64,000 nucleotides of DNA from contig CAZGKW010000012.1 in assembly GCA_964526295.1 (NCBI GenBank), positions 30,643 to 94,642 on the forward strand, written 5' to 3'. This DNA comes from an uncultured Anaerolineales bacterium. Lineage in GTDB: Bacteria; Planctomycetota; Phycisphaerae; FEN-1346. The notes beneath the pieces were generated by a model. It worked only from the letters and a program-made list of their open reading frames with translations. It had not been told where the DNA came from and did not search any database. Shown in pieces: positions 1 through 64,000 of the stretch. Numbering within the stretch: the first letter of the stretch is position 1; each line of letters starts with the position of its first letter. The translations under genes were made by a program, and so were the position numbers.

Positions 1-369
1 TTCGAAGCCGACACGCCGCTCGGCGGGGGCGTCGCCCGGCAGATCGGCCCGGAAGCGCGCCCCGAGGACGCCGACACCGCCGTGCTCTTCGCAGGCTACC
101 TGCGCGCTCCCCGACAAGGGATCTACCGCTTCTATCCGAGCCCGCCCAACAGCGGCAAGGTATGGATCGGCGACCGCGTCGTGTGGGACCCGAACCCCCT
201 GAACCCCAAACGGCACCGCCACGAGTTGGTGGTCCTGGCACCCGGCAGACACCGCTTCCGGGCGGCGTTCTTCTTCGGCGAGGGCGTCGGCCAGGGGAAG
301 CTGGGCATTCAGTGGGAGGGGCCGGGCCTTGCCAGGGAGCCGATCCCGGCCGCGGCGATGAGTCACTGA
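1..369 (+). CDS. 5'-truncated paralog of the secreted PA14-domain protein family. Only the C-terminal PA14-like end is present.
   Basis: The frame is open from nt 1. Its C-terminus (..FAGYLRAP..GKLGIQWEG..SH*) parallels the C-terminus of the next gene (..FEGYLAIEAPGPYNVYLG..RIEFMDGGWGEL..SH*). Confidence 0.55.
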   Translation, partial: FEADTPLGGGVARQIGPEARPEDADTAVLFAGYLRAPRQGIYRFYPSPPNSGKVWIGDRVVWDPNPLNPKRHRHELVVLAPGRHRFRAAFFFGEGVGQGKLGIQWEGPGLAREPIPAAAMSH

Positions 370-389
370 CTGCGCACAAGGAGCAGGTT

Positions 390-2744
390 ATGAAACGAGC
401 GGTGCTACGAGTGGTTGGAATGGTCTTTTGTATGATGGCAACAGGTGTTCCGGCGGCCCCTGCGGCCGAGAAAACACCGGGCCTGGACCTCGAGCCCTGC
501 ACGGTCGAGCTGGTGGACGGGACGAAGATCGACGGCAAGCTCGCCGTCCAGTTCCAGATGCCCGAGCACCTCGTCGTCTACTCGCCGCGCCTGGCGACGG
601 TGCGAAGCTTTCGGAAGGACCACGTCCACGCCCTGACCATCGCGGGTGAGCGGAAGGAGCTGAACCCGAAGCGCGCGTTGACGGAGGAGGACCGCAAGCT
701 CCTCGGCCGGGTCCGGTGGCCGGACGAGCCGCCGGCGGAGGGCCGCCAGCCCCCCTACACGACCGAGACGTGGAACAAGCCCAAGCAACTGCTCGTCTGG
801 GCCCGCCCCGGCAAGAGCGGTCGCTTCGACGACACCAGCAACTGGCTGGTCAACGGCGCCCCGGTCCGGACGCTGGCCACGACGGAGGTCTGGTCCGGGC
901 CCGCCTGGCACCGAGGCCGCGGCGTGTCGGCACTGAACAAGGACACCGACCTTCTCATTCCCGTCGCCGCGTCGGCATACCAGGTGCGCGGTCGCGGCGA
1001 CTACCTCGCCCGTCACATCACGGTCGAGTCGGGCGCCGCCTTTCACCACGGCCTGAAGGGCGCCTACGGGAACCTGTGGGTTGACGAGCACGGCCGCATC
1101 GACGGCGGGGGGCACGCGTCTCTGCTTGGAGGCAAGCATACCTTCTTCGTCAACGGCGAGCGTCGCGACCCAGCCAAGCCGGTCGACTGGAGCACCATCG
1201 AGGCCAAGCATTTCGCGCGGAAGTGGGTGGTTCGAAAAGACGCCCGCGACGCGTCTGTGGAGCTGATCGGCAGTATCGGTTCCGGGGACGAGACCCACGT
1301 CATTCGCGGCCGTGCCGTGGTCTCTGAGAACACGACCGTCCTGATCGGGCCGAGGTGCTGCCAGAGCGTACGCCGCGAAGCCACGCTGCAGTTGACCTCC
1401 GGGGCGGTCGTGGCCAAGAACAGCAATCAGCTCCACAAGCAGGACATGATGGTTGTCGGCACGTTGCTGGCCGGGACGCCTGACCGGCCGCTCGAGAGCG
1501 ACTGCTACATCGGCATCAGCTTCAAGGACCACGCGGCCGCGTTCGCCGGCCGGATGTGGTCGGAGGTCGGCCGGCGCGTCGGCTTCCGCGGATTCGAGGT
1601 CGTCCCCACCGGCACGATTCGCGTCCACAGCGCCGACCCGACGGAAGCCCGGCTCGTCTTCTGCTGCCATCGGCAGGACGGCTGTGGCGACACCGGCAGT
1701 CTGCCTAGCAAGGAGCAGGACCCCAAGAAATGGGCCGCCTACGAGAAGTTGCCCCGACGCATCAACCTGGTGTTCTGGGAGGGCGCGGACGTGCAGCTTG
1801 ACGGCGTCGAGTTCCGCGACATCGAGAAGGGCGGCATCCGCCTCCAGGACCTGAACATGAAGGACCCCTGGAAGCACGTGTATTACGGCGAGAACAACGC
1901 CGGGCCGCCTGAGCAGCTCCTCGTGCAATACGAGCCCACCATGGAAGGCAGAGGGGCGTACTCGTTCCCGATTGAGAAGGCTGCGAAAGGCGACCTGTTC
2001 ACCGCCCACGGCCTGTACACGATCAATCCGGGCACGCCGATCATTGAGACGCCCGACGGGTGCTACCCCAAGGGCAAGACGGTCAAGGTGAGGCTCTCGA
2101 GCGAGATCAACGAACTCGAGGTCCGCTACACGCTGGACGGCGCGGAGCCGTCGGCAAGTTCGACGCTCTACCTGGCGCCGTTCACCGTCAGCGAGGACGT
2201 TGTCGTCAAGGCGGCGGGGTTTAAGGACGGCAAGCGACTCGGCGATACGGCCGAGGCCCGGTTCCGGTTTGTGGCGGCCGATGAGGTCAAGCTGACCGAA
2301 GGGGCCGACCCGGGCAAGACCTCCGCCGGTCTGGCCTACAAGGTCTTCGACGGCGAGTGGGAGACGATGCCCGATTTCCGCGGTTTGAAGCCGGTGAACA
2401 CGGGAGTGGTGCCCGTACCTGACCTCGACGCCCTGGAGCGAGGCCGCGACAAGTCCGCGGTCGTCTTTGAAGGGTACCTGGCCATCGAAGCGCCGGGGCC
2501 CTACAACGTGTATCTGGGCACGGCGAAGGCCGATGCCTGCCGGGTCTACGTCAACGGTCGGCGCATCATCGACAACGACATGGACACGTATGAGAGCGTC
2601 GGCCTGGCCGGGCTGGCCAAGGGCAAGCACGCCCTGCGGATCGAGTTCATGGACGGCGGCTGGGGGGAGCTGGTCCGCATGGCCTTGCGCAAGCTCGATG
2701 ACCCGGAGAAACGTGCCGTCACCCCGAACATGCTCAGTCATTGA
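390..2744 (+). CDS. Secreted multidomain protein. It has a family-specific N-terminal module, a chitobiase/beta-hexosaminidase C-terminal-like domain and a C-terminal PA14-like domain.
   Basis: AAGGAGcaggttATG RBS and a signal peptide (MKRAVLRVVGMVFCMMATGVPAAPA). Motifs: VRYTLDGAEPSASSTLYLAPFTV (CHB_HEX_C-like) and GEWETMPDFRGLKP..VYLGTAKADACRVYVNGRRIIDND (PA14-like). It is a paralog of 2776..4401 and 12169..13563. Confidence 0.7.
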   Translation: MKRAVLRVVGMVFCMMATGVPAAPAAEKTPGLDLEPCTVELVDGTKIDGKLAVQFQMPEHLVVYSPRLATVRSFRKDHVHALTIAGERKELNPKRALTEEDRKLLGRVRWPDEPPAEGRQPPYTTETWNKPKQLLVWARPGKSGRFDDTSNWLVNGAPVRTLATTEVWSGPAWHRGRGVSALNKDTDLLIPVAASAYQVRGRGDYLARHITVESGAAFHHGLKGAYGNLWVDEHGRIDGGGHASLLGGKHTFFVNGERRDPAKPVDWSTIEAKHFARKWVVRKDARDASVELIGSIGSGDETHVIRGRAVVSENTTVLIGPRCCQSVRREATLQLTSGAVVAKNSNQLHKQDMMVVGTLLAGTPDRPLESDCYIGISFKDHAAAFAGRMWSEVGRRVGFRGFEVVPTGTIRVHSADPTEARLVFCCHRQDGCGDTGSLPSKEQDPKKWAAYEKLPRRINLVFWEGADVQLDGVEFRDIEKGGIRLQDLNMKDPWKHVYYGENNAGPPEQLLVQYEPTMEGRGAYSFPIEKAAKGDLFTAHGLYTINPGTPIIETPDGCYPKGKTVKVRLSSEINELEVRYTLDGAEPSASSTLYLAPFTVSEDVVVKAAGFKDGKRLGDTAEARFRFVAADEVKLTEGADPGKTSAGLAYKVFDGEWETMPDFRGLKPVNTGVVPVPDLDALERGRDKSAVVFEGYLAIEAPGPYNVYLGTAKADACRVYVNGRRIIDNDMDTYESVGLAGLAKGKHALRIEFMDGGWGELVRMALRKLDDPEKRAVTPNMLSH

Positions 2745-2775
2745 CAATCCCCGACTGTTGCCACAGGAACAGCGC

Positions 2776-4401
2776 GTGCATTATAATACATCCCTACTCT
2801 CTTTCGCCCTGGCCGCCTGCCTCCTGGCAACGGTCGCATCGCAGGCCCAAGCCGAGGCCACCCCTGGACCTCAGCTCAAGCCCTGCACCCTCGAGCTGGT
2901 CGACGGACGCAAGGTCGAGGGGCACCTTGCGGTGCAGTTCAAGATGGACGATCACCTCGTCGTCTACTCGCCGCGCCTGGCGACGGTGCGGTCGTTACTG
3001 AAGGAGCACGTGCATGCGCTGACCGTGAACGGTAAGCGCGAGGAGCTGAACCCGAAGCGCGAGTTGACGGAGGAGGACAAGAAGCTTCTGGGGCAGATCG
3101 AATGGCCGGACGAACCGCCGGCCGAGGGTCGCAAGCCCGCCTACACCAGCCAAAAGTGGGAAGCCCCGAGGCGGCTGCTGGTCTGGGCGGGGCCCGGCAC
3201 GAGCGGCCTTCTGCACCACTCGGCGAACTGGCTCGACAGCGGGCGCCCCGCCGAGGGGCTTTGGCCCGAAAAGGGCATCAATCCGCGGGACCTCAAGGTC
3301 GCTTGGCTGGACAGCGAGACGGACGTCCTCCTCCCCGCCGCCGGGAAGGGCTACGCGGTGGCCTACAGCGTCCGGCCGGCGGGCAACCTGGAGCTGCGGC
3401 ACCTGACCGTCGAGCCCGGCGCGACCTTCAAGGTCGCTGCCTGCCGCGCCCTGACCGGCAACGTCTGGGCGATGCGGGGGGCCGTCTTCCGCACCCGCTA
3501 CACGGCGACCCTGAGCGGCCCCCGGCACACGCTGTTCTTCAACGACCTGCCGTGGGTGGGCCCCGAGACGGAAAGGGCCCGGCCCGTACGGCGGGGGTTC
3601 GTCGTCCCCTCGCCGGAGGGGTTGAAGGTCGCCCAGTACCTCGACGTCCGAAAGGCCGACGAGGCATCCGTCACGTTCTGCGGGAGCGTCGCGACGAGCG
3701 ACGACTTCCAGATCGCGTCGGGCACGGCGATCGTCGCCCCTCACAGCCAGCTCTGGCCGGGGACCCGCTCGTCGCAGCGGCTGCCAAGCGGGGCCGTTCT
3801 GCGGCTCCACTCCGGGTCTGAGTTCGGCAAGGCCCACAACGCCACCTCGACGGGCTACGGACTGGGCGAGTTCGCCGACGGCGGGTCCGTCGATCTGGTC
3901 GTCGCCGGGCGGATCGAGGCCGGCACGCCCGACCAGCCCATCACCGAGGACGTCGGCCTGGGGGTCAGCTTCAAGAACCCCGTCGGCTGGTCCAACGGCA
4001 AGGGAACGGTGAAGAAGCGGCCGATGAGCCTTATCGTCGCCGAGGGCGCCGAGATCGTCGTCCACACCGCCGACCCCAAGAAGGCCCGACTGGTCATCGG
4101 CTGGCACCGGCGGCACAACGATTGGTTCGAGACCCGCCTTGAAGGCTACAAGCAGATGCCGGAGGAGATCGAGATCGCCTTCCTCGGCAAGCCGGCTCTG
4201 GAGCACGTGGGTTTCGAGGACGTCGCCCGCGGCGGCATCCACGTGGCGGACCCGGCTTCGGTGAAGTGGTGGCAAAACGTGTCCTTCGGCGCCCGCAACC
4301 GAGGCCGGCCCGAGGAGCTGATCGCCCCGCTCTCCGACGCCGAACGGGAGGCCATCAATTCGACGCGGTGGTACCGGCGGCTTGTTCAGCCCCCGAGGTA
4401 G
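2776..4401 (+). CDS. Secreted paralog of the same family, lacking the PA14 tail.
   Basis: GTG start followed by a signal peptide (HYNTSLLSFALAACLLATVASQAQA). It shares the N-terminal block LKPCTLELVDG.K..G.LAVQF.M..HLVVYSPRLATVRS..HVHALT..ELNPKR.LTEEDKKLLG..WPDEPPAEGR..LLVWA.PG.SG with 390..2744. Confidence 0.65.
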   Translation: MHYNTSLLSFALAACLLATVASQAQAEATPGPQLKPCTLELVDGRKVEGHLAVQFKMDDHLVVYSPRLATVRSLLKEHVHALTVNGKREELNPKRELTEEDKKLLGQIEWPDEPPAEGRKPAYTSQKWEAPRRLLVWAGPGTSGLLHHSANWLDSGRPAEGLWPEKGINPRDLKVAWLDSETDVLLPAAGKGYAVAYSVRPAGNLELRHLTVEPGATFKVAACRALTGNVWAMRGAVFRTRYTATLSGPRHTLFFNDLPWVGPETERARPVRRGFVVPSPEGLKVAQYLDVRKADEASVTFCGSVATSDDFQIASGTAIVAPHSQLWPGTRSSQRLPSGAVLRLHSGSEFGKAHNATSTGYGLGEFADGGSVDLVVAGRIEAGTPDQPITEDVGLGVSFKNPVGWSNGKGTVKKRPMSLIVAEGAEIVVHTADPKKARLVIGWHRRHNDWFETRLEGYKQMPEEIEIAFLGKPALEHVGFEDVARGGIHVADPASVKWWQNVSFGARNRGRPEELIAPLSDAEREAINSTRWYRRLVQPPR

Positions 4402-4443
4402 GGTCGCTTGCCTCCAATGCGACTGGAACGTGGAGGACCGGAC

Positions 4444-6630
4444 ATGCAGCGGACGTTTCGATTCGGACTGAGCATCGCCGCCCTCGGACTCGCCGCCCTG
4501 GGCTTGGCCGCCGGCGACGCCCGGGCCCTCATTAACCCCCAGCTCCAGCCCTTCATCCACCTCCCGCGGCGGTACCGGGTGGTCCTCGGGACGCGCGTCG
4601 CGTCGCGCAACCTCGACGACGGCGCGATGACGCTCGAGGTGACCGACGTGATCTCCGGCCAATTCCAGCCGCGGCGCATCCACGTCACCACCGTCGAGGC
4701 GACGCGCGACGCCCCCATCTTCATCGACGACGGCCATCCCATCGTCGCCTACGTCGGCCGCAACCCCACCCGCCACGAACCCGGCGGCGAGAACAGCATC
4801 GTCTTCTACGGCGACAACGGCGTGTGGCACGAGGCCGAGGCCGACCCTGAGGACCCCGCCCGGTGGACGTGGACCCGGGTCCGCGAGGAGCAGACTACCG
4901 AGAGCCTGTTCGGCTGCTACAACGGGGCCGCCGACCGGTTCCTGGAGATGATGCGGGACTGGAAGGCGGGCCGGGCGTTCTTCCCCCCCCGGGCCTTCAT
5001 CCAGCTCAGGCAGCAGGCCGTCGGGCGGTTCGCGAAGCCCGTGCGCGGCGTGGCCCTTTACGACCTCGACGGTGACGGCCGGTGCGACATCTACGCCTGC
5101 TCCGAGGCGGGCAACCGGGCTTACGTCCAGACCGGGCCCCTGGAGTTCACCGACCGGACCGACGCGCTGGGTCTGGCGGGCCTGGCGACGCCGAGCTCCT
5201 CGCTGGCCGATGCGAACGCCGACGGCTGGGTCGACCTGCTGGCGGGCGGCCGGCTGTTCCTCGGCGGCCCCGAGGGGTTCCGGCCCTCGGACCGGCTCCC
5301 TCCCGCGGCGAACGAAGGCGTCAAGACCGCCGCCTTCGTCCAGGTCAACGGCGACGGGTGGCCGGACGTCATCGTCTCACGCATCGGCGGCGGACTGGCC
5401 GTCTACCTCAACCCAGGCGCCGCGGCGTGGGCCGAGAAGGCGGCGTTCACCGACGCGACGAAGGCCCTGGGCCTCGACGGGGAGGCCCTCGGGGCCGACG
5501 GAACGGGCTTTGTCGCGCCCGGCGACCTGAACGGCGACGGGCGGACGGACCTCTTCTACGGCGCCGCCTCCGGCGTGCTGCTCGTCCAGGGCGAGGACGG
5601 CATGTTCACCGGCGGCGGATTGGGTCTGGATTTCTCGACCGCCGGCGCCGGTCCGGGCCTGACCGGCGCGGCCTGCTTCGGCCCCCTCTGGCGCGACGAC
5701 CGCTCCGCCCTGGTCGTGCCGACGGACTACAGTTACGCCCTGCTGACGCTCGAAGACGGCGGCCTGCGCGAGCTGGTGACCGCCACGAACGAGCTCCACA
5801 ACGAGCCGACGCAGGACCAGCTCGCCGTCCTCGCCGCCGACCTGAACGTCGACGGACGCGTCGACCTCTACACCGCCAGCCGCTCGGCCGGCGTGTCCAA
5901 CGCCTTCCACGCCAACCGCGGCTACGGCTCCTACATGAACTCCGTCAAGGCCAAGCCGGCGGGGTTCCCCGACGCCCACCGGACGGGCGCCTGGGGCCTG
6001 GCGGCCGGCGACGTCGACGGCGACGGGGCAAACGAGCTGCTCCTCGGCGGCGTCGACGGGAACCTGACGCTTCTCGTCAACGAGACACTCCGCGAACGTA
6101 AACCCAAGCTGAATCCGACCTATCACGAAGCCAAGCTCCTCGGGACGCGGGTCCTCTCGGTCCACGTGACGGGCAAGGTCGGAGTCCTTGGCGCGGTCGT
6201 GACCCTGGCCGAGGCCCCATCCGCGAAGAAGGGCAGCTCGATCGGCGGCGCGGGCGGTCGCGTCATCGCCCGGCGCAGCGTCGGCACGCAGTTCCTGACG
6301 GGCTGCCGGGGGCCGGATACGATCAACCTGGCCGTCCGCGAGCCCGGCCGGTACGTCCTCGCGGTCCGCTACGCCGACGGGCACGAGCGGACGTGGCCCG
6401 TCAACCTGTCGGCCTCGACTTCGACGCACGTGAAGCTTCGCGCCGAGCGTCAGACGACCGACGGGCCGCTACGACCCGTCGGGATTGAAGCTGCACTTGA
6501 CACCCCGCACGCACGGGCTGCTCTGCCTCTGGGGGTTCGCGAGCGCGAAGGCCCCGGCCGCCGGGAGCCACCATCCGCTTCGTATGGGGCGCGTGGTTTC
6601 TCCCCACCGCGACAGGCCCACCGGACCTGA
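4444..6630 (+). CDS. FG-GAP/VCBS repeat protein (ASPIC/UnbV-like), secreted.
   Basis: Signal peptide MQRTFRFGLSIAALGLAALGLAAG. Repeated D.DGDG..D motifs: DLDGDGRCDIY, DANADGWVDLL, VNGDGWPDVIV, DLNGDGRTDLFY, DVDGDGANELLLGG. Confidence 0.7.
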   Translation: MQRTFRFGLSIAALGLAALGLAAGDARALINPQLQPFIHLPRRYRVVLGTRVASRNLDDGAMTLEVTDVISGQFQPRRIHVTTVEATRDAPIFIDDGHPIVAYVGRNPTRHEPGGENSIVFYGDNGVWHEAEADPEDPARWTWTRVREEQTTESLFGCYNGAADRFLEMMRDWKAGRAFFPPRAFIQLRQQAVGRFAKPVRGVALYDLDGDGRCDIYACSEAGNRAYVQTGPLEFTDRTDALGLAGLATPSSSLADANADGWVDLLAGGRLFLGGPEGFRPSDRLPPAANEGVKTAAFVQVNGDGWPDVIVSRIGGGLAVYLNPGAAAWAEKAAFTDATKALGLDGEALGADGTGFVAPGDLNGDGRTDLFYGAASGVLLVQGEDGMFTGGGLGLDFSTAGAGPGLTGAACFGPLWRDDRSALVVPTDYSYALLTLEDGGLRELVTATNELHNEPTQDQLAVLAADLNVDGRVDLYTASRSAGVSNAFHANRGYGSYMNSVKAKPAGFPDAHRTGAWGLAAGDVDGDGANELLLGGVDGNLTLLVNETLRERKPKLNPTYHEAKLLGTRVLSVHVTGKVGVLGAVVTLAEAPSAKKGSSIGGAGGRVIARRSVGTQFLTGCRGPDTINLAVREPGRYVLAVRYADGHERTWPVNLSASTSTHVKLRAERQTTDGPLRPVGIEAALDTPHARAALPLGVREREGPGRREPPSASYGARGFSPPRQAHRT

Positions 6631-6650
6631 CTACCGGCACCTGGACGCCG

Positions 6651-8732
6651 ATGAGGAGCCGACCGACCCAAATGCCACGGAATCGCAAGAAAGCCCGAAC
6701 GAAACCGGCCCGCAGGGCGGCCCGGCCTTCGGCGTCGGCTCGGGCGGGAGCCCAGGGGACGCTACTTGCCGCCGTGCCTCCCCCCGGCCGCACGACTCGC
6801 CTCTGCCTGTGGGTCGCTTTGTGGCTGGTCTTCGTGCTGGGCCTGGTCCTCGGGTACCGGGAGATCGGCAGCCCCGACCTCGGGTTCCACCTCAGCTCGG
6901 CCCGATGGATCGTCGAGAACGGCACGGTCCCCCGGACGGACATCTTCACCTACACCGTCACCGACCACGCCTACGTCGACCTTCAGTGGCTGTTTCAGCT
7001 CTTCGTGTACGGGCTGCTTCAGGTGGGCGGCACGGCCGGGATCGTGGCCGCGACGACCGGCCTGACGCTCGCGTTCGCGGGGCTCTTGCTCTTGCGGACG
7101 TGGCGGCGCGACGGGCGGATTCCGCTGGCCGCGGTGCTGCTGATGATGCTGTTCCTGCTGGCGACACACTGGGAGCCCCGGCCGCACCTGCTGTCGTGGA
7201 TGTGGGGGTCGCTGGTTCTGCTGGTCTTGGAAGAGCACGCCCGGGGCTCGCGGCGGTGGCTGCCGGCCCTGCCCGTCATCATGGTCCTCTGGGTGAACAC
7301 ACATTCGCTGTTCGTGCTGGGCCTGGTGATCATCGTCGTCTACGCCGTCCGCATGACGGCCGCGGCGCTCCGGGCCCGGGCGAACGGCCGGCCGGGGCCG
7401 CTCGACAGGAGGCTCCTCCTCTGGTCGGTGGCGGCGGTCGCGGCGTGCCTCGCGAATCCCTACCACGTCGACGGCCTGCTGCTTCCCCTGACGCAGTACG
7501 GCGACATCCAGCCGGGTTCGGCCTTCACGTCGCCCGAGACAGGCATCTCGGAGTTCACCTCGCCCTTCAGCTTCAACGAGTACGTCGTGGACGGCCGGCT
7601 GGTGCTGTTCCAGCCGCGGCTCTACTACCAGCTCTTCACGGTCCTGGCGGTCGCCGGGCTGATTGGCAACTGGCGGCGGTGGCGGCCCGCGGAGATGGTC
7701 CTGTTCGCCGGCTTCCTCTACGTCTTCGCCCGGGCGAACAAGAACTTCGGCTACTTCGTGATGGCCGTCTTCCCGATGGCCGCGACCGGCTTGGACCGCC
7801 TGGGCGGACAGCTGAGGGCTGCGCTCGTCCGGAAGTCGCCGAAAGGGCTCGAGCCGCACGGCGCTCGTCCGTGGCGACTCCTCTGGCTGGGGGCGTGCGG
7901 GACCGTCTGCCTCGTGCTCATTCCCGCCGTCTGGACGGGTTGGCTGTACGACCTGGCGTGGGTGTCCCATCGCCGCGGGACGGGGTTCAACGAGTCGCTG
8001 CTCCCGGTCGAGGCGTCCGAGTTTATCAATCGCCATAAGATCGAGGGCCGGCCCCTCAACACCTGGAACGACGGCGGCTACCTGTCGTGGGCGACCCGAC
8101 AGAAGGTCTTTATCTGTAGCCACGGCGAGGTGATGGGCCAGGGCTTTTACGGCCGGTACGTCGAGGCCAAGCAGCCGGGGGGCCTGGCCGACGCGCTCAA
8201 CCGGCACGTGCCGACCGTGGCCGTGGTGCCCTACAGGAGCGTCCCGTACTGGCTGTACGCCTTCGACCGGGCCAAGGCGTGGCGGCTGGTCCATGCGGAC
8301 GACCGCACGGCGGTGTTCGTCCATCCGCCGGCAGCGCCGCTGGTGCCCCCCATGCCCGAGCCCAGGGCCGGCGCCGACTACCCGGCGTTCGACGATGCGG
8401 ACGTGGAGCGCGTCGTCCGCCAGGCGGCGTCGGCTCGGCCGCCGAACCTGGGGGAATGGTTCCGGGGCCGGCGGGCCTGGCCCCTGCGAGAGATGGCCCG
8501 CTCGGGCTTCTACCTCCAGACGCGGGAGGTGGACGCCTGCATCGGCACGGCCTTGGCGGGGCTGGAACGGACGCCGTTCCTCGTGCCCGACCTGCTGCTG
8601 ACCCTGGGTCACGCCCTGAACGCACGGGGCCGCTACGGCCTGGCCGACCGGTGCTACGAAGCGTTCCTGCGGGCGGAGGACGATCCGCGCATCGCCCGCG
8701 AGATCGAGCAGTTGCGGCGGCAGCGCCGCTGA
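6651..8732 (+). CDS. Polytopic inner-membrane protein, possibly a GT-C-type (ArnT/PMT-like) glycosyltransferase, with a C-terminal soluble TPR-like tail.
   Basis: More than 10 predicted TM helices in the N-terminal two thirds (LCLWVALWLVFVLGLVLG, LLLLRTW.., VIMVLWVNTHSLFVLGLVIIVVYAV..). It is convergent with a GT2 Dpm1/ArnC-like gene. The start may be M8 (6672). Confidence 0.45.
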   Translation: MRSRPTQMPRNRKKARTKPARRAARPSASARAGAQGTLLAAVPPPGRTTRLCLWVALWLVFVLGLVLGYREIGSPDLGFHLSSARWIVENGTVPRTDIFTYTVTDHAYVDLQWLFQLFVYGLLQVGGTAGIVAATTGLTLAFAGLLLLRTWRRDGRIPLAAVLLMMLFLLATHWEPRPHLLSWMWGSLVLLVLEEHARGSRRWLPALPVIMVLWVNTHSLFVLGLVIIVVYAVRMTAAALRARANGRPGPLDRRLLLWSVAAVAACLANPYHVDGLLLPLTQYGDIQPGSAFTSPETGISEFTSPFSFNEYVVDGRLVLFQPRLYYQLFTVLAVAGLIGNWRRWRPAEMVLFAGFLYVFARANKNFGYFVMAVFPMAATGLDRLGGQLRAALVRKSPKGLEPHGARPWRLLWLGACGTVCLVLIPAVWTGWLYDLAWVSHRRGTGFNESLLPVEASEFINRHKIEGRPLNTWNDGGYLSWATRQKVFICSHGEVMGQGFYGRYVEAKQPGGLADALNRHVPTVAVVPYRSVPYWLYAFDRAKAWRLVHADDRTAVFVHPPAAPLVPPMPEPRAGADYPAFDDADVERVVRQAASARPPNLGEWFRGRRAWPLREMARSGFYLQTREVDACIGTALAGLERTPFLVPDLLLTLGHALNARGRYGLADRCYEAFLRAEDDPRIAREIEQLRRQRR

Positions 8733-8766
8733 CGCGTCCCTTGGGTGGCAGCCGGGGGGCGGCCCG

Positions 8767-9981
8767 TCAGTCTCCCGACGAGGGCGGCTCGCTTCCCTTT
8801 CGCCGCATCCCCAGCATGCTGAGGAAGAAGCCCGAGAGCATCGTCTGGAACGCCAGGGCGAAGAGCGTCGCCCCGGGGACCACCAGCCGCATCGTGCGGG
8901 TGTAGTCGAGGTCGCCGAAGTCGGCCAACCGCCACTGGTTGATCGCCGCGATCAGGAGGCCCGCCCCCACCGCGAACACGGCCACGGCCAGCACCATCGC
9001 CCGCTCCAGCGTCGCCCAGTCGAAGAACCGCTCGAGCCGCGGGTCCGGCGGCAGGAACCCCTCGGCGATCGCGAACACCTTCGCCAGCAACGCGAACAGC
9101 ACCGCCTGGTACCCGCACAGGGCGAACAGGCTGGCGAACAGCAGCGTGTGGGCGTCGAAGCGCACCTCGCCCACCTCGAGGCCCGGCAGGGCCACCGCGT
9201 ACCCCACGACCCCCAAGCCGATCAGCGCCAGCCCCGGCACCAGGAACAGGTATCGCGGCGTGCACAGCAGGAAGAACCGCAACGTCCTCCAGCCGTCGCG
9301 GAGCGTCCTGAGGTGGGGGGCCCGGACCGTCCGGCCGTCCGGGTGGAGCGTGATCGGCACCTCGGCGACCCGCTCGCCCCGGAGGCTGGACTTGATGATC
9401 ATCTCGGTGGCGAACTCCATCCCCGTGCACCGCTGCTCCAGGCGGTCGTAGAGGTCGGGGGTGAATCCGCGGAGGCCGCAGTAGATGTCGTGGATCGTCG
9501 CGCCGAACCACCGCCGGGCCAGCCAGGTGAACAGGGGATTGCCGATCCAGCGGTGGGACCAGGGCATGGCCCCGGGCTCGACGCGGCCACCCCCCGCCGG
9601 CAGCCGGCAGCCCTGCACCAGGCCGAACCCCTCCCGGAGCTTCTCGACGAACCGGGGCACCTCGCGGAAGTCGTAGCTGTCATCGGCGTCGCCCATGACG
9701 ATGAAGCGGCCGCGGGCCGCCTCGACCCCGCCCATCAGGGCGCTGCCGTACCCCGGCTCGGTCACGTGCACGACGCGGGCGCCGAGCTGCCGGGCGATCT
9801 CCATCGAGCCGTCCGTGCTGCCGTTGTCGGCGACGATCACCTCGCCCGCCACGCCGGCCTCGTCGAGGCCCTCCTGGGCCTTGCCGATGCACGTGCCGAG
9901 GGTCTCGGCCTCGTTCAGACAGGGGATGACCACCGAGACCTCGATCTCGTGCGGCTCGGGGGTGGTTGGCTCGTCGCTCAC
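8767..9981 (-). CDS. Family 2 glycosyltransferase (polyprenyl-phosphate sugar synthase, Dpm1/ArnC-like) with a C-terminal membrane anchor.
   Basis: Motifs: VSVVIPCLNEAETLG, VIVADNGSTDGS, MGDADDSY (the DXD motif), followed by 3–4 TM helices. Confidence 0.8.
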   Translation of the reverse strand: MSDEPTTPEPHEIEVSVVIPCLNEAETLGTCIGKAQEGLDEAGVAGEVIVADNGSTDGSMEIARQLGARVVHVTEPGYGSALMGGVEAARGRFIVMGDADDSYDFREVPRFVEKLREGFGLVQGCRLPAGGGRVEPGAMPWSHRWIGNPLFTWLARRWFGATIHDIYCGLRGFTPDLYDRLEQRCTGMEFATEMIIKSSLRGERVAEVPITLHPDGRTVRAPHLRTLRDGWRTLRFFLLCTPRYLFLVPGLALIGLGVVGYAVALPGLEVGEVRFDAHTLLFASLFALCGYQAVLFALLAKVFAIAEGFLPPDPRLERFFDWATLERAMVLAVAVFAVGAGLLIAAINQWRLADFGDLDYTRTMRLVVPGATLFALAFQTMLSGFFLSMLGMRRKGSEPPSSGD

Positions 9982-10172
9982 GCGGCTCGCCTCGCTGTCG
10001 GGGGTTCGTGAGGCCCAGGATTATACCGGCGCCCCGGCGGTTCGCAACCGCGGGGCGACGCCGGGGATGCTGGGAGAGGAACCCGCCCGGACGGGGCGTG
10101 TTAAGACCCGTGGTAGCGGTAACAGCTCGCCGGACACCCCGCGACTCGCCCTGAGGGGAAAGGTGAAGGCCC

Positions 10173-12092
10173 ATGCATGTTGGCAGGACGATGGCGTTAC
10201 TGGCCCTGGCCGGCGCTCTGACAGCCATCGTGGCCCACGCCGCGCCGGGCGGCGCCGGCAGCGACCGCGGCAACGGAAACCTCGTGTTCCCCGATGATGC
10301 CGGCGTCATCGACCTGAAGGCCGAGTTCGGGGCCAAGGGCGACGGCCGGACCGACGACACCCGAGCCATCCAGGCCGCCCTCGACAAGTACGCCAACGGC
10401 AACCGCATCCTCTACCTGCCGCCCGGCACGTATCTGATCTCCGACACGCTGAAATGGGGCGCGGGCACCCACGGCGGCGCGGCCCAGAAACGGACCACCC
10501 TCCAGGGGGCCGGCATGGACCGCACCACCGTCAAGCTCAAAGACCGCTGCCCCGGCTTCCAGGAGCCGACCGCCACGAAGGACCGCCGCGGCCGCCGGCG
10601 GGAAGAGTTCAAGGCCATGATCTGGACCGGCCGCAAGCCCGCCCAGCGGTTCCGCAACGGCATCCGCCACCTGACCATCGACACGGGCCGCGGCAACCCG
10701 GCCGCCACCGGCGTCCAGTACATCGCCAACAACCAGGGCTCCATGCGGTACGTCCGCATCCGCTCGGGCGACCCCGACGGGGCCGGCTCGATCGGCCTCG
10801 ACCTCGGCTACACCGACGAGCAGGGGCCGTGCCTGATCAAGCACGTCCACGTCATCGGCTTCGACGTCGGCATCCGCACGCGGACCGCCGTCGACAGCGT
10901 GACTCTCGAGCACATCACCGTCGAGGGCCAGCGGCGGGTCGGCTTCTCCAACGACGGCCAGTGCGTCTCGATGCGAGATTTCGTCAGCCGCAACGCCGTC
11001 CCGGCGATCGAGAACCTCGGCTCCTACAGCCTGATGACGGTCATTGAAGGCGAACTGGTCGGCGCCGGCAGGGCGGCGAAGCTCGCCGCCGTGGAGAACT
11101 CCGGCGCGTTGCTCGTCCGCAACGTCGACGTGCAGGGCTACGAGAAGGGCGTCCACAACGCGGCCGAAGGCGGTACGGGCGAGGGCGCCGCCGCCGGACG
11201 GATCGAGGAGTTTTGCTCCCACCGGCCGACCGTCCTGTTCGAGGATTCGCCCCGCCACACGCTCGGCCTGCCCGTCAAGGAGACGCCCGTGGTGCCGAGC
11301 GTCCCGCTTTCGGAGTGGGTCAGCCCAGCCGAGTTCGGCGGCAACCCCGAGGACGACGAGGACGACACCGAGGCCGTCCAGAAGGCAGTCGACTCCGGCC
11401 GGCGGGTGCTCTACTTCCCCCGCGGCCGGAAGTGGCTCGTCGATGGCACGGTCGAGATCCGCGGCAGTATCGAGCGGGTCACGTCGCTCGAAGGGTCCAT
11501 CTTCGGCACCGGCACGCTCAAGGTCACCGCCGGGACGCCCCGGACGGTGATCTTCGACCGCATGGGCCAGACGTACAAGAAGGTGGCCATCGAGAACGCG
11601 TCCGACCGAACGATGGTCCTCAGCGGCGTCCTGACGTGGGGGGACGTCCGGTTGACCGGGCCGGGCGACTGCTTCCTGGAGGACTACTGCGGGCGGCTCG
11701 AGATGAAGGGCCAGAACGTCTGGGCTCGCCAGTGGAACAACGAGGCCAAATCGCAGCCGAAGTTCCTGAACGACGGCGGGACGGTCTGGATCCTCGGCCT
11801 CAAGACCGAGCAGGCCGGGACGCTCATCGAGACCGTCCGAGGCGGCCGGACCGAGGTCCTCGGAGGGTTCTGCTACGCCCAGGGCGCCCCGAAGACGACG
11901 CCCATGTTTATCCTCACGAACGCCGCCGGGTCGTTCACCATCGGTGAAATCACGTTCAACAACCGGCCGTTCAAGACGATCGTCCGCGAGACCCGCGGCG
12001 GCGAGACCCGCGAACTCATCCGACGCGAACCGGGCACCTACGTCCGCGGACCCGGCACGATGCTGCCCCTGTTCGTCGGGTACGGGAAGTAG
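10173..12092 (+). CDS. Secreted two-beta-helix glycoside hydrolase (Pectate_lyase_3 domains; GH55-like exo-beta-1,3-glucanase architecture).
   Basis: Signal peptide, then FGAKGDGRTDDTRAIQAALD in the N-terminal domain and a second copy FGGNPEDDEDDTEAVQKAVDSGRRVLYFP. Two-domain organisation. Confidence 0.6.
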   Translation: MHVGRTMALLALAGALTAIVAHAAPGGAGSDRGNGNLVFPDDAGVIDLKAEFGAKGDGRTDDTRAIQAALDKYANGNRILYLPPGTYLISDTLKWGAGTHGGAAQKRTTLQGAGMDRTTVKLKDRCPGFQEPTATKDRRGRRREEFKAMIWTGRKPAQRFRNGIRHLTIDTGRGNPAATGVQYIANNQGSMRYVRIRSGDPDGAGSIGLDLGYTDEQGPCLIKHVHVIGFDVGIRTRTAVDSVTLEHITVEGQRRVGFSNDGQCVSMRDFVSRNAVPAIENLGSYSLMTVIEGELVGAGRAAKLAAVENSGALLVRNVDVQGYEKGVHNAAEGGTGEGAAAGRIEEFCSHRPTVLFEDSPRHTLGLPVKETPVVPSVPLSEWVSPAEFGGNPEDDEDDTEAVQKAVDSGRRVLYFPRGRKWLVDGTVEIRGSIERVTSLEGSIFGTGTLKVTAGTPRTVIFDRMGQTYKKVAIENASDRTMVLSGVLTWGDVRLTGPGDCFLEDYCGRLEMKGQNVWARQWNNEAKSQPKFLNDGGTVWILGLKTEQAGTLIETVRGGRTEVLGGFCYAQGAPKTTPMFILTNAAGSFTIGEITFNNRPFKTIVRETRGGETRELIRREPGTYVRGPGTMLPLFVGYGK

Positions 12093-12168
12093 CCGACGGG
12101 GGCGAGGCGGCGTCCTGAATCTCCAGGGCCGCGGGCCCGTCGAAATACCGTGAGATGGAGGGCCTGTC

Positions 12169-13563
12169 GTGAAAACGTCTGTTCGGCGAATCGCTTTTGC
12201 GATGCTGGTCGTTTGGGCCACCGCATGCGGAACGGCCCCGGCGGCGGAGTCCGGCGAACCCGGACCGGCCCCGCAATTCAGCTACCGCGGCGCGGCCGCC
12301 CACGACCCGCGATTCGACGACCGGGCCCTCTGGCCGAAGCTCACGGGCAAGGAGTACTTCCTCAAGGAGACGTGGCCGAAGGGGCGGCCCTACGTCTGGG
12401 CCCACCCGGGCACCAGCGGCGGCCCGCGGTTCCGCGGCAGCCGCGACGTCACCGACCCGAAAAACTGGCTCCTCGACGGCAAGCCCTGCGAGGCGCTCGT
12501 CCTCGACGAGACGGCCGACCTCCTCCTGCCGGCGTCCGAGACGCGCTACAACGTGGGCTTTCGCGGCACGAACGTCCGCGAGGTCCTCCGCCACGTGACC
12601 ATCGAGTCGGGGGCCGCCTTCATCGGCGGAGGTGACGGGGTCGGACGCAGCATCCACGGCAACGTCTGGGTCAAGGTCGGCGGCGGGATGGATTCCCAGG
12701 GGGCCACCCGGTTCCTCGGCTCGCGGCACACGTTCTTCCGCAACGACAACACGCCCGAGACCGCCCGCTCGATGGGCCGCGGCGGGGGAATCATGTCGTC
12801 ACAATACTTCACGTTCAACAAGACCGACGGCGCATCGGTCGAGTTCCTGGGCCACGTCACGGTGCTCGACGAGTTCCGCATCCACGGATGCACGGTCATC
12901 GTGGGGCCGGACAGTCTCCTCCAGCCGGGCCGCAACGCCTCGCCGACCATCTCGGAGGGCGGCACGTTGGCGCTGCTGGACGGGGCCCGCTTCGAGAGCT
13001 GGAACAACGACTTCGGGACGCCCGAGATCGTCGTTCGCGACGGGGCGATCCAGGGCGGCCTGCCCGACCGGCACCTGGCGCGGAGCTGCCGCTTCGGCCT
13101 CGCCTTCAAGAACCACACGGCGGCCGACAGCGAGAAGGCCGACGCGAAAACCCGCCAGCGCCGCCTTCGGCGCGTCCCGTCGATGGTCGTCCTGAAGGGG
13201 GCCCTCCGGTCCTACACCCGCGACCCGAAGACGGCCCGCCTCGTCTTCACCGTCATGGAGAACGAGGACATCTGTCCCCGCCCCGGCACCGAGGACTACC
13301 GAGAGGACCTCGCCCGGTGGCCGGAGAAGAAGGCGCTCTACGACTGGATGCTCAAGCTGCCGCGCGGCACGGACTGCTACCTCGGCCCGGAGGTGGCGGT
13401 CAGCCGGGTGGAGTTCGATCATCTCCGTGAAGGCGGGCTGATGGTCGCAAGCTCGGAGACCGTCGGTCGGTTCGAGGACGTCACCTTCGGCCCGCACTGC
13501 CGCGCCACCAGCCGGGACCTCGTCTCCCCCGCCCCCGACCTCGGACGGGGCCTGGACTACTGA
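12169..13563 (+). CDS. Secreted paralog of the 390/2776 family (core module only).
   Basis: Signal peptide MKTSVRRIAFAMLVVWATACG. Conserved blocks PYVWAHPGTSG, RHVTIESGAAF, SRHTFF, ARLVFTV parallel LLVWARPGKSG, RHITVESGAAF, HTFFVNG, ARLVFCC in 390..2744. Confidence 0.6.
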   Translation: MKTSVRRIAFAMLVVWATACGTAPAAESGEPGPAPQFSYRGAAAHDPRFDDRALWPKLTGKEYFLKETWPKGRPYVWAHPGTSGGPRFRGSRDVTDPKNWLLDGKPCEALVLDETADLLLPASETRYNVGFRGTNVREVLRHVTIESGAAFIGGGDGVGRSIHGNVWVKVGGGMDSQGATRFLGSRHTFFRNDNTPETARSMGRGGGIMSSQYFTFNKTDGASVEFLGHVTVLDEFRIHGCTVIVGPDSLLQPGRNASPTISEGGTLALLDGARFESWNNDFGTPEIVVRDGAIQGGLPDRHLARSCRFGLAFKNHTAADSEKADAKTRQRRLRRVPSMVVLKGALRSYTRDPKTARLVFTVMENEDICPRPGTEDYREDLARWPEKKALYDWMLKLPRGTDCYLGPEVAVSRVEFDHLREGGLMVASSETVGRFEDVTFGPHCRATSRDLVSPAPDLGRGLDY

Positions 13564-13710
13564 CGGGGCGGCCCGTCCGGGCACGGGGCCCTTCGCTCCT
13601 GGAGCGTGGATTCATTGGCCAGCGCTTCCCGCCGCGGATATGCTACCAGCCTGCCGGTGTCCGACGCGTAAGGACCCGGCGCAGCGTTCCAGGGGGAAGG
13701 GCCGCCGACG

Positions 13711-15246
13711 ATGGCAGGACACGTTCCAGGGGCCGACATGATTCCGTCGGCGGGGGGCGCGCCGGCGCTCGGCAAGCCCCCGCGCCAGGCCTACGTGGGA
13801 CGGCGGTTTCGGCTGCCGCCGCCGGCAGTTTTCGGCTTTCTGCTGCCGAACTTCGTGGGTTTTCTCGTTTTCACGCTCTTTCCGATCGCCCTGTCGGTCT
13901 ACATGGCCTTCACGAACTGGAGCCTGAAACCGGCGATCGAGCGGCGGTTCCTCGGCCTGGGGAACTTCCGCGACCTCTTGGGCGTACGGGCCCTGCCGGG
14001 CGAGGACCCGACGGTCCTCTGGGCCGGCTACGCCGCCGCCGCGCTGGTGGCGCTGGCGGGCGGCGTGGGGTTCGTTCTGGCCGTCGCGTCGACCTGGCGG
14101 GGCACGAAGTGGGGCGGATGCCTCCTGGCCGGGACGGGCCTCGCGACGGTCGTGGCCGGCCTGGTCGTCGGCGCCCCCCAGGGCGTCGTGGTGGCGGGGG
14201 TCATCGCCCTGCTCTGCGGCCTGGCCGCCGCCTGGCGAGAGGGCGGCGACTGGGGCTTCGGCCTCGGGACGGTAGCGGGCCTGATGGTCCTCGCCGGGTC
14301 GGCGGCCCTGTGGCTGTTGCACCGCCCCCTGTGGACCGCCTGCGAGCCGCGCGACCCGCGGTTCTGGAAGTACTTCTACAACACGCTGTACCTGATGATG
14401 CGGATCCCGTTCACCATCGCTGGGTCGCTGGCGCTGGCGCTGCTCGTCAACAACCGGGTCCTGGCCGCGGGGGGGGACCGGCGAACCGTCGGCCGGATCT
14501 CGGGAACGGGCGTCTGCTGCCTGCTGGGCGTGATGACGGCGGGAATCCTCTGGGCCCTGGGGCGGCCCAACCTCGCGCTGCTGGGCCTCGTGTTCTGGAC
14601 GGCGGCGGCCCTCGGGTTCGCCTTCGACGTCGTCAGCTTCCGGACGCTCTATTACCTGCCGACCTTCTGCGCGGGCGTCGCCCTGATCATCCTGTGGAAG
14701 AACCTCTACAACCCCGAGACGGGGCCGATCAACACGGTCCTGGCGGCGGCGCTCGAAGCCGTCGGCATCGGGGCCGAGAGGATCGACGAGCTCCTGCCCG
14801 GCTGGCACACCGAGGTCGGCTGGGCCAAGCCGTCGCTCATCGTCATGGCCACGTGGACGCTCATCGGCGGGACGAACATGCTGCTGTACCTGGCGGGCCT
14901 GTCGAACGTGCCGCAGGACCTCCTGGATGCCGCGGCGGTCGACGGGGCCGGCCCGTGGGCCCGGTTTCGACACGTCACGTGGCCGCAGCTCGCCCCGACG
15001 ACGTTCTTCATCTCGATCATTTCGGTCATCCAGGGCCTCCAGGGCGGGTTCGAGGCGGCCCGCGTCATGACCCAGGGCGGCCCGGCCGGCGCCACGACTA
15101 CCCTCAGCTACTACATCTATCAGAAGCTCTACGAGGACTTGGAGCTCGGGTATGCGGCGGCAATCAGCCTGGTCCTGTTCGCCCTCATCTTCCTCGGCAC
15201 GGCGGTCAACTGGCGGTTCGGCAAGGGCCTGGAGGTGTCGCCGTGA
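13711..15246 (+). CDS. Sugar ABC transporter permease (MalF/UgpA-like) with a long N-terminal extension.
   Basis: C-terminal EAA-type permease signature region (VPQDLLDAAAVDGAGPWARFRHVTWPQLAP) and multiple TM helices. The start may be 13738. Confidence 0.8.
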   Translation: MAGHVPGADMIPSAGGAPALGKPPRQAYVGRRFRLPPPAVFGFLLPNFVGFLVFTLFPIALSVYMAFTNWSLKPAIERRFLGLGNFRDLLGVRALPGEDPTVLWAGYAAAALVALAGGVGFVLAVASTWRGTKWGGCLLAGTGLATVVAGLVVGAPQGVVVAGVIALLCGLAAAWREGGDWGFGLGTVAGLMVLAGSAALWLLHRPLWTACEPRDPRFWKYFYNTLYLMMRIPFTIAGSLALALLVNNRVLAAGGDRRTVGRISGTGVCCLLGVMTAGILWALGRPNLALLGLVFWTAAALGFAFDVVSFRTLYYLPTFCAGVALIILWKNLYNPETGPINTVLAAALEAVGIGAERIDELLPGWHTEVGWAKPSLIVMATWTLIGGTNMLLYLAGLSNVPQDLLDAAAVDGAGPWARFRHVTWPQLAPTTFFISIISVIQGLQGGFEAARVMTQGGPAGATTTLSYYIYQKLYEDLELGYAAAISLVLFALIFLGTAVNWRFGKGLEVSP

Positions 15247-16094
15247 GCCGTGCCCGCGTCCTCACCGTGCTTCGTCTGCTGGCCCTGGCGGCCATCGGCT
15301 TCGCCATCGCCATCCCGTTCGTCTGGATGGTCTCGACCTCGCTGAAGCCGCGGGCAGAGGCCGACAGCCTGAACCTGGTGCCCGCAGAGCCCACCCTCCG
15401 CAACTACCCCATCGTCCTGGACATCGTCCCCGACCCGGTGACGAAGCGCTACTTCGGGATGCACTACGCCCGGTGGTACCTGAACTCGATCCTGGTGGCG
15501 TCGGCGGTGACGCTGCTCCAGGTGCTGACGAGCGCGATGGCCGCCTACGCGTTCTCGCGGATCCAATGGCGGGGGCGGGACACCGTGTTCCTGCTGTACC
15601 TGGCAACGATGATGGTCCCGTGGATCCTGACGGTGATCCCGAACTTCCAGATCATGGTGTGGCTGGGGTTCGTCGATTCGTACCGGGGGCTGGTCCTGCC
15701 GCTGGCGTTCAGCGCGTTCGGGACGTTCCTCCTGAGGCAGTTCATGCTGTCGATCCCGCCGTCGCTGGACGAGGCGGCCCGGATCGACGGGGCCGGCCAC
15801 TGGCAGATCTTCTGGGAGGTGATCATGCCGCTGGCCAGGCCGGGCCTGATTGCCCTGGCGATCATCACGTTCCTGGGGGTCTACCGGACGCTGTTCTGGC
15901 CGCTCATCATGCTCGACACGGAAGAACTGTACACGCTGTCGGTGGGGATGCTGGCGCTGGACTCGAGCCAGGGCCGCCAGACCGAGCTGATCATGGCTGC
16001 CACCGTGATGAACGTCGTGCCGCTGATCATCGTTTTCATCGTGTTCCAGCGGTTCCTCGTCAAAGGCATCCAGCTCGGCGCCGTGAAGGGCTAG
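15243..16094 (+). CDS. Sugar ABC transporter permease (MalG/UgpE-like).
   Basis: The GTG start overlaps the upstream stop codon (GTGA). Carries the permease loop LDEAARIDGAGHWQIFWEVIMPLARPG. Confidence 0.85.
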   Translation: MSRARVLTVLRLLALAAIGFAIAIPFVWMVSTSLKPRAEADSLNLVPAEPTLRNYPIVLDIVPDPVTKRYFGMHYARWYLNSILVASAVTLLQVLTSAMAAYAFSRIQWRGRDTVFLLYLATMMVPWILTVIPNFQIMVWLGFVDSYRGLVLPLAFSAFGTFLLRQFMLSIPPSLDEAARIDGAGHWQIFWEVIMPLARPGLIALAIITFLGVYRTLFWPLIMLDTEELYTLSVGMLALDSSQGRQTELIMAATVMNVVPLIIVFIVFQRFLVKGIQLGAVKG

Positions 16095-16095
16095 G

Positions 16096-16184
16096 AAAAA
16101 GACACTAAGTGTCTTTTTCGGGCACGTAAGTCGTTGCGAAGAAGGGGTTTACCCACACAAAAAAGACACTAAGTGTCTTTTTTT
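16096..16184. repeat. Composite AT-rich double-hairpin element (copy D). Two AAAAAGACAC-TAA-GTGTCTTTTT hairpins flank a 40-bp core.
   Basis: Hairpins at 16096..16118 and 16159..16184. The same hairpin recurs six more times at 49.7–51.9 kb. The core ends TTTACCCACAC, against TTTATCCACACC in copies A–C. Confidence 0.85.
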
Positions 16185-16201
16185 GGGGGGCGGGGGAAGC
16201 G

Positions 16202-17965
16202 GTGAAGAAGGTCTTCCTGGTGCTGACGGCGGTGGTGGCGGCGCTCTATGCGGTGGCGCTCGTGACGGTGCCGGAGGTCCCGCCGGGGCGGCTGCTGTGG
16301 GCCACCGACAAGAACCCGGCCCGGACGGTCCAGACGGGCCTCTTTCGCATGCTGCGTCGGCCGCTCGCGTTGTCGGAGGCGAACGTTGCCGACTGGGACC
16401 GCCTGGCGACGGCGCTCGCCGGATCGGAGGTGTCGCCGGCAGCCGAGGCGATCCGCGAGCGCCTGCCCGAGAACGCCCTCGCCGCCCTCAAGCGCGCCGC
16501 GGCCGGGGCCGAGCTGGACGACGCCGCGAAGGCGACCGTCCTGGCCGCCCTCAACGCCTTGCTCGACCGGCCGGACCTCCACCCGGACGAGGCGTTCGGC
16601 GGCGTGGCCCCCCCTGCCGAGGTCGTGCCGCTCCTCGGGCGCGACCCCGGGTCGCTCATGCCCCTGGAGGTGCGGCACCTCAACCGGGTGCTCATCGAGG
16701 CGGCCTTGCCCGGGGCCTTCCAGCCCGCCGAGCCGCTCTACCCCGGCCTCCAGGTCCAGGTCGACCCCGGGGACCGGGCCAAACTGATCGTTCGCTGCGC
16801 CACGGGCACCGGACCCGACATCATCGACCTCTACACCCTCCAGGAGATGCACTCGTTCGTCGAGGCGGGCATCCTGATGGACCTGACGCCCTACGCCGAC
16901 GAGATGGGTTTCGGCCTCGGCGACACCTATCCCGCCCTGGCGACAGCCCTGACGGTTGCCGGCCGGCAGTACCGCTTCCCCTGCAACGTCTGGGCCAACT
17001 GCGTGGTGTACAACCGGGCCCTGTTCGAGCGGCTGGGCGTCCCCGAGCCGCAGCCGGGATGGACGTGGGACGATTTCATCCGGGCCGGCACGGCCATCCG
17101 CGACGCGGCAGGGCGGCGAGGCGAGCGGATCATGCCCGTCGCGAACTGGAACAACGTCTGGATCTTCCAGGACGCCCTCGTTGGCCGTGGCGGCCGGTAC
17201 TTCACGGAGGACGGCCTGGCGTCGCGGCTGGCCGAGCCCGAGGCGGTCGAGGCGATGCAGCTCTACCACGACCTGATGCACGTCCACGAGGTCCTCCCCA
17301 CCCCCGCCGAGACCGCCGCCATGAGCAGCCAGGGCGGATGGGGCCAGAGCGGCCTGAACTGGTTCTTCGAGGAGCGGGCCGCCATGATCTTCATCGGCCG
17401 GTGGATCCTCGTCCAGGTCCGATCCTGGCCCGGGATCTCCGACCACCTGGGCGCCGCCCGCCTGCCGCGCTTTCCCGGCCGGCCCAGCCAAGGCATGGCC
17501 GACTGCCGCGGGGCCGGCATCAACGACGCCAGTCCCCGCAAGATGGAGGCCCTGAAGTTCCTCCAGTACCTGGCGAGCCCGGAGTACGGCGAGGTCATCG
17601 TCTTCGACGGCGACGCCCTGCCGCCCAACCCGGACCTCGCCCGCACGGGGAGGGACCTGGTGAATCCGGCGGTGACCGACCCGGCGTTCCACCAACCGTT
17701 CGTCGATGCCATCGAGGCGGCCCGGCCGCTGGACACCAGCCCCTTCATCGACGCCGGCCAGGTCAAACGCTGGACCAAGGAGCGGGTCGAGCGGGTGGAG
17801 AACCGGCTGGAGACGCCCGAGGAGGCGATGCGAGGCTTCGCCGACGAGATCGACCGACAGATCCGGACGAACCTCCAGCGGCGGCCCGATCTTCGGCAGC
17901 GGTACCGCGAGGTCACCGGCCGCGAATGGACCCCCGACTGGTGGAAACCGCCCCCGCCGCGCTGA
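16202..17965 (+). CDS. ABC transporter extracellular solute-binding protein (family 1, sugar) with a ~200 aa N-terminal extension.
   Basis: GTG start and signal peptide MKKVFLVLTAVVAALYAVALV. SBP_bac_1-like core (..RCATGTGPDIIDLYTLQEMHSFVEAGILMDLTPY..). Confidence 0.7.
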   Translation: MKKVFLVLTAVVAALYAVALVTVPEVPPGRLLWATDKNPARTVQTGLFRMLRRPLALSEANVADWDRLATALAGSEVSPAAEAIRERLPENALAALKRAAAGAELDDAAKATVLAALNALLDRPDLHPDEAFGGVAPPAEVVPLLGRDPGSLMPLEVRHLNRVLIEAALPGAFQPAEPLYPGLQVQVDPGDRAKLIVRCATGTGPDIIDLYTLQEMHSFVEAGILMDLTPYADEMGFGLGDTYPALATALTVAGRQYRFPCNVWANCVVYNRALFERLGVPEPQPGWTWDDFIRAGTAIRDAAGRRGERIMPVANWNNVWIFQDALVGRGGRYFTEDGLASRLAEPEAVEAMQLYHDLMHVHEVLPTPAETAAMSSQGGWGQSGLNWFFEERAAMIFIGRWILVQVRSWPGISDHLGAARLPRFPGRPSQGMADCRGAGINDASPRKMEALKFLQYLASPEYGEVIVFDGDALPPNPDLARTGRDLVNPAVTDPAFHQPFVDAIEAARPLDTSPFIDAGQVKRWTKERVERVENRLETPEEAMRGFADEIDRQIRTNLQRRPDLRQRYREVTGREWTPDWWKPPPPR

Positions 17966-18448
17966 CGACGAAGGCGGCTCGTGGGCCTTCGCAAGGCGGT
18001 CACGTCGGGTGCGCGGCACGAGCAGGGCGCCGATGCCGTCTGACCCGCCGAGCGCCGAGGCGGCAACTCCTCAGCCGCATCGCCCCCGGCACGGCCCCGA
18101 CGCGCCGCCCGGACACGGGCCACGAGCCGTTCCTGCGGCCCGAATTCGGTTTCAGCCCCACCTGGTACCACCGGGCGGCAGGGGGCGAGTCGGACCTGGT
18201 GCGGGCACGGCAACTCTTTCCCCGGTCCCGCCGGGCGGTCAGGTATCCGCCGGCGAACTTCGCCCGGAAGGGAATGGACACGATCCGGTCCGATCTGGAA
18301 CGCTTCGCCCACGAGTACGGACCGGCGGACCTCGTCTTCGCCGACCATGGGCCCGGCGTGCCGGACGGGCGGCTCCGCGAGGTGCGGGACACGTGCCGGC
18401 GGCTGAGCGACGACTTCGGGTGAGCCGCCGGGGCGTCCGTCATCCCGT

Positions 18449-19471
18449 TCAGGGCGCCAGCGCCCGGGCGAAGGCGGCCGGGGCGTCTTCGACGTCCTGG
18501 GCCGAGACACCGAGGTGCGTGACGGCGCGGATCGAGTCGGGCCCGCGCGGCAGGACCGCCACGCCCTCCTCGGCCAGCCGCGCCACCACCTCTGCCGCGG
18601 GCCGGGCCGTGACGCCGAAGACGACGATGTTCGTCTGGACCGTCTCGGGGTCGAGGTCGATGCCGGGCAGCTCGGCGAGGCCCTCGGCGAGGCGGCGGGC
18701 GTTTCGGTGGTCCTCCTCGAGCCGGTCGCGGTGGTTCTCGAGGGCGTACAGGGCCCCGGCGGCGATGATGCCCGCCTGGCGCATCCCGCCGCCGAACATC
18801 TTGCGGAACCGACGGGCCCGCTCGATGAACGCCTCGCTCCCGGCCAGGGCCGACCCGACGGGGGCCCCGAGGCCCTTCGAGTAGCAGACGCTGACCGAGT
18901 CGAAGTGGCGGGCGTACTCGGCCTCGGCCGTACCGCTCGCGGCCGCCGCGTTCCACAGTCGGGCCCCGTCGAGGTGCATCCGGAGGCCCGCCTCGCGGGC
19001 CGCGGCGGCGACCTCGGCGACCGCTTCGAGGGGCCAGACGCTCCCGCCGCCCGAGTTGTGGGTGTTCTCGACGCAGACGAGCCGGGCCGGGGCGAAGTGA
19101 TCGTTGGGCGGGCGGAGCGCGGCCCGGACCTGGTCCCCCGCGAAGACCCCCCGCCGACCCTCCAGGAGCCGCATCATGACGCCCGACAGGGCCGCCGGGG
19201 CGCCCGATTCGTAGAAATAGTTGTGGGCGTGGGCCTCGGCGATCACCTCGTCGCCGGGCTCCGTGTGCGTCCGGATGGCCACCTGGTTGGTCATCGTGCC
19301 GGAGGGCATGTAGACGGAGGCCGCGAGGCCCAGGACCTCGGCGGTCCGCTCCTCCAGGCGGCGGACGGTGGGGTCGTCGCCGAGGACGTCGTCGCCGACC
19401 TCGGCATCGGCCATGGCCCGGCGCATGGCGGGCGTCGGGCGGGTGACGGTGTCGCTCCGTAAGTCGATCAT
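18449..19471 (-). CDS. ltaE: Low-specificity L-threonine aldolase (PLP-dependent).
   Basis: [37 protein letters not shown] shows collinear similarity to LtaE/GLY1. Confidence 0.85.
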
Positions 19472-20055
19472 CGTCTTTCCTCGGTCTGACGGCGGGTGCG
19501 ATTATACCGCGCCGAGCCCCTCCGCCCCAGGGCTGCCCTGTCCGGCACGATGCCGAGTCGCGCCGGCGGGCTCGGGCCATCCGGCCCCGTGGCGATCACC
19601 GACCGAGGGGCGACGGTTTTTCGATTCTTCCCCGAATCGTAACACGGCCTTAATGCGCGCTCCGTATGTTGGCTCCCGCACGGACCCAAGAGGCCATACA
19701 GAGCGGTCGGCGGCATGATCGGCATCCTGACTCGCAACGCCGCCAAGGACAGCCCAACCGGCAGACCGCTGTCAGTCGCGACCTTCGAGCTCAGCGGCCG
19801 GCCCAACACCGGCGACTCCGCCCCACGCTGACTCACGCCCGACTGCCGGCCACCCGGAACACGCAGCCCATCCGCGCGGGCTGTCCGCGCCGATGCTTCC
19901 CGGCACCCCTCTGATGGCCCACTGGGCGCCCCCCTTCCGGCCCCCCTGTGGGGCCCCAAGGACCCCCCGGTGCCTCCCGAACCGCGAACCCCTACGGGCC
20001 GCCATGCGAGCCGGTCGCCATTGACCCCGCCGCGCCGGCGCGGTACGAGGGGGGC

Positions 20056-20718
20056 ATGAAGCTGGCCCTCAAGGTCCTCGTCGTGGCGGTCGTCCTGGCC
20101 GGCCTGTTCATGCTCGGGTTCGAGCTGTGGGGCGAGCGGCTGGAGACCCTCTTCAGCCAGGAGGCCTGCGTCCGGTGGTTCGAGGGGATGCGGCCGTGGG
20201 CGTGGGCGGTCGCCATCGGCCTGCTGATCGCGGACCTGCTGCTGCCGATCCCGGCCACGGGCGTCATGGCCGCCCTCGGGAGCGTCTACGGCGTCGCGGT
20301 GGGGACGCTGGTGGCGGCGGCGGGGTCGAGCGCGGCGGGGCTGGCGGGATACGGCCTGGCGCGGCTGACCGGGGAGCGGGCCGCCCGGTGGCTGGCCGAC
20401 CAGGGGGAGCGGGCCCGGTTCAAGGCGTTCTTCGACCGGTGGGGCGGGTGGGCCGTCATCGTCAGCCGGGCCCTGCCCATCCTGCCGGAGGTGGTGGCCG
20501 TCCTGGCGGGGCTGGCGGGGATGCGGCTGCGGCGGTTCCTGGCGTCGCTGCTCCTGGGCACGGGGGCGACGAGCCTGCTCTTTGTCTGGCTGGGACACGC
20601 CTCCCGGGAGCAGCCCTGGTGGGGGATGCTGGTGGCGGTCGTCGTGCCGCTGCTGGTGTGGCCGATCTTCTTGCGGTTCGCCCTGCCGGATCGTCGACAT
20701 CGCGGCGGCTCGAGATGA
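20056..20718 (+). CDS. DedA/SNARE-associated (VTT domain) membrane protein.
   Basis: Carries LLLPIPATGVMAALGSVYG..GYGLARLTGE..FFDRWGGWAVIVSRALPILPEVVAVLAGLAGM. Confidence 0.7.
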   Translation: MKLALKVLVVAVVLAGLFMLGFELWGERLETLFSQEACVRWFEGMRPWAWAVAIGLLIADLLLPIPATGVMAALGSVYGVAVGTLVAAAGSSAAGLAGYGLARLTGERAARWLADQGERARFKAFFDRWGGWAVIVSRALPILPEVVAVLAGLAGMRLRRFLASLLLGTGATSLLFVWLGHASREQPWWGMLVAVVVPLLVWPIFLRFALPDRRHRGGSR

Positions 20719-20719
20719 A

Positions 20720-21361
20720 CTACGGCTGCTGCTGGTCGGGGGCCGCCCTGGGCCCCTCCGGCGCGTAGCCCAGGCGGGCCAGTTGCTTTCGGGCCCAGCT
20801 CCGCCACCTCGCCCGTTCGTCCTCGTGAAGCACCTGCTCCAGGAGCAGGCAGACCTCGTCGGTCCGGTCGCCGCGGCGGACGAGCGTCCGGGCGAGGTTC
20901 GCCCGGTACTCGATCACGTCGGGGGCGAGTCCGACGGCTTCGCGATAGTAGGCGACCGCCTCGTCGAGCTCGCCGGCCTCCTCGTGGACGAGTCCCAGAT
21001 TGTTCCGGGGCCCGGCGTGCTTGGGCAGGAGCTGACGCGCGTCCTCGAACTCCCAGGCCGCCTTGTGGAAGTCGCCCTGCCGATAGTAGACCTTGCCCAG
21101 GTTGTTGTGGGCCGGTCCGAACTCGACGTCGGCGGTCAGGGCCCGGCGGAACGCCTCGGCGGCCCCCTCCAGGTCGTCCTGGGCGAGGTGCCGGAGGCCG
21201 GCGGCATTGGACTCGCGGGCGGCCTCGGTGTCCCGCCCCGGCTCCGGCCGGATCGTGGCGTAGACACGGGTCGGCGACTGGGCCTTCCACCCCGTCGCAC
21301 AGCCGCCGCCCGCGAGCACCGCGCCCGCCAGGAAGAGACACAACGCGATCTTGCCAGTCAT
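20720..21361 (-). CDS. TPR-repeat outer-membrane lipoprotein (PilF/PilW- or T2SS pilotin-like).
   Basis: Lipobox LAGAVLAGGGC. TPR repeats (..AAEAFRRAL..GPAHNNLGKVYYRQGDFHKAAWEFEDARQL..NNLGLVHEEAGELDEAVAYYREAV). It is the last gene of the minus-strand T2SS array. Confidence 0.6.
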   Translation of the reverse strand: MTGKIALCLFLAGAVLAGGGCATGWKAQSPTRVYATIRPEPGRDTEAARESNAAGLRHLAQDDLEGAAEAFRRALTADVEFGPAHNNLGKVYYRQGDFHKAAWEFEDARQLLPKHAGPRNNLGLVHEEAGELDEAVAYYREAVGLAPDVIEYRANLARTLVRRGDRTDEVCLLLEQVLHEDERARWRSWARKQLARLGYAPEGPRAAPDQQQP

Positions 21362-21371
21362 GGTCGGTCCT

Positions 21372-21905
21372 TCAGATATCGCGTGCCGCCGTCGCGGTCG
21401 GCACGTACATCAGGTAGGTCAGCGTGGCCTCGGCGTCCCAGACGTCGCGGGGGACGTCGCCGTGCGGGATACGAAGCCTGAGGTCGCGGACGCTCAGGCC
21501 CGATTCGGCCGTCAGGTGATGCAGGAACAGCGCCGCCTGGCGAAGCGTCACGCCCCGAATCGCGAGGACCGTGGGCTTCTGGACGTACGGCGTGTTCCCC
21601 AGGCGCCGGGGCGCCTGCGGCAGCACCCCCTCCAGGGCGTCCTTTCCGAGGCCGACCTGACGCGAGGCGGCCTCGATCCGCCGGCCCAGTTCCTGGACGC
21701 CCATGGCCTCGGCCGCGGCGACCGCCGGGGCGTCGCGGAGGGCCCTGATCTCGCCGGCCAGGACCTTGCAGTCGGCCAGGTCGCGGGCCGCCCCGAGGGC
21801 CGTCTCCCGCTGATCGAGCATCCACAGCACGTTCCATGCCGCGGCGATGACGAGCATCGCCAGCATCACGGCGATCAGGATCGCCTGTCTCGCGTGGGCG
21901 GTCAT
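21372..21905 (-). CDS. gspM: T2SS protein M-like (bitopic inner-membrane protein).
   Basis: 177 aa with an N-terminal TM (AILIAVMLAMLVIAAAW). It follows the GspL-like gene, and its start overlaps the GspL stop. Confidence 0.5.
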   Translation of the reverse strand: MTAHARQAILIAVMLAMLVIAAAWNVLWMLDQRETALGAARDLADCKVLAGEIRALRDAPAVAAAEAMGVQELGRRIEAASRQVGLGKDALEGVLPQAPRRLGNTPYVQKPTVLAIRGVTLRQAALFLHHLTAESGLSVRDLRLRIPHGDVPRDVWDAEATLTYLMYVPTATAARDI

Positions 21906-23284
21906 GGGGTACCCCCTTCGCCGGCTGAGGCGGGCCGCGGCCTGGCGGTGAAGAGGAAGCTGACACCCCCCTGCCGCAGGGCCTGGGTCTTCGGGGGCTG
22001 GACCTCGTACCGGCCGGACTGGCGTACGGCGATCGCGACGCCCTCCGCTTCCGCATGGCTGCGGGCCTGGCCGTCCAGACGGATGAAGTCCGGCTGGATG
22101 TTCAGATCCAGGATGCGGTACCGCACGTCGGTGGGGAGGCTGCCCAGCACCTGCCGCAGGTGCTCCAGCGCCGAGGTCGACGCCGCCGCTTCGCTGACGG
22201 ACGCGTCCGATTCGTGTCCGCCGATGCCCGCCAGCTTCCGTTTCTCGCTCAGGAGCCGCCCTCGGGCGCCGGCCCGGGGCACCGGCTGGCCCGGCAGGGC
22301 CTCCTTGCAGACGTCCGTCTGCTCCGCCAGGTACGCCTCGCGCAGCGCCTGGTACCGCCGCCCGCGCCACTGAGCGGCACCCGAGATCGAGACCAGCAGC
22401 AGCACCACGGCCGCCACGAGGGCCCCCAGGGGCCGGCGATACGTCCTCAGCGGGTCGGGGGCGGCCAGTGCGTCGCACCGCAGGTCGATCCACGGCGAGT
22501 CGTCGCCGGCGAGGACCTTCGCCGCATGAAGCGCCGCGGCCCGGTCGCCGCCCAACTCCCGCATCTCGACCCGCTGAAGGCCCTCCGGCACCAGTTCGGC
22601 GGGCCGCGTCGACCCGCCGTCGCCGAGAACGACGACGGGTCCCGGCCGGTCCTCGGACGTGGCCCAGACGGCCAGCCGCTCGCGGACGACCGCGCCGTCG
22701 TGGGCAAACCACCACCAGTCGGCCGGCCTGCCGCTTCGAAGCTCGACCAGGTCGTAGGCGGGGGGGGCGCCGTCCTGCCGGCGCCCCTCGCGTATCAGGA
22801 CCGCGCCGGCGTCCCTGGCATGGCGATCGACCACGTGGGCCGCCGCCAGGAAGGCCCGCGGGCAGACGTGCCTCACGCGGACGCCCGCCGCCTCGAAAGC
22901 GTCGACGACGGGCTCGAGGCGTTCGAGCTGGGCGCAGACGCCGAGGGCCCGGGCGCCGGCGGCGGGGAGGTAATCGGCGACGACCTCCTCAGCCGAGCAC
23001 GGCAGGTGCTCCTCCAAGCGGAACGCCATCCCCCGGCGGCGCGCGCCCCGCTCCAGGCCGTCCGTCGAGATCGCCGCGCACAGACACCACGACGAGGGGA
23101 CCACCAGGGCGATCGGCTGGTCGGCGTGCCCGAGACCCGTCAGCTCCTTCCGGGCCGCCTCGACGCGGCCCTCGGCGGTCGCGTCCGCCCCAAACGGGAC
23201 CTCGGCCAGGTGCACGTCGCCGTCGCGCACGGCCGCCGCGCGCCACGCCTCGTCGCCCAGAAAGACCAGGTAACGGTCGCTCAT
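21902..23284 (-). CDS. gspL: T2SS protein L-like. An N-terminal cytoplasmic actin-like domain, a single TM helix and a periplasmic C-terminal domain.
   Basis: 460 aa with a mid-protein TM (LGALVAAVVLLLVSISGAAQW). Position and architecture match GspL. The start overlaps the upstream stop. Confidence 0.55.
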   Translation of the reverse strand: MSDRYLVFLGDEAWRAAAVRDGDVHLAEVPFGADATAEGRVEAARKELTGLGHADQPIALVVPSSWCLCAAISTDGLERGARRRGMAFRLEEHLPCSAEEVVADYLPAAGARALGVCAQLERLEPVVDAFEAAGVRVRHVCPRAFLAAAHVVDRHARDAGAVLIREGRRQDGAPPAYDLVELRSGRPADWWWFAHDGAVVRERLAVWATSEDRPGPVVVLGDGGSTRPAELVPEGLQRVEMRELGGDRAAALHAAKVLAGDDSPWIDLRCDALAAPDPLRTYRRPLGALVAAVVLLLVSISGAAQWRGRRYQALREAYLAEQTDVCKEALPGQPVPRAGARGRLLSEKRKLAGIGGHESDASVSEAAASTSALEHLRQVLGSLPTDVRYRILDLNIQPDFIRLDGQARSHAEAEGVAIAVRQSGRYEVQPPKTQALRQGGVSFLFTARPRPASAGEGGTP

Positions 23285-23799
23285 GGCCGCGTCCCTCCCC
23301 CCGCAGCCGGTGCGAGGACCAGCTCGATCGTTTCGTCGGCGTACTCGACCGTGACCGTCTGCTGGTCGATCCGCTTGACGGTCACGGCCCCGCCCGCGTC
23401 GTCGACGCTTTGCCCCTCGGCACAGAGCGCGATCGTGCCGTCCTTCTTCTGAAACATCGCCATCGAGTGGCCGGGTTCGTCGACCGTGCCGATCAGGCGG
23501 ACGGTCATGGGGACCTTCGAGGCCCCGCCGGCGACGGGGGCGTCCTGGAGCGGCCGCCGAACGTCCAGTCCGGAGACCCGTTGAAGCTCGGCCAGCTTGG
23601 CCCGGGCCCGCTCGGCCTTCGCCTGCTCCGCGGCCGGGTCCCTGGCGGCGCCGCCGGCCCCCTCGGAGGACGGGACGTCCGGTTCGTCCGGGCCGGTCTC
23701 GAGCGGCACGGCCACCCCTGCCGCCAGCACCGCGACGGCCGCGAGCCCGACGGCCGCGGCGGCCAGTCCGATCGCCCGTTTCCGTTGACGCACGTTCAT
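23281..23799 (-). CDS. Small membrane-anchored periplasmic T2SS accessory protein (GspC/PilP-like position).
   Basis: 172 aa. N-terminal TM (IGLAAAAVGLAAVAVLAAGVAV), then an acidic/Pro-rich linker and a C-terminal beta-rich domain. Sits between the GspK-like and GspL-like genes. Confidence 0.4.
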   Translation of the reverse strand: MNVRQRKRAIGLAAAAVGLAAVAVLAAGVAVPLETGPDEPDVPSSEGAGGAARDPAAEQAKAERARAKLAELQRVSGLDVRRPLQDAPVAGGASKVPMTVRLIGTVDEPGHSMAMFQKKDGTIALCAEGQSVDDAGGAVTVKRIDQQTVTVEYADETIELVLAPAAGGGTRP

Positions 23800-23803
23800 A
23801 CCA

Positions 23804-24760
23804 TCACCAGGCGAACTCGTATCGGCGGTCGATATCGAGCAGGCGGCCGGATCGGCCCGCCTGGCCGCCCTTCTCGACGCCGCCCTCTCCCACGACCAGC
23901 GTGTGCCAGGACCGCTGCCGGCCCCGGACGATCACCCAGAGGCCGTGGCAGGACGACGCATCGGTCACGCACTCCTGGATCCGCAGTTTCTCGTCGCGAT
24001 CGGCCTTGTCGAGCTCCGCGACCATGGCCGGGAGACTGCGATAGGGGTCGCGGCTTCGCACCTCGAGCAGGGCGGCGACGAGGTCGCGGCCCAGCTCGCC
24101 GCGGCAGGCCAGCTCGACGACGGCGTCCGGGGCCCGCCGCAGGTTCACCTTGCCGTCGCCCCAGCAGGTGATCGCACGGACCAGCCCCGGTCGGCGTCCG
24201 TCGCCGGCCAGCCGCTCCGGCAGGACGCCTTCGAAGACCTGGCCGTAGCCGGCCACCTTCGACAGGTTGCCGGTCTGTCGGGAGAGGCCCTCCCCGAGCG
24301 CGAGGGTCCGAAGCGCCAGGCCGCCCTGCCGGACGAAGCCGCCGCCGGCCTCGGCGATGAGGTGGGCGACCTCGGAACGGGCCTCGCCGCGGCCCATCTC
24401 GTCGACCAGCACGTTCACGTTCAGCTTCGCCTGCTCGTCCGTCACGAGCAGCTCGTAGTCGAGGTCCGCGAGGCGGCAGGCGACACGGCGCTCGACCATC
24501 GGCGGGTTCAGATATCCCTGAGGGCCTGCGACGCCCTCGCCCCGCTCCGCCTCGTCGAGCAGCATCGCGGCCCGCGGCAGGAGCGCCTCGCGGCAGCTCG
24601 CCACGGCCCACCGCCGCTTCAGCTCCTCGACGGCGCCCCGTGCCTCCAGCGCCTCGACCATGCTCCGGCGGGCCATCCCCGCCAGCGAGATGGCCGCCAG
24701 GAGGACGAGCACCAGCACCAGCAGCAGGGCGAAGCCCGATTGTGCCGACCGGCGTCTCAT
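23804..24760 (-). CDS. gspK: T2SS minor pseudopilin K-like.
   Basis: N-terminus MRRRSAQSGFALLLVLVLVLLAAISLAGM resembles GspK leaders. ~318 aa. Follows the J-like gene, with a stop/start overlap. Confidence 0.55.
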   Translation of the reverse strand: MRRRSAQSGFALLLVLVLVLLAAISLAGMARRSMVEALEARGAVEELKRRWAVASCREALLPRAAMLLDEAERGEGVAGPQGYLNPPMVERRVACRLADLDYELLVTDEQAKLNVNVLVDEMGRGEARSEVAHLIAEAGGGFVRQGGLALRTLALGEGLSRQTGNLSKVAGYGQVFEGVLPERLAGDGRRPGLVRAITCWGDGKVNLRRAPDAVVELACRGELGRDLVAALLEVRSRDPYRSLPAMVAELDKADRDEKLRIQECVTDASSCHGLWVIVRGRQRSWHTLVVGEGGVEKGGQAGRSGRLLDIDRRYEFAW

Positions 24761-25752
24761 GTCCGTCCGCCCGATTCGATCATGACGATTCGCTCGCGGG
24801 TCGGCTGGGTCGCGTCGTCCGTCCAGAGGCGAAGCCGCCACACGGTGCCGACCGCCCGCCGACGGGGCGCCTGTTGCCCCTCGGCCGCCCCCCCGATGCC
24901 CCCCTGCCAACCCCCCTCGTCCCGTCCGGCGGGACGGGCCTCAGACGAGCCGGCCCTTCCCCGCCTGGAACCGGCCGGGCCGGCCTCCTCCGAAGTTTCC
25001 TCATCCCCGGAGCGGCCTTCGAGGACCCAGGGGACCAGCTCGATGAAGATCCAGTTGCCGCGGATGCGGACCTGCCCCTCCGGTCCGTCGGCCGGGAACT
25101 CGACGCCCTCTATGCCGGATTCCCTGGGGGGCGCCGAGGTCTTCGCTTCGGCCGGGCCGCGGTTGCCGGGGCCCGCTGCCGCTTCCGGCCCTGCTTCGCT
25201 TGCCGCCTCGGCCTCCTCTGCCTCGACTCCGCCCCCGGCGTCCGTCCCGCCGGTCGTCCCGATCGCGCCGGCGTTGAGCGTCCGTATCTCGCCGGTCCCG
25301 GCCATGCCGCCGAGGCCGATCAGCTCGAACCGCGTGACCCCACAGCAGACGAGGTCGCGCTGCACGTTCTGGTTCGTCAGGACGTCGAGGACGGCCTGGC
25401 GGCGGATGAGCCACGGCCGGCCGTCGATCCTCTCGATCTTGTAGAGCACGAGCACGGGCCGATGCGTCCGCTCGCGGGCCCGTCCATCCAGGGCCCCGTA
25501 GCCCATCAGCACCACCTCGTTGGCCTTGGAGGCGTCGATGCTGTGTGCGTGCGCGAGGTCCTCCCGGAGCAGGCCGACCCAGGCGTCGAGTGCCTCATCC
25601 CCGCCCGCAGCGCCGGCCTCCTCAGCGATGCCTGCCGCGACCTCGGGCGCCCCGAGGTCGGCCACCACCGCCAGGACGCCGATCATCAGGACGGTCGAGA
25701 GGGCCGTGGCCACGAGCAGCTCCAGCAGCGTGAATGCCCGCGCAGTGCTCAC
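24757..25752 (-). CDS. Minor pseudopilin (GspJ-like) with a prepilin-type N-terminus.
   Basis: The GTG start overlaps the upstream TGA (GTGA). Prepilin motif ARAFTLLELLVATALSTVLMIGVLAVV. Confidence 0.6.
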   Translation of the reverse strand: MSTARAFTLLELLVATALSTVLMIGVLAVVADLGAPEVAAGIAEEAGAAGGDEALDAWVGLLREDLAHAHSIDASKANEVVLMGYGALDGRARERTHRPVLVLYKIERIDGRPWLIRRQAVLDVLTNQNVQRDLVCCGVTRFELIGLGGMAGTGEIRTLNAGAIGTTGGTDAGGGVEAEEAEAASEAGPEAAAGPGNRGPAEAKTSAPPRESGIEGVEFPADGPEGQVRIRGNWIFIELVPWVLEGRSGDEETSEEAGPAGSRRGRAGSSEARPAGRDEGGWQGGIGGAAEGQQAPRRRAVGTVWRLRLWTDDATQPTRERIVMIESGGRT

Positions 25753-26201
25753 GGCGTCGCCTCCGGCACGGGGCCCGCTTCCGGGACGGGCCGCACCAGG
25801 TCGACGACCACGAGCGGCCCATCCGGGTCGGCCGACTGCGACGCCCCCATCGTCGACTCGTAGACCTCGACCCGCACGACGCGTGCCCCCAGCCGCTCGA
25901 CCGCCTCGTTCTCGACGAGGCGCGTCCGCCAGGTCAGCGATTCGCCGGTGCCGAGGGTGCCCGATTCGTCGACGGGCACGCCCTCTGGTTCGGCCCACCA
26001 CCCGGCAATCAGGTCGTCGGCCTCGCGGACGGCCATGTGCGTCCGCCGCGCCAGCGCAAGCTGGTGCGTGTGCCGCGCCTTCGCCAGGACGATCCCGACG
26101 AGGATCGCGCCGAGGATGGCGATGGCGGCGACGACCTCAATGAGCGTCAGGCCGCCCCGTCTCGAGCACCGCGAACAGGTTGTCGACTTCGTCGTCTTCA
26201 C
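25749..26201 (-). CDS. Minor pseudopilin (GspI-like).
   Basis: Prepilin motif RRGGLTLIEVVAAIAILGAILVGIVLA. The annotated start overlaps the upstream gene by 65 nt, so the true start is uncertain. Confidence 0.6.
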   Translation of the reverse strand: MKTTKSTTCSRCSRRGGLTLIEVVAAIAILGAILVGIVLAKARHTHQLALARRTHMAVREADDLIAGWWAEPEGVPVDESGTLGTGESLTWRTRLVENEAVERLGARVVRVEVYESTMGASQSADPDGPLVVVDLVRPVPEAGPVPEATP

Positions 26202-26733
26202 AATCGAGCACCATCTGGCCTGTCAGCCCCGCGAAGACCAGCCACCGGCCGTCGCCGCGGCCGGCCGGAGCGCCCCGGGGAGCCGTTCCGGAGCCGGACA
26301 CCAGGCGGAGGGCGTAGCTGGCGCTGCGTCCGGCCGTCGAGCAGGCGACGTCCACCACGCCGGATTCCTTCCCGCGGGCCGCCGGTCCCCCCGGCACCAG
26401 CGCCGAGGAAGCGGCCCGGGCGAAGACGACCCGGTCGATCCTGTGGCCGACCGGCAGGTCCAGGACGTGGCCCGGCATCTCGGTCCCGTCGTCATCGAAC
26501 ACGACCCGGCAGACGACCTGCCGGTCCAGGTCGAAGCGGAGGACGCAGGGCCGGCCCAGGCGTCGGGCGGCGATGCGGGCCCGCCGGTCGGCGTGGGCGA
26601 TCCGGCCCACGGCGTCCTCGCGGGACCACCGCTTCGCCTCGTCGGTCATCGACCAGACCACCGCACCGGCCAGGAGCCCCAGCAGCGCGACGACGGCCAT
26701 GACCTCGATCAGCGTGAAGCCGCCGCGTCGCAC
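26137..26733 (-). CDS. Pseudopilin (GspH-like).
   Basis: MRRGGFTLIEVMAVVALLGLLAGAVVW has the class III signal peptide signature. Confidence 0.65.
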   Translation of the reverse strand: MRRGGFTLIEVMAVVALLGLLAGAVVWSMTDEAKRWSREDAVGRIAHADRRARIAARRLGRPCVLRFDLDRQVVCRVVFDDDGTEMPGHVLDLPVGHRIDRVVFARAASSALVPGGPAARGKESGVVDVACSTAGRSASYALRLVSGSGTAPRGAPAGRGDGRWLVFAGLTGQMVLDCEDDEVDNLFAVLETGRPDAH

Positions 26734-26736
26734 GGG

Positions 26737-27180
26737 CTACTCCTCCACCTCTCGGGCATGTCCAAGTACGTCGGCGACCTGCCAGGAATAGACGTCGGCG
26801 TTCATCCCGTCGCCACCCTCGCGGCCGTCCGCCCCGAAGCTGATGACCTCGAAGGGGCCCTTCCGCCCGGGGCTGTTGTACTGGTAGGGGTTGCCCCAGG
26901 GGTCGAGGCGGGTCTTGATGGGGAGGTCGTCGAGGCCTTCCTCGTTGGTCGGATAGCGGCTGTGGGTCAGGTAGAACGTTTCGATGGCCCGCTCGATGGT
27001 GGCGATATCCGACTTCGTCCGGTTCACCTTGGCGGTGTCCATGTAGCCGGTGACCTTGAGGGCCACGGCGCCGGCCAGCAGGCCGATGATCACCACGACA
27101 ACCATCACCTCGATGAGCGAGAACGCGGCACGTCTCCGACCGCCTCCCATGGGGCGTCCAGGGCGTGACCGGCGGGCCAT
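26737..27180 (-). CDS. gspG: Major pseudopilin, type II secretion system protein G.
   Basis: RRRAAFSLIEVMVVVVIIGLLAGAV matches the GspG N-terminus. Conserved ..TKSDIATIERAIETFY..GRYP..L..L...L.DPWGNPYQY.. The start is chosen at the M with an AGCAGGA RBS; alternatives are 27201 and 27150. Confidence 0.85.
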   Translation of the reverse strand: MARRSRPGRPMGGGRRRAAFSLIEVMVVVVIIGLLAGAVALKVTGYMDTAKVNRTKSDIATIERAIETFYLTHSRYPTNEEGLDDLPIKTRLDPWGNPYQYNSPGRKGPFEVISFGADGREGGDGMNADVYSWQVADVLGHAREVEE

Positions 27181-27190
27181 GTCCTGCTTT

Positions 27191-28405
27191 TTAGAGCACA
27201 TCGGCAGCCTCCAGAATGGGAAGAATCGCGGCGAACGCGATGAACCCCACCGCGATCGCCAGGAGCACCGTCATGACCGGCTCCAGCAGGGCCGCGAGCC
27301 GGCCCGACGTGATATCCACCTGCGTATCGTAGTCGACGGCGAGGCCCTCGAGCATCGTCTCGAGCCGCCCCGACGCCTGGCCCACCGAGAAGACCTGGAT
27401 CACCAGCGGGGGGAACGCGCGGGTCTTCTCGAGGGCCACCGAGATGTCGCGCCCCGCACAGACGGCCTTTTCGCAGGCCACCAGGGCGTCGCGGAGCACC
27501 CGGTTGTGCACGGTTCGCTGGGCGATGCGGACCGCCCGGACGAACGTGACGTCGCTCTTCAGGAGCGTGGCCATGACCATCGCCATCCGGGCGATGGCCT
27601 GCTTGCGGATCAGCTCGCCGAAGAGCGGCACCTTCAACTCCAGCCGATGCCACGCCCGGCGCCCGCCCTCTGCCCGAAGGACGGCCCCGACCGTGACGAC
27701 CAGGGCCGCGGCCCCGAGCAGCAGGGCCCACCACCCGCCGAGGAGGAAATCGCTGACCGCCTTGACGACCATCGTCGGCATGGGCAGCGTCTTGCCGCTG
27801 TCGAGCAGGACGCCCAGCAGGTTCGGCACGACGTAGGTCATCAGGAAGATGCTGACGGCCAGGCCGACGGCCATCACGATGCCGGGGTACAGGAGGGCCG
27901 AGGCGACGCGGTTCTTCAGGCGGGCCGTCCGCATGCGGAACTGGACCAGCCGCCCGAGGGCCACGTCGAGCGTGCCGGCGTTCTCGCCCACCTCGACGAT
28001 GTTCAGGCACAGCTCGTCGAACAGGGCCGGCTCGAGGCCCATGGCCTCGGCCAGGCCCCCGCCCGCGGCGACGTGGTCGCGAAGCAGCAGGACCGATCGC
28101 TGAAAGCGTCCCTGGTGCTGGCGGAAAATCGTGTCGAGGGCCTCGAGCATGGGGATGTCGGCCGCCAGGAGCGTCGACAGCTCCTGGAGGAACCCCGTGA
28201 CCTTGGCCGTCTGCCGGCCCGTCAGGTAGCGGGCCCACCAGCCTTCGCGCCGGCCGGGCTGCTGCTCGGCGATGTCGCGGACCGAGAGGCCCTGGGCCCG
28301 CAACTGGTCGCGGGCCTGGCGGGGCGAGTCGGCGGCGATCGTGCCGCGCACCAGGCCCCCCCGGCCGTCTCCGTTCCCGCTCGCCGTGTAGACGTAAACC
28401 GCCAT
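27191..28405 (-). CDS. gspF: T2SS/T4P inner-membrane platform protein F.
   Basis: MAVYVYTASG.., two T2SSF repeats, and TM helices. The ATG overlaps the gspE stop (TGATG). Confidence 0.85.
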   Translation of the reverse strand: MAVYVYTASGNGDGRGGLVRGTIAADSPRQARDQLRAQGLSVRDIAEQQPGRREGWWARYLTGRQTAKVTGFLQELSTLLAADIPMLEALDTIFRQHQGRFQRSVLLLRDHVAAGGGLAEAMGLEPALFDELCLNIVEVGENAGTLDVALGRLVQFRMRTARLKNRVASALLYPGIVMAVGLAVSIFLMTYVVPNLLGVLLDSGKTLPMPTMVVKAVSDFLLGGWWALLLGAAALVVTVGAVLRAEGGRRAWHRLELKVPLFGELIRKQAIARMAMVMATLLKSDVTFVRAVRIAQRTVHNRVLRDALVACEKAVCAGRDISVALEKTRAFPPLVIQVFSVGQASGRLETMLEGLAVDYDTQVDITSGRLAALLEPVMTVLLAIAVGFIAFAAILPILEAADVL

Positions 28406-30093
28406 CAGAGAGTCGCCCTGATTGCGACGCGTATCACCTCGTCGAGGGTCGTGCGGCCCGCCGCCACCTTCGTCAGCCCGTCCTCGCGGAGGCTGTGCAT
28501 GCCGGCCCGCTGGGCGGCTTCGTTGATGGCCGCCGCGGTCGATTGGGCGTGGATGAGCCGGCGGACCTCGTCGTCGACCATCAGCAGCTCGAAGCACCCG
28601 AGCCGGCCGTGATAGCCCGTGCCCCGGCACGCCTCGCAGCCCGCCCCCTTGCGGAACCGCTGCCGCTGCTCGCGAGAAGGCTCGAAGCGGAGGGTCTCGA
28701 GCTCGGCGGCGTCCGGCACATCGGGCCGGGCGCACTCCGCGCAGACCCGCCGGACGAGCCGCTGGGCGAGCACCCCCACCAGCGAACTGCTCACCAGGTA
28801 GGGCTCGATCCCGAGGTCCAGGAGCCGCGTCACGGCGGAGGCGGCGTCGTTGGTGTGCAGCGTGCTGAAGACGAGGTGGCCGGTCAGGGCCGACTGGATG
28901 GCCAGGACGGCGGTCTCGTGGTCGCGGACCTCGCCGACCATGATGATGTCGGGGTCCTGCCGCAGGACGCTTCGAAGGCCGCTGGCGAACGTCATGCCCT
29001 TTTTCTCGGCGATCTGGATCTGGCTGATGCCCTCGAGCTGGTACTCGATGGGGTCTTCGAGCGTGATGACGTTCCTCTCGGCGGAGTTGATCTCGCCGAG
29101 GGCGGCGTAGAGGGTGGTGGTCTTGCCGGAGCCGGTGGGTCCGGTCACGAGGACCAGGCCGTGCTCGACGCCGATCAGGCGGGCGAACCGCGCCAGCGTC
29201 CGCTCGTCCATGCCCAGCTCGCCCAGGGTGTAGAGGCGGACGCTCTTGTCGAGCAGCCGGATGACGGCGCGCTCGCCGTGGCTCGCCGGGACCGTCGAGA
29301 CCCGCAGGTCGATGACCCGGTCGCCGACCTGGACGGTGGCCCGCCCGTCCTGGGGCAGCCGCTTCTCGGCGATGTTCATGCGGCACATGACCTTGACGCG
29401 GCTGACGACCTCCTCCTGGACGCCGACAGGCAGGTCGAACAGGTCGAACAGGACGCCGTCGATCCGCATCCGGACGACGAGTCGGTCCTCGTAGGGCTGG
29501 ATGTGGATGTCGGAGGCCTCCTGCTGGACGGCCTCGAACAGGATGAGGTTCACCAGCTTGATGACCGGGGCCCGGTCGGCCACGTTCAGGAGGTCCTCGC
29601 GTCCGCCCAGCTCGCTGACCTGCTCGATGACGGCGGCCCGGTCGAGGGCCTCGACGAACTCCCGGGCGGCCCCTTTCTGCTGGCCGTAGGCCTGGTTGAT
29701 GGCGGGCCCGAGCCACCCGGGGTCGGCGGCGACAACGTCGATGGCGGCCCCGAGCCATCGGCGGAGCACGTCCTGGGTCCGGGCGTCGTCCGGGTCGGCC
29801 ATGGCGATCCGCATCGGGCCGTCCTCGGTCGCCAGGCCCAGCACCTGCTTGGACCGGGCGAAGCCGATCGGCACGCGCTTGACGAACAGGGCCGAGGGAT
29901 GGGCCCCGGCGATGTCGACCGAGGGCCGGGGGGGCCGCGTCACGCCGTCCGGACGGCCATCCGCCTGCGGCCGGCCGGCGTCTTCGGGCGCCGGGAACGC
30001 GTCGGCGGCGCCGTCGGCCTCGGCGTCCGCCGTCGGGGGCGAGCGGACCGCGTGGGCGTCAACCTGCGGGTTGCGTTGGAAAGGCATAATCAT
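28405..30093 (-). CDS. gspE: T2SS ATPase GspE (GspE_N domain, AAA+ ATPase, C-terminal Zn-finger).
   Basis: Walker A GPTGSGKTTTLYAALGEIN. Carries the tetracysteine motif CAECARP..CEACRGTGYHGR. The N-terminal domain is GspE_N-like. Confidence 0.9.
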   Translation of the reverse strand: MIMPFQRNPQVDAHAVRSPPTADAEADGAADAFPAPEDAGRPQADGRPDGVTRPPRPSVDIAGAHPSALFVKRVPIGFARSKQVLGLATEDGPMRIAMADPDDARTQDVLRRWLGAAIDVVAADPGWLGPAINQAYGQQKGAAREFVEALDRAAVIEQVSELGGREDLLNVADRAPVIKLVNLILFEAVQQEASDIHIQPYEDRLVVRMRIDGVLFDLFDLPVGVQEEVVSRVKVMCRMNIAEKRLPQDGRATVQVGDRVIDLRVSTVPASHGERAVIRLLDKSVRLYTLGELGMDERTLARFARLIGVEHGLVLVTGPTGSGKTTTLYAALGEINSAERNVITLEDPIEYQLEGISQIQIAEKKGMTFASGLRSVLRQDPDIIMVGEVRDHETAVLAIQSALTGHLVFSTLHTNDAASAVTRLLDLGIEPYLVSSSLVGVLAQRLVRRVCAECARPDVPDAAELETLRFEPSREQRQRFRKGAGCEACRGTGYHGRLGCFELLMVDDEVRRLIHAQSTAAAINEAAQRAGMHSLREDGLTKVAAGRTTLDEVIRVAIRATL

Positions 30094-30229
30094 AACCAGA
30101 CCTCGAACTGATCTACCCCTTTTCTGGCCGTCCGCGTCGGCCGCGGCTGCCGCGGCGACGAGGCCGGTCCCGCGCCGCCGGGCGGCCGGCCTCGTCGGCG
30201 GGCCGACGGGGCGCGGGTCCCCGGGGCCC
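30094..30229 (-). promoter_or_regulatory. GC-rich inverted repeat in the 136-bp secretin–gspE spacer. It is a candidate intra-operon attenuator, RNA-processing site or internal promoter region.
   Basis: CGACGAGGCCGG..(18 nt)..CCGGCCTCGTCG is a 12-bp perfect stem. This is the only gap larger than 100 bp inside the minus-strand array. Confidence 0.3.
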
Positions 30230-32445
30230 CTACGGGACCTCGACGGGCTCGCTGTCGGGCCAATCGCTCGGCAGCTTCGCGCGTCCGGCGGCCGTGTCCG
30301 AGACCACCTTCAGGTCCTCGAACTTGTCGGCCCGGAGGACCACCGCCCGGATGAACACGAACAGCGTGGTCTCTCGTGTCTGCTTGGAGCGGCTGGAGAA
30401 CAGGTATTCGAGGATGGGGATATTGCCCAGGATGGGGAGCCGGTCGACCGACTCCAGAATGTCCTCCCTCGTCAGGCCGCCCACGACAATCGTGTGGCCG
30501 TCGGGAACCGTCGCCTCGCTGGTCAGCTTGTTCGTCTGGCGCGACGGCGGCAAGGTCTCCGAGACGTCCTCGCCGAAGCTGCTCAGCTCGATCTCGTATT
30601 CAAGCTTCAGGTGATCGCCTTCGCTGATCTGCGGCCGGACGCGAATGGTGGTGCCGGCCGAGACGAAGCCGCCCAGGCTGGTCGTGGCCACGGTGGTGGA
30701 GGCGTTGACGCTGGCGAAGGGCTCCTCGCCCTCGCTGGTCAGCTCGCCTTGGGCGTTGTCGTTGATCAGGACGCTGGGGCGGGCCACGACCTTGGCCCGG
30801 CTGTCGCTTTCGAGGGCCCGGATCACGACGTTGGCGATGTCGGCGCTCAGGAGGGCCCCGTTGAAGCCCAGGCCCGGCCGGAGGGTCAGCATGCCCGTCT
30901 CGGTGTCGACCTCGCTCAGGCCGAACGAGCTGAACGTCAGGACCGTCCCGTCGTCGTCGCCGACGTTCTCGGTGTTCGAGATCTCCACGCCGACCGAGTA
31001 CCCGTCGGTCGTATCGAGCAGCACGACGGTGGCCTCGACGAGGACCTGCGGCCGCCGCACGTCCAGCCGGCTGATCAGCCGCTCGTAGACGCGGTGGAGC
31101 GAAGGCTTCGCGACGACGATGATCGTGTTGGTGGCCTCGTCGGCCATGACGCGTGTGTTCTGGAGGCCGAGGGCGCCTTCGACGACGCCCGGCGAGGCGG
31201 CGCGGCCCTCGCCGGGGCCGGCGAGCGGGTTCGGCCGGGTCTCCATCGCCGGCCGGACCGGCAGGGGATAGGCCACGTCCTGCGGCTCGGCCGTTACCCC
31301 GTCGACGCTCACGCCCGTCAGGCCCGTCTCCCCTTCGATGCTTCGGAGGGTCTCCAGCACGTCGATGGCCTTGGCGTTCTGGAGCTTGTAGAACCGGATG
31401 GGGCTCTGGGAATCCTCCGGCGGCTGGTCGAGCGCCCCCCTGAGGGCCTCGACCTGCTCGTGGACCTCCGGGCCGGCGGTGACGATCAGCAGGTTCGCAT
31501 CGGCGTCGATGGCCGACTTGTACATCCGTTGGGCGGCCACCTCGCCGATCAGCTCACGGACCAGCCGGTCGACCTGTCCGGGCGAGGCCACGCTGAATCG
31601 ATAGATCTCCGTCTTGAAGCCGAGGGGCACGTCGAGCGACTCGATCATGGCGACCGCTTCGGCCACGGCGTCGGGCAGGCCGATGACCACGACCCGGTTC
31701 GTCCGCTCGTCCGCCAGGACGGTCAGGGCCGGCAGGGCCTTGTCGACGGCGCGTCCGGTGGCCTTGGCCCGGGCCTCGATCATCTCGGTCACTTTCTCGG
31801 CCATGGCCTCGGCTTCGAGCTGGCCGACCGGGACGAAGCGGGTGGCCGCCTCGCGGGCCGGGCGGTCCACGACCGCCACGAGGTCCTCGATCCGACCCAT
31901 GTTCGCCGCGTAGTCGGTCACGATAATGAGGCCGTGCTCCTCGACCTTCGTCAGGTCGGCCGAGGGGGCCGACAGGAACGGCCGGACCACCTGGTCGGCC
32001 CGCTGGGGGCTGGTGTGGCGGAGCTCGAAGACGCTTGTCACCGCCAGGCCGGGGGGGGCCCCGGCGGGGGGCCCCGGGCCGGCCGCAATCGAGGTGAGCT
32101 TCTGGGCCCCCTCGATCCGCATCATGCCCGGCACATCGGTCGGGGACATCACGAGGCCCTTCATCCGGAGGATGCTTCCGAGCAGCGTCAGCAGCGAGTC
32201 GGCCGGCACCTTCAGGGGGGCCTTCAGGGTGACGCGTTTGCCGGCGACCTGCTCGTCGTAGAGGAAGTTGATGCCCTGGCGATGGCCGACGTACTCGATG
32301 AGGACCTTGAGCTCCAGGTCCTCGGGGAAGTTGATGCTGACCCAGCCGGCCGGGGCGTTTGTCGGCCCGGCCGCACGGGTCCCGGACGCTGCCAGGCCGA
32401 CGACGGCGACCCAGGCCGCCATCCACACTCGATTCCGCGGATTCA
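30230..32445 (-). CDS. gspD: Outer-membrane secretin (GspD/PilQ family).
   Basis: Signal peptide MNPRNRVWMAAWVAVVGLAASG, N0-like domain, and a C-terminal secretin domain (VPDGHTIVVGGLTREDILESVDRLPILGNIPILEYLFSSRSKQTRETTLFVFIRAVVL). Confidence 0.9.
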
Positions 32446-32492
32446 TGACCACCCCTCGACGTTCGTGAAAAGGGGCCGCTCGGCCCCGGTCC

Positions 32493-34085
32493 CTAGCGAG
32501 TCCTCTGGGCGACGCGCTCGACCTTCTCCATGTATTCCTGAACGGCCTCGCGTGGCCGGACCTGCTGGGCCCGGCGAAGCAGGGGCAGGGCCTGGGCGTA
32601 CTTGCCCTCCCGGACGAGCAACTGGGCGTGGCGAAGCAGGGCATCCGCCTCAAACTCCTCGATGGCGGCGGCCTGCTGGAAGTAGAAGATCGCCTGGTCG
32701 GGGTCGCCGGTGTCGGCGTGGTACTGGCCGAGGCTGATGAGGGCCTCGCCGTCCAGGGGGTCGAGCTCGATGATCTCCTTCAGGGTCCGGGCGTGCTCCT
32801 CGCTCTTGTCCTCGACCAGGGCCACCCGGGCCTCCAGCTTGAGGAGTTCCTTGCGGGCCTCCTCGCTCAGGCGGTCGCCGTGGGTCCGCTGGATGCTCTC
32901 GACGAGCTGTCGCGTCTGTTCGGTGGCGCCGCGGGAGGCCAGCACCTTGGCGCCGCGGACGGCCCGGTCGGGCTTGTCCGCGGGCTTCTTCTCCATGGCG
33001 CGGATGTAGGACCGGACGGCGAGGTCGAAGAGGTCCTCATTGATGTAGATATCCCCCATCATATTGAGGGCGGCGGCATCGGCCTTGCCGAGACTGTCGG
33101 CGAACTCGTAGTTCTGGACGGCCTTGAGGGGCTCGTCGAGGCCGATGTAGGCGTTGGCCTGGAGCAGCCAGAGGTCGGCGTTGTCGGGGTAGTGCTCGAT
33201 GAGCTGGCCGCACAGGGCGGCGGCCTCGGCGAAACGGCGCTGCTGGAAGAAGCTCTGGGCCAGGCCCATCTTCCAGTCGAGCGTGGCCGGGTCGAGCAGG
33301 ACCGCCATGCGGTAGGCGGACTCGGCCGACAGGGGGTTGCCCACCGAGGCGTAGGCGTAGCCGAGCAGGCCGTACATGATGGCATCGCCGCCGCCCAGCT
33401 CGATGACCTTGGTCAGGGCGGGCAGGGCCTTCTCGAACTCGTTCAGGCGGACGTAGGCGACGCCGAGGTTCCGGTAGGCGCGGCGGAACTTGACGCCCGC
33501 CTTCGCGGCCTTCTCGATGGCCTCCTGGTAGATCGAGGCGGCCCGGTCGAGCCGGTCCCGCTCGAAGTAGATGTTGGCCAGCGTGAAGTCGATCACGGCG
33601 CTGGCCGCCTCGTTGCGGTTCCTCTGGAGCAGGCGGGTGGCCTCATCGCGGTTGTCGGCCCCCATCAGGTCGAGCACCTCCCGCATCAACGCCTGCTCTT
33701 CGGTCGTCAGCTTCGGCTCGACGTCGGTGTCGGCGGCATAGCTCTGGACGAAGTCCACCCGGAACGCCGGGTCGTTCCAGATCTGGAGCTCGACCTGCTC
33801 TCTGCCGGGCATCGGCACCGACGCGCCGGCGAACCGCATCTCGCGTTGCCGGTCGGCCTTCGAAGGGCCGGTCGGCCGCTGGCCGAGCTCTCGCTGCCCG
33901 AGCCCGGTGCAGCCGGCCAGCGTCCCGGCGGCCAGCGCCAGGGCCGCCGCCACCCGCCACGCAAGGACGAACCCGGACGGGGCGAGGGCCTCGCCGCCTC
34001 GACGGCCGCGGGCCGCCGGCGCGGGCCTCTCCGTCAGCGGGCCCTGGCGACCGGGCATTCTCGATATCCGCTCTGGCATGGTCAT
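32493..34085 (-). CDS. Large periplasmic TPR-repeat protein (TtpD-like partner of TonB2-type systems).
   Basis: The ATG overlaps the tonB stop (ATGA). About 10 TPR units (..AYRNLGVAYVRLNEFEKALPALTKVIEL..). Signal/TM FVLAWRVAAALALAAGTLAGCTG. Confidence 0.6.
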   Translation of the reverse strand: MTMPERISRMPGRQGPLTERPAPAARGRRGGEALAPSGFVLAWRVAAALALAAGTLAGCTGLGQRELGQRPTGPSKADRQREMRFAGASVPMPGREQVELQIWNDPAFRVDFVQSYAADTDVEPKLTTEEQALMREVLDLMGADNRDEATRLLQRNRNEAASAVIDFTLANIYFERDRLDRAASIYQEAIEKAAKAGVKFRRAYRNLGVAYVRLNEFEKALPALTKVIELGGGDAIMYGLLGYAYASVGNPLSAESAYRMAVLLDPATLDWKMGLAQSFFQQRRFAEAAALCGQLIEHYPDNADLWLLQANAYIGLDEPLKAVQNYEFADSLGKADAAALNMMGDIYINEDLFDLAVRSYIRAMEKKPADKPDRAVRGAKVLASRGATEQTRQLVESIQRTHGDRLSEEARKELLKLEARVALVEDKSEEHARTLKEIIELDPLDGEALISLGQYHADTGDPDQAIFYFQQAAAIEEFEADALLRHAQLLVREGKYAQALPLLRRAQQVRPREAVQEYMEKVERVAQRTR

Positions 34086-34768
34086 GACCGTTTCGGGAAG
34101 GTGATGGGGACCCGCATGCGTGTCTTGACGGGTTTGCCGCCCCGCTTGCCGGGCTCGAATTTCCATTGCTGCACGGCGCCCAGGGCCGGCTTCTCGAAGG
34201 CCGGGTGGCTCGACGTCTGGACGATCGGGTCCTCCACGCGGCCTCGTTCGTTGACGATGAAGATGACGACCACCTTGCCGGAAGTCTCGTTCAGCATCTT
34301 CCTCACCTGGCTGTTGAGGGTGGGCTGAGGCTGGTAGAGGACGCGGGGCTTCTGGTCGAGGTCGGCCAGGGAGAACAGCTCGTTGAGGTCGCCGGCCCCG
34401 GGGCCCACAGCGAACAGCTTGACGGCGAGCTCGGCGGCACCCAGGTTGCCCTCGCCGAACGCCGTGGGGTTCAGGACCAGCTCGAGCTGCTCGAGCGTCA
34501 GCGGCTGCGTCTTCTCCTCGAACTCCGGCGGCTGCTCCTGCGGCTCGGGCTCCTCCTCGGGCTCCTCTTCGGGAGGCGGCGGGGGCGAGGGCACCTCGCC
34601 GGTGTAAACGTCCCGGACGACCAGGTCGGATTCGGGCGGCCGGCTGATGGTCTGCATGAGCGGCAGCACGAGAAAGAACGCGAGCGTCAGTCCCGCAGCG
34701 CCCAGAAAGACCCACAGGCGGTGCAGGAGCCACCGCAAGACCGACGTTCGTTGTCTCGGTCTGGCCAT
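34082..34768 (-). CDS. tonB: TonB energy transducer.
   Basis: N-terminal TM (LWVFLGAAGLTLAFFLVLPL) and a Pro/Glu-rich spacer (PPPPPEEEPEEEPEPQEQPPEFEE). C-terminal TonB_C (..VVVIFIVNERGRVEDPIVQTSSHPAFEKPALGAVQQWKFEPGKRGGKPV). Confidence 0.85.
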   Translation of the reverse strand: MARPRQRTSVLRWLLHRLWVFLGAAGLTLAFFLVLPLMQTISRPPESDLVVRDVYTGEVPSPPPPPEEEPEEEPEPQEQPPEFEEKTQPLTLEQLELVLNPTAFGEGNLGAAELAVKLFAVGPGAGDLNELFSLADLDQKPRVLYQPQPTLNSQVRKMLNETSGKVVVIFIVNERGRVEDPIVQTSSHPAFEKPALGAVQQWKFEPGKRGGKPVKTRMRVPITFPKRS

Positions 34769-34778
34769 GGGCCGACGC

Positions 34779-35195
34779 TCAACTTTCCGTTCGCCGCGTG
34801 GCGACGCTGACCTTCGTCGCCCCGCCCAGCTTGGCCTGGTCGATGACGCGGACCAGGAGGCCGGACTGGACGGCCGGATCGGCCTGTACGATGACCGGCA
34901 TGTCGCGGTTGGCGAGCGTGTTCTCGACGAGCAACCGGACGCCGCCGATGGGGACTCGTCTGCCCTCGCAAAGCACCTCGCCCTGCTGAGTCATTTCGAT
35001 CAGGATGCTGGTTTTCTCGTCGCTTCGGGACGCACCCCCGGGCTGCGGCTTGTCGACCTGCACGCCGGACTCGTCCACGAACGCCGTCGTCACGATGAAG
35101 AAGATCAGGAGGATGAAGACGCAGTCCATGAGGGGAGAGATATCGACCGCGCCCTCGGTGCCCTCTTCGTCGGCGGTTTCTCGAAAACGTCTCAC
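34779..35195 (-). CDS. exbD: ExbD/TolR biopolymer transport protein.
   Basis: AVDISPLMDCVFILLIFFIVTTAFV is the ExbD signature. Confidence 0.85.
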   Translation of the reverse strand: MRRFRETADEEGTEGAVDISPLMDCVFILLIFFIVTTAFVDESGVQVDKPQPGGASRSDEKTSILIEMTQQGEVLCEGRRVPIGGVRLLVENTLANRDMPVIVQADPAVQSGLLVRVIDQAKLGGATKVSVATRRTES

Positions 35196-35216
35196 GTCGT
35201 CTCCTCGCGTCAGGCT

Positions 35217-35630
35217 TCAGCCCTGACCTGGCCGCGTCGCGATGCTGACTTTCGTGGCCTCGGCCAGCTTGGCCTCCTCGAGCACCCGGACCAGCACGCC
35301 GGAATGGGCGGCGGCGTCGGCCTGGATGATCACGGGGACCTGCTCCTTCCGGATGAGCCGCTTCACGAGCGGCTGGACCCCGCTGACGCCGATCTCGCGT
35401 CCCGCGTAGACCACCTCGCCCTTGGCGGTGACCGCGATGAGAATGCTGTTCTTCTCGAGGCGGACGCCGGACGCGGCCTGGGGCCGGTCGACCTCCACCC
35501 CGGTCTCCTCCACGAACGTCGTCGTCACGATGAAGAAGATCAGGAGGATGAAGACGCAGTCGAGCAAGGGAGAGATGTCGATCCCGCCCTCGCTGCTCTC
35601 ATCCATCGCCGCTTCGCGGAAGCGTCCCAT
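35217..35630 (-). CDS. exbD: ExbD/TolR paralog.
   Basis: GIDISPLLDCVFILLIFFIVTTTFV, a tandem duplicate of the downstream exbD. Confidence 0.85.
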   Translation of the reverse strand: MGRFREAAMDESSEGGIDISPLLDCVFILLIFFIVTTTFVEETGVEVDRPQAASGVRLEKNSILIAVTAKGEVVYAGREIGVSGVQPLVKRLIRKEQVPVIIQADAAAHSGVLVRVLEEAKLAEATKVSIATRPGQG

Positions 35631-35656
35631 GGGACTCCCCGTCGGTCACCTCGTTC

Positions 35657-35986
35657 TCAGGGGGCCGGCCGCTTTCCCGGCCCCTCGGCGCCTCGTCTCG
35701 CCCCTCCGGAGCGGATGGGCGGCCCCCAGCCATCACCGCCCGTGAGGGTATTGAACAGGGCATCGAGGTCGTCAAAGTCCAGGGGCCCGGTCTCGACCGG
35801 CCCAGGCGGGCGCCGCCGGCCCGGGTCGATGGTGCGCACCTCGAAGTCCGGCCCGGGCGGCTTCACGAGGGCCTTGGTCAGCAGCGGCGCGAGGAGGAAC
35901 AAGGCCGTCAGGCCCATCGCCCCCGCCACGACCGAGACGTTGTGCAGAAGCCGCCTTCTCGATGGACCCGCCTGGTGCGGTCCCAT
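35657..35986 (-). CDS. Small single-TM, Pro/Gly-rich protein inserted between exbB and exbD (unknown function).
   Basis: GGAGG RBS 6 nt upstream of the ATG. TM VSVVAGAMGLTALFLLAPLL. About 109 aa. Nested inside a longer GC-artifact ORF. Confidence 0.4.
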   Translation of the reverse strand: MGPHQAGPSRRRLLHNVSVVAGAMGLTALFLLAPLLTKALVKPPGPDFEVRTIDPGRRRPPGPVETGPLDFDDLDALFNTLTGGDGWGPPIRSGGARRGAEGPGKRPAP

Positions 35987-36036
35987 GGTTCGACCTCCAG
36001 GTCTTGCCGCCTCGGGCGGCCGCACGCGCCTCCGAT

Positions 36037-36675
36037 TCACGCCACCGCTCTGTGCCCGCGCGAATGCCCATGAAGCTTCTGTGCACAGACGGTCTCGAGG
36101 TGGGTCAGGAACGCCTTGTACCGTTCGTGCTTTCGGGTCAACTGGTACTGGAAGAAAAGGCCCGGCAAGGCGATGACCAGGCCCGTCTCGGTGGTGACCA
36201 GGGCCTCGGAGATGCCCTCGGCCACCAGGCCCATGGTCTTGTCGCCGCCGGAACCGGTGGCCAGGGCGGAGAAGGTGGCCAGCATCCCGGTGACGGTGCC
36301 CAGCAGGCCGAGAAGCGGGGCCCCGCCGACGCAGATCCGCATGACGCGGAGGTCCCGCTCGAACGGGGCAATCTCGGTGGTGCGAAGCTCCTCGAACACG
36401 GCGGCGCTTTCGCGGAGCGACCTGCCGCCCACCGCAAAGTCGAGCAGCTCGCCGATCGGGCCCTGCCGCTCCTCGGGATGGTCGATCCAGCGGCGCCAGG
36501 TCTTCTCCGGCACGGACTGGAACCCCTTCTCCTGGAGCTTCAGATGGACGTGCATCCCCATGGCGAACATGACGAGGGCCATCGCGGCGATGCCGATCAT
36601 GGCCCACCCCCCGGAGAGCCAGATGGCGTAGGCCTGGTGCCAGAGGGCCCTGAGATGTTCGAGGATCACGTCCAT
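36037..36675 (-). CDS. exbB: MotA/TolQ/ExbB proton channel (short form).
   Basis: Three TM helices and the MotA_ExbB core (ICVGGAPLLGLLGTVTGMLATFSALATGSGGDKTMGLVAEGISEALVTTETGLVIALPGLFF). An alternative start lies at 36720. Confidence 0.85.
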   Translation of the reverse strand: MDVILEHLRALWHQAYAIWLSGGWAMIGIAAMALVMFAMGMHVHLKLQEKGFQSVPEKTWRRWIDHPEERQGPIGELLDFAVGGRSLRESAAVFEELRTTEIAPFERDLRVMRICVGGAPLLGLLGTVTGMLATFSALATGSGGDKTMGLVAEGISEALVTTETGLVIALPGLFFQYQLTRKHERYKAFLTHLETVCAQKLHGHSRGHRAVA

Positions 36676-36760
36676 GTCGGTTATGCCTTTCCGGCCCCGC
36701 CCTTCGGGGCCGCGCCTCATCCGGTCAGCGGCGGCCGCGACACCGCCGGTCTCCGGTCGC

Positions 36761-38317
36761 CTATTCCGCGGTTCCGGGCCGGCTGTCGGACCAGCCCATC
36801 ATCTCCGGCTCGAGGGCCACGTCGTCGGCCAGCTCGTCGCCGGTCTCGTACTCGTGGCGGGGCCCCAGCGGGGTCTTGCTGACCTGGTTCGCGAGCGCGA
36901 CGGCGGCCTTCTCCATCTGGCTGACCAGACCGCGGGCCTTGCGCGAGAGGAACGCGTAGAGCAGCAGCGACGGGATGGCCACGATCAGGCCGAACTCGGT
37001 GGTGATCAGGGCCTCCGAGATGCCGCCCGAGAGGGTCTTCACGTCGCCTGAGCCGAACACCGTGATCAGCTTGAAGGTGTTGATGATGCCCGTGACGGTC
37101 CCGAGCAGCCCCAGCAGCGGGGCGGCCGAGGCGCTGATGGCGATGAACGGCAGGAGCCGGTTGAGCTTCAACCGCGTCGTCAACACCTTCTCGTACATGA
37201 CCTCTTCGATCAGCTCGCGGGGCTCGCGGAGCTGTTCGACGCCGGCGGCGAGCATCTGGCCGATCGGGCCCTTGATCGCCCGGACCTTCTCCCTGGCCTC
37301 CTGCTCGTCGCGGCGGGCGATGGCGTCGAGCAGCGCCCGGATGCGTTTCTGGGACGGCTTGCGGACCAGGCCCAGCCGCACCCACTTGTACAGGGCCACC
37401 AGGAAGGCCATTGCCGCCATGGCCAGAATGGGATACATGACCGGGCCGCCCTTGCTGATGTGCTCGACGAGCGACTCCTCGGTCTCCTCGATCTTGTGGG
37501 CATTGCCCAGCGTGGGGTCGAGGGGGAAGCGGCCCTCGCCCTGCTTGACGACCTGGGCGGCCGCCTCCGCGTCTTCGGGGTCGCCGAAGGCGATGATGGC
37601 CGGCTCGAGCGACCCGAGGCGTTGCTCGGCGGTCCCGACGTCCTGGCCGTCACTGGACCGGAACAGGGCGGCCGGGCCGACGAGAACGAAGGTCCCCTGC
37701 TTGACCACGCCGCCGGGGTCAACGGCCGTGCCGTCGAATCGGGCGCCGCTCAAGGCCTGGTGCAGCCGCTCGAGGGAGGCCTGGACCAGGGCGACCTGGG
37801 CCTCGTAGATCTCCTGCTGCGAGAGGTTGCTGTTGCCCGGGGCGTCGGAGGCGACCTGGAGGGTCTCGTCGTAGCGCTGGATTTCGGCGATGTGGAGGCG
37901 GGACTCGAAGTTCCGGACGTATTCCCCGAGCAGGTTCGACAGGTACGTCGCTTCCGCCTGGCGCGACTTGATCTCGCTCTGAAGGTTCGCCAAGTCGAAC
38001 GTCCGCCTGTCGAGCGTCCCGGCCGTCTGCTGAAAGTCCAGCCGGACTTTGACCAGCTCGGCTTCGAGCTCGCGGAGCTTCTTGTTGAGAGGGACCTGCT
38101 CCTTCTCGATCCGGTCGCGGAGGGCATCGAGCTCCGCGAGACTGTCCTTGAGGCGGTGCTGGATGCTGTCGGCGGCGGCGTTGAAGGCGTTCCCCTGGGG
38201 TGCCTCGGGAGGCGCGTCGGGCCCCGCCTCGGGCTGGGCGTTCGGTTCCTGGGCACCCGCCCCGGCCGGGCCGGCCAGGAGGAGGACCAGGACGAGCAGG
38301 GTCGTCGCCGTCTTCAT
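36761..38317 (-). CDS. Long-form MotA/TolQ/ExbB protein with a ~300 aa N-terminal periplasmic coiled-coil domain (TtpC-like).
   Basis: Signal peptide MKTATTLLVLVLLLAGPAGAGA and a long coiled coil. C-terminal MotA/ExbB core (LPFIAISASAAPLLGLLGTVTGIINTFKLITVFGSGDVKTLSGGISEALITTEFGLIVAIPSLLLY). Confidence 0.75.
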   Translation of the reverse strand: MKTATTLLVLVLLLAGPAGAGAQEPNAQPEAGPDAPPEAPQGNAFNAAADSIQHRLKDSLAELDALRDRIEKEQVPLNKKLRELEAELVKVRLDFQQTAGTLDRRTFDLANLQSEIKSRQAEATYLSNLLGEYVRNFESRLHIAEIQRYDETLQVASDAPGNSNLSQQEIYEAQVALVQASLERLHQALSGARFDGTAVDPGGVVKQGTFVLVGPAALFRSSDGQDVGTAEQRLGSLEPAIIAFGDPEDAEAAAQVVKQGEGRFPLDPTLGNAHKIEETEESLVEHISKGGPVMYPILAMAAMAFLVALYKWVRLGLVRKPSQKRIRALLDAIARRDEQEAREKVRAIKGPIGQMLAAGVEQLREPRELIEEVMYEKVLTTRLKLNRLLPFIAISASAAPLLGLLGTVTGIINTFKLITVFGSGDVKTLSGGISEALITTEFGLIVAIPSLLLYAFLSRKARGLVSQMEKAAVALANQVSKTPLGPRHEYETGDELADDVALEPEMMGWSDSRPGTAE

Positions 38318-38335
38318 GCCGGCCTCCCGCGCCGG

Positions 38336-39193
38336 TTACTGGACCTTGATCGGCAGCCTGACAAAGGATGCCACCTGTTCGTTCTTGAGGATGGCGACGG
38401 CCTGGGCGATCTGGGGAGCGGCCTCGTTGGCGGGGTCCCAAATCCACCCCTGGTCGGTGGCCCGACCGACGCCGGCCACGGTTCCGTTGGCCCCGACGTA
38501 GTAGGCCTGCCCGATGCCGACGTAAAGCGTCGTCACTTCCACGCGGGTCCCATCGGGGAGGGTCCGGAGCTCGCTGGTGAGGCTGATGCCGCGGTTGAAC
38601 TTGTTGACCTCGTTCAGGATGCCCACGACGTTCTGGAAGCGTTCGCCGAGGGACAGCTTGGTGTCCTGGGGGTCGTCGGGGAAACGCTGGCTCAGGGGCC
38701 TGACGCGTTCACGGACGGGGTCGGGCAGCCGCTTGAGCAGCTCCCTGGTCCGGGCCTCCATGGCGGCGATGCGTTGGGCGAGCGCGGCGGAGGCGGCCTT
38801 GAGCTTCTCGCTCTGCTCGACGAGCCCGGTCCGTTTCTCCTCGGCCTCGGCGATGCTCTCCTCGGCGGCGGCGATCTTCTCGCGGAGCGACCCGATCTCG
38901 CGCTGCACGAGGTCGATCCGCGCGTTGAGCATCTCGCGGGCCAGGGCCCAGTCGCTCCGCATCTTGGAGATGGTGCGGCGGGTATCGACCCATCGCTCGA
39001 GCGCTTCGCGGGTGGTGACCACCCCGTCCCGGGCGTCGATCGGCCCGGCCGGTCCGGCCGCCCCCGCGACGAGACAGGTGACCGAGGCCGCCAGCAGCGC
39101 GCCGGCGATTGCGGCATACCCACCGATGCGGCGTCGCGCCGGCCGTTTCGCCGCCGGGTGCCGACCGGTCCTCTCTTTTCGCGTCATTCTCAC
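38336..39193 (-). CDS. DUF3450-like periplasmic coiled-coil protein (TtpB-like component of TonB2-type clusters).
   Basis: N-terminal TM and a long coiled coil (LVQREIGSLREKIAAAEESIAEAEEKRTGLVEQSEKLKAASAALAQRIAAMEARTRELLKRL). C-terminal ..RVEVTTLYVGIGQAYYVGANGT.. It sits immediately upstream of the TtpC-like gene. Confidence 0.5.
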   Translation of the reverse strand: MRMTRKERTGRHPAAKRPARRRIGGYAAIAGALLAASVTCLVAGAAGPAGPIDARDGVVTTREALERWVDTRRTISKMRSDWALAREMLNARIDLVQREIGSLREKIAAAEESIAEAEEKRTGLVEQSEKLKAASAALAQRIAAMEARTRELLKRLPDPVRERVRPLSQRFPDDPQDTKLSLGERFQNVVGILNEVNKFNRGISLTSELRTLPDGTRVEVTTLYVGIGQAYYVGANGTVAGVGRATDQGWIWDPANEAAPQIAQAVAILKNEQVASFVRLPIKVQ

Positions 39194-39241
39194 CCGGCCC
39201 CTTTCGCCCCTCTCGGTTCGTCTTCTTCCGGCAGCCGTCGG

Positions 39242-42200
39242 TCACCAGGAGAAGTGGGCGCTGAGGCCCACCGAGTAATCGATGCCCTTGTGAAAGGAGG
39301 TCTTGGTCACGTCTTCTCCGATGAAGTCGGACCGGTAGACGGTCTCGATCTCCGGGTCGGTGAGGTTCTTGGCCTTGAACGACAGCGTGAGGTAGTCGCC
39401 GAGCTTCTGGGACACGCTGACGTTGAGCGTGCCGAACTCGGTCGCGTAGACGCTGGGCACGAAGCGCCCGCTGGCCTGCCCGGCCCCGGCGACCAGGGTG
39501 TCGCCGCGGACCGTGTAGAAGACCGCGAATCGCGTCCCGGTGGGCCCCAAGTCGTAGGTCATAAAGAGATTATAGATATACTCGGGAGCATTTGTCATGT
39601 CGCGGGTCAGCACGGGGACGCCCAGGAGCTCCTCGAGCTCGGCCGCCTCGTCCGGGGGCAGGATGACCTCCGAGTCGATGAACGTGGCGTTGGCCCCGAC
39701 CGTCAGGCCGTTGAGCTCGCGTACGAAGTGGCCCAGGTGCTGCCGGGCCTCGACCTCGACCCCCCTCAACCTGCCGCGGGTGAAGTTGCGGGGGGTCGTG
39801 TAGGTGAACAGGCTGGCCACCCGCTGGACGTTCTCGATGGGATCGACGACTCGCTTGTCGAAGTAAGAGACCGAGAACAGCCCCCCCGCGTAGGGCTCGT
39901 AGTCGAACCGCAGGTCGTAGTTCTCCAGGGCGCTCATCCGCAGGCCCGGGAACCCGATGAAGATGTCGCCCCCGAGAAACTCCTGCTGGAGGATCGGCGA
40001 GAGCTCCCGGAACGTCTGGCGGGCCACCGTCTCGGTGTACGAGCCCCGGAGCGTGATCTCCTTGAGCGGCGCGAAGACGAAGCCGATCGCGGGCAGCACG
40101 TCGCCCTGCTGAAACGCCACATCCGGCCCGTCCGGGAACAGGCCCGGGGTCAGCTTGATCCCGACGCTCGCCCCCGGCGGGAACCACGTCGCGTCCTCTT
40201 CGGCGGTGTTGACGATGGTCAGCTCGGTTTCCTCGTACCGGGCCCCGCCGATCACCTTCAGCATCGAGAACAGGGGGAAGTCCACCATCCAGTACCAGGC
40301 CGAGATGTGCTGGTCCCCCCGGTAGTCGACGTCCACGAAGGGGGGGCCGTCCTTGATGGTGGGGACGCCGCCCTGCTCCTCGAGCAGGTCCGGATAGGCG
40401 GCGCTGTAGGACGCCTCGAACGGGGCGTCCCGGAGGCGCGGGGCCTGCGGGTCGCCCGTGTCTCGCAGGTTGCTGAAGCTGTTCTGGTCGAACGTCCGGG
40501 CCACCTCGTCCTCGAACACGCCGAACCTGACGTATCCCTCGTCACCGGTCCACTGTCGGAAGGGGAACTTGACGTTGATGGCGTGCTGCTCGCTCTCTTC
40601 CTCGATTTCCTTCCAGATCCGCTGGATGTTGCCCAACCGGAAGTTGGCCCCCGGCTTGACCGGGAAGTGCTCCGACCTGGTGACGAACGGGGGAACGAAC
40701 GGCGGGAACCCCGGATTGAACGACGGGGCGACCCACCCGCCGCCGAACTGCCGCTTGTCCGGCTGAAACATGTCGGCCGTGCTTCGGGCGACGAACCAGT
40801 CCACCTCCGGGGACAGGGCCCTGAACACGTCCACCTTCCCCACCTCGGGGACGGGCAGCCTGTGGTGCCCGTGGAGCTGAAGCGTCTCGGTGGTCCGCTC
40901 GGTGTAGGCCAGCGTCTCGTTCCGGCGATAGGCCGCCAGGGCCTTGCTCTGGGTGGAGTTGCCCGGGTGGCTCGGATCGTCCGGGTCGTACACCGGGACG
41001 TCGCCGAACGCCGGAAAGAAGAACTCCTTGCCCCGGGTGTCTTCGGCAAGCGTCGCGACGTCCTCGGCGATACGGGTATAGAGATAGACGAGGTTGAGCG
41101 AGTGGTTCTCGGTCTCGACGCCGACGGCCCCGAGGGCCCCCCACTGGACCTCCTCCTTGGCCTGTGTGACGTCGTAGAGCTTCGTGAAGAGATCGCCCCG
41201 GGCGGGCGGGTTGTACGGGTCGTCCGGGTCCCAATCGCCCTGGACGGTTCCCTGGGTGGTCTGCGGCATCAGCCGCTGCTCGCCGGCCTGTTCCTGAAGC
41301 TGATACCGGTCGTCGATCCCGTCCTCGTAGTACGAGGCATCCCGCTTATAGAAGAGGCTGGTATAGCCGCCGACCGTCAGGCCGGTCTTGAAGGCCCGCC
41401 TCCCGCCGGCGGCAAACGACCAGTCATATTCCCGCGGCGCCTCGTCGAGGGAGGTGCCCAGGGCCCCGCCGAACTCGCCGGGCGCCGGTATCGGCACATC
41501 CTGCCGGGCCCACGTCGGCACCCCGCCGCCCCGGTACGTGAGGAACTCGTCCCCGGCATCCCTGACCTGGGTGTTGAAGCTGTAGCCCCCGCCGAACTTC
41601 AGGATGGTCTCGTCCGGAATGCCCTTCAGAACGATGTTGACGGCGCCGCCGGAGGCGTCGCCCTGCTGGTCCGGCGTGAAGGTCTTGCTGACCAGGAGGG
41701 CCTCGATCACCGCGGCCGGAAACTGGTCGAGCTGAACGGCCCGCTTCTCGGCGTCGGCGGTCGGCAGCCGACACCCGTTCATCTGCGAGTTCACGTACCG
41801 GTCCGGCAGGCCCCGGATCACCGCGAACTTGCCCTCCTGGACGCTGGCCCCCGCCACCAGCTGGACGGCGTCGGCCGCATCGCTGGCCCCGGCGTCTTTC
41901 ATCAGCTCGCTGCTGATCCCGGTGACGAACGCCGCTTCCCCGCGGCGAAGCTCGAGGACCTGGAGCTCCGTCCCGGCCTCGAACGAGATGTCCTGGACGA
42001 CGAACTCGTCCATCTCGGTGAAGTCGCCCCCCATCCAGGCGTTGGCCTCGACGATCTGCCCCGGCGGCACCACCACGTCGCCCCGGACCTGCCGGGTGAA
42101 GCCCGGCTTCGAGAAGATCAGCGTGTACGTGCCCGGCTCGACCTGAGGAAAGACGTAGTTGCCCTCCGGAGCGGTGGTGGCTTTCTGGCTGGTCTCGACG

Positions 42201-42346
42201 ATGGCAACCCGGACCTCCCCCAGTGGCGTGTTAAACGCCTTGTCGTACACCACGCCGCGCAGGGAGCCCGCCTGCTGGGCCGAAGCGGTCGCCGCCAGAC
42301 AGAGCAACGCCCCCAGAGCAGCCCATCCCGCCGATAGCCGTGTCAC
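39242..42346 (-). CDS. TonB-dependent outer-membrane receptor with an N-terminal carboxypeptidase-regulatory-like domain.
   Basis: Signal peptide VTRLSAGWAALGALLCLAATASA and a CarbopepD_reg-like domain (GSLRGVVYD..GNYVFPQVEPGTYTLIFSKPGF). Plug domain (..AVIRGLPDRYVNSQMNGCRLP..) and a ~800 aa barrel ending ..SAHFSW. The GTG start overlaps the upstream TGA. It is nested in a 1331-aa GC-artifact ORF. Confidence 0.8.
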   Translation of the reverse strand: MTRLSAGWAALGALLCLAATASAQQAGSLRGVVYDKAFNTPLGEVRVAIVETSQKATTAPEGNYVFPQVEPGTYTLIFSKPGFTRQVRGDVVVPPGQIVEANAWMGGDFTEMDEFVVQDISFEAGTELQVLELRRGEAAFVTGISSELMKDAGASDAADAVQLVAGASVQEGKFAVIRGLPDRYVNSQMNGCRLPTADAEKRAVQLDQFPAAVIEALLVSKTFTPDQQGDASGGAVNIVLKGIPDETILKFGGGYSFNTQVRDAGDEFLTYRGGGVPTWARQDVPIPAPGEFGGALGTSLDEAPREYDWSFAAGGRRAFKTGLTVGGYTSLFYKRDASYYEDGIDDRYQLQEQAGEQRLMPQTTQGTVQGDWDPDDPYNPPARGDLFTKLYDVTQAKEEVQWGALGAVGVETENHSLNLVYLYTRIAEDVATLAEDTRGKEFFFPAFGDVPVYDPDDPSHPGNSTQSKALAAYRRNETLAYTERTTETLQLHGHHRLPVPEVGKVDVFRALSPEVDWFVARSTADMFQPDKRQFGGGWVAPSFNPGFPPFVPPFVTRSEHFPVKPGANFRLGNIQRIWKEIEEESEQHAINVKFPFRQWTGDEGYVRFGVFEDEVARTFDQNSFSNLRDTGDPQAPRLRDAPFEASYSAAYPDLLEEQGGVPTIKDGPPFVDVDYRGDQHISAWYWMVDFPLFSMLKVIGGARYEETELTIVNTAEEDATWFPPGASVGIKLTPGLFPDGPDVAFQQGDVLPAIGFVFAPLKEITLRGSYTETVARQTFRELSPILQQEFLGGDIFIGFPGLRMSALENYDLRFDYEPYAGGLFSVSYFDKRVVDPIENVQRVASLFTYTTPRNFTRGRLRGVEVEARQHLGHFVRELNGLTVGANATFIDSEVILPPDEAAELEELLGVPVLTRDMTNAPEYIYNLFMTYDLGPTGTRFAVFYTVRGDTLVAGAGQASGRFVPSVYATEFGTLNVSVSQKLGDYLTLSFKAKNLTDPEIETVYRSDFIGEDVTKTSFHKGIDYSVGLSAHFSW

Positions 42347-43596
42347 CACGGTGGCCCCAATCCCTCGAGAATCTCGCGCAAACGGGTCTCGAACTCGGCG
42401 TCCGGCTCCACGCCGTCCAGCGCCATCGAACGGCAGGCGGCGGAGAGGTCCTCGGCCCGAGGCCGGGCATTGGGGTTCTCGGCCCCGACTTCCACGGCCT
42501 TCCGGTAGACCTCCAGCGCCCGTTCCGTGGCCCCCATCGCCCGGTACGCCTCCGCCACCGACAGGAGCACGCTTGCCCGGTCGGTCGTCAGGACCTTCTT
42601 CCGCTCCGGCTCGAACCTCGCGAGCGCGGCCCCCACGTCGGCGCGGGCCCGGTCTTCGTCGCCGGCCCGGAACCGAAGCCCCGCCACGCGGGCACGCACC
42701 GGGATGCCGTACTGAGGCGGCCAGGAGACGCTTTCCACCCGCTCCTCGGTCTCCTCCACCAGCGCCAGGGCATGGGGCCGGTCCTCGTGTGCCAGGGCCG
42801 CGCCCACCAACGCCTCGAAGACGTCCACCTGGACCTGGCCCGGCATGCGGACGAGGCCGGCCCGGACCTTCTCCTCCACCAGCGATCGGCGCTGCGGGTC
42901 GTCGTAGAAGCGGTCGTAGAGCTCGACGTATGCCGCCAGCGCATTCCGGATGACATCGAAGTGGCCGGATGCGATGGCCGCGTCCAGCCGTTCCACCTGC
43001 TGCTGGAAGGCCTCGTCGTCGGCCAGCATCGCCCGGATGCGATCGACCTTGCCCTGTTCGGCCGGGGGCGCGCCGGCCTCGAGCCGCCGGGCCTCCTCGT
43101 CCCGGCCGAGCCAGGCCTGCGTCTGGGCCATCTTGACCCGTATGCGGCCCTGGCGCCAGTCCTGCTCGTCCTCGGCGAGCTTGGCGGCCACCTCCAGGAA
43201 ACGGCCCGCCTCGTCGGTGTGCCCGTTGCGAGCGCAATAGAGCGCGAGGTCGGCATAGGCCAAGCCCCGGCGCCAGTTGACGATCTGCTTCGTGTAGTCG
43301 AGGGCCCGCTCGGGCTGCCCGAGTTCCAGACAGGCCCTCACGACCTCCTCCTGCTGCCGGGAACGGTCCTTGACGTGCGGCTGGACCGGGAGCGCCGTCG
43401 CCGCCTCAAACGCCAGGTCGAGCAGTTCCGTGCGGTACGGCTCGACCGGCTTGTCGGCCATCGGCTCGGAGGCCGGGGCGGTCTCGGACGGCACCGGCCC
43501 TTCCTGGCCGGGCCCGTCGGCGGACTGAGGGGCGCAGCCGCCCACCCAGAGCACACCGCCCACCAGCAGGAGAAACGTTCGCAGCGCAGTCTGCAT
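42343..43596 (-). CDS. Helical-repeat (TPR-like) lipoprotein.
   Basis: Lipobox LLLVGGVLWVGGC. Alpha-helical repeats. The stop overlaps the TBDR start. Confidence 0.5.
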   Translation of the reverse strand: MQTALRTFLLLVGGVLWVGGCAPQSADGPGQEGPVPSETAPASEPMADKPVEPYRTELLDLAFEAATALPVQPHVKDRSRQQEEVVRACLELGQPERALDYTKQIVNWRRGLAYADLALYCARNGHTDEAGRFLEVAAKLAEDEQDWRQGRIRVKMAQTQAWLGRDEEARRLEAGAPPAEQGKVDRIRAMLADDEAFQQQVERLDAAIASGHFDVIRNALAAYVELYDRFYDDPQRRSLVEEKVRAGLVRMPGQVQVDVFEALVGAALAHEDRPHALALVEETEERVESVSWPPQYGIPVRARVAGLRFRAGDEDRARADVGAALARFEPERKKVLTTDRASVLLSVAEAYRAMGATERALEVYRKAVEVGAENPNARPRAEDLSAACRSMALDGVEPDAEFETRLREILEGLGPPW

Positions 43597-43618
43597 CGTG
43601 TCTGGTTCTCCCCCGGTA

Positions 43619-43661
43619 GAAAGTCTGATGGCAGGACGACACGTCCTGCCATCAGACTTTC
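43619..43661 (-). promoter_or_regulatory. Perfect 20-bp stem / 3-nt loop hairpin in the leader of the lipoprotein–TBDR unit. Candidate terminator or attenuator, or an RNA stability element.
   Basis: GAAAGTCTGATGGCAGGACG-ACA-CGTCCTGCCATCAGACTTTC. No U-tract on either strand. Confidence 0.5.
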
Positions 43662-43685
43662 GTTGCCACTCTCCCGAACGACTGC

Positions 43686-45614
43686 CTACAGAGGAAGGAC
43701 CCGGTAGAGCTTCGTCCCGTCGAAGCCCGCGAGGTCCTGGATGCAGATCTCGCCGCCGGTGCCCTCGACCACCTTGAAGGGGGCCCAGTCCGTGCCGTCG
43801 TCCGAGACCTCAATCTGGTACCACGTGCCGTCCTCGGTGTCGAAGCAGACCACGGTGAACTTCAGCTCCAGCTCCTGGGGCGGGGCGGCCACAACGTCGC
43901 CGTCCGGAGCGCCGAAGAACCCGAAGGCGTCGGCCGCCGTCCAACCCCGGGCCCAGTTGTGGTCCGGGCTGAACGCCCCGCGGAAAGGCGTGTTCGTGAA
44001 GAACCCGCAGACCGGCTCGTCGTCGATGTTGAACGTTGCCGCGCTGACGGCGTCGTTGGCGGCCCGCGGGTCGATGGTGACGACCGGGAACATGATTTTC
44101 CCGCCGCGGGTCACGCCGGGGTCCCCGTCGCCGTCGGCGTCGCTGAAGTCGCGGGTCAGGGCCGCGATGGGCATGTTGTCGTCCGGGCTGCCCACGTTGA
44201 ACGAGGCGACCACGTTGTTCTTGGCCGGGTTGCTGCCGCCGCCCACCGTCACGCCGCGGGCGTCCGACTCGGTGTAGGCCCCGGCGGCCAGGTTGCGGAA
44301 GAACACGCTGTCGACGATCTCGGCGAGCTTGCCGGAGGTCTGGGCCGCGTAGATCGCCATCAGTTCGGGCTGGGTGAAGCCGGGACCGATGGGGGGGACC
44401 ATGTTCGCGTGACCGCCCGTCAGGACGTTGGCCGGGTTGTAGACCTCGCTCCAGTCGGTCGTCCAGGTGGCGGCCCACGACAGGGTGCCGTTATGGCCGT
44501 ACCCGTTGGCCCCGTCGCCGTCGATGTTGTCGAACTGGACCAGCCCGGCGCCCAGGTCCATCCAGATACACTTACGGTACTGGATGCGGCAGTTGTCGCG
44601 CCAAGCGGTCCCGCCGTCGCCGTCGCCGGGCTGGCCGACGACGGTGGCGTTATAGATGACGGCGGTCGTGCACGGCTGGAAATCGGAGTCCTCGGCCCCG
44701 TCATGCTCGAAGCAGTTGTCGCCGACACCGGAGCCCTGGCTGTCGTCGACGCTGTAGCCCTGGACGATGAAGATGAACTGGGCCTTGCCTCGCCAGCCCT
44801 GGTCCAGGTCGAAGGTGTCGTCGCCGATGTTCCAGATGGTGCAGTACTTCAGCTCGACCGTGCCGCCCCAGATCTCGATGCCGTCGTCGACGTTGTTCAT
44901 GACGTCGACGTGGTTGATCTCGGTCTCGCGGCCGACGCCGCCGAGCGAGAAGCCGTTCAGCTCGTCGTTGAGGCCGATGACCCGTCCGCCGTAGCGGAGC
45001 GACAGATACTGGATGGTGCCGCTGTTGTCATCGTCCATGTTACCGCCGTACCGCGTGTCGGGGTCGCCGACGAACCCGGGGACCAGGCCTTCCATGTCGG
45101 CCTCGTTGCCGGCGGCGGGATAGGGCACGTTGCCGGGGACGGCGTCCTCGGCGATGTAGCCCTTGCCCATGATGGCGATGCTGCCCCACTCGTTGGCGGC
45201 CTCACGCCAGGTGCCGGTCTTGGGGTCGCCGACGGTGTCGATGACGCCGGCGTTGACGACGCTGCCGGTCCACGTCGCGACGTCCTGGTTGGTGGTGAAG
45301 ATGACCGGCTCCTGGGCGGTGCCGAGGACGTAAAGGCGGCTGCCGCGGGTGATGGCGAGGCTGCCCGCCCCGCCGCCCGTCGCCGTGCTGGCCACGAGCG
45401 TGCCGGCCTCGATGGTCAGCGTGGCCCCGTTCTTCACGACGGTCGAGGCGGTCAGGTCGTAGACGTTGCGGACGCCTGCGGTCTCCTTGGTCCAGACCTC
45501 GGAGACGGTGATGTCACCCGACTTCGGGATGATGTTGACGGCCGCGCCGGCCGTCCCGGCCATGGCGAAACCGATCGCCAGAACCAGCAGAGCTGCTTTT
45601 CTGAAGGCTTTCAT
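43686..45614 (-). CDS. Large secreted protein of unknown function (beta-rich, Asp/Gly-rich; possible beta-helix).
   Basis: Signal peptide MKAFRKAALLVLAIGFAMAGTAGAA. No recognisable catalytic motif. It is the first gene upstream of the lipoprotein/TBDR/TonB block. Confidence 0.4.
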   Translation of the reverse strand: MKAFRKAALLVLAIGFAMAGTAGAAVNIIPKSGDITVSEVWTKETAGVRNVYDLTASTVVKNGATLTIEAGTLVASTATGGGAGSLAITRGSRLYVLGTAQEPVIFTTNQDVATWTGSVVNAGVIDTVGDPKTGTWREAANEWGSIAIMGKGYIAEDAVPGNVPYPAAGNEADMEGLVPGFVGDPDTRYGGNMDDDNSGTIQYLSLRYGGRVIGLNDELNGFSLGGVGRETEINHVDVMNNVDDGIEIWGGTVELKYCTIWNIGDDTFDLDQGWRGKAQFIFIVQGYSVDDSQGSGVGDNCFEHDGAEDSDFQPCTTAVIYNATVVGQPGDGDGGTAWRDNCRIQYRKCIWMDLGAGLVQFDNIDGDGANGYGHNGTLSWAATWTTDWSEVYNPANVLTGGHANMVPPIGPGFTQPELMAIYAAQTSGKLAEIVDSVFFRNLAAGAYTESDARGVTVGGGSNPAKNNVVASFNVGSPDDNMPIAALTRDFSDADGDGDPGVTRGGKIMFPVVTIDPRAANDAVSAATFNIDDEPVCGFFTNTPFRGAFSPDHNWARGWTAADAFGFFGAPDGDVVAAPPQELELKFTVVCFDTEDGTWYQIEVSDDGTDWAPFKVVEGTGGEICIQDLAGFDGTKLYRVLPL

Positions 45615-45672
45615 AGTCCCTCGTCCTTTCGTTGTTGTGCTGGGTCAAGTAACCCGTTCTGTGAGGGTCGCC

Positions 45673-46320
45673 TCAGGCGCCTGGTTGCCTGCGACGACGG
45701 GCGGCCAGCAGACCGCCACCAGCCAGCAGCAGCACGAGCGTAGCCGGCTCCGGGGCCGTCATGTGGATGGCGGAGAAGTTCCCCGCGGGAAACGGCTCGA
45801 CCCCGACGATGTCGAGCAGGCCTCTGGCCTGGTTGTCGCCGGGGGGAAGCCCCGGGTCCCAGGTGAGGCAGCCGAACGGCTGGTTCGGGCCCGGCTCGGT
45901 CGCGGCCAGGTCAAGGCCCGGGAACCAGTACAAGCTCACCGGCGTGTTGACCGGGATGCCGTCGAGCGGGAACTCGTACTGCCGGGAAATGAGCCAGGAA
46001 TCGTTCCCGCCTTCCTCGGTAGTTCCCGTGACCTCGTCCCACTCGATGACCGGCCCGGCGCCGAGGATCTGCCCGGCGATGATCATGTCGTCCAGATCGA
46101 GATTGAACGTGTCCGTGGGGCCCTTGTTGACCAGCCACTGGGCGCACCCGTCGCCGTCGAGGTCGAGCGTGGCGATCGTCAGGGTCGGCTGGGACAGCAG
46201 CACCCCGTTTTCGTCCTTGAGGCCGTTGGTGCTGGTGACCTGGATCGCGACGTTCGCGTGGGCCGTCGCACCGGCCAGCAGGACGACACCGACACAAGCT
46301 AATGCGATTTTCTTCATCAC
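45673..46320 (-). CDS. PEP-CTERM-anchored secreted protein (exosortase substrate).
   Basis: Signal peptide. C-terminal PEP-CTERM: ..MTAPEPATLVLLLAGGGLLAARRRRQPGA*. Confidence 0.75.
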   Translation of the reverse strand: MMKKIALACVGVVLLAGATAHANVAIQVTSTNGLKDENGVLLSQPTLTIATLDLDGDGCAQWLVNKGPTDTFNLDLDDMIIAGQILGAGPVIEWDEVTGTTEEGGNDSWLISRQYEFPLDGIPVNTPVSLYWFPGLDLAATEPGPNQPFGCLTWDPGLPPGDNQARGLLDIVGVEPFPAGNFSAIHMTAPEPATLVLLLAGGGLLAARRRRQPGA

Positions 46321-46338
46321 TTTATCCTCCCAAGTTCG

Positions 46339-47289
46339 TCAGTAAGGTTTGACGGCCGAAACCACACCTCCGGCGTCGCCGTTCTGCCGGAAGATGAAAC
46401 CGCCCGCCCCGTCGATGTCCGGCGGCGCCGGCGCCCACACGGTCCCAACCCAAGAGGCAATCTGCCCGACCTTGAACTGCCCGACGCCGCTGTTGTCGAA
46501 CACCACCACCTGGCGTCCGGGGACGGTGCCCAGACCGGTCAGCAGCACCGGCAGGTCAACCGGATACCCGGGGCCGATCAGGATGTCCTTGACCGCGCCG
46601 GCGGGAAGGACGCGCTTGACCTTGTAGTCCGGCGTCGTGCCGGCCAGGAACAGCGTCAACGTCTTCGTGGTGCTGCCGTTACGAAGAATGAACGCCGAAT
46701 CCGGCTCCAACGTCATGGTGTCGGCAATCCCGGCGCCGATGAACTGGTCGGCGGCCTGGATGTACGTGAAAATCTGGCCCAGCTTGAACTGCTGATTGGC
46801 CGCGTTGTTGAACAACAGGACCTGCGTGCCGTTCAGGTACGACGTGCCGAGCATGCTGGGCGGAAACACGTCGCGGACTTTGCGGTGCTTGTAGATCCGG
46901 AACGAGTCGCCGTTGCCCACCAGGGCGGCCAGGGCGGCGTTCCCAATGGTCAGATCGTTGTCCGTGTGGCCGATGATGGTGCTCCAGGCCCCTTCCGGAC
47001 CGGCCGAGCCGCCGCTGATGAAGCGGACGTAGAACGTCTGCTCGCCGCCGCGACCGTAATCCTTGCCGGCCAGGGCCCCGCCGGTCAGCGGCAGGGACGT
47101 GCCGGCCGGCGCCCCGTTGACCGTCAACGTCTCCTCGATCACCGGATTGAACGGGTAGGAAACCATGACGTCCGTCTGGGGCGGCGCCGTGATGACTTTC
47201 AACCCCGGCGGTACGGCCGCCAGGCCCGCCGACTGGATGGCCAGCACCAGCAGCACGACGGCCGCCGTTGCACTTGCCTTGCTCCTCAT
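46339..47289 (-). CDS. Secreted protein with an internally duplicated domain (unknown function).
   Basis: Signal peptide MRSKASATAAVVLLVLAIQSAGLAA. Internal repeat FNNAANQQFKLGQIFTYI / FDNSGVGQFKVGQIASWV. Confidence 0.45.
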   Translation of the reverse strand: MRSKASATAAVVLLVLAIQSAGLAAVPPGLKVITAPPQTDVMVSYPFNPVIEETLTVNGAPAGTSLPLTGGALAGKDYGRGGEQTFYVRFISGGSAGPEGAWSTIIGHTDNDLTIGNAALAALVGNGDSFRIYKHRKVRDVFPPSMLGTSYLNGTQVLLFNNAANQQFKLGQIFTYIQAADQFIGAGIADTMTLEPDSAFILRNGSTTKTLTLFLAGTTPDYKVKRVLPAGAVKDILIGPGYPVDLPVLLTGLGTVPGRQVVVFDNSGVGQFKVGQIASWVGTVWAPAPPDIDGAGGFIFRQNGDAGGVVSAVKPY

Positions 47290-48005
47290 ATCGTTGTCCT
47301 CCTCGGTCTTGCCACGTTGCGACTCTCTCTCAATCGGGCCCGCCTTCCCTCCGGGCGGACGAACCAACCGAAACCCTCTCGAGAAGCGAGAGCCTATTGT
47401 CCAACTGTGTGGATTTGGTTACTCGCTCGTTTTTGTTCTGTTAGCCCATTCGGCCTCCTTACTCCTCCGCCCGGACAAACCCCTTGTCCCGTCCTCACGT
47501 TGTCTGCGGCCCCCCCGCCGGGCGGGGCGGTGCAAGCCCTATCCAATCGCCGGCCAAGGGCCCGCAAGTGGATGGACGTGCGCCCCCGCACGCCCCCTCT
47601 GGAAGAACTTGGCTGGAAGCCCCCGGTTCTGCTTGCCGACCAGAACGTCCATGCACCGAGACCGGCCGGAAAGCGGAACCCCCCTCGCATCAGCAGTGTA
47701 GCCGACGACTGTGTGCGTCGCGTTAAGGGGGCGCTCCATTTCCGCTAGTCGCCGATTCCCCCCGAGACACGCTTGGCGCCACGGGCATCCGGCCGGCCAC
47801 GGAAAGCTGCAAGGCGAGCGGGTGCGGCCGGCGACCGATCGGGTGACGCCTGGTATCGGAATCGGGGCCGCACGAGGGCCCCCTCTCGCTCCGGCCCGGC
47901 CCGCGCCCACACCGCTTGACCCCCACAAGACAACCCGCTACGCTTCCTCAAAGGCGGCCCTCGGACCTCGCCGTGGCCGGGCCGCCCTCCACAGAAAGGC
48001 CACCG

Positions 48006-49475
48006 ATGAACCCCGTCAAACTCGTGCGAAAGCTCCTCAAGGCCCTCCGCGGCGGCGCCAAGGCCCCCCAGATCGTCCTGGCCGTCCTCCTCGGCTTCGC
48101 CGTCGGCATGGTCCCCGGCGTCAACCTGACGCTCCTGGGGTGCCTCGTCCTGCTGCTCATCCTCAACACCAACGGCGGCCTGGCGGGCCTCTCGGCCATG
48201 CTCGGCAAGGGCCTGTGCCTCGTGCTCGCCCCCGTGACGTTCCGAATCGGCTACTTCCTGATGCACACGGCGGGCCTGGTGGGCATCGTCCGGAAGCTGG
48301 CCGACACGCCCGTCCTCGCCCTGCTGGACCTCCACGTCTACTGCGTCCTGGGGGCGGTCCCGATCATCCTGGTGGTCGGCGGAGGCCTGGGCATCGCCGT
48401 CGCCGCCGCCATCCGGCAGGCCCAGACCCGCATGAGGGCCTCCCACGGAAAAAGCGAGAGGGTCCGGAAGGTCGCAGCCAATCCCGTGGTCAAGTTCCTC
48501 GTCCGCGTCGCCGTCGGCAAACGCAAGCCCGGCCAGACCGACGAGCCCCAGCCGCTCTTCAAGACCAGCCGCCTCATCGCCGGCGGCATCGTCCTGATGC
48601 TGATCGTCATCCTCCAGCTCGTGTTCCTCGATCACCTGGCCCGCCGGGGCCTCGAGGCGGGCCTGGCCCAGGCCGCCGGGGCCGAGGTCAACGTCGAGAA
48701 GGCCCACCTCTCCCTGGCCCAAGGGCGGCTCGTCGTCGAGGGACTCCAGGTCACCGACCCGGCCCGCCCGACGCACAACCAGGTCCGGTCGGACCGCATC
48801 GTCGCGGACTTCAGCATCGCCGACCTGCTGGCCAAGCGGTTCGTCTTCGACTCGGTCCGGAGCGCGAGCACCCGCCTCGACGTGCCGCGGGAGGGGCCCG
48901 GCGAGGTCTATCGCCCGCCGGAAGACGACGAGCCGCTCCTGCCGCCGCTGCCGGAAGGCGGCCTCGGGTCGGTCCGCGAATACCTGGAACGTATCAAGCG
49001 GCTGAAGGAGAAGATCGACAAGGTCCGGGACTTTCTCCGGAAGGTCGACCCGGCCAAGGACGAGCCCTCGCCGGAGGAACTGGCCGAGGCGGCACGCCTG
49101 AAGGGCTACCTCCGTCTCTCGGCCAAGGACTACCTGGCCAGGCACCCCACCTGGGTCATCCGCGACCTCGAAGCCTCCGGCGTCGTCCTCTACGAGGACC
49201 TCCCGACCGTGACCATCCGCGGCAAGGACCTCGCCAGCCACCCCTCGCTCTATGAGAAGGAGGCGTCGATCGACGTGCGGCCCGAGGGCGACGTCGCCGA
49301 ACAGCTCAAGAAAGGCGTCTGGGACAAGGTCCGAGAGGGGGCCGGCAAGCTCCTCGGCGGCGGGGCCGACGAGGAAGACCCCACGAAGGACGCTCAGCCG
49401 GAAGAGAAGGACGGAGAGAAATCCGACCTGGAGAAGGTCGGCGAAGGGTTCAGGAAGCTCCTCGGCGGCGACTGA
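48006..49475 (+). CDS. Membrane protein with an N-terminal DUF2062/TIGR03546-like domain fused to a long charged C-terminal region (TIGR03545-like).
   Basis: MNPVKLVRKLLKALRGGAKAPQIVLAVLLGFAVGMVPGVNLTLLGCLVLLLILNTNGGLAGL, then further TM helices and an acidic, coiled-coil tail. Confidence 0.4.
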   Translation: MNPVKLVRKLLKALRGGAKAPQIVLAVLLGFAVGMVPGVNLTLLGCLVLLLILNTNGGLAGLSAMLGKGLCLVLAPVTFRIGYFLMHTAGLVGIVRKLADTPVLALLDLHVYCVLGAVPIILVVGGGLGIAVAAAIRQAQTRMRASHGKSERVRKVAANPVVKFLVRVAVGKRKPGQTDEPQPLFKTSRLIAGGIVLMLIVILQLVFLDHLARRGLEAGLAQAAGAEVNVEKAHLSLAQGRLVVEGLQVTDPARPTHNQVRSDRIVADFSIADLLAKRFVFDSVRSASTRLDVPREGPGEVYRPPEDDEPLLPPLPEGGLGSVREYLERIKRLKEKIDKVRDFLRKVDPAKDEPSPEELAEAARLKGYLRLSAKDYLARHPTWVIRDLEASGVVLYEDLPTVTIRGKDLASHPSLYEKEASIDVRPEGDVAEQLKKGVWDKVREGAGKLLGGGADEEDPTKDAQPEEKDGEKSDLEKVGEGFRKLLGGD

Positions 49476-49705
49476 GCGGGCGTCCCGACGTGCTCCTTAT
49501 GTCCCCTCTCCCTCGACGGGCTCGCACGGCATAGCCTTGGCGACGCTGGGAGAGGGAAAGCATGCGTGTGTCGGGCGAGGGCGAGCCGGGCCGCCGATGT
49601 AAGTCGGCGGGGACGCGCGGCCGGGCTCCCCGCGGAGCGGCCCCAGGCCCGAGACGCGCCGGTGGTCCGTCAGGCATCGGCATCGAGCACCGTGCCTGGA
49701 GTCGG

Positions 49706-49754
49706 CGGCGTTGGACGTTGAGCGCTCGGCGTTGGACGTTCGGCGTTGGACGTT
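49706..49754. repeat. Iteron-like direct repeats: three copies of CGGCGTTGGACGTT (the last two exactly tandem).
   Basis: Copies at 49706..49719, 49727..49740 and 49741..49754, immediately upstream of repeat copy A. Confidence 0.7.
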
Positions 49755-49774
49755 CTGTCTCTGAGTCGAACGAG

Positions 49775-49865
49775 AAAAAGACACTAAGTGTCTTTTTGGT
49801 AGAAGCTAAGCCCTTTATCCACACCGGGTTAGGCGCAGAAAAAAGACACTAAGTGTCTTTTTTTT
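49775..49865. repeat. Composite double-hairpin element, copy A (hairpin / 41-bp core / hairpin).
   Basis: AAAAAGACACTAAGTGTCTTTTT + GGTAGAAGCTAAGCCCTTTATCCACACCGGGTTAGGCGCAG + AAAAAAGACACTAAGTGTCTTTTTTTT. Confidence 0.9.
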
Positions 49866-50219
49866 CCGTGGTCGCCGCTCCCGCCGGGCGCGGCACTCCT
49901 TACATACCCTCTCCCTTGACGGGAGAGGGAACGGGTGAGGGTGTCGGCGGCCTTCGGCCGCCGCCTGCCGTCACCCCGAGCGGAGCGAAGCGCACTCAAG
50001 GGGTCTCGCCGTGCGTTGCCGTTCCAGGGAGTGCGGTGGCAGGGCCCGCGCCAGCCGGCGTCGACACCGCTTTCGTTTCGCGCACGACAGGGAAAGCGGC
50101 CCCTCCGGTCTCCGGTCCTGCGCCTCGTGCCCGCAGCATTGCCCCGGAACATCGTCCTGACAGGACGTTCCGGATGCCGCCGCCCCCGAGCCGCCAGGAC
50201 GTCTCGCGAAACCGTCAAG

Positions 50220-50310
50220 AAAAAGACACTAAGTGTCTTTTTGGTAGAAGCTAAGCCCTTTATCCACACCTGGTTAGGCGCAGAAAAAAGACACTAAGTG
50301 TCTTTTTTTT
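50220..50310. repeat. Composite double-hairpin element, copy B.
   Basis: Identical to copy A except for one core substitution (CACCTGG against CACCGGG). Confidence 0.9.
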
Positions 50311-50445
50311 CCCGCGGAAGTAGACGTGCATGGCGTTGGGTTCTTCCACGGGGAGCCCCAGGTCGGCGACGCATTTCACCTTGCGGTGCTGCGGGCCGTC
50401 CGGATCATTCTTGCCCGGGAACAGGCGAAACCCGCCGCCGGCGGG

Positions 50446-51561
50446 TCAATCGCCCTTCTCCGGCGAATCCTTCTTCGCAGGTGCATCCCCTTCCTCACTC
50501 TTGTCCTCGGTCCGCGGCTTGACGACCGTGACGCCCTTGCCGCGGGAAGGGGGCGCCTCGGCGCCTTGCTGTGGCTGGCGAATCTTGTCGAGGTCGAACT
50601 CGCGGACGGTCCGAAGGACCGTCGCGTTCGGGAACTTCGGCAAGGCCTCGGCCCGGACCGCCGCCGCCTTCTCGGGCTCTTTCTGCTGCACGTGACACCG
50701 GAACAGCGTGTAATAGACGTCCGGGAGCAACAGCGACTGGGGATACTCCCTGATGAACTGCCGGCCCAAGGCCTTGCTGCGCTCGAGCGCCGCCTCGCGC
50801 TCAAGATGGTCCGCGCCGAGCCCGTCGATGATGTCGGCGTACATGACGGTCTCTCGGAAGGCGCTCCCGCGGTGCTGTTCGATGATGGTCGCCGCAACGT
50901 CATCAAAGGCCTTTCGGCCGAGGCTGCCGTCTGGCCCCGTACTTCCCATGATCCGCTGTGCGTAGTGGGCTTCCACAAGAGCTCGCCCGAGACGGAGAGC
51001 GAACACTCTGTCACCCAGCTTTGCGATGCTGTCGGGCACCTCGGCCAGAGGCAAGACCTCGACCGAGACCGGCGAGGAGACGAACCGGAACTCCTTTTCC
51101 TCGACGATGCTGGCCCGAACCCGGTAGCGACCCGGTTTCGGCAGGACCAGCAGGTCGGTGCGTTCATACCGCTGGCCCGCTTCAATCGTCCCGGGGACCC
51201 AGTGGCGCTCGGTGTAAAAGTCGTATTCGATGGGCCGAGGCGAAGGCTTGATGTTCCGGACCACCTCGAGGTCCCAGAGCCGCCTGAACTCACTTTCCTC
51301 GCCCAGCGCGATATCGAGACTGTATCCGTCCCGGGAGTCCCACCGAATCGTGGGCCGCCGAGATGTGAAATGCGCTTGCGACGGGTTGGCCATCGTTGTT
51401 CGCAGCACAATTGGCTCGCCGCAGATGTAGCGCGCCTTATTGGCTCTCAGGTGGAGCTCAAGCCGCCCGGATGGCTCTTGGCTTAAGGCACTCATCGCGA
51501 GTAGAATAACCGTGCAGAGCACAACAGGTAGCACACGCCCAACGACCAGATGCGGTGCCAT
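50446..51561 (-). CDS. Hypothetical secreted protein encoded in a lower-GC (~60%) insert bracketed by repeat copies B and C.
   Basis: Signal peptide MAPHLVVGRVLPVVLCTVILLAMSALS. Codon usage and GC content differ from the flanking genes. No recognisable family. Confidence 0.5.
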   Translation of the reverse strand: MAPHLVVGRVLPVVLCTVILLAMSALSQEPSGRLELHLRANKARYICGEPIVLRTTMANPSQAHFTSRRPTIRWDSRDGYSLDIALGEESEFRRLWDLEVVRNIKPSPRPIEYDFYTERHWVPGTIEAGQRYERTDLLVLPKPGRYRVRASIVEEKEFRFVSSPVSVEVLPLAEVPDSIAKLGDRVFALRLGRALVEAHYAQRIMGSTGPDGSLGRKAFDDVAATIIEQHRGSAFRETVMYADIIDGLGADHLEREAALERSKALGRQFIREYPQSLLLPDVYYTLFRCHVQQKEPEKAAAVRAEALPKFPNATVLRTVREFDLDKIRQPQQGAEAPPSRGKGVTVVKPRTEDKSEEGDAPAKKDSPEKGD

Positions 51562-51582
51562 AACAGAGCCCCTTCCGTAAGG

Positions 51583-51832
51583 TTAGTCGCCCGCCGATTC
51601 CCTGAGGTCTCTAATGTGCTCATGCGAGAACCGGTCCGGAGGGCCTTGCTTCAGGTCAAACCACTGTTTCCAGCAGGGGATCGTGTCGGGTCTTTCCCAT
51701 CCAATGATCCCGTCCTTGTTCGGATCCGGTTGCCAGACGGTGAGGCTCCCGGTGTATACCGGCGTCTCGAGTCCGAGCACATGCCCCACCTCGTGCGCCA
51801 CGACCACAGGAAGCGATTTCCCCTTGGTCAAG
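51583..51832 (-). pseudogene. 3' fragment of a snapalysin/metzincin-like zinc metalloprotease gene, 5'-truncated by repeat copy C.
   Basis: ..VVAHEVGHVLGLETPVYTGS.. contains the HExxHxxGL zinc-binding motif. The reading frame runs straight into the repeat (MWIKGLASTKKTLSVFFL is the repeat translated). Confidence 0.6.
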
Positions 51833-51923
51833 AAAAAGACACTAAGTGTCTTTTTGGTAGAAGCTAAGCCCTTTATCCACACCTGGTTAGGCGCAGAAAA
51901 AAGACACTAAGTGTCTTTTTTTT
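51833..51923. repeat. Composite double-hairpin element, copy C.
   Basis: Identical in sequence to copy B. Confidence 0.9.
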
Positions 51924-52450
51924 CTGCGGGCCGTCCGGATCATTCTTGTCGGGGAACAGGGGAAATCCGGGGACACAATACGGTTTTTCCCGGCCGCGTC
52001 CGGCGTCGGCCCCGGACGGCCAACGGCGCAAAGCGCAGCCTCAACCGGGGGCTCACGGTGGCGTTCCGGGGCGGGGCAAGGGGCAGGCGGCCGTGGCCCC
52101 GCCCCAAGTGAGCAGCGATGCAGCGGCTGTTGCTATGCCGCCGGAAGCCCCGGCGCGTGGCCACAACAGCTAGTCCGGATTAGCGCGTCTTGCGGGCAAC
52201 CTGCTGCCAAGCCGCCCTAGCCTCCGGCGAGGCCATGTCGAAGGCCTCGGTCTGCTCCCACACCTCGTGCAGCACAGTACGGCCCAGGTCGGTAAACTCG
52301 AAGCACACGTCCTCGCCGAGAGGGCCAACTAGGCCCAAAACAAGCGTATTGCCTGGGGCGTAATGCCCGCAGGATCGCGAAATATGGCGGCGCGGCAAGG
52401 CTCCGTTGGGCCGGGCGGGCCCGCCGCCGCGTCGTAGCGTTGTATTTCAA

Positions 52451-54016
52451 TCATGGACGACTCTCTTTCCATCCCATCGCGTGTGCGCGGCGGATCGGGG
52501 CGTCCGTACCCCGACGTCGGGGCGCCGCCGTCAGCACCGCAGCGGCAGGCGCCGCCCCGGTCATCTGAAGGCTGCGGTCCTTCGCCGAGAGGACCAGGGC
52601 CGTGGCGGCCGTGGCCGCCAGACGGGGGGCCGCCGCGAAGTCCTGCGGATTGTTGTCCCGGTTCGGCTGGTAGTAGAACGTCCCGTCCGGGCAGTGGGCC
52701 AGGGCGAACGACCACCGATTGTGGTCCATGAGCTTGCGGAAGCTGGGCGGGTCGACCGCCGCCCCCAGGGCCGTCCACACCATCCCGATCAGGGGCGACC
52801 CGTGCGTGTCGGGGAACGTGTCGGGATGGTCGCCGATGCACCGGGCCCCGCGGAGGGCGTACTCGCGGTACTCCCGGCCGCCCGTCGGCGAAAGGTAATG
52901 CGCGAGGACGGCCGCGCCGGTCCGGCCCATGTCGGCGTATTTGGGGTTGTTCGCCCCGCCGTCCTTGTACCAGACGTAGCCCCTGGCGTTCGTGCCGCGG
53001 ACGACGAAGTCGTGGGCGGCCCGGTAGCGGCGGAGGTCGACCTCGATGCCGCACCTCTGGAGGAGCGACCAGGCCATCTTGGCCTGCATGGTAATGATGT
53101 TGATTGGTCCGTACCCGTTGATCTTGCCCTCGTCGTCCCAGGGTCGGTGTCCCCACCCGCCGCGGGGGGCCTGGGCGGCGGCCAGCCAGGTGCTGATCTC
53201 CTCCAGTTCAGGCCGGACCCACGCCTCGCCCGTCAGGAGGTAGTACTCCGCCAGGACCGTCCCGTAGAGGCCGTAGTGCCAGCACTTGTAGCCGCGGAAG
53301 TCGAGCTCCGGGCCGGTCATCCCGGCCATGGCCCGGACGGCCTTTTCGACGGCGGGCCGGTACTCGGCGCGCCCGCTCGCCATCAGGGCCAGCGCGGCAA
53401 ACGTGTTGATGTGCGGCCGCCCGTGCCACAGGCCGTCCGGCCGCTGCTTCCGGGCGAGATACGCGCAGGCTTCCTCCAGGATGCGGTCGGTCTTGGGGCA
53501 ATCGTAGGGATACGTCTTTGCGAAGCGGCCGTAGGTCGTCGGCAGCTCGAGCTCGACCTTGCGGGGCCCCCCGTCGCGGACGACGGCCAGGACGAGCCGC
53601 CCTCTGAGCTTCGGGCCCTGGCTCGCCTCCAGGGCGTCGCCGAAGTCCATCATCGGCCCCTCGTAGCCGAACTTCCCGACGCCGTAGCCGAACTTGTGCG
53701 GCGTGGTGAAGGGTTTTCCGTTCGCCCCGACGATGCGGTCGCCGACCTGGAGGCGTCCGGCGGCGGGCGTGTTGTCGAAGACGAACGCGACCTCCAGGAC
53801 GGTGGGCGCGTCCTCGGGCAGCCTGGCCCGTGCCCCGGTGATGCCGAGGTTGATGAACCAGCCGCCCGCCTCGGCGTCGGGGCCGACCTTCGTCGTCTTG
53901 GCCCAGGTGGCCTTCTCGCCGCTTCGAAGGGCCCACGCCGGGGGGCACCTGGAGCAGACCGCGAGGAACGCGAGCAGGGCCATCGCGCCGCGACTCAAAC
54001 GGCGACGGCCCTTCAT
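52451..54016 (-). CDS. Secreted PDZ-domain protein fused to an alpha/alpha-toroid (prenyltransferase/terpene-cyclase-like repeat) domain.
   Basis: Signal peptide MKGRRRLSRGAMALLAFLAVC. PDZ-like segment LQVGDRIVGANGKPF. Repeated Q..DG.W-type motifs (RKQRPDGLWHG, AQAPRGGWGHRPW). Confidence 0.45.
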   Translation of the reverse strand: MKGRRRLSRGAMALLAFLAVCSRCPPAWALRSGEKATWAKTTKVGPDAEAGGWFINLGITGARARLPEDAPTVLEVAFVFDNTPAAGRLQVGDRIVGANGKPFTTPHKFGYGVGKFGYEGPMMDFGDALEASQGPKLRGRLVLAVVRDGGPRKVELELPTTYGRFAKTYPYDCPKTDRILEEACAYLARKQRPDGLWHGRPHINTFAALALMASGRAEYRPAVEKAVRAMAGMTGPELDFRGYKCWHYGLYGTVLAEYYLLTGEAWVRPELEEISTWLAAAQAPRGGWGHRPWDDEGKINGYGPINIITMQAKMAWSLLQRCGIEVDLRRYRAAHDFVVRGTNARGYVWYKDGGANNPKYADMGRTGAAVLAHYLSPTGGREYREYALRGARCIGDHPDTFPDTHGSPLIGMVWTALGAAVDPPSFRKLMDHNRWSFALAHCPDGTFYYQPNRDNNPQDFAAAPRLAATAATALVLSAKDRSLQMTGAAPAAAVLTAAPRRRGTDAPIRRAHAMGWKESRP

Positions 54017-54855
54017 TGCGCCTTCCCCTCGCGGTCGCCGCCCTCTCCGCCCTTCAGCTCCTTGATCCAGATGTTGCGGAACTGGATGAAGGAGGTGGCG
54101 CTGCCCGATTCGCCCGTCTTCGGGTTGACGCCGCCGTGGTTCTGGAGGCCGATCCGCCCCTTGGGCGGCAGGCCCGGCAGGTCCGCCCCCTCGATGACCG
54201 TCTTGCCGTTCAGGACGACCGTCAGGACGCTGCCGCGGGCGGTGATGTCGAAGGCGTTCCACTGGCCCGGCGGATGGTCGGCCTTCACGTCCGGGGCGGC
54301 GGCGGCCCGGACCTCGGGCGGCATGTTCTTATTGTTTCGATAGCTCCAAAGCTCGCCCGACCCGCACGGCCAGCACCAGATGTTGATCTGCGGCCCGCCC
54401 CGGACGAAGATCCCGGAGTCGGCGTTCGGGAAGCTGACCCGTATCGTCTTCCCGTCGGCGTCCTGCTTGAGGCCCCCGTCCGGGAGGATGATGGGGGCCG
54501 TGTAGGGCCGGCTGCTCATCCGCGTGAACCGCCACTCGACGTGGAGAGTGAAGTCGGCGAACTCCCGCTCGGTCCAGAGGGTATGCCCGGCGGTGCCGTC
54601 GTTCTCGATCGTCCCGTCGGTGACCTTCCACTTGATGCCTTCCTGGCCCTCGCCGCCCTTGTTGCGGGTCCAGCCGGCGAAGTCCTTGCCGCTGAAGAGC
54701 GAGACCCATCCGTCGCCCTCGGGCTTCTTCGGCGGCGGGCCGGACGGCTTCGGCGTCGGGTCGCCGGGCTTGAGGTCGGCCGCGGCGGCACCGGCCGCAT
54801 GCGCGACGACGAGGACCAGGCCGAGTAAGAGCGACGGAAGTCCCGAGCGTGTCAT
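54013..54855 (-). CDS. DUF1080 family (3-keto-disaccharide hydrolase-like, LamG-fold) secreted protein.
   Basis: Signal peptide. ..DGWVSLFSGKDFAGWTR..WKVTDGTIE..HTLWTEREFADFTLHVEWRF..GLQNHGG..IQFRNIWIKEL. It overlaps the upstream gene by 4 nt. Confidence 0.65.
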   Translation of the reverse strand: MTRSGLPSLLLGLVLVVAHAAGAAAADLKPGDPTPKPSGPPPKKPEGDGWVSLFSGKDFAGWTRNKGGEGQEGIKWKVTDGTIENDGTAGHTLWTEREFADFTLHVEWRFTRMSSRPYTAPIILPDGGLKQDADGKTIRVSFPNADSGIFVRGGPQINIWCWPCGSGELWSYRNNKNMPPEVRAAAAPDVKADHPPGQWNAFDITARGSVLTVVLNGKTVIEGADLPGLPPKGRIGLQNHGGVNPKTGESGSATSFIQFRNIWIKELKGGEGGDREGKAQ

Positions 54856-55108
54856 GGCTTACGCCTCCAGTCAGATGGACGTGAGGGGCCGGCCCCGCCG
54901 GCGCGTCGGGCGGTGATGATACGCCGCCGCAATGCCCCGCGTCAATCGACGGTCCCCCTGCTGCGTGGACGTGTCACGCGGCGGCCCTCCGCACCCGCCG
55001 CGCAGCGCCCCCCCCCTCACGGCGTCTCTTGGATGATTCGGGAGGACCTTGCTCGGTTCTCCGCGGTCTCGGCGACCGCCGCTGTCGATCCGAGTCCGAG
55101 GACCGCTG

Positions 55109-55975
55109 CTATGCCCCCAGGCGGGCCAGGACCTCGGCCACGGCCCGGTGTCCCTCGGGGGTCTGCGAGATGATCAGCCGGCCCTGGAGGTACTGGATCG
55201 ACGCCGGGCCGCCCTCGTCCTCCCACCGGGCGATCCGCCGGTCGTTCTCGTGGCGGACGTGCTTCAGGATGATGTCGATCACGCGTTCGGGCGTGGCCCG
55301 GCCTTCGTCGTCGAGGTGCTCGGCCGGGACGTCGCCGAAGAGCTTCTCGAATGCGAGTCCGCCGCTCCCGCCGCCTCCGCCCGAGGTCAGCTCCCCGACG
55401 TCCATCCTGGGGCCCTCGAAGTCCGGCACCTCCGCCAGGACGATCCGGATCGAGTACGACGCCACCCGAAGCGGCAGCCACGACTTCTCCAGCGTCGTGA
55501 TCAGGACGTAGCCCGGGCCGATCCTATAGCCCAGCTCGGCCGGCAGGACCAGCAGCAGGACCCGCTCGTAGGAGAGGCCCGACAGGTTCAGCGTGACCCG
55601 GTGGACGTTCAGGTCGATGCCGCGCTCTTCCAGCTCCGGGTCGAAGACGACGCCGAAGTTGCCCATCTCGCCGAGAAGCTGGAGGGCGTTCTTGAGGTTG
55701 ACGTCCTCGAGCTGCGTCCCGCGCCGCGGCCGGGCCCGAAGGGTCCGCTGGACCCGGTAGTACTCGCGGACCTGCCGCTCCCGCTCCAGGCGGGCCTTGC
55801 GTTCGGCGGCGGCCTTCTCGGCGGCCGTCTGCGGTTCCACGTCGGCCCCGGCGGCCGAGGCCGACTGGGGCGCCTTGGCGGGCGCCGCTTCGGCGTCGCC
55901 GGCCGGCTTGGCCCACACCGCGGCGGTCGCGGCCGCCAGTCCCGCCGCAGCGGCGAGCATCGTGAGACGTTTCAT
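55109..55975 (-). CDS. Secreted hypothetical protein with a secretin-N/STN-like segment.
   Basis: Signal peptide MKRLTMLAAAAGLAAATAAVWA. DVNLKNALQLLGEMGNFGVVFDPELEERGIDLNVHRVTLNLSGLSYERVLLLVL resembles secretin N-terminal (STN/NolW-like) modules. Confidence 0.35.
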   Translation of the reverse strand: MKRLTMLAAAAGLAAATAAVWAKPAGDAEAAPAKAPQSASAAGADVEPQTAAEKAAAERKARLERERQVREYYRVQRTLRARPRRGTQLEDVNLKNALQLLGEMGNFGVVFDPELEERGIDLNVHRVTLNLSGLSYERVLLLVLPAELGYRIGPGYVLITTLEKSWLPLRVASYSIRIVLAEVPDFEGPRMDVGELTSGGGGGSGGLAFEKLFGDVPAEHLDDEGRATPERVIDIILKHVRHENDRRIARWEDEGGPASIQYLQGRLIISQTPEGHRAVAEVLARLGA

Positions 55976-56153
55976 GGCCGGCCCCCTTCTCGCGGACGTT
56001 CCTGTACTACTATACGAGAGCGGTCTGCCCGGCAGCGCCCGATTCTGGAGCAAGCGGCCCTATGGGGGCCCCCCGGCAGGTCTGTGACGGGCGGCCCCGC
56101 AGGAGGGCGCGACGAGCGGGCACCCCAAGCCGTTCGGGCCTGGCGCCGGCCGA

Positions 56154-57341
56154 TCAGTCCACCACCCGCCCGTTCTTGTACGCCGTGCCCCGCCAGTGTA
56201 CCCGCGCCAGGCCCGCCACCTGCGCGACGGCCGCCCCCAGCATCGCCAGCACCACCCCCATCACCGCCGGGTACAGGAGGACGTACCACCCGTTGACGCG
56301 GCCGATGACGTACGCGCAGCGGACCGTGACGAGGAGGGCCCCCGTCGCGACGAGCGCCAGGACGAAGCACGCCCACAGCCACGTCCCCCCTGCCCCGGCG
56401 GCCAGGGCGACACCCGTCCCCGCCAGTCCCGCCACCGGCAGCACCGAGAACAGGAGGATCATCACGATCGCCGCCGCCAGGAACGGCACCGACCGGAACG
56501 TCCCGGCGTAGATCCGCGTCCATCCGTGCCACAGGGCCTTCAGGCTCTCGTACATCCGCGTCCGATACAGGTCGCCCCCCACGCCGTTGAGCAGCCGATG
56601 GCCCGACCCCTTCACCGCACGGGCCAAGGCCACGTCCTCGGCCAGCTCGTCCTTGACCCCCTCCCACCCGCCGACCGCCCCGTACACCCCGCGACGGATG
56701 AGCAGGTACTGGCCGCACGCGAACGCCGTGGGCCATTTGGGGCTGTTCACGCGGCTGGGTCGGAACCAGACGGCGATGATCGCCGCCGCCACCGGTTCGA
56801 TGGCGTTCTCCCAGAACCCCCGCATCTCCAGCACCGGCCACAGGCTCAGGCAGTCCGCCTCCCGGGCGATCAGAAAGCCCAGCCCCGCCCGGACGGCGTG
56901 CGGCTCCAGGCGGCAGTCGGCGTCCACGAACAGGAGATAGTCCCCCCGGGCCGCCTCCGCCCCGACCGACAGGGCGTGCGGCTTGCCGAACCACCCCTCC
57001 GGCAGCGACTCGACCTCGATCATCCGGACCCGCTCGTCGCGGGCGGCCGTCTCGCGGACGATCTCGGCCGTCCGGTCCGTCGACCGGTCGCTGACGACGA
57101 TCACTTCCAGGTGCCGGTAGGCCTGGGCCAGGATCGTCTCCAGGGCCGCCCCGATGTTGGCCTCCTCGTCCTTGGCCGGCACGATGATCGACACCAGGCC
57201 GGCATCGCGGAGGTCGGCGTAGGAATCGCGCCCGAGGACCGGCCCCATGGCCTCGACGGCGTAGACGCCGATGGCCCGGACGATCCACATCAGGGCGTTC
57301 AGGGCCAGCAGGACGAGCAGGATCCATTGGGGGATGGTCAC
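56154..57341 (-). CDS. Membrane-embedded family 2 glycosyltransferase.
   Basis: VSIIVPAKDEEANIGAALETI..VIVVSDRSTDRT..FVDADC (the DXD motif). N-terminal and C-terminal TM helices. Confidence 0.75.
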   Translation of the reverse strand: MTIPQWILLVLLALNALMWIVRAIGVYAVEAMGPVLGRDSYADLRDAGLVSIIVPAKDEEANIGAALETILAQAYRHLEVIVVSDRSTDRTAEIVRETAARDERVRMIEVESLPEGWFGKPHALSVGAEAARGDYLLFVDADCRLEPHAVRAGLGFLIAREADCLSLWPVLEMRGFWENAIEPVAAAIIAVWFRPSRVNSPKWPTAFACGQYLLIRRGVYGAVGGWEGVKDELAEDVALARAVKGSGHRLLNGVGGDLYRTRMYESLKALWHGWTRIYAGTFRSVPFLAAAIVMILLFSVLPVAGLAGTGVALAAGAGGTWLWACFVLALVATGALLVTVRCAYVIGRVNGWYVLLYPAVMGVVLAMLGAAVAQVAGLARVHWRGTAYKNGRVVD

Positions 57342-57348
57342 GGGCGAC

Positions 57349-58590
57349 TCACTCGCTCTGGGCGGACGCAGGCTGGGACGAAGCGGCGGCGGGCGGCTTC
57401 CCGGTAAGCACCTCCTCCGCCGGACGGGCCGCCAGGGCCGCCTCGAAAACCTTCAGGAACGGAACGCCGGCCTCCCGGGCCAGCCGCCGGCAATCCTCGT
57501 ACTCGGGACGGGCCGCGACGGTCCGCCCGCCCCGGCGGCCGACCTTGACCCGCACCTGGCCGTAGGGCGTCGCGACCGTGACGGGCCCCCGCCGAAGCTT
57601 CGTCCGCTCCACGAGCGTCCGGCGGACGCCGAAGGTCGCCGTATGACTAAACATATCTCTCTCTACTTCCGCCCACCTGGACGGCGGCGCGAGGCACGAA
57701 AGGACGACGCCCGGCCGGCCCTTCTTCATCGTCGCCGGGGTCATCCAGACGTCCAGGGCCCCCGCCTCGAACAGCGCCTCGGCCGCCGCCCCGAGCGTCT
57801 CGCCCGTCGCGTCGTCCAGGTTCGCCTCCAGGAGCCAGACGGCGTCGGCGTCGGCCCCCTCGGCCGCGGCGGACGGCCCGAGGAGGACCCGGACGACGTT
57901 CGGCAGCCGCTCGCCCTGGCGCGATCCCGCCCCGTAGCCGACCGCCTCGATCGTCATCGGCGGCGACGGACCGAACGCGTCCGCCAGCGTCGAGACGAGG
58001 GCGGCACCGGTCGGCGTGGTCAGCTCGCCCTGCTCCTCGCCCGGCCGCGTCGGGACGCCCTTCAAAAGCTCCACCGTGGCCGGCGCCGGCACCGGCAGAC
58101 GCCCGTGGGCCGTCTCGATCGTCCCGGACCCGAGCGGCACGGGGCCGCAGACGATTCGCTCCACGCCCAGCAGCGCCAGGCCCGTGCACGTCCCGACAAT
58201 GTCGACAATCGAGTCGACCCCGCCGACCTCGTGGAAGTGGACCCGGTCGGGCGTCGTGCCGTGGACCTTCGCCTCGGCCTCGGCCAGGCGGCGGAAGACG
58301 GCGAGGGCCCGCCCGTCCGCGCCCGGCGGCAGGTCCGCCCGGCGGACGATCTCTTCGACGTCGGCCAGGTGCCGATGCGGCCCGTCCGCTGCCGGACCGG
58401 GCGTGACGACCAACCGCGTCGCAGCCAGGGCGCGGCGCTTCTCCCGGCGGACGTCGATCTCGTAACCCGTTATGGGCAAAGCCCTTAGCACGCTGCGCAG
58501 CGGCCCCTCCTCCAGGCCCGCATCCAGCAGGGCCGCCAGGAGCATGTCGCCCGCCACGCCGCAAAACGGATCAATATATAATGTATGCAT
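57349..58590 (-). CDS. larC: LarC (DUF111) nickel-pincer cofactor biosynthesis / nickel insertion protein.
   Basis: MHTLYIDPFCGVAGDMLLAALLDAG..HFHEVGGVDSIVDIVG..TTPTGAAL matches the TIGR00299/LarC pattern. Confidence 0.75.
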   Translation of the reverse strand: MHTLYIDPFCGVAGDMLLAALLDAGLEEGPLRSVLRALPITGYEIDVRREKRRALAATRLVVTPGPAADGPHRHLADVEEIVRRADLPPGADGRALAVFRRLAEAEAKVHGTTPDRVHFHEVGGVDSIVDIVGTCTGLALLGVERIVCGPVPLGSGTIETAHGRLPVPAPATVELLKGVPTRPGEEQGELTTPTGAALVSTLADAFGPSPPMTIEAVGYGAGSRQGERLPNVVRVLLGPSAAAEGADADAVWLLEANLDDATGETLGAAAEALFEAGALDVWMTPATMKKGRPGVVLSCLAPPSRWAEVERDMFSHTATFGVRRTLVERTKLRRGPVTVATPYGQVRVKVGRRGGRTVAARPEYEDCRRLAREAGVPFLKVFEAALAARPAEEVLTGKPPAAASSQPASAQSE

Positions 58591-58684
58591 GGAGCGTCGC
58601 TCCGCGGCGGCCGGGGGATTATAGGCGCCGCCGGACCGGCCGTGCCAAGGAAAACGCGGACCCGGTTGACCGGCGGGCCCGCCC

Positions 58685-59497
58685 TCAGGGCGACGCCGCG
58701 TCGGCCGACCCCCTGCCCTTCCCGGGCCGATCGGACCCCGGCGCCCCCTCGCCGTCCGCCTCGGCGGCGGCCTTGGCGTGCATCTCCTTGACGGCCTTCG
58801 CGTAGGCCGGCTTGCCGAAGACGACGCGGCGGATGTAGAGGAGGTCCTCCAGCGTCCCGCCGATCGGCCCCTTCTGCCGCTTGTGCAGGACCCACCGCTC
58901 GGTCTCGCCTTCCCGGGTGACATAGAGCGGCTGGCCGAGGATGTGGCCCGTGATGACGTGGTCGTTGCGGAGCGTCAGCCGCCAGGCGAGCATCCGGGCC
59001 GGGTACGTCCGGCCCGAGTAGACCTTCTCCGGGCTGCCGGCCTCCTTGAACCGCCACTGCCTCTCGATGCGTTCCCACTCGACGACGGCCTCGATCGACT
59101 TGATCGCCGGCACCGGGACGTGCTCGTCCAATCTCCGCTCGAGGTTGTGGACATCCAGCCGCTTGGCCCGCGTCGTGTAAATCTTGCCGGGCACCTTCCG
59201 GCCGTCCGACAGCTCGATGTAACCCGGCACCGCATCGCGTCGCAGGACGCTCGCCTCAAGGCCGAACGGGCTGGCCGGCGAGCGGCCGGACGCATCGTCG
59301 TCGTCGTCCTCCTCCTCGGGCCAATCGATAAACGTGATGTCGGGCCCGGCGGCAGGCCGGGCACCGTCCGGCTTCTCCGGCGCCTCGGCGGCCGGCGCGT
59401 CCTCCTGGGCCTCGGCCGCCGACCCTTCGCCGACCATGCCCGAGGCGGCGAGCGCCAAGGCCAGGGCTGTGGCAACCGGCAGCAGACGTCTCGGCAT
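58685..59497 (-). CDS. Secreted acidic hypothetical protein.
   Basis: Signal peptide MPRRLLPVATALALALAASGMVG and a poly-Asp stretch EEEDDDDDA. No family recognised. Confidence 0.4.
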   Translation of the reverse strand: MPRRLLPVATALALALAASGMVGEGSAAEAQEDAPAAEAPEKPDGARPAAGPDITFIDWPEEEDDDDDASGRSPASPFGLEASVLRRDAVPGYIELSDGRKVPGKIYTTRAKRLDVHNLERRLDEHVPVPAIKSIEAVVEWERIERQWRFKEAGSPEKVYSGRTYPARMLAWRLTLRNDHVITGHILGQPLYVTREGETERWVLHKRQKGPIGGTLEDLLYIRRVVFGKPAYAKAVKEMHAKAAAEADGEGAPGSDRPGKGRGSADAASP

Positions 59498-59681
59498 CGC
59501 GTAGGCTCCTCCGCACGGAATCATACCCCGCTTCGACCGGCGACGCAAGCTGCCCGTTGTGAGCAAGGCCGCTCGCAGACCGGCGGCGCGCGCCGCACGG
59601 GCGCCATTCCTCGTCAAGCCGGCGACCGCGGACCGGGCCGCCGCTTGACACCTTCCCGTCCCCCGCCGATACTCTCGCCCC

Positions 59682-60326
59682 ATGACCCGGCAGCGGATCG
59701 GCATCCTGGGCGGCACGTTCGACCCCGTCCACTACGGGCACGTCATCCCCGCCCAGTACGCCTTCAACGAGTGGCGGCTGGACCGGCTGCTTCTGGTGCC
59801 TGCCGACTCGCCGGTCCATCGCCCGCGTCACGAGCCGGCGCCGGCCGAGGACCGGCTCCGGATGTGCGAGCTGGCCGCCGCCCCCCTGCCCCGGTTCGAG
59901 GTCTCCGACGTCGAGGTCGCCCGGCCGGAGCCGAGCTACACCGTCCTGACGCTCCAGGACTTCCGTGAGCGGTTCGGGCCGGAGGCGGAGCTGGTCGTGC
60001 TGGTGGGCGAGGACAACCTGCCGCAGCTCCACACGTGGAGGCGGATCGGCGAGGTCCTCGACCTGGCCACGGTCGTGCCGCTGCCTCGGCCCGTGGATGA
60101 GCAGATCGATCTGGGTCCCCTGCGGGACCATCTGGGCGAGGAGGTCGTGGACGAGCTTCTGGCCCGGCGGGTGCACGCCCCGCTCGTTCCGATCAGCGGC
60201 ACCCGGATACGGCGGCTGCGAGCGGCGGGCGAGCAGATCACCGGCCTGGTGCCCGAGGCGGTAGAACGGTACATAACGACCCGAGGCCTGTATGCGGAGG
60301 GGCCTGGAAGGCAGCCGGAGGGCTGA
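59682..60326 (+). CDS. nadD: Nicotinate-nucleotide adenylyltransferase.
   Basis: GILGGTFDPVHYGHV is the HxGH nucleotidyltransferase motif. ISGTRIR lies near the C-terminus. Confidence 0.85.
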   Translation: MTRQRIGILGGTFDPVHYGHVIPAQYAFNEWRLDRLLLVPADSPVHRPRHEPAPAEDRLRMCELAAAPLPRFEVSDVEVARPEPSYTVLTLQDFRERFGPEAELVVLVGEDNLPQLHTWRRIGEVLDLATVVPLPRPVDEQIDLGPLRDHLGEEVVDELLARRVHAPLVPISGTRIRRLRAAGEQITGLVPEAVERYITTRGLYAEGPGRQPEG

Positions 60327-60591
60327 TTGGATCTGTTTGCGCTACCCTGACGTGGTCTCTTGCGGTCGGCTGACTATGCACGGCAACGCGATGGAAGGGG
60401 CCGTTCAGACGAGTCTGCGACAGGGGCGGAGGCAGGGCGAGTGGAGTCCTGCGGGTGAGGCGTGTCGAATAGCCGCCGGCCGACGACGCGCGGGGCCGTG
60501 GCTCAGTCTCGGGCAGTCGGTGGCTTGGGTCGGCGGCATGGGGGCGGAGGGTCGTTGGCGTCTTGGTGGCCAGGGCGTCGCCTGCCCGGGG

Positions 60592-60651
60592 GCCCTGCAC
60601 ATTTTTTGTGCAATGTTCCACGTGGAACATCGCACAAAAAACGTGCAGGGC
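60592..60651. repeat. 60-bp AT-rich near-perfect palindrome (2 A·C mismatches) between the convergent nadD and parB. Candidate bidirectional terminator that embeds parS.
   Basis: CCTGCACATTTTTTGTGCAATGTTCCACGTGGAACATCGCACAAAAAACGTGCAGG. Confidence 0.8.
60614..60629. promoter_or_regulatory. parS: parS centromere-like site (ParB binding).
   Basis: TGTTCCACGTGGAACA is a perfect palindrome. It matches the tGTTNCACGTGAAACa parS consensus at 15/16 positions and lies ~65 bp past the parB stop. Confidence 0.8.
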
Positions 60652-60691
60652 AGGGCGAGCCCCGGCCGGAGCCGAACCGACGTGACGACGC

Positions 60692-61579
60692 TCAGCTTGG
60701 ACGGCCGCGAAGCACCCGCAGGATGCGGTCCAGATCATCCGCGGAGTAGAATTCGATCGTGATCCGGCCCGAACCCGGCTTCCTCCCTTCCTTCACGTCC
60801 ACCTTGGTCCCCAGCACCTCCCGCAGACGCGTCTCGACGGCCCGCACGTGGGGAGACTTCGGAGGCCGGGCGCGGGCCTGGATCCGCCGCTTTCCAGCGA
60901 ACCCCGCCGCCACGAGCTGCTCGATCTGCCGCACGCTCAGGCCCTCCCGGGCGGCCCGCTGGGCCAGCGATACCTGACGCGCGGGGTCCCGGAGGGTCAG
61001 CAGGGCCCGGGCATGGCCCATCGCCACACGCCCGCTCCGAATGAGCGACCGAACGTCCTCGGGCAACTCCAGCAGCCGAACGAAGTTCGAGATGCTCGCG
61101 CGGTCGATGCCCAGCCGCTTCGACGCCTGGTCCTGGGTCTGCGACGTCGTGTCCAGATACGCCTGGAAACTCTCGGCCTTCTCGATGGGGTCGAGGTCCT
61201 CTCGCTGGAGGTTCTCGATGAGGGCGATCTCGAGCATCTCCTGGTCGCGGACGTCGCGGACGACGACGGGCACCTCGGCCAGGCCGGCTGCCTGGGCCGC
61301 CCGCAGCCGCCGCTCGCCGGCCACCACCTGATATCGCTCGCCGTGGGGCCGTACGACGAGGGGCTGAAGGACCCCGTGCTGGCGGATCGAGTCGGCCAGA
61401 CGGCCCAGCTCCTCGGCGTCGAAGCCCCGCCGCGGCTGGTGCGGGTTCGGGTCGATCAGCTCAACCGGCAGGGCCGTCGAGGGGAGGGGCCGCTCGGGGG
61501 CCTCGCCGGGCGACGCCTCGGCGGCGCCGATCGATTCCATCAGGCCGTCCAGGCCGCGTCCGAGCTTGCGTTCAGCCAT
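60692..61579 (-). CDS. parB: Chromosome partitioning protein ParB/Spo0J.
   Basis: LIDPNPHQPRRGFD..GERRLRAAQAAGL..VVVRD (ParB box) and an HTH. The start overlaps the parA stop. Confidence 0.9.
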   Translation of the reverse strand: MAERKLGRGLDGLMESIGAAEASPGEAPERPLPSTALPVELIDPNPHQPRRGFDAEELGRLADSIRQHGVLQPLVVRPHGERYQVVAGERRLRAAQAAGLAEVPVVVRDVRDQEMLEIALIENLQREDLDPIEKAESFQAYLDTTSQTQDQASKRLGIDRASISNFVRLLELPEDVRSLIRSGRVAMGHARALLTLRDPARQVSLAQRAAREGLSVRQIEQLVAAGFAGKRRIQARARPPKSPHVRAVETRLREVLGTKVDVKEGRKPGSGRITIEFYSADDLDRILRVLRGRPS

Positions 61580-62336
61580 CGTCGGGACTCCTTGGTGCGA
61601 GCGGGCCGCCGGCACAGGCCAGCTCCAGACCCAGTTCGGCATAGGCCCGGGCCCCGGGCGAGCGCGGGGCGTAGTCGATGACCGACAGGCAGTGGCTCGG
61701 CGCCTCGGCCACCGCCGGGTCGCGGGGGATGACGGTGCGAAGGACCGGCTCGTCGAGCTTTCCCCGGACCTCGGTCTCGACCTCGCGGGTCAGCTCGGCT
61801 GCCGGGTCGTACATCGTGAACAAGACGCCCGCGACGGCGGGGCGGTGCGTCCGGGCCCGGGCCCGGCGGACGGCCCCCAGGAGCTGGACGAGCCCCTCGA
61901 GCGGATAGTACTCGCACTGGATGGGGATGAGGACGAAGTCGCCGGCGGCCAGGGCGCTTCGCGTCAGCGGCCCCAGGGAAGGGGGGCAGTCGACGAGGAC
62001 GACGTCGAAGCGGGCCGAGGCGGTGCGGGCCAGGTTCTCGCGGAACGTCGCCGGCGTGGCCCGGTCTGCTAGGCCCTCAAGGTCGCGCCCGGCCGGCAGA
62101 CAGTGGACCCCGTGCCACTCGGTTTCGACCGGGGCGGCGGCCTCGCTCGGCGGGGCGAAGGCCGGGCTCCGACCGGCGACGCTCGCACCCACGCCGCTGG
62201 TGGCGTTGCCTTGGGGGTCGACGTCGACCAGGAGGACGCGGCGGCCCATCAGGCCCAGGACGTGGGCCAGGGTGGTGGCGGTGGTGGTCTTCCCGACGCC
62301 GCCCTTCTGGTTGGCTACCGCGACGGTGATCGGCAC
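61572..62336 (-). CDS. parA: Chromosome partitioning ATPase ParA/Soj.
   Basis: VPITVAVANQKGGVGKTTTATTLA is the deviant Walker A. The start is probably the GTG near 62336. The ORF is open to a TTG at 62447, through a C10 tract. Confidence 0.85.
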   Translation of the reverse strand: MPITVAVANQKGGVGKTTTATTLAHVLGLMGRRVLLVDVDPQGNATSGVGASVAGRSPAFAPPSEAAAPVETEWHGVHCLPAGRDLEGLADRATPATFRENLARTASARFDVVLVDCPPSLGPLTRSALAAGDFVLIPIQCEYYPLEGLVQLLGAVRRARARTHRPAVAGVLFTMYDPAAELTREVETEVRGKLDEPVLRTVIPRDPAVAEAPSHCLSVIDYAPRSPGARAYAELGLELACAGGPLAPRSPDDG

Positions 62337-62946
62337 GTGGCCCTCCGACGGGGGATTGTATCGCGCGGGGCAGGGGACGCAACGGCAAATCGGGTCGGCC
62401 CCCCCCCCGCGGACGGGGCCGAGCGGAAGCGCACACCCCCGGCTCAAGGTTATGGGACGTTGCGAAGCCGAGCGCGCGGGGACACGCCCGGCGAAGGACC
62501 GAAGGGCCCGAAAGCTATTGAGGACGGTAGAGGTAAGGTCACAAGTGCGGTGGGAGCCCGACTTGCTAAAGTGGCAGTTTCGGACCCAATTTGGGCACTT
62601 TTTCGGCCCCGCAGTGTCTCGCCATGTGCGACATTGGCAACACCGTCCTTAATAAGAGCGCCTGTCGGAATGAAACCGGGGGGCGCCGCCGGTTGCGACG
62701 TACGCCGGGACCCGCCACTGGACGGGCAGGCAAGCTGCCCGTGGGGCTCGTGCCGCGAGTTCTAAGGAGGTGGGCTGCCGGGCCGTCAGGGGAGCGACGC
62801 GCAGTTGGAGGCCAGGAGAGGTGGCCGGGCCTGTGCGGGGAGGAAACGGGTCTTCGTTGCCCCTTGCGGCTGGGGCCGGCGTGGGGTAACCTTGGCTTGC
62901 GAAAGAAGGCCGGCCGTACGGGCCGACACGGAATGAAGGGCGCAGC

Positions 62947-63225
62947 GTGGCCGGCAGGAGGCATGTACATTACTCTGGGATGGTCCAGGGCGTCGGGTTT
63001 CGCTACGCCGCCGTCCGGGCCGCCGCCGACCTCGACGTGACCGGCTTCGTCCGGAACCTCTCCGACGGGCGGGTCGAGCTGGTCGCCGAGGGCGACCCCG
63101 GACAGATCGAGGAGCTCCTTTCGCGGATCGACCGCCGGATGGGGGGCCATATCCGCGAAAAACAGGTGGCCGACGAACCGCCCACGGCCGAGTTCGCCGG
63201 CTTCGACGTCAAGTACACGCGGTAG
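62947..63225 (+). CDS. acyP: Acylphosphatase.
   Basis: VHYSGMVQGVGFRYAA..GFVRNLSDGRVELVAEG carries the acylphosphatase signatures. Confidence 0.8.
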   Translation: MAGRRHVHYSGMVQGVGFRYAAVRAAADLDVTGFVRNLSDGRVELVAEGDPGQIEELLSRIDRRMGGHIREKQVADEPPTAEFAGFDVKYTR

Positions 63226-63402
63226 GGCGGCCCAGGAACCGGGGCAGGAAGGAGCGGGGCCGGTCGTGACGGAGGGCAGGGCGGCCCGAGTCGTGCGCCG
63301 CCTGCGTTTGTCGGGGCCTCAGCTCCGGGGACACGCCGCCCGAGCCAGGGCAGGCGGGTCGCCCCCCGGCCGGGGGCGGCCGCGGCACAGCGCCAGGGCA
63401 CT

Positions 63403-64000
63403 ATGCGACTGTTCGGCGTCATCCTGAACACGTTCCGCGAGACGGTGCGGCAGGCGGTTTATCTGCTGCTGCTGCTGGCGGGCCTCGGGGTGGTGCTGGG
63501 GACGCTCCCGATGCCGCTTTTCACCTTCGCACAAGATACGGACATGTACAAGGAGCTTGGCCTCGCGTTCGTCCTGTTCTTCGTCCTGCTGGCGGGGCTG
63601 CTGGCGGCGGCGACGGGCATCGCCCGCGAGGTCGAGGACAAGACCGCCCACACGGTCCTGTCGAAGGCCCTCGGACGGGGGACCTTCATCCTGGGCAAGT
63701 ACCTGGGGGTGCTGGCGGCGGTGGCCCTGGCGACCCTGGTCCTGGGGGTCGTGTTTGTCGCGTCGGTCTACTATCGGGTGAAGCTCGACGCGGGTGTTCT
63801 GGAGCGCCCGTACGCCCACGCCGGGATCGGCCGCGAGATCGAGGCCTTCCGTGCCCGACAGATATACCAGGCCCTGACGGTCGTGCCGGGCCTGGCGCTG
63901 GTGTTCCTCCAGGTGTCGGTGCTGGCGGCGGTGGCGACGGCGCTGTCGACGCGGCTCTCGACGGCCGCCAGCGTCGGCTTGGGGCTGGGGGCGTTCCTGG
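63403..64000 (+). CDS. ABC-2 type transporter permease (GldF/NosY-like), 3'-truncated at the window end.
   Basis: Read directly from the sequence: MRLFGVILNTFRETVRQAVYLLLLLAGLGVV..TGIAREVEDKTAHTVLSKALGRGTFILGKYLGVLAAVALATLVLGVVFVAS.. It is absent from the ORF track because no stop codon falls inside the window. Confidence 0.55.
   Translation, partial: MRLFGVILNTFRETVRQAVYLLLLLAGLGVVLGTLPMPLFTFAQDTDMYKELGLAFVLFFVLLAGLLAAATGIAREVEDKTAHTVLSKALGRGTFILGKYLGVLAAVALATLVLGVVFVASVYYRVKLDAGVLERPYAHAGIGREIEAFRARQIYQALTVVPGLALVFLQVSVLAAVATALSTRLSTAASVGLGLGAFL

Follow-up and report, generated by a model that had tools for sequence, protein, structure and literature searches.

Four copies (A, B, C and D) of a composite AT-rich element, in which two identical perfect hairpins enclose a short core, occur within the 64-kb stretch of DNA analyzed here (hereafter, the window), and the 91-bp unit looks like a lineage-restricted family of small, non-autonomous dispersed repeats that is new as a family. 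On balance, we favor a reading in which this small repeat family likely spreads as single-stranded DNA through the action of an HUH transposase, with a terminator role for its hairpins and a DnaA box in its core that serves a host factor. The influence of small palindromic repeats extends from the expression of operons and the stability of mRNA to the rearrangement of genomes, yet beyond the proteobacteria and a few other groups they have hardly been studied. The present element comes from a very sparsely sampled high-GC lineage, and its anatomy is unusually clean, with invariant perfect twin hairpins, a variable core and a single conserved piece of that core that is a consensus DnaA box. Should the element prove mobile, it would offer a simple substrate for finding its transposase and a test of DnaA as a transposition host factor outside Tn5; if it is not, it would be a minor curiosity of one locus.

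Invariant twin hairpins enclose a variable core

Each element has the layout hairpin, core, hairpin, where the hairpin reads AAAAAGACAC-TAA-GTGTCTTTTT and an identical hairpin closes the unit after a core of 40–41 nt (Table 1). The stem is perfect over 10–11 bp and the loop is 3 nt long. The 23-mer AAAAAGACACTAAGTGTCTTTTT has exactly eight exact matches in the window, all on the plus strand and arranged as four pairs, compared with none in 100 dinucleotide-preserving shuffles (0 expected), and a 28-nt probe taken from the core has three matches against 0 expected. The elements are ∼70% AT in a window that is ∼70% GC, and 16 of the window's 27 runs of at least five A or T bases sit inside them.

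The hairpins are invariant, with all eight identical and none of the 49 positions compared between D and B differing. In contrast, about half of the core differs between D and copies A–C, and the sole block common to both core types is (A/C)GAAG..AAG...TTTAYCCACAC; a semi-global alignment of the two cores was equaled or bettered by 17–39 of 2000 shuffles. Even though the core content is shifted, the start-to-start spacing of the hairpins is 65 nt in A–C and 64 nt in D. Copies B and C do not differ over a stretch of 98 nt (50214-50311 and 51827-51924) that includes their GTCAAG left flank, and A differs from both at one base, position 49826 (G in A, T in B and C). The three near-identical copies fit recent copying, and B and C may not be independent of one another. 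All four copies known from the window lie within 36 kb, three of them within 2.2 kb. These observations are in accordance with a prior sequence-only reading of this DNA, which had proposed a composite palindromic repeat, AT-rich in a 70% GC genome, with three clustered copies differing by a single base and a diverged copy D that kept the same hairpins and a related core ending; all four copies were found where that reading had placed them.

All copies lie on one strand, and both hairpins of each copy have the same loop orientation. Since both loops read TAA on one strand, the hairpin dimer is head-tail; the two 23-nt ends do form inverted repeats, but solely by virtue of each being palindromic. 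The unit has two possible folds, a pair of separate hairpins at −20.2 kcal/mol and a single long hairpin at −35.2 kcal/mol.

Table 1. Positions in the window of the repeat copies, their internal motifs and flanks, and neighboring features
Feature	Coordinates	Strand	Description
Copy A	49775..49865	+	91 bp; hairpin 1 49775-49797, core 49798-49838, hairpin 2 49839-49865
Copy B	50220..50310	+	91 bp
Copy C	51833..51923	+	91 bp
Copy D	16096..16184	+	89 bp; hairpins 16096-16118 and 16159-16184; diverged 40-nt core
DnaA-box 9-mer, A	49815..49823	+	TTATCCACA, exact
DnaA-box 9-mer, B	50260-50268	+	TTATCCACA, exact
DnaA-box 9-mer, C	51873-51881	+	TTATCCACA, exact
Counterpart of the box, D	16149-16157	+	TTACCCACA; one mismatch, at a consensus T
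5′ tetranucleotide, A	49771-49774	+	CGAG
5′ tetranucleotide, B	50216..50219	+	CAAG
5′ tetranucleotide, C	51829-51832	+	CAAG
5′ tetranucleotide, D	16091-16094	+	CTAG, then one G
Interval holding A, B and C	49476..52450		Compositionally atypical, repeat-rich, between two convergent host genes
Repeated DNA adjoining B	50311..50556	-	On the right of B
371-aa secreted protein	50446..51561	-	Uncharacterized family; between B and C
Metzincin-type protease fragment	51583..51831	-	C-terminal fragment, VVAHEVGHVLGLE
46-nt segment	51924..51969	+	Directly right of C; 91% identical to 50389-50434

The hairpins resemble two-way intrinsic terminators

Judged by structure alone, each hairpin has the predicted form of a bidirectional intrinsic (Rho-independent) terminator. 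As RNA, a single hairpin folds with −9.3 to −12.1 kcal/mol, with a run of A before the stem and a run of T after it (T5–T8 on the plus strand, T5–T6 on the minus strand), which as regards form upholds the earlier suggestion that the hairpins are terminator-like in both directions. A simple built-in terminator scan did not call the element hairpins, probably because the stem takes up most of the T run. After insertion downstream of genes, the hairpin and its T run would act as a two-way transcription stop or as a protector of mRNA 3′-ends.

Searches of databases and literature

The sequence-only reading had recognized no known family, and our searches of Rfam, plasmids, phages, viral contigs, metagenomes, species representatives and the literature led to the same result. 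Rfam gave no credible match at gathering or permissive thresholds, and blastn against plasmids and phages returned chance matches of ∼25 nt alone, none of which covers more than 27% of the unit. Exact 19-mer scans of 185,579 GTDB species representatives, JGI metagenomes and IMG/VR found no composite copy; the matches that they did return are single hairpins in low-GC organisms (24–48% GC), none of them paired, and many look like ordinary terminators in low-GC bacteria. A protein-database search with translations of the element's open frames gave nothing, and a literature search on the hairpin sequence and on DnaA boxes in MITEs gave nothing relevant, the hairpin sequence occurring in no paper. 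Two further candidates were rejected, a parS site on sequence grounds and an integron attC site on the grounds that the core has GTTAGGC (R′ GTTRRRY) but no RYYYAAC partner, in a window that holds no integrase.

Copy D sits inside a sugar ABC operon

Copy D lies between the second permease gene (stop codon TAG, 16092-16094) and the gene for the substrate-binding protein (start codon GTG, 16202) of a sugar ABC operon, where it fits exactly in between this stop codon and the ribosome-binding site of the downstream gene; without D, the gap between the two genes would be 18 bp. A hairpin scan of the corresponding junction in three orthologous operons found no such element (gaps of 5, 41 and 94 bp), the orthologues that serve as empty sites being distant, with 50–55% protein identity. 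Two independent Logan assemblies (SRR7048218 and SRR7048227) give the same sequence for D at every base, so that the copy is no artefact of this window. It is 33.6 kb from the A–C cluster, with which it has no flank in common, and host sequence bounds it exactly on both sides. We looked within the element for a sigma-70 promoter facing the binding-protein gene and found none.

The placement of D had been likened to that of the malE-malF REP, a parallel that holds for position within the operon and breaks down on gene order, which is reversed, such that the mechanism would act oppositely. The malEFG REP comes after the gene for the binding protein, whose mRNA it protects. Copy D comes after the permease genes and ahead of the gene for the binding protein, so that a malE-type mechanism would favor the permeases and lower the binding protein, the opposite of the usual stoichiometry.

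Copies A–C lie among repeated DNA and gene fragments

Copies A–C are known from one NCBI contig, with read-based contigs ending at 49533 and 52529 on either side of them. Copy A lies 299 nt downstream of the stop codon of a DUF748 gene (49473-49475), while on the minus strand B lies 135 nt downstream of the stop of the 371-aa ORF and C 527 nt downstream of that of a DUF6288 gene. All four copies, D included, are downstream of a gene's 3′-end, and REPs are likewise found mostly downstream of coding regions (PMC3733652). The 371-aa ORF has a GC3 of 0.78, compared with 0.86–0.93 in neighboring genes. The metzincin fragment lacks about 100 residues at the start of the catalytic domain and breaks off at the left edge of C; when the B and C flanks were joined as one metzincin gene, the sole match in a search for homologues spanning the join was the fragment's own annotation. 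Among 15 billion sequences, none of the proteins tested has a companion in its 90%-identity cluster.

The DNA beside B and C is itself repeated. A larger repeat of ∼340 bp encloses copy B, a point that goes beyond the sequence-only reading, as does the identity of the core motif with the consensus DnaA box. In this larger repeat, 50446-50556 (111 nt) encodes the last 36 residues and the stop codon of the 371-aa ORF, and the tail is found again, with 35 of 36 residues the same, in P0157, an unrelated protein of a different contig. The counterpart of the 46-nt segment beside C (50389-50434) lies 78 nt to the right of B, and the flanks of A are unrelated to those of B and C. At the end of the larger repeat (50552-50568) there is also a palindrome, GGCGCC-TC-GGCGCC, accompanied by CTCG and CTTG, of a kind that is common at 70% GC.

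Flanks and a proposed means of spread

Read on the minus strand, the tetranucleotides that adjoin the copies are CTTG (B), CTTG (C), CTCG (A) and CTAG (D, with a one-base offset, C+CTAG). The inner hairpin is also preceded by AG (GCAG), and for this reason the flanking 'target motif' may simply belong to the repeat unit. The copies have no target-site duplication, in that no direct repeat of at least 3 nt flanks any of them, and the flanking transposase that the earlier reading had suggested looking for is absent, with no transposase, Y1 or Y2 gene among the ∼45 ORFs of the window. Extra repeated DNA is present solely on the side away from the CNAG-type flank motif; one-ended or imprecisely terminated HUH transposition yields extra DNA on one side (PMC13181058). 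Since B and C have six left-flank bases in common as well as related right-flank DNA, they may represent one duplication instead of two insertions. The four copies occupy three or four distinct sites, with invariant ends.

We propose that the element would most likely spread as single-stranded DNA via a hairpin-recognizing HUH-type transposase encoded elsewhere in the genome, in the manner of IS200/IS605-derived PATEs, of REPs moved by RAYTs or of the oriIS end of IS91-family elements. Such an enzyme would bind the hairpins, cut beside C-N-A-G on the plus strand and insert the element without duplicating its target. The hairpins of known HUH elements are usually imperfect, whereas those of the present element are perfect.

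A DnaA box in the core

The exact 9-mer TTATCCACA of copies A–C falls within the sole core block common to both core types, and the chance of finding it in a composition-matched core is 1.8e-4. The relaxed DnaA box TTWTNCACA has no match in the 64-kb window outside the boxes of A–D, all of which have one orientation, and none in 59 kb of relatives. Most simply, the box would be a putative binding site for a host factor, though this is the least secure step of our proposal. The outside end of IS50/Tn5 contains a DnaA box, and DnaA acts there as a host factor. A bolder version, which we consider doubtful, is that the 91-bp unit is a mobile DnaA-binding site, in which a selfish element with hairpin ends carries the consensus DnaA box as its conserved cargo. 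If this were true, the element could recruit the replication initiator as its host factor and so couple its movement to replication, or it could seed strong DnaA boxes with twin terminators at further positions of the chromosome near the origin and so alter DnaA titration; either would be a kind of small bacterial repeat not previously described.

Alternative explanations

The DnaA box could also belong to a host regulatory module instead of a selfish element, in which a box held between AT-rich palindromes at a spacing of 64–65 bp, and multiplied by local duplication, would serve to titrate or reactivate DnaA in the manner of datA or DARS, or to control transcription near the origin through DnaA. 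Several observations point this way, including the presence of TTATCCACA in the only block conserved between core types, at a low chance expectation, the confinement of the relaxed box to the elements in one orientation, the hairpin spacing that is kept despite the shifted core, the location of parA and parB 9–10 kb from A–C, and a turn in the cumulative GC skew near 59.8 kb, although a skew over only 64 kb is a poor guide to an origin. We nevertheless think such a module unlikely. The box of D is mismatched at a consensus T, and it lies 46 and 18 nt from the hairpin centers compared with 33 and 32 nt in A–C, so that box phasing is not conserved. The boxes of the A–C cluster are 445 and 1613 bp apart, which is far sparser than in datA, DARS or oriC, and the window holds neither a dnaA gene nor a cluster of DnaA boxes. 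Moreover, A–C sit among gene fragments in a compositionally foreign interval, and the 98-nt identity among copies suggests recent copying, not an old regulatory site.

That interval could instead be a decaying island of foreign low-GC DNA, acquired once with its ordinary terminators, in which segmental duplication and recombination multiplied the unit with no mobility of its own and D arose by one ectopic conversion. This would account for the crowding of three of the four copies into 2.2 kb of lower GC3 and broken genes, for the flanking bases and the 46-nt neighbor shared by B and C, and for the occurrence of the exact hairpin as an ordinary terminator in many low-GC bacteria. We hold it to be unlikely on account of D, which lies 33.6 kb away, bounded exactly by host sequence and with no common flank, and which combines a different core with perfectly identical hairpins, a pattern not expected from duplication followed by drift; the flanks of A are also unrelated to those of B and C, and the DNA beside B recurs at a further locus, on a different contig. 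That the elements are artefacts of the assembly or of the library, for example through an adapter or a chimeric join, is very improbable. Such an origin could be suspected from the presence of A–C in one NCBI contig alone, where read-based contigs break on both sides, but D has one and the same sequence in independent assemblies of two separate runs, A is one base off B and C, the junctions are clean, the sequence is in no paper, and to our knowledge it matches no known adapter. Finally, a repeat of 23–27 nt, a spacer of 40–41 nt and a second repeat have the layout and the sizes of a solitary mini-CRISPR array, in which the 'spacer' of D would differ from that of A–C; this is scarcely credible given that the two 'spacers' are related to each other and one is present three times, that the window has no cas gene, and that the repeats, which have homopolymer runs on both sides, are perfect palindromes with no match in Rfam.

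Comparison with known systems

The sequence-only reading had called the elements REP- or MITE-like, which identifies the right neighborhood, even though the elements have neither a GTAG/CGTC tag nor a target-site duplication. GTAG/CGTC REPs carry an unpaired GTAG or CGTC tetranucleotide at one end of a stem–loop with a stem of 5–13 bp and a loop of 2–20 nt, and often form dimers 20–100 bp apart that are mostly head-head or tail-tail (PMC3733652). The stem of 10–11 bp, the 3-nt loop and the 40–41 bp spacer of the present element fit these ranges. It further resembles REP dimers, BIMEs and REPINs in having the same dimer ends with different spacers, in its positions downstream of ORFs and between co-directional or convergent genes, and in units that fold separately or as one long hairpin, and the DnaA box in its core finds a parallel in the IHF site carried by the linkers of E. 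coli BIMEs. However, the 6 nt directly 5′ of the stem contain no GTAG or CGTC tag in any of the eight hairpins, whichever strand is read, and the element therefore lacks the defining feature of the GTAG/CGTC REP superfamilies; a GTAG that occurs 1 nt 3′ of hairpin 1 in A–C is on the wrong side for a REP tag and is absent from D. The head-to-tail dimer is also absent or rare among REPs (PMC3733652), and the element differs from them in being AT-rich in a GC-rich host, in its count of eight known hairpins, and in having no RAYT gene nearby, whereas REPs are present in many copies per genome and go together with a RAYT gene.

With no target-site duplication, the element likewise lacks the defining feature of classical MITEs, which depend on DDE transposases, and no parent insertion sequence with the same ends is present in the window. 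It is similar to the Correia elements (NEMIS, Neisseria) and other MITEs in its size of ∼100 bp, its terminal inverted repeats of ∼25 bp and the host-factor site in its core, and to Correia elements also in its intergenic location within an operon and in a transcript that can fold into a long hairpin. In contrast to the present element, a Correia element duplicates a TA at its target, and the host-factor site within it is one for IHF instead of a DnaA box; a further difference is that the terminal repeats described here are palindromes in their own right. The outside end of IS50/Tn5 shares a DnaA-box 9-mer in a transposon end region, but there the box is inside the 19-bp end of a DDE transposon, whereas the putative box described here is central (off-center in D).

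The IS200/IS605-derived PATEs (Y1 HUH) are similarly small and non-coding, with a similar hairpin near each end in the same orientation on the same strand, neither classical terminal inverted repeats nor target-site duplications, and a short motif on the 5′ side of the insertion; the present element occurs in a single orientation in this stretch of chromosome. Its hairpins are perfect and terminal, while those of PATEs are imperfect and subterminal, its flank motif is loosely kept (CAAG, CAAG, CGAG, CTAG+G) and may be the repeat's own, where every PATE copy would have one tetra- or pentanucleotide directly 5′ of its left end, the window holds no TnpA gene, and the element has no sequence similarity to any known one. 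The oriIS of the IS91 family spans ∼82 bp and has two subterminal palindromes, after which comes CTTG or GTTC (minor CTCG), and it inserts without duplication (PMC13181058). The present unit matches it as a terminal module of ∼82–91 bp with two palindromes and no target duplication (PMC13181058), in the tetranucleotide with T at position 2 that follows on one strand (CTTG, CTTG, CTCG, CTAG), and in the variable extra DNA on the body side alone, as in one-ended transposition. In contrast, IS91 palindromes are imperfect and unrelated in sequence to the element hairpins, D is without a body and one base off its tetranucleotide, and neither a Y2 transposase nor a terIS end was identified in the window; with four copies, two of them perhaps not independent, the match in form could also be due to chance. 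Taken across these systems, the element most resembles those moved as single-stranded DNA by HUH enzymes, namely the IS200/IS605 PATEs and the IS91 oriIS.

Organization of the repeat unit

The composite palindromic repeat proposed by the sequence-only reading is real, with two hairpins enclosing a core in each of its four units. Its description of three near-identical clustered copies and a diverged fourth also held: copies B and C match without a difference across 98 nt, copy A departs from both at 49826 only, and copy D keeps both hairpins unaltered around a different, 40-nt core. The 23-mer AAAAAGACACTAAGTGTCTTTTT occurs exactly eight times in the window, always paired and always on the + strand, and 0 times in 100 shuffles, and a scan for AT-rich islands and perfect hairpins found no further relatives of the unit in the window. 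Sixteen of the 27 A/T homopolymer runs of at least 5 bases in the window fall inside the units. Independent assemblies of two public read sets, SRR7048218 and SRR7048227, match the window at 100% identity and both contain copy D without a single base change, and we therefore take the unit to be a genuine part of the organism. The read-based contigs stop at 49533 and 52529, on either side of A–C, and independent confirmation covers copy D alone.

Copies of the repeat unit in the window
Copy	Position	Strand	Organization
A	49775-49865	+	hairpin / core / hairpin
B	50220-50310	+	hairpin / core / hairpin
C	51833-51923	+	hairpin / core / hairpin
D	16096-16184	+	hairpin / core / hairpin

Each hairpin has a perfect 10–11 bp stem and reads as an A run, GACAC, the loop TAA, GTGTC and a T run, with A5/T5 in the first hairpin of a unit and A6/T7-8 in the second. 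Folded as RNA from either strand, the local hairpins reach -9.3 to -12.1 kcal/mol, far beyond shuffled controls, and the cores have no RNA structure above chance. Since each end is a palindrome, the two ends of a unit can also pair with each other, giving one long stem of -35.2 kcal/mol compared to -20.2 kcal/mol for two local hairpins; with DNA parameters, copy B favours the long stem while copy D favours the two local hairpins. In every copy the + strand reads TAA in each of the two loops, and therefore the hairpins are arranged head-to-tail and all four units point in the same direction. The tetranucleotide directly 5′ of the unit is CGAG at A, CAAG at B and C, and CTAG, then G, at D. The sequence-only reading had also raised target-site duplications and a neighbouring transposase; no duplication lies beside any of the four copies, and the window encodes no transposase of any kind. 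Elsewhere, the longest perfect hairpin of the window is the palindrome GAAAGTCTGATGGCAGGACG-ACA-CGTCCTGCCATCAGACTTTC (43619-43661; 20-bp stem, 3-nt loop), located between the minus-strand ORFs 42343-43596, which encodes a TPR protein, and 43686-45614.

Copy D at the ABC operon junction

Copy D is located downstream of the permease stop codon (16092-16094) and upstream of the ribosome-binding site that serves the binding-protein gene, which starts with GTG at 16202; without copy D the gap between these genes would be 18 bp. In three orthologous operons with conserved synteny, the gaps are 5, 41 and 94 bp and contain no AT-rich hairpin. This comparison suggests that copy D is an insertion, and is supportive rather than decisive because the relatives are distant. 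The nearest binding-protein orthologues are 50–55% identical, and the few that are named are spread over several phyla, among them Planctomycetota (Phycisphaerae, Tepidisphaeraceae), Lentisphaerae and orders of Armatimonadota. In one relative (stretches L039 and L040; 9907-10000), tandem heptamers, (GATTGCG)n, occupy exactly the equivalent junction of the orthologous operon, and insertions seem to be tolerated at this intergenic site. The earlier analogy with malE-malF is apt for the position of copy D but not for its effect: if copy D acts as a terminator or stabiliser downstream of the permease genes, it would reduce expression of the binding protein compared with that of the permeases, the opposite of the malEFG case.

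Core divergence and the DnaA box

The hairpins of copies D and B differ at 0 of 49 compared positions, whereas their cores can be aligned over one block alone, (A/C)GAAG..AAG...TTTAYCCACAC, which is shifted by ∼14 nt relative to the hairpins with core length maintained (40 vs 41 nt). Neutral divergence cannot give this pattern of invariant hairpins and diverged cores; either the hairpins are strongly constrained or homogenised, or the unit has a modular build of ends and cores, like that of REP dimers in E. coli BIMEs. The common block holds TTATCCACA, the consensus DnaA box, which is exact in A–C, has one mismatch in D, and differs in position relative to the hairpins between D and A–C. Within the 64 kb, TTWTNCACA matches only in the four units, with 0 matches in 59 kb of relatives, and shuffling the core yields an exact box at a frequency of 1.8e-4. 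We treat the box as a real feature with a putative function in DnaA binding. Neither a dnaA gene nor a cluster of DnaA boxes is present in the window. At its right end, parB (60692-61579) and parA together span 60692-62447 (60.7–62.4 kb), and cumulative GC skew is lowest near 59.8 kb, an indication that a replication origin may be close by.

The A–C interval

Two convergent host genes bound the 3-kb interval that contains copies A, B and C, and the ORFs of this interval have a GC3 of 0.76–0.78 versus 0.86–0.93 in their neighbours. Copy C adjoins a metzincin-like ORF that lacks approximately the first 100 residues of the catalytic domain and has no detectable homologue except its own annotation. 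Between B and C, a 371-aa ORF belongs to a real, uncharacterised family, and its final 36 residues and stop codon (50446-50556, ∼111 nt) recur, with 35/36 identical, at the end of the unrelated 347-aa protein P0157, whose gene is on another NCBI contig (58,610 bp), in all likelihood part of the same assembly. This tail lies outside the region covered by homologues of the 371-aa family, and therefore two unrelated genes run into one repeated DNA, which supplies the C-terminus and stop codon of both. Together with the 135 nt from the stop codon to B, the tail gives a ∼340-bp unit that on one side ends in the 91-bp module. Of this larger unit, 46 nt (50389-50434) recur directly beside C (51924-51969), and the extra repeated DNA is all on the side of the module opposite the CAAG/CGAG flank.

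The public annotation of the 371-aa ORF (50446-51561, minus strand; P0125, 315 aa) begins at Met57 and so omits a plausible signal peptide; a ribosome-binding site, GGAAGGGG, precedes the longer reading by 8 nt, and its alignments with homologues begin at about residue 6–18. Just left of A, the 13-mer GGCGTTGGACGTT occurs three times within 49707-49754 (at 49707, 49728 and 49742) in what looks like the arrangement of plasmid iterons, with a DnaA box and AT-rich hairpins within 110 bp. A second, GC-rich repeat, CCTTAYRT.CCCTCTCCCTYGACGGG...GGGAGAGGG, is found on both sides of A (49495-49560 and 49897-49931), as a wide-loop version at 49504-49556 and a tight hairpin at 49907-49929; the read-based contig L036 terminates within the left copy, at 49533.

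Searches and gene content

The earlier claim that the unit matches no recognised family withstood searches of Rfam, plasmids, phages and the literature, all of which returned nothing. Exact scans with the 19-mer AAAGACACTAAGTGTCTTT of 185,579 species-representative genomes, JGI metagenomes and IMG/VR, which are uninformative on copy number in the source genome, gave lone matches in low-GC organisms alone (24–48% GC), none paired and none with the core; many have the look of ordinary terminators. Each window protein tested is the sole member of its 90%-identity cluster and occurs nowhere but in a single 95,685-bp NCBI contig and the two read sets, and the window's genes are ordinary chromosomal ones (type II secretion, pseudopilins, TonB/ExbBD, a TonB-dependent receptor, PEP-CTERM, DUF1080, sugar ABC, ParAB). 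The source may be a Planctomycetota-like bacterium. Two adjacent paralogues encoding large secreted proteins share 78% identity over 300 nt (465-764 vs 2851-3150) and a 32-nt exact match, the first with Chitobiase_C and PA14 domains and the second with no Pfam match, and tandem ExbD genes (34779-35195 and 35217-35630) are ∼80% identical.

Possible origin and relation to known families

On balance, we lean towards a small repeat that is non-autonomous and depends for its spread on an HUH enzyme encoded elsewhere. Such an enzyme would recognise the hairpins and move the unit as single-stranded DNA, and the inserted unit could, as a side effect, provide two-way terminators or 3′-end protectors downstream of genes. 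Taken by itself, the HUH step is tentative and rather doubtful. Mobility, enzyme class, terminator activity and DnaA binding are what we infer, beside the observed anatomy, invariant ends, lack of duplication, three orthologous junctions lacking D, truncated gene next to C and one-sided extra repeat.

Foreign DNA duplicated locally and never mobile, a reading favoured by the lower GC3 of the A–C interval and opposed by the distant location of copy D in the ABC operon, appears unlikely. Slightly less probable again is a DnaA-box regulatory module near the origin, favoured by the exact boxes in A–C and the nearby skew minimum and opposed by the mismatched, displaced box of D. We give very little credence to an artefact, for which the contig ends on either side of A–C would speak and against which copy D was recovered from two read sets, and least of all to a mini-CRISPR array, where repeated hairpins would alternate with differing cores and yet B and C are the same throughout. 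The remaining probability belongs to an explanation we have not thought of.

Compared with the REP superfamilies, for which a survey used stem, loop, spacer length, place downstream of ORFs and a GTAG/CGTC tag (PMC3733652), the unit agrees in stem, loop, spacer length and location but has no such tag on any hairpin and forms a head-to-tail dimer, so REP membership was rejected, as was a classical MITE for want of a target duplication. The earlier interpretation, which noted a REP- or MITE-like resemblance, is supported in part. The unit has the same form as IS200/IS605-derived PATEs, which likewise have a hairpin at each end on one strand and make no duplication. It also resembles, on its minus strand, the oriIS end of the IS91 family. 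That end measures ∼82 bp, contains two palindromes and must be followed by CTTG or GTTC; CTCG is used as a minor target, position 2 is invariably T, no duplication is made, and one-ended transposition carries along body-side DNA (PMC13181058). Here the unit is followed by CTTG, CTTG, CTCG and C+CTAG. This flank motif is a lead, not a result, with four copies, B and C maybe not independent, and AG also preceding the inner hairpin. The unit represents a new sequence family within a general kind already known, unusual in its perfectly invariant head-to-tail twin hairpins and in a consensus DnaA box as the sole conserved core motif.

Follow-up and report, generated by a model that had tools for sequence, protein, structure and literature searches.

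Gene scraps and a mosaic partner gene between two copies of a double-hairpin repeat in a high-GC, planctomycete-like genome

Results

An identical repeat pair brackets a signal-peptide protein and a protease remnant

Within the 64-kb window (the whole stretch of DNA analyzed), two copies of a short repeat, B and C, enclose an ORF of 371 codons and the 3′ end of a protease gene, both on the minus strand (Table 1). The locus lies between a DUF748-like gene that ends at 49475 and a DUF6288 gene that ends at 52451. Copies B and C are 100% identical across 98 nt (BLAST E 6.6e-46). The sequence-only reading had described this pair of identical repeats, the signal-peptide ORF and an HEVGHVLGLE fragment at 51583–51832, and all three are present as it described them. 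The ORF starts 21 nt past the protease stop codon, the same arrangement as in relatives.

Table 1 Features of the repeat-flanked locus. Positions are those of the 64-kb window.
Feature	Position	Strand	Description
Repeat copy A	49773..49867	+	One mismatch, at 49828 (G; T in B and C)
Repeat copy B	50214..50311	+	GTCAAG, hairpin AAAAAGACACTAAGTGTCTTTTT, 41-nt core, second identical hairpin with T8 run
Repeat copy C	51827..51924	+	Left edge truncates the protease C-terminal remnant; right edge adjoins X′
Fourth repeat copy	16095..16184	+	Same hairpins, divergent core
C-terminal remnant of metzincin-motif protease	51583 to about 51828–51832	−	83 codons, approximately residues 530–612, stop codon included
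N-terminal protease fragment (264 nt)	50314..50577	−	Approximately residues 85–157 of P0011; supplies ORF codons 329–371
X′	51924..51969	−	46-nt second partial copy of the N-terminal fragment (GFPLFPDKNDPDGPQ); 91% identity to 50389–50434
Stretch of ~78 nt	50312..50388	−	Between B and X; missing between C and X′
371-aa ORF	50446..51561	−	Signal peptide, Ig-like beta-sandwich, TPR-like helical domain, disordered tail; mosaic fusion ORF
ORF codons 1–230	50872..51561	−	GC3 0.73; residues 30–230 59.7% identical to P0002
ORF codons 231–327	50581..50871	−	GC3 0.91, host-like; 95.9% identical to P0002

The interval from 50311 to 51832 has a GC content of 63.4%, compared with 69.9% for the window, and the 2-kb bin at 50001–52000 (61.9%) is the lowest among 32 bins. 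An earlier estimate of ~60%, lower than the surroundings, was therefore right in direction and slightly low in value. Recalculated codon usage also shows a deviant interval, with GC3 of 0.78 in the 371-aa ORF and 0.75 in the protease remnant versus 0.81–0.97 in all other likely genes of the window. The dip is uneven, being limited to about 50872–51826 and the AT-rich repeats, and GC3 and identity to P0002 both switch at codon ~231 of the ORF. The truly low-GC segment thus consists of ORF codons 1–230 and the protease remnant. A lower-GC insert, as originally proposed, is accordingly deviant but not a uniform unit: only the first 230 codons of the ORF are low in GC, and the ORF itself is a recombinant fusion. 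Partner homologues at loci of 60–65% GC have GC3 values of 0.65–0.73.

The two genes belong to a recurrent protease–partner module

The 371-aa protein, first taken for an orphan, belongs to a family of 36 clusters (E<=1e-10) and is the conserved downstream partner of the protease. Database searches with this protein and with the protease fragment found homologues, the latter aligning to a metzincin-motif family. In Phycisphaerae-type contigs, partner genes are found after the same ~600-aa protease, with a gap of ~20 nt or a short overlap in L003, L013, and P0007 + P0002 (one 58,610-nt contig). The first gene of the module encodes a secreted protein of ~600 aa that carries a metzincin zinc site in its C-terminal part, and the gene for the ~330-aa partner begins about 20 nt further on. 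Protease relatives range from 466 to 659 aa. The pairing did not extend to a distant protease relative, L014, the downstream gene of which (316 aa) is no partner homologue. A second, more complete copy of the module (P0004/P0007 + P0002) probably lies on another contig of the same genome, P0002, P0004, and P0007 being placed in that genome from their source and look-up behavior. No close relative that could reveal an empty site was found in the databases.

The C-terminal remnant is 51% identical to residues 526–612 of L003 g612 (E 1e-22) and 54% identical to P0007, and it matches the family HMM at E 8e-23; with the 83-aa fragment as query, a word-indexed search for homologues returned only its own NCBI call. 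Homology to full-length relatives continues as far as base 1 of repeat C and ends there, in agreement with the description of a 3′ remnant cut by this copy. Full-length relatives (P0006, P0007, P0011, and others) have the zinc motif and the Met, and the family profile matches only metzincins in the PDB (1kuf, E 3.7e-4; karilysin, 8e-3; ADAMTS-5, 1e-2; archaemetzincin, 2e-2; snapalysin 1c7k, 0.07), while every Pfam and NCBIfam score for these relatives is under the curated cut-offs. The proposed snapalysin/metzincin-like identity holds for the metzincin motif, not for snapalysin specifically (M7; ~130 aa, HExxHxxGxxD): the relatives are far from that size, their third ligand is His and not Asp, and snapalysin scores worse than the best matches, which are adamalysins and also karilysin (E from 4e-4 to 8e-3).

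The zinc motif reads HEVGHVLGLET in the window and HExxHxxGxxH in nine of nine close relatives. Likewise, the Met-turn stretch reads DGII in the window and DGIM in the closest relatives; its M, which aligns with the adamalysin CIM Met-turn, is present in 14 of 15 relatives. The remnant thus lacks both the His that would be the third zinc ligand and the Met of the Met-turn, and from its sequence, truncated and with both residues gone, it is to be regarded as dead.

Protease scraps end at the repeat copies

Apart from the remnant, the 64-kb window contains no further part of the protease gene other than two short N-terminal scraps, one at B and one at C. The 264-nt fragment at B is the sole match besides the remnant when the family HMM is run on the six-frame window (E 0.0027). 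It bears the in-frame TGA (50446–50448) that serves as stop codon of the 371-aa ORF, then runs on for 132 nt, and it stops at ...MHVYFR at the edge of repeat B, where relatives read on with LWDVDDPS. Its matches (P0011, E 1.4e-5; P0016, 6e-4; P0018/P0020/P0021, 2e-3 to 6e-3) are colinear in a single frame across the ORF stop codon, and are modest in strength (E 1e-5 to 3e-3 in small search spaces).

The second scrap, X′, directly adjoins repeat C. With the remnant and X′ at C and the N-terminal fragment at B, protease sequence borders the two repeats on three of their four sides, and the finding of protease scraps ending at identical repeat copies supports the earlier view that the repeats were involved in rearrangement. 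The description of the protease as decapitated stands as far as the remnant is concerned; a simple loss of the 5′ half does not fit the two surviving N-terminal scraps. The ~78-nt stretch present on the B side and missing on the C side has CCGCGG / CTGCGG at its boundaries, a pattern suggestive of a microhomology deletion. The sequence upstream of X′ (51975–52260) was considered as a protease N terminus and rejected, as 19 of 100 shuffles reach its best score. Given the lack of significant homology there, X′ and the C-terminal remnant need not once have been parts of one gene.

The partner ORF is a mosaic

The window ORF retains the invariant and near-invariant residues of the partner family. 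Residues 30–230 of P0002 are closer to P0003, from another organism (68.1%), than to the window copy (59.7%), indicating that the window copy is no recent duplicate. Codons 231–327, nearly identical to P0002, would represent a gene-conversion or recombination tract; this tract and the tail/X identity are both read from protein identity. The ORF tail is also present in P0004, which is unrelated to the partner.

Part of the composition might be explained without a foreign source. AT-biased mutational decay of a dead resident copy could lower GC, and the protease remnant is indeed dead, with its catalytic residues gone, and the low-GC3 stretch coincides with the part that was not refreshed by the paralogue. 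This explanation is quite improbable, however, as an uninterrupted 371-codon ORF with its family residues kept would be unlikely after a neutral drop in GC3 from ~0.9 to 0.73, the GC3 equals that of homologues from lower-GC genomes, and the window copy resembles the resident paralogue no more than it does a homologue of a different organism.

The near identity to P0002 also bears on the integrity of the assembly. Because the 3′ part of the ORF (~140 codons) matches P0002, which is on another contig, at about 96–100% protein identity, a long repeat is probably present, and a short-read assembly could have mis-threaded 49.7–52.0 kb via the 98-nt element (three copies) and paralogue-shared bases. 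In that event, several hundred bases would be common with the paralogous module, and the low-GC segment would truly sit in another context. Logan contigs from the same runs end before the region, at 52529 and 52667, none of the independent contigs retrieved covers copies A, B, and C, and exact-product look-ups (the ORF, the NCBI-called versions P0001 and P0005, the paralogues P0002 and P0007, and a flanking small ORF) matched no contig spanning B to C. An artefact is nonetheless improbable: the unique-to-repeat junctions (remnant–C, C–X′, and YFR–B) must be present in reads, ordinary reads can span a 98-nt repeat, and the remaining contig matches Logan contigs at 100%. Moreover, the repeat was not found outside this organism, so the pieces belong to this genome in whatever order.

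The partner ORF is intact as read from its codons. Its expression is doubtful, since the operon promoter has been lost and the gene is positioned between putative bidirectional intrinsic terminators. A structure model of the ORF built from 28 sequences (pLDDT 87) was used for fold searches, and a model from three sequences (pLDDT 51) was discarded. These searches returned only generic Ig-like and TPR matches. A function as inhibitor was considered, and likeness to Bacillus proteinase inhibitor 3isy and to macroglobulin MG domains was no stronger than to antibodies; for the modeled fold, an inhibitor role is thus only a guess.

The repeat is a double-hairpin element of four copies

The element (~90–98 nt) occurs four times in 64 kb. 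Its two palindromes, which are identical and terminator-like, are separated by a 41-nt core that in copy B includes TTATCCACA. Copies B and C share 4–6 additional bases (GTCAAG) absent from A. There are two core types with identical ends, the core of the fourth copy having only TTTAYCCACAC in common with that of A, B, and C. This fourth copy follows the stop codon of an ABC permease gene and precedes the start of the binding-protein gene. It was recovered without a single base difference in two independent Logan assemblies, L006 (SRR7048218) and L007 (SRR7048227); the element is therefore no artefact of the present record.

The terminal arms (23–26 nt) are 92–96% complementary, and a single long hairpin can form from the whole element (z about −5.5). 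The loop is TAA on the plus strand in all eight hairpins, and with identical loop orientation at both ends, these ends are direct as much as inverted repeats. Each palindrome (A5–6 GACAC-TAA-GTGTC T5–8) has a predicted folding energy of −9 to −18 kcal/mol whichever strand is read, and A and U tracts occur on each strand. The hairpins are thereby predicted to qualify as bidirectional intrinsic terminators, i.e., a stable hairpin and a U tract on each strand. The palindromes are AT rich within a 70% GC genome. A separate GC-rich, REP-like hairpin (CCCTCTCCC...GGGAGAGGG) lies nearby.

The hairpin had zero matches in shuffled versions of the window, and the hairpin pair had none among 185,579 species genomes. 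A single 23-mer was found in metagenomes at only five solitary, unrelated sites, on low-GC contigs (25–38% GC) with AT-rich flanks. The element had no match in the viral contigs or plasmids searched, the A/B/C core was without an exact viral match, and a literature search with the hairpin sequence and run accessions returned nothing. A permissive Rfam search yielded no genuine match, and there are no tRNAs. No target-site duplication was seen at any of the four copies, the flanks of which have no common direct repeat, and the window contains no transposase, integrase, recombinase, or cas gene.

It is conceivable, yet highly improbable, that the double-hairpin element represents a new type of small mobile element in Planctomycetota that moves captured gene fragments via recombination between copies, with the B–C interval as a cargo cassette. 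The ends may in that case be identical bidirectional terminators, and the core may keep a DnaA-box-like motif (TTATCCACA or TTACCCACA).

Discussion

We lean toward reading the B–C interval as the decayed remnant of one copy of the module, broken at the repeats and partly overwritten by a paralogue. From the homologies and junction positions, together with the switch in composition and identity, we infer the following order and mechanism. Deletions or illegitimate joins at repeat copies would have broken a module copy that had diverged and was probably acquired horizontally. About 1.2 kb of the protease gene would have been deleted at C, and a 78-nt microhomology deletion would set the C-side flank apart from the B-side flank. 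The protease survives only as scraps, each ending at a repeat of 90–98 nt: 83 codons left of C, 46 nt right of C, and 264 nt at B. Ectopic recombination with a paralogous module, probably of the same genome, would have overwritten the partner gene in its 3′ part. The 264-nt N-terminal piece is joined in frame to the natural end of this gene, contributing its last 43 codons and stop codon. The ORF codons 1–230 and the remnant retain the low GC3 typical of homologues in lower-GC genomes.

Alternatively, the repeat together with its N-terminal scrap, partner gene, and C-terminal scrap may have been mobilized as a cassette, excised as a circle when two repeat copies elsewhere recombined and inserted by homologous, Campbell-type integration at an already existing site consisting of a repeat plus X′, or carried by a composite-MITE-like move; the truncations would then be older than arrival here. 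The perfect direct repeats B and C, which include GTCAAG, with X-type sequence after both, are what an R-M-R integration product would look like, part of the cargo is compositionally foreign, and the homology upstream of X′ is not significant, such that X′ may belong to a gene separate from the remnant. Against this, there is no target-site duplication at any of the four copies, no transposase or recombinase in the window, and neither a second cassette copy nor an empty site in the searches. That the last third of the ORF is host-like and that a protease fragment is fused to it show recombination with resident DNA, for which an in-place history would suffice. On this evidence we consider a mobilized cassette unlikely, and in-place deletion the more probable of the two.

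Some curious details aside, the locus is a case of ordinary genome decay, and current understanding is unchanged by it. As read here in place, it illustrates clearly how genes of a high-GC, planctomycete-like genome may be dismantled and re-fused through short, dispersed repeats and through ectopic recombination of paralogous modules. One consequence is an annotated “secreted protein” with a tail and stop codon apparently derived from a neighboring protease family. The analysis also reveals a recurrent, unannotated gene pair, a ~600-aa metzincin-motif protein and its Ig-like/TPR partner. The repeat is unusual in its AT-rich, perfect palindromes within a 70% GC genome and in having the same ends with differing cores, and it is absent from the other sequences searched.

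Several other identities were considered and rejected. An integron cassette does not fit, as there is one GTTAGGC and no inverse core (checked by eye), and no integrase in the window. The geometry would suit a CRISPR mini-array (23 nt / 41–42 nt), but three copies have the same “spacer” and cas genes are lacking. A defense system, as read by PADLOC, was rejected. A replication origin, with DnaA boxes and parAB 9 kb off, is opposed by the lack of a skew turning point at 50 kb and by one copy 34 kb off within an operon.

Among known proteases, the full-length relatives share HExxHxxGxxH and the Met (DGIM) with metzincins (adamalysin/reprolysin M12B, matrixin M10, snapalysin M7). The similarity is confined to the zinc helix and Met-turn region, the long N-terminal part being unannotated, and the piece in the window has neither the third ligand, nor the Met, nor a complete catalytic domain.

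Among repeats, REP/REPIN sequences (RAYT) have in common with the element the paired short palindromes, the short spacer, and, for copy A and the fourth copy, an extragenic position. A REPIN identity is disfavored, as the hairpins are direct, not inverted, by loop asymmetry (TAA, eight of eight) and AT rich, and the window has no RAYT / Y1 transposase gene. IS26-type units and Campbell-type integration share with the locus a direct repeat on each side of a cargo and the absence of target duplication. Unlike in IS26-type units, no transposase is present here, and neither a second site nor a free form was observed; any movement of a cassette would therefore depend on general recombination across a repeat of 98–143 nt. 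MITEs (Neisseria Correia, Rickettsia palindromic elements) differ in that neither a target-site duplication nor a cognate transposase was found for the present element, each end of which is itself a perfect palindrome. The element nevertheless resembles them in being short and non-coding, with terminal inverted repeats and several dispersed copies, and also in the location of these copies in or next to genes and in its terminator-like ends.

Partner gene family and its protease

The 371-aa ORF, taken for an orphan in the sequence-only reading, is a member of a family for which an exhaustive profile search of 1.84 billion representatives gave 36 clusters at E<=1e-10, rising to 59 at E<=1e-3; members are mostly 310–390 aa long. 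This partner gene follows a metzincin-motif protease gene at three places: in L003, a JGI metagenome contig, where a 612-aa gene lies 20 nt upstream of the ORF's homologue; in L013, a Phycisphaerae MAG locus, where the two genes overlap by 8 nt; and probably on a 58,610-nt NCBI contig encoding both the protease P0007, called at 466 aa, and the 371-aa partner P0002. No partner accompanies the distant protease relative in locus L014. The gene-pair family is so far unannotated, and from the pairing one can only guess that the partner binds the protease. P0001, the public call of 50446–51561 (315 aa), begins at Met57 and lacks the signal peptide and first β-strands; homologues align from residue ∼24, and judged from these alignments the 371-aa start suits the family better than the NCBI start. 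An AlphaFold model (28 sequences; pLDDT 87, pTM 0.81) predicts a signal/anchor helix, a β-sandwich (35–170), a helical repeat domain (178–328), and a disordered tail. Fold searches with this model returned generic Ig-like, CARDB, and MG matches, as well as TPR matches (e.g., BamD and YbgF). Partner domains are also embedded or repeated in very large metagenome proteins (P0028, 2048 aa; P0041, 2289 aa with 15 matched stretches), indicating reuse of the β-sandwich module in other architectures.

A word-indexed database search with the protease fragment returned no match besides its own NCBI gene call; relatives were reached via the partner gene instead, and about 16 proteins were collected. Over its last 87 residues, the 612-aa L003 protein shares 51% identity with the window fragment (E 1e-22), and the closer subfamily has the C-terminal pattern HExxHxxGxxH ... 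DGIM ... C.K.W.D ... P.RFS ... LRE. Pfam and NCBIfam scores of the family fall under their cut-offs. Among solved structures the family profile matches solely metzincins, with adamalysins best (3.7e-4), followed in order by karilysin, ADAMTS-5, archaemetzincin, snapalysin (0.07), and MMPs; the narrower snapalysin-like label was not sustained. The family's DGIM falls on the Met-turn of adamalysin, CIM. In the window fragment the two motifs are HEVGHVLGLET and DGII, which replaces both the third ligand of the zinc and the Met-turn's methionine; tblastn with the L003 protease detected no other part of the gene across the window. A dead protease belongs to the best supported reading, which as a whole we hold at somewhat better than even.

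Double-hairpin repeat

Within a window of 69.9% GC, every copy of the repeat consists of a palindrome, AAAAAGACAC-TAA-GTGTCTTTTT, a 41-nt core, and a second copy of the palindrome whose A/T run is longer. The reported identity of B and C was borne out without a mismatch. The repeat folds as one long hairpin (z about -5.5) or two separate hairpins (-9 to -18 kcal/mol); with A and U tracts beside it on both strands, each hairpin resembles a bidirectional intrinsic terminator. Sequence and loop orientation are the same in all eight of the window's hairpins; the two core types differ. The fourth copy separates an ABC permease gene's stop codon from the start of a binding-protein gene. Logan assemblies of two sequencing runs contain it without a single base changed, on contigs matching the window at 100%, and the element is therefore real. 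Lying inside the ABC transporter operon, it begins directly after the permease stop and falls 17 nt short of the binding-protein start; as a terminator-like element, it might dampen expression of the operon's last gene or uncouple it.

The repeat was not detected in the 185,579 species genomes, viral contigs and plasmids searched, and in metagenomes its 23-mer occurred only as single, unrelated sites (five low-GC contigs). No target-site duplication was seen at the repeat, nor does the window contain a transposase, integrase, or cas gene. Found nowhere else in anything searched, the repeat is filed as a lineage-specific, non-autonomous, MITE-like element. The cores of A, B, and C hold the window's only perfect DnaA-box matches, the divergent fourth copy retains TTACCCACA at 16149–16157, and TTTAYCCACAC is the sole core stretch common to both element types. 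A parA and parB pair is present in the window; GC skew has no turning point near 50 kb. A second, GC-rich family of hairpins with similar flanks (CCCTCTCCC...GGGAGAGGG) is not related to the AT-rich element. Two pairs of diverged direct repeats in coding regions probably reflect paralogous genes or domains in tandem.

Features of the window, in window positions
Feature	Position	Description
Direct repeats, pair 1	465-764; 2851-3150	78-81% identical (both pairs)
Fourth repeat copy	16095-16184	Both palindromes same; core equal in length, other sequence; ~75% identity overall
Direct repeats, pair 2	34793-35194; 35231-35629	
GC-rich hairpins	49493-49590; 49893-49950	Same intergenic region
Tandem array	49706-49755	Unit TCGGCGTTGGACGT, ~2-3 copies; shortly before A
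Repeat copy A	49773-49867	AT-rich element; 1 base different from B/C
Repeat copy B	50214-50311	Identical to C over 98 nt
X	50389-50434	Part of protease N-terminal fragment
Repeat copy C	51827-51924	Identical to B over 98 nt
X'	51924-51969	Directly right of C; 91% identical to X
DnaA boxes in A, B, C	49815-49823; 50260-50268; 51873-51881	Perfect consensus TTATCCACA
72-aa ORF	52180-52398 (-)	Between X' and DUF6288 gene; GC3 0.75
parA, parB	60.7-62.6 kb	

Mosaic partner gene and scattered protease pieces

The lower GC described for the B–C interval was confirmed (63.4% versus 69.9%; none of the 32 2-kb bins is lower than its own), but it is not uniform: along the 371-aa ORF, GC3 is 0.73 over codons 1–230, 0.91 over codons 231–327, and 0.77 in the tail. 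Overall, the ORF has a GC3 of 0.78 and the protease piece 0.75; the other likely genes all fall at 0.81–0.97. Decay is an improbable alternative to foreign origin as the source of this deficit, since the ORF is intact and conserved. The 72-aa ORF, also below the window's genes in GC3 and matching no Pfam, NCBIfam, or PADLOC family, could be further debris. Identity to P0002 switches at the same place as the GC3 jump, from 59.7% over residues 30–230 to 95.9% over residues 231–327, with no differences from residue 274 to the end. Over residues 30–230, P0002 resembles P0003 of another organism (68.1%) more than it does the window protein, which argues that the window copy represents an old or foreign lineage and makes a recent duplicate unlikely.

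Partner-family homology stops at residue ∼328, the stop codon position in P0003. From residue 329 (50577) through the TGA at 50446–50448 to 50314, a single frame aligns with N-terminal sequence of the protease family: P0011 residues 85–142 (E 1.4e-5), P0016 residues 51–91 (E 6e-4), P0018, P0020, and P0021 (E 2e-3 to 6e-3), and family HMM positions 54–125 (E 0.0027). This fragment and the C-terminal remnant are the HMM's only six-frame matches in the window. The fragment terminates in '...MHVYFR' at the first base of B, where relatives go on 'LWDVDDPS'. A 36-residue tail shared with the ORF ends P0004, an otherwise unrelated protein on the P0007/P0002 contig, and P0007 begins at the V of WDVDDP. 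Most simply, P0004 and P0007 would be two parts of a paralogous protease gene that the same TGA interrupts, and the partner-to-protease fusion would then have arisen by duplication or recombination in tandem modules. The L003 genes at 2244–2963 (before the protease) and 6027–6860 (after the partner) have their first ∼30 residues in common (MRDFWNGAYKRFLVRGPTDITIH.SRNHSF), so relatives also show module-level duplication.

X encodes GF(R/P)LFP(G/D)KNDPDGPQ, and on alignment C plus X' equals B plus X minus 78 nt, the gap being bordered by CCGCGG and CTGCGG. Because X' adjoins C and the N-terminal fragment and C-terminal remnant adjoin B and C, protease-family sequence makes up all but one of the four flanks of these two repeats; further upstream of X', similarity was no better than in shuffled controls. 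The protease had been called decapitated; its C-terminal remnant is indeed cut at C, but the loss is not simple, with N-terminal pieces of its family at B and in X'. The minus-strand order is X', C, protease C-terminus, partner fused to protease N-fragment, B, a 346-nt spacer, and A. That nested repeats produced this order as an assembly artefact seems quite improbable. Integration of the B–C interval as a cassette, by recombination at a pre-existing repeat copy, would suit the repeat–module–repeat geometry and is unlikely, as a second site, a target-site duplication, and an enzyme are all missing. The reading we favor, by a modest degree, is that a diverged, probably horizontally acquired module was broken at copies of the repeat, after which or during which the resident paralogue replaced its 3' part; the partner ORF, which is intact and lies between terminator-like hairpins, would have lost the operon promoter. 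Involvement of the repeats in rearrangement, as first proposed, was broadly right, and the locus represents an already known kind of event, repeat-associated gene decay with recombination between paralogues.

Follow-up and report, generated by a model that had tools for sequence, protein, structure and literature searches.

A probable chromosomal parS site at the centre of a 60-bp near-perfect palindrome next to parB in an uncultured bacterial lineage

parS sites and their surroundings

Chromosomal parS sites are known by a 16-bp core of consensus TGTTNCACGTGAAACA and by the parA–parB operon that lies next to them. In many bacteria parS is found within the par locus itself, and the classical order of genes is rsmG–parA–parB–oriC. 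ParB loads onto DNA at parS and then slides away from it in a CTP-dependent manner (PMC7053999). Plasmids and phages carry centromere arrays, in which many ParB sites are gathered in non-coding clusters. From quite another corner of biology comes the mutagenesis of quasi-palindromes by template switching, which extends and homogenises the arms of inverted repeats; it is an established process, documented with mutation reporters and by phylogenetic comparison (PMC7202029, PMC8604942). The locus we describe here touches on all of these.

It lies within a window of 64,000 nucleotides, by which we mean the whole stretch of DNA that was analysed. In common with chromosomal parS sites generally, it has the 16-bp core and the adjacent parA–parB operon, and, as in many bacteria, its parS sits within the par locus. 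It differs from them in being the lone site in 64 kb and in lying inside a 60-bp palindrome that is near-perfect. The gene order is also not the classical one, running instead through acylphosphatase, parA, parB, a convergent nadD and larC. Unlike the plasmid and phage arrays, the site in the window stands alone, and its chromosomal context is conserved. The literature we searched holds no description of an extended palindromic parS, nor of palindromic extensions of parS cores across lineages. The long palindrome leaves our understanding of ParABS unchanged; we see it as an extreme example of palindromic parS extensions that are specific to individual sites.

The parS core and its partition genes

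The core, TGTTCCACGTGGAACA, is a perfect 16-bp palindrome at 60614..60629, with no strand of its own, and is called on its match to the consensus and on its conserved placement. When the window was searched for 16-mers within three mismatches of TGTTCCACGTGGAACA or of TGTTTCACGTGAAACA, 60614–60629 was the only one found, where shuffled versions of the window would be expected to yield 0.08 and 0.04 matches for the CC/GG and TT/AA forms, respectively. A first-pass annotation of this DNA had read the site as a fully symmetric parS, and so it is, as well as the sole parS-like site of the window. It has no mismatches to TGTTNCACGTGNAACA and one to the Bacillus subtilis-type consensus. Its closest published counterpart is the Myxococcus xanthus consensus, TGTTCCACGTGGAACG (PMC7022226, Table 1), with which it is identical at 15 of 16 positions. 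Judged by its letters, then, the CC/GG core is essentially the published Myxococcus consensus, so the type of parS is already known.

The gene beside it is parB (60692..61579, − strand), which encodes a canonical CTP-type chromosomal ParB of 295 amino acids with the GERRLRA motif and with the Pfam domains ParB_N, HTH_ParB and ParB_C. Against the NCBI models, the protein exceeds the cut-off of TIGR00180 but not that of Noc. Its matches in the PDB (7bnk, 6sdk, 1vz0 and 6t1f, with E values of 1e-50 to 1e-52) make the ParB proteins of M. xanthus, B. subtilis, Thermus thermophilus and Caulobacter crescentus its best solved relatives. Directly upstream, and overlapping the start of parB, is parA (61572..62336, − strand), 254 amino acids long as called on Logan contigs, with an open frame that extends to 62447. 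On the far side of the site is nadD (59682..60326, + strand), encoding nicotinate-nucleotide adenylyltransferase and convergent with parB; it scores 159 against NF000840 (cut-off 150) and 154 against TIGR00482 (cut-off 112).

The palindrome lies between the two convergent 3′ ends, as had been proposed: nadD ends at 60326 on the + strand and parB at 60692 on the − strand. From the stop of nadD to the palindrome the distance is 265 nt, and from its other end to the parB stop 40 nt; 62 nt separate the end of parB from the parS core. The 265 bp between nadD and the palindrome (60327–60591) are G+C-rich, with no Rfam match and no convincing ORF. The only ORFs in that spacer extend through the palindrome, on one strand and the other, and have the look of spurious calls.

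How well does this arrangement hold up in other bacteria? In a similarity search with ParB, the nearest other protein shared 72% identity, and a large group came next, near 60–66%. The protein search turned up no ParB between 72% and 100% identity, and the best match in a scan of genome contigs was 48%. An identical ParB is encoded on two short Logan contigs of the same species, whose intergenic sequence is that of the window. Because 72% was the highest ParB identity among the other relatives found, the palindrome is known from a single independent instance. Our comparison set is the seven syntenic relatives for which DNA was available, with ParB proteins 60–72% identical to that of the window; they are taken to be Planctomycetota MAGs, and one of them is so labelled.

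All seven have the gene order acylphosphatase, parA, parB, convergent nadD, hypothetical gene and larC, except that the hypothetical gene is uncalled on L212 and that L087 has an extra gene between parB and nadD. All seven also carry one or two sites of the form GTT(C/T)CACGTG(G/A)AAC in the spacer that follows parB, at a distance of 6–147 bp from the end of parB. Two parS sites occupy this spacer in five of the relatives, where the window has one, and two of the seven have an additional site upstream of parA. The clade thus keeps parS directly 3′ of parB in a gene neighbourhood that is not the classical one. With the adjoining ParB and ParA genes, the consensus core and the placement after parB in seven of seven syntenic relatives, the proposal of a parAB–parS partition locus stands. 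Placement conserved at such depth, together with a cognate ParB and ParA, makes the assignment secure short of a binding experiment, and 60614–60629 is very probably the chromosomal parS of this locus. As such it offers a usable centromere marker for an uncultured lineage of Planctomycetota.

What the relatives lack is the palindrome. Across all seven there is no long palindrome, with at most a few symmetric bases outside the core. On this comparison of sequences, the palindromic extension is specific to the window's lineage and is not part of the conserved site. The spacer between parB and nadD is itself longer in the window, at 365 bp, than in six of the relatives, where it measures 58–222 bp. 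In one relative the same spacer (L209:3862–4052) has two long GC-rich hairpins upstream of parS, GCGGCGGGTCTCCTGACCCGCCGC and GCGGTGGGTCAGGAGACCCACCGC, which are inverted copies of each other.

A 60-bp palindrome around parS

The inverted repeat centred on parS spans 60592..60651, has no strand, and consists of two 30-nt arms (60592–60621 and 60622–60651) with zero spacer and 93% complementarity. On the + strand 28 of the 30 positions are paired; in the parB sense all 30 are, if two G.U pairs are included. The two mismatches fall at 60601/60642 and 60612/60631 and are A.C pairs when the + strand is read. In the parB sense both become G.U, a hint at the level of RNA, though the chance that both should be G.U on the same strand is about one in four or more and the coincidence is not significant. 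Outside the core, the left arm (60592..60613, + strand) reads GCCCTGCACATTTTTTGTGCAA, with a T6 run at 60602–60607. The right arm (60630..60651) reads GCCCTGCACGTTTTTTGTGCGA on the − strand, and its A6 run is at 60636–60641 on the + strand. The palindrome reported at first pass is thus real, as is its count of two mismatches. One detail of its quoted letters was wrong: the right arm had been given as TTGCAC where the true letters are TCGCAC.

Leaving the 16-mer aside, 20 of the 22 flank positions are complementary, which a binomial estimate puts at about 2e-9 by chance (taking about 0.29 as the chance of pairing per position at the local composition). The composition is also out of keeping with its surroundings: G+C is 0.50 in the 60-mer and 0.44 in its central 50 bp, against 0.70 (69.9%) in the whole window. 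As single-stranded DNA the 60-mer folds at −26.2 kcal/mol (z −8.1), and RNA folds of a 161-nt region around it are very stable on both strands (z −8.7 and −6.7). An Rfam search of the region gave no match at gathering score. Its sole matches were sub-threshold ones to microRNA precursors, which we dismissed as generic hairpin similarity (32 bits, where the gathering score is 90).

Could such a palindrome have simply landed here, as a copy of a dispersed REP- or MITE-like repeat, or be a chance feature? The window does hold a repeated hairpin element, unrelated to the palindrome and present in four copies, so dispersed repeats are not foreign to this DNA. Even so, we find the idea scarcely credible. 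The arm motif CTGCACRTTTTTTGTGCRA occurs in the left and right arms and nowhere else in the 64 kb, on which ground we rejected the dispersed-repeat reading at the scale of the window; the core is a parS that the relatives share, in the same position; and the binomial estimate given above speaks against chance.

The arms might instead be read by a protein, either ParB itself, through a recognition sequence longer than the core, or a second dimeric protein. Each arm does contain a small inverted repeat of its own, of 4–5 bp (GCACA-N5-TGTGC), and in many lineages the positions ±9 beside the core are often A/T. Against this, the arm sequence is missing from all seven relatives, despite their ParB proteins being 60–72% identical, and the window has no further copy of an arm. 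Elsewhere the arms vary from site to site within one locus, as we describe below, which argues against a longer sequence-specific motif. We regard binding to the arms as very improbable.

Convergent transcripts and the terminator question

Hairpins between convergent genes bring terminators to mind, and the first-pass annotation had suggested that the palindrome could double as a bidirectional one. The likeness is easy to see: the palindrome lies between convergent 3′ ends, folds into a very stable hairpin whichever strand is read, and has both T and A runs. A bidirectional intrinsic terminator, though, is laid out in the order A-run, stem, loop, stem, T-run. Here the polarity is reversed: on both strands the 5′ half of the stem holds the T-run, its 3′ half holds the A-run, and G+C-rich sequence comes after the hairpin. 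The 30-bp stem is also far longer than is typical. Neither strand has a U-tract immediately 3′ of the 60-nt hairpin. The suggestion did not survive: we rejected a canonical bidirectional intrinsic terminator on the grounds that, on either strand, the T-run precedes the stem and no U-tract follows it.

There is a second way of putting terminators here, namely two of them face to face, flanking parS, with an outer GC hairpin and then T6 on each strand. The nadD and parB transcripts would then stop just short of parS, and the loading site would stay untranscribed. The hairpins concerned are weak candidates. In the nadD sense, a GC hairpin at 60566..60600 (+ strand, −16.0 kcal/mol) ends 1 nt before T6; in the parB sense, one at 60642..60668 (− strand, −12.5 kcal/mol) ends at T6 and was flagged by a terminator scan. 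There is more to commend the idea than these two folds, each ending 0–1 nt before its T6. All ten A/T runs of six or more in the 64 kb lie within hairpin structures. The outer flanks without the core fold better than shuffles, with 5 of 200 shuffles as good, on both strands. In other genomes (L048, L064 and L020), a hairpin and T-run often stand directly before parS. The difficulty is that hairpins of this quality are common: 27–31% of shuffled upstream sequences and 22–37% of random 45-mers from the genome fold as well. Nor are terminator-like sites enriched in the window, where 7, 8 and 11 were found against 7.7, 5.6 and 9.8 expected. Independent terminators, moreover, have no need of arms that match each other at 20 of 22 positions. 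We therefore think the face-to-face arrangement unlikely.

Flank symmetry at other parS sites

We took about 60 parS sites from 80 ParB-anchored genome loci as a diverse set and scored the complementarity of their flanks over 22 positions. They ranged from 2 to 11, with a sole exception at 15; the window, at 20, is an extreme outlier. Most parS sites of these diverse genomes have no extension, and runs of six or more extra paired bp occurred at 2 of 50 sites, against an expectation of about zero. The exception is L056, a Desulfobulbia MAG, where T6-CCGA-parS-TCGG-A7 occupies the space between divergent genes, immediately upstream of parA. Its 42-bp palindrome (L056:5087–5132) can be written AATTTTTTCCGA-TGTTTCACGTGAAACA-TCGGAAAAAATT, an architecture like that of the window but in a promoter rather than a 3′-end context.

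A scan of metagenomes for the pattern T5-N(2–9)-parS-N(2–9)-A5 returned at least 120 stretches, a set that is biased by the search pattern itself. The two spacers were equal in length in 43 of 105 distinct sites among the matches listed, and many of these were true palindromes of 36–54 bp. As a control for the bias, we scored only the other parS sites of the same loci, those that the pattern had not picked. At 18% of these unselected sites, against 0.8% in a permutation null, the core was directly extended by five or more paired bp, and at 13.5%, against 0.4%, by six or more; these percentages must be read with the caveat that some loci may be strains of one species. In four loci (L178, L103, L092 and L206), most cores have 5–12 extra symmetric bp, with arms that differ from site to site. 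At L160, parS comes directly after parB, between convergent genes, as in the window. The embedding of parS cores in longer palindromes with variable arms thus recurs across several other lineages.

The same four loci caught our attention for another reason. They are A+T-rich metagenome loci with dense, non-coding arrays of parS, including 11 cores in 2 kb of non-coding DNA at L178:6262–8176 and 8 in 1.5 kb at L103:11456–12942. These could be plasmid or phage centromere arrays; L178 and L103 share with such arrays the clustering of cores, most of which here sit in longer palindromes of their own.

Arms that are symmetric and yet differ in sequence rule out a longer sequence-specific motif, and also a longer unit that was simply duplicated. 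They are compatible with either a mutational process or selection for the hairpin or cruciform as such. If the pattern of extensions is selected, it would point to a structural step in loading at the site; a neutral pattern would instead be a clean natural record of how a palindrome grows from a conserved protein-binding palindrome as its seed.

On the side of selection, the general proposition is that a parS core embedded in a longer palindrome of arbitrary arms is a recurrent, selected architecture, in which the parS hairpin or cruciform, as DNA or RNA, would contribute to the loading of ParB or SMC or to the insulation of the site from transcription, and would be no neutral by-product of template switching. 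The window would show this architecture in extreme form, and some parS arrays of other lineages would show it at most of their sites. We consider this distinctly unlikely. A version particular to the window is that the A+T-rich palindrome has been selected as DNA, aiding the loading of the ParB clamp or of SMC through easy melting, cruciform formation, as the first-pass annotation had entertained, or the geometry of its A-tracts, with the extra strength offsetting a lone parS where relatives carry two. There is something to be said for it. The window does make do with a single site where five of the seven relatives have two in the same spacer, and the G+C content of its arms is 44%, in a genome at 70%. 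The variable-arm palindromes around parS in other lineages, with whole arrays of them in L178 and L103, are in keeping with it, and so is L056, which arrived independently at T6-CCGA-parS-TCGG-A7 in a promoter region, with no terminator context. Set against these points is an awkward one: ParB reads duplex DNA with its helix-turn-helix, and extrusion of a cruciform would destroy the very 16-mer that it reads. Neither hairpin nor cruciform is needed for ParB to load at parS and then slide in its CTP-dependent manner (PMC7053999). The spacing between T/A run and core varies from 2 to 9 bp across the examples, which leaves no fixed bend geometry, and the lack of extension at most parS sites in diverse genomes tells the same way. 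In the literature we searched, no such requirement is reported. Selection of the palindrome as DNA seems to us quite improbable.

A proposed templated origin for the arms

This brings us to the account that we favour, in which the core is a working parS, the arms are a templated addition made in this lineage, and any effect of the arms would be felt at the ends of transcripts, with no demonstrated role in loading. Taken as a whole we hold it to be slightly likelier true than false. Our confidence in the part that deals with the extension alone is much lower than our confidence in the identity of parS.

At the core, events would follow the familiar course. ParB dimers made from the adjoining gene would bind the 16 bp, close as CTP-dependent clamps and spread outward, and their loading would mark the locus for ParA-driven segregation and, probably, for the loading of SMC. 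The 22 bp on each side would be an inverted duplication that arose in this lineage. Its most likely origin, we infer, is hairpin-templated copying: a template switch across the perfect parS palindrome would have copied the adjoining piece of 3′ untranslated sequence, T-tract included, to the opposite side, and two transitions would have accumulated since.

Several features of the palindrome speak for such a history. Its symmetry is contiguous with the perfect core and stops abruptly, in register, and both deviations from it are transitions. It is this contiguity and abrupt end, together with the lack of the extension in every relative, that leads us to favour a mutational origin. The resemblance to template-switch mutagenesis at quasi-palindromes is close, extending from the perfect core and the contiguous, abrupt symmetry confined to one lineage to the unrelated arms at other parS sites. 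For quasi-palindromes the process is known from direct study; for this parS it is a suggestion about origin, and we found no report of template-switch extension at parS in the literature searched.

The copied segment does not look arbitrary, since its arms are A+T-rich in a 70% G+C genome, and it may have been a transcript-end element. Against a neutral history, a T6 run beside parS is improbable at such a composition; this rarity, and the ten A/T runs carried by hairpins, hint at a function for the A+T-rich arms. A parB transcript that reads through would form an uninterrupted 30-bp hairpin, and the nadD transcript would form the same hairpin with two A.C mismatches. The hairpin may stabilise the convergent transcripts or help to end them.

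Origin landmarks and other repeats in the window

The locus may lie in an origin-proximal part of the chromosome, as the first-pass annotation had thought probable. When 27 ORFs of the window were annotated with Pfam and tRNAs were scanned for, no dnaA, dnaN, rRNA or tRNA genes came to light; the larger ORFs include secretion, transport and glycosyltransferase genes. The cumulative GC skew has its minimum at about 60 kb, a position with only 4 kb of window beyond it and with weak skew of mixed sign elsewhere. In 2-kb bins from 56000 to 64000, the skew flips at about 60 kb, in the parS spacer, going from −0.11 and −0.08 to +0.06 and +0.11, again with only 4 kb to the right. These are the most negative and the most positive 2-kb bins of the window.

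The repeated element mentioned earlier is a curiosity in its own right. Its four copies, all in the same orientation and 85–98 nt long, lie at 16101–16184, 49769–49866, 50214–50311 and 51827–51924. Each consists of two identical hairpins (A5–6 GACAC TAA GTGTC T5–8) around a segment of 45 nt, and in three of the copies this segment contains a perfect Escherichia coli-type DnaA-box 9-mer, TTATCCACA, the counterpart in the 16-kb copy being TTACCCACA. The element has no Rfam match and its sequence is unrelated to that of the parS palindrome. The region around it has a G+C content of 0.62, compared with 0.70 for the window. Copies 2 and 3 bracket an ORF of 371 amino acids (50446–51561, − strand) that has no Pfam-style or NCBIfam match. 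A further sequence, GGCGTTGGACGTT, is present as three direct copies at 49700–49750, immediately upstream of the element's first full copy.
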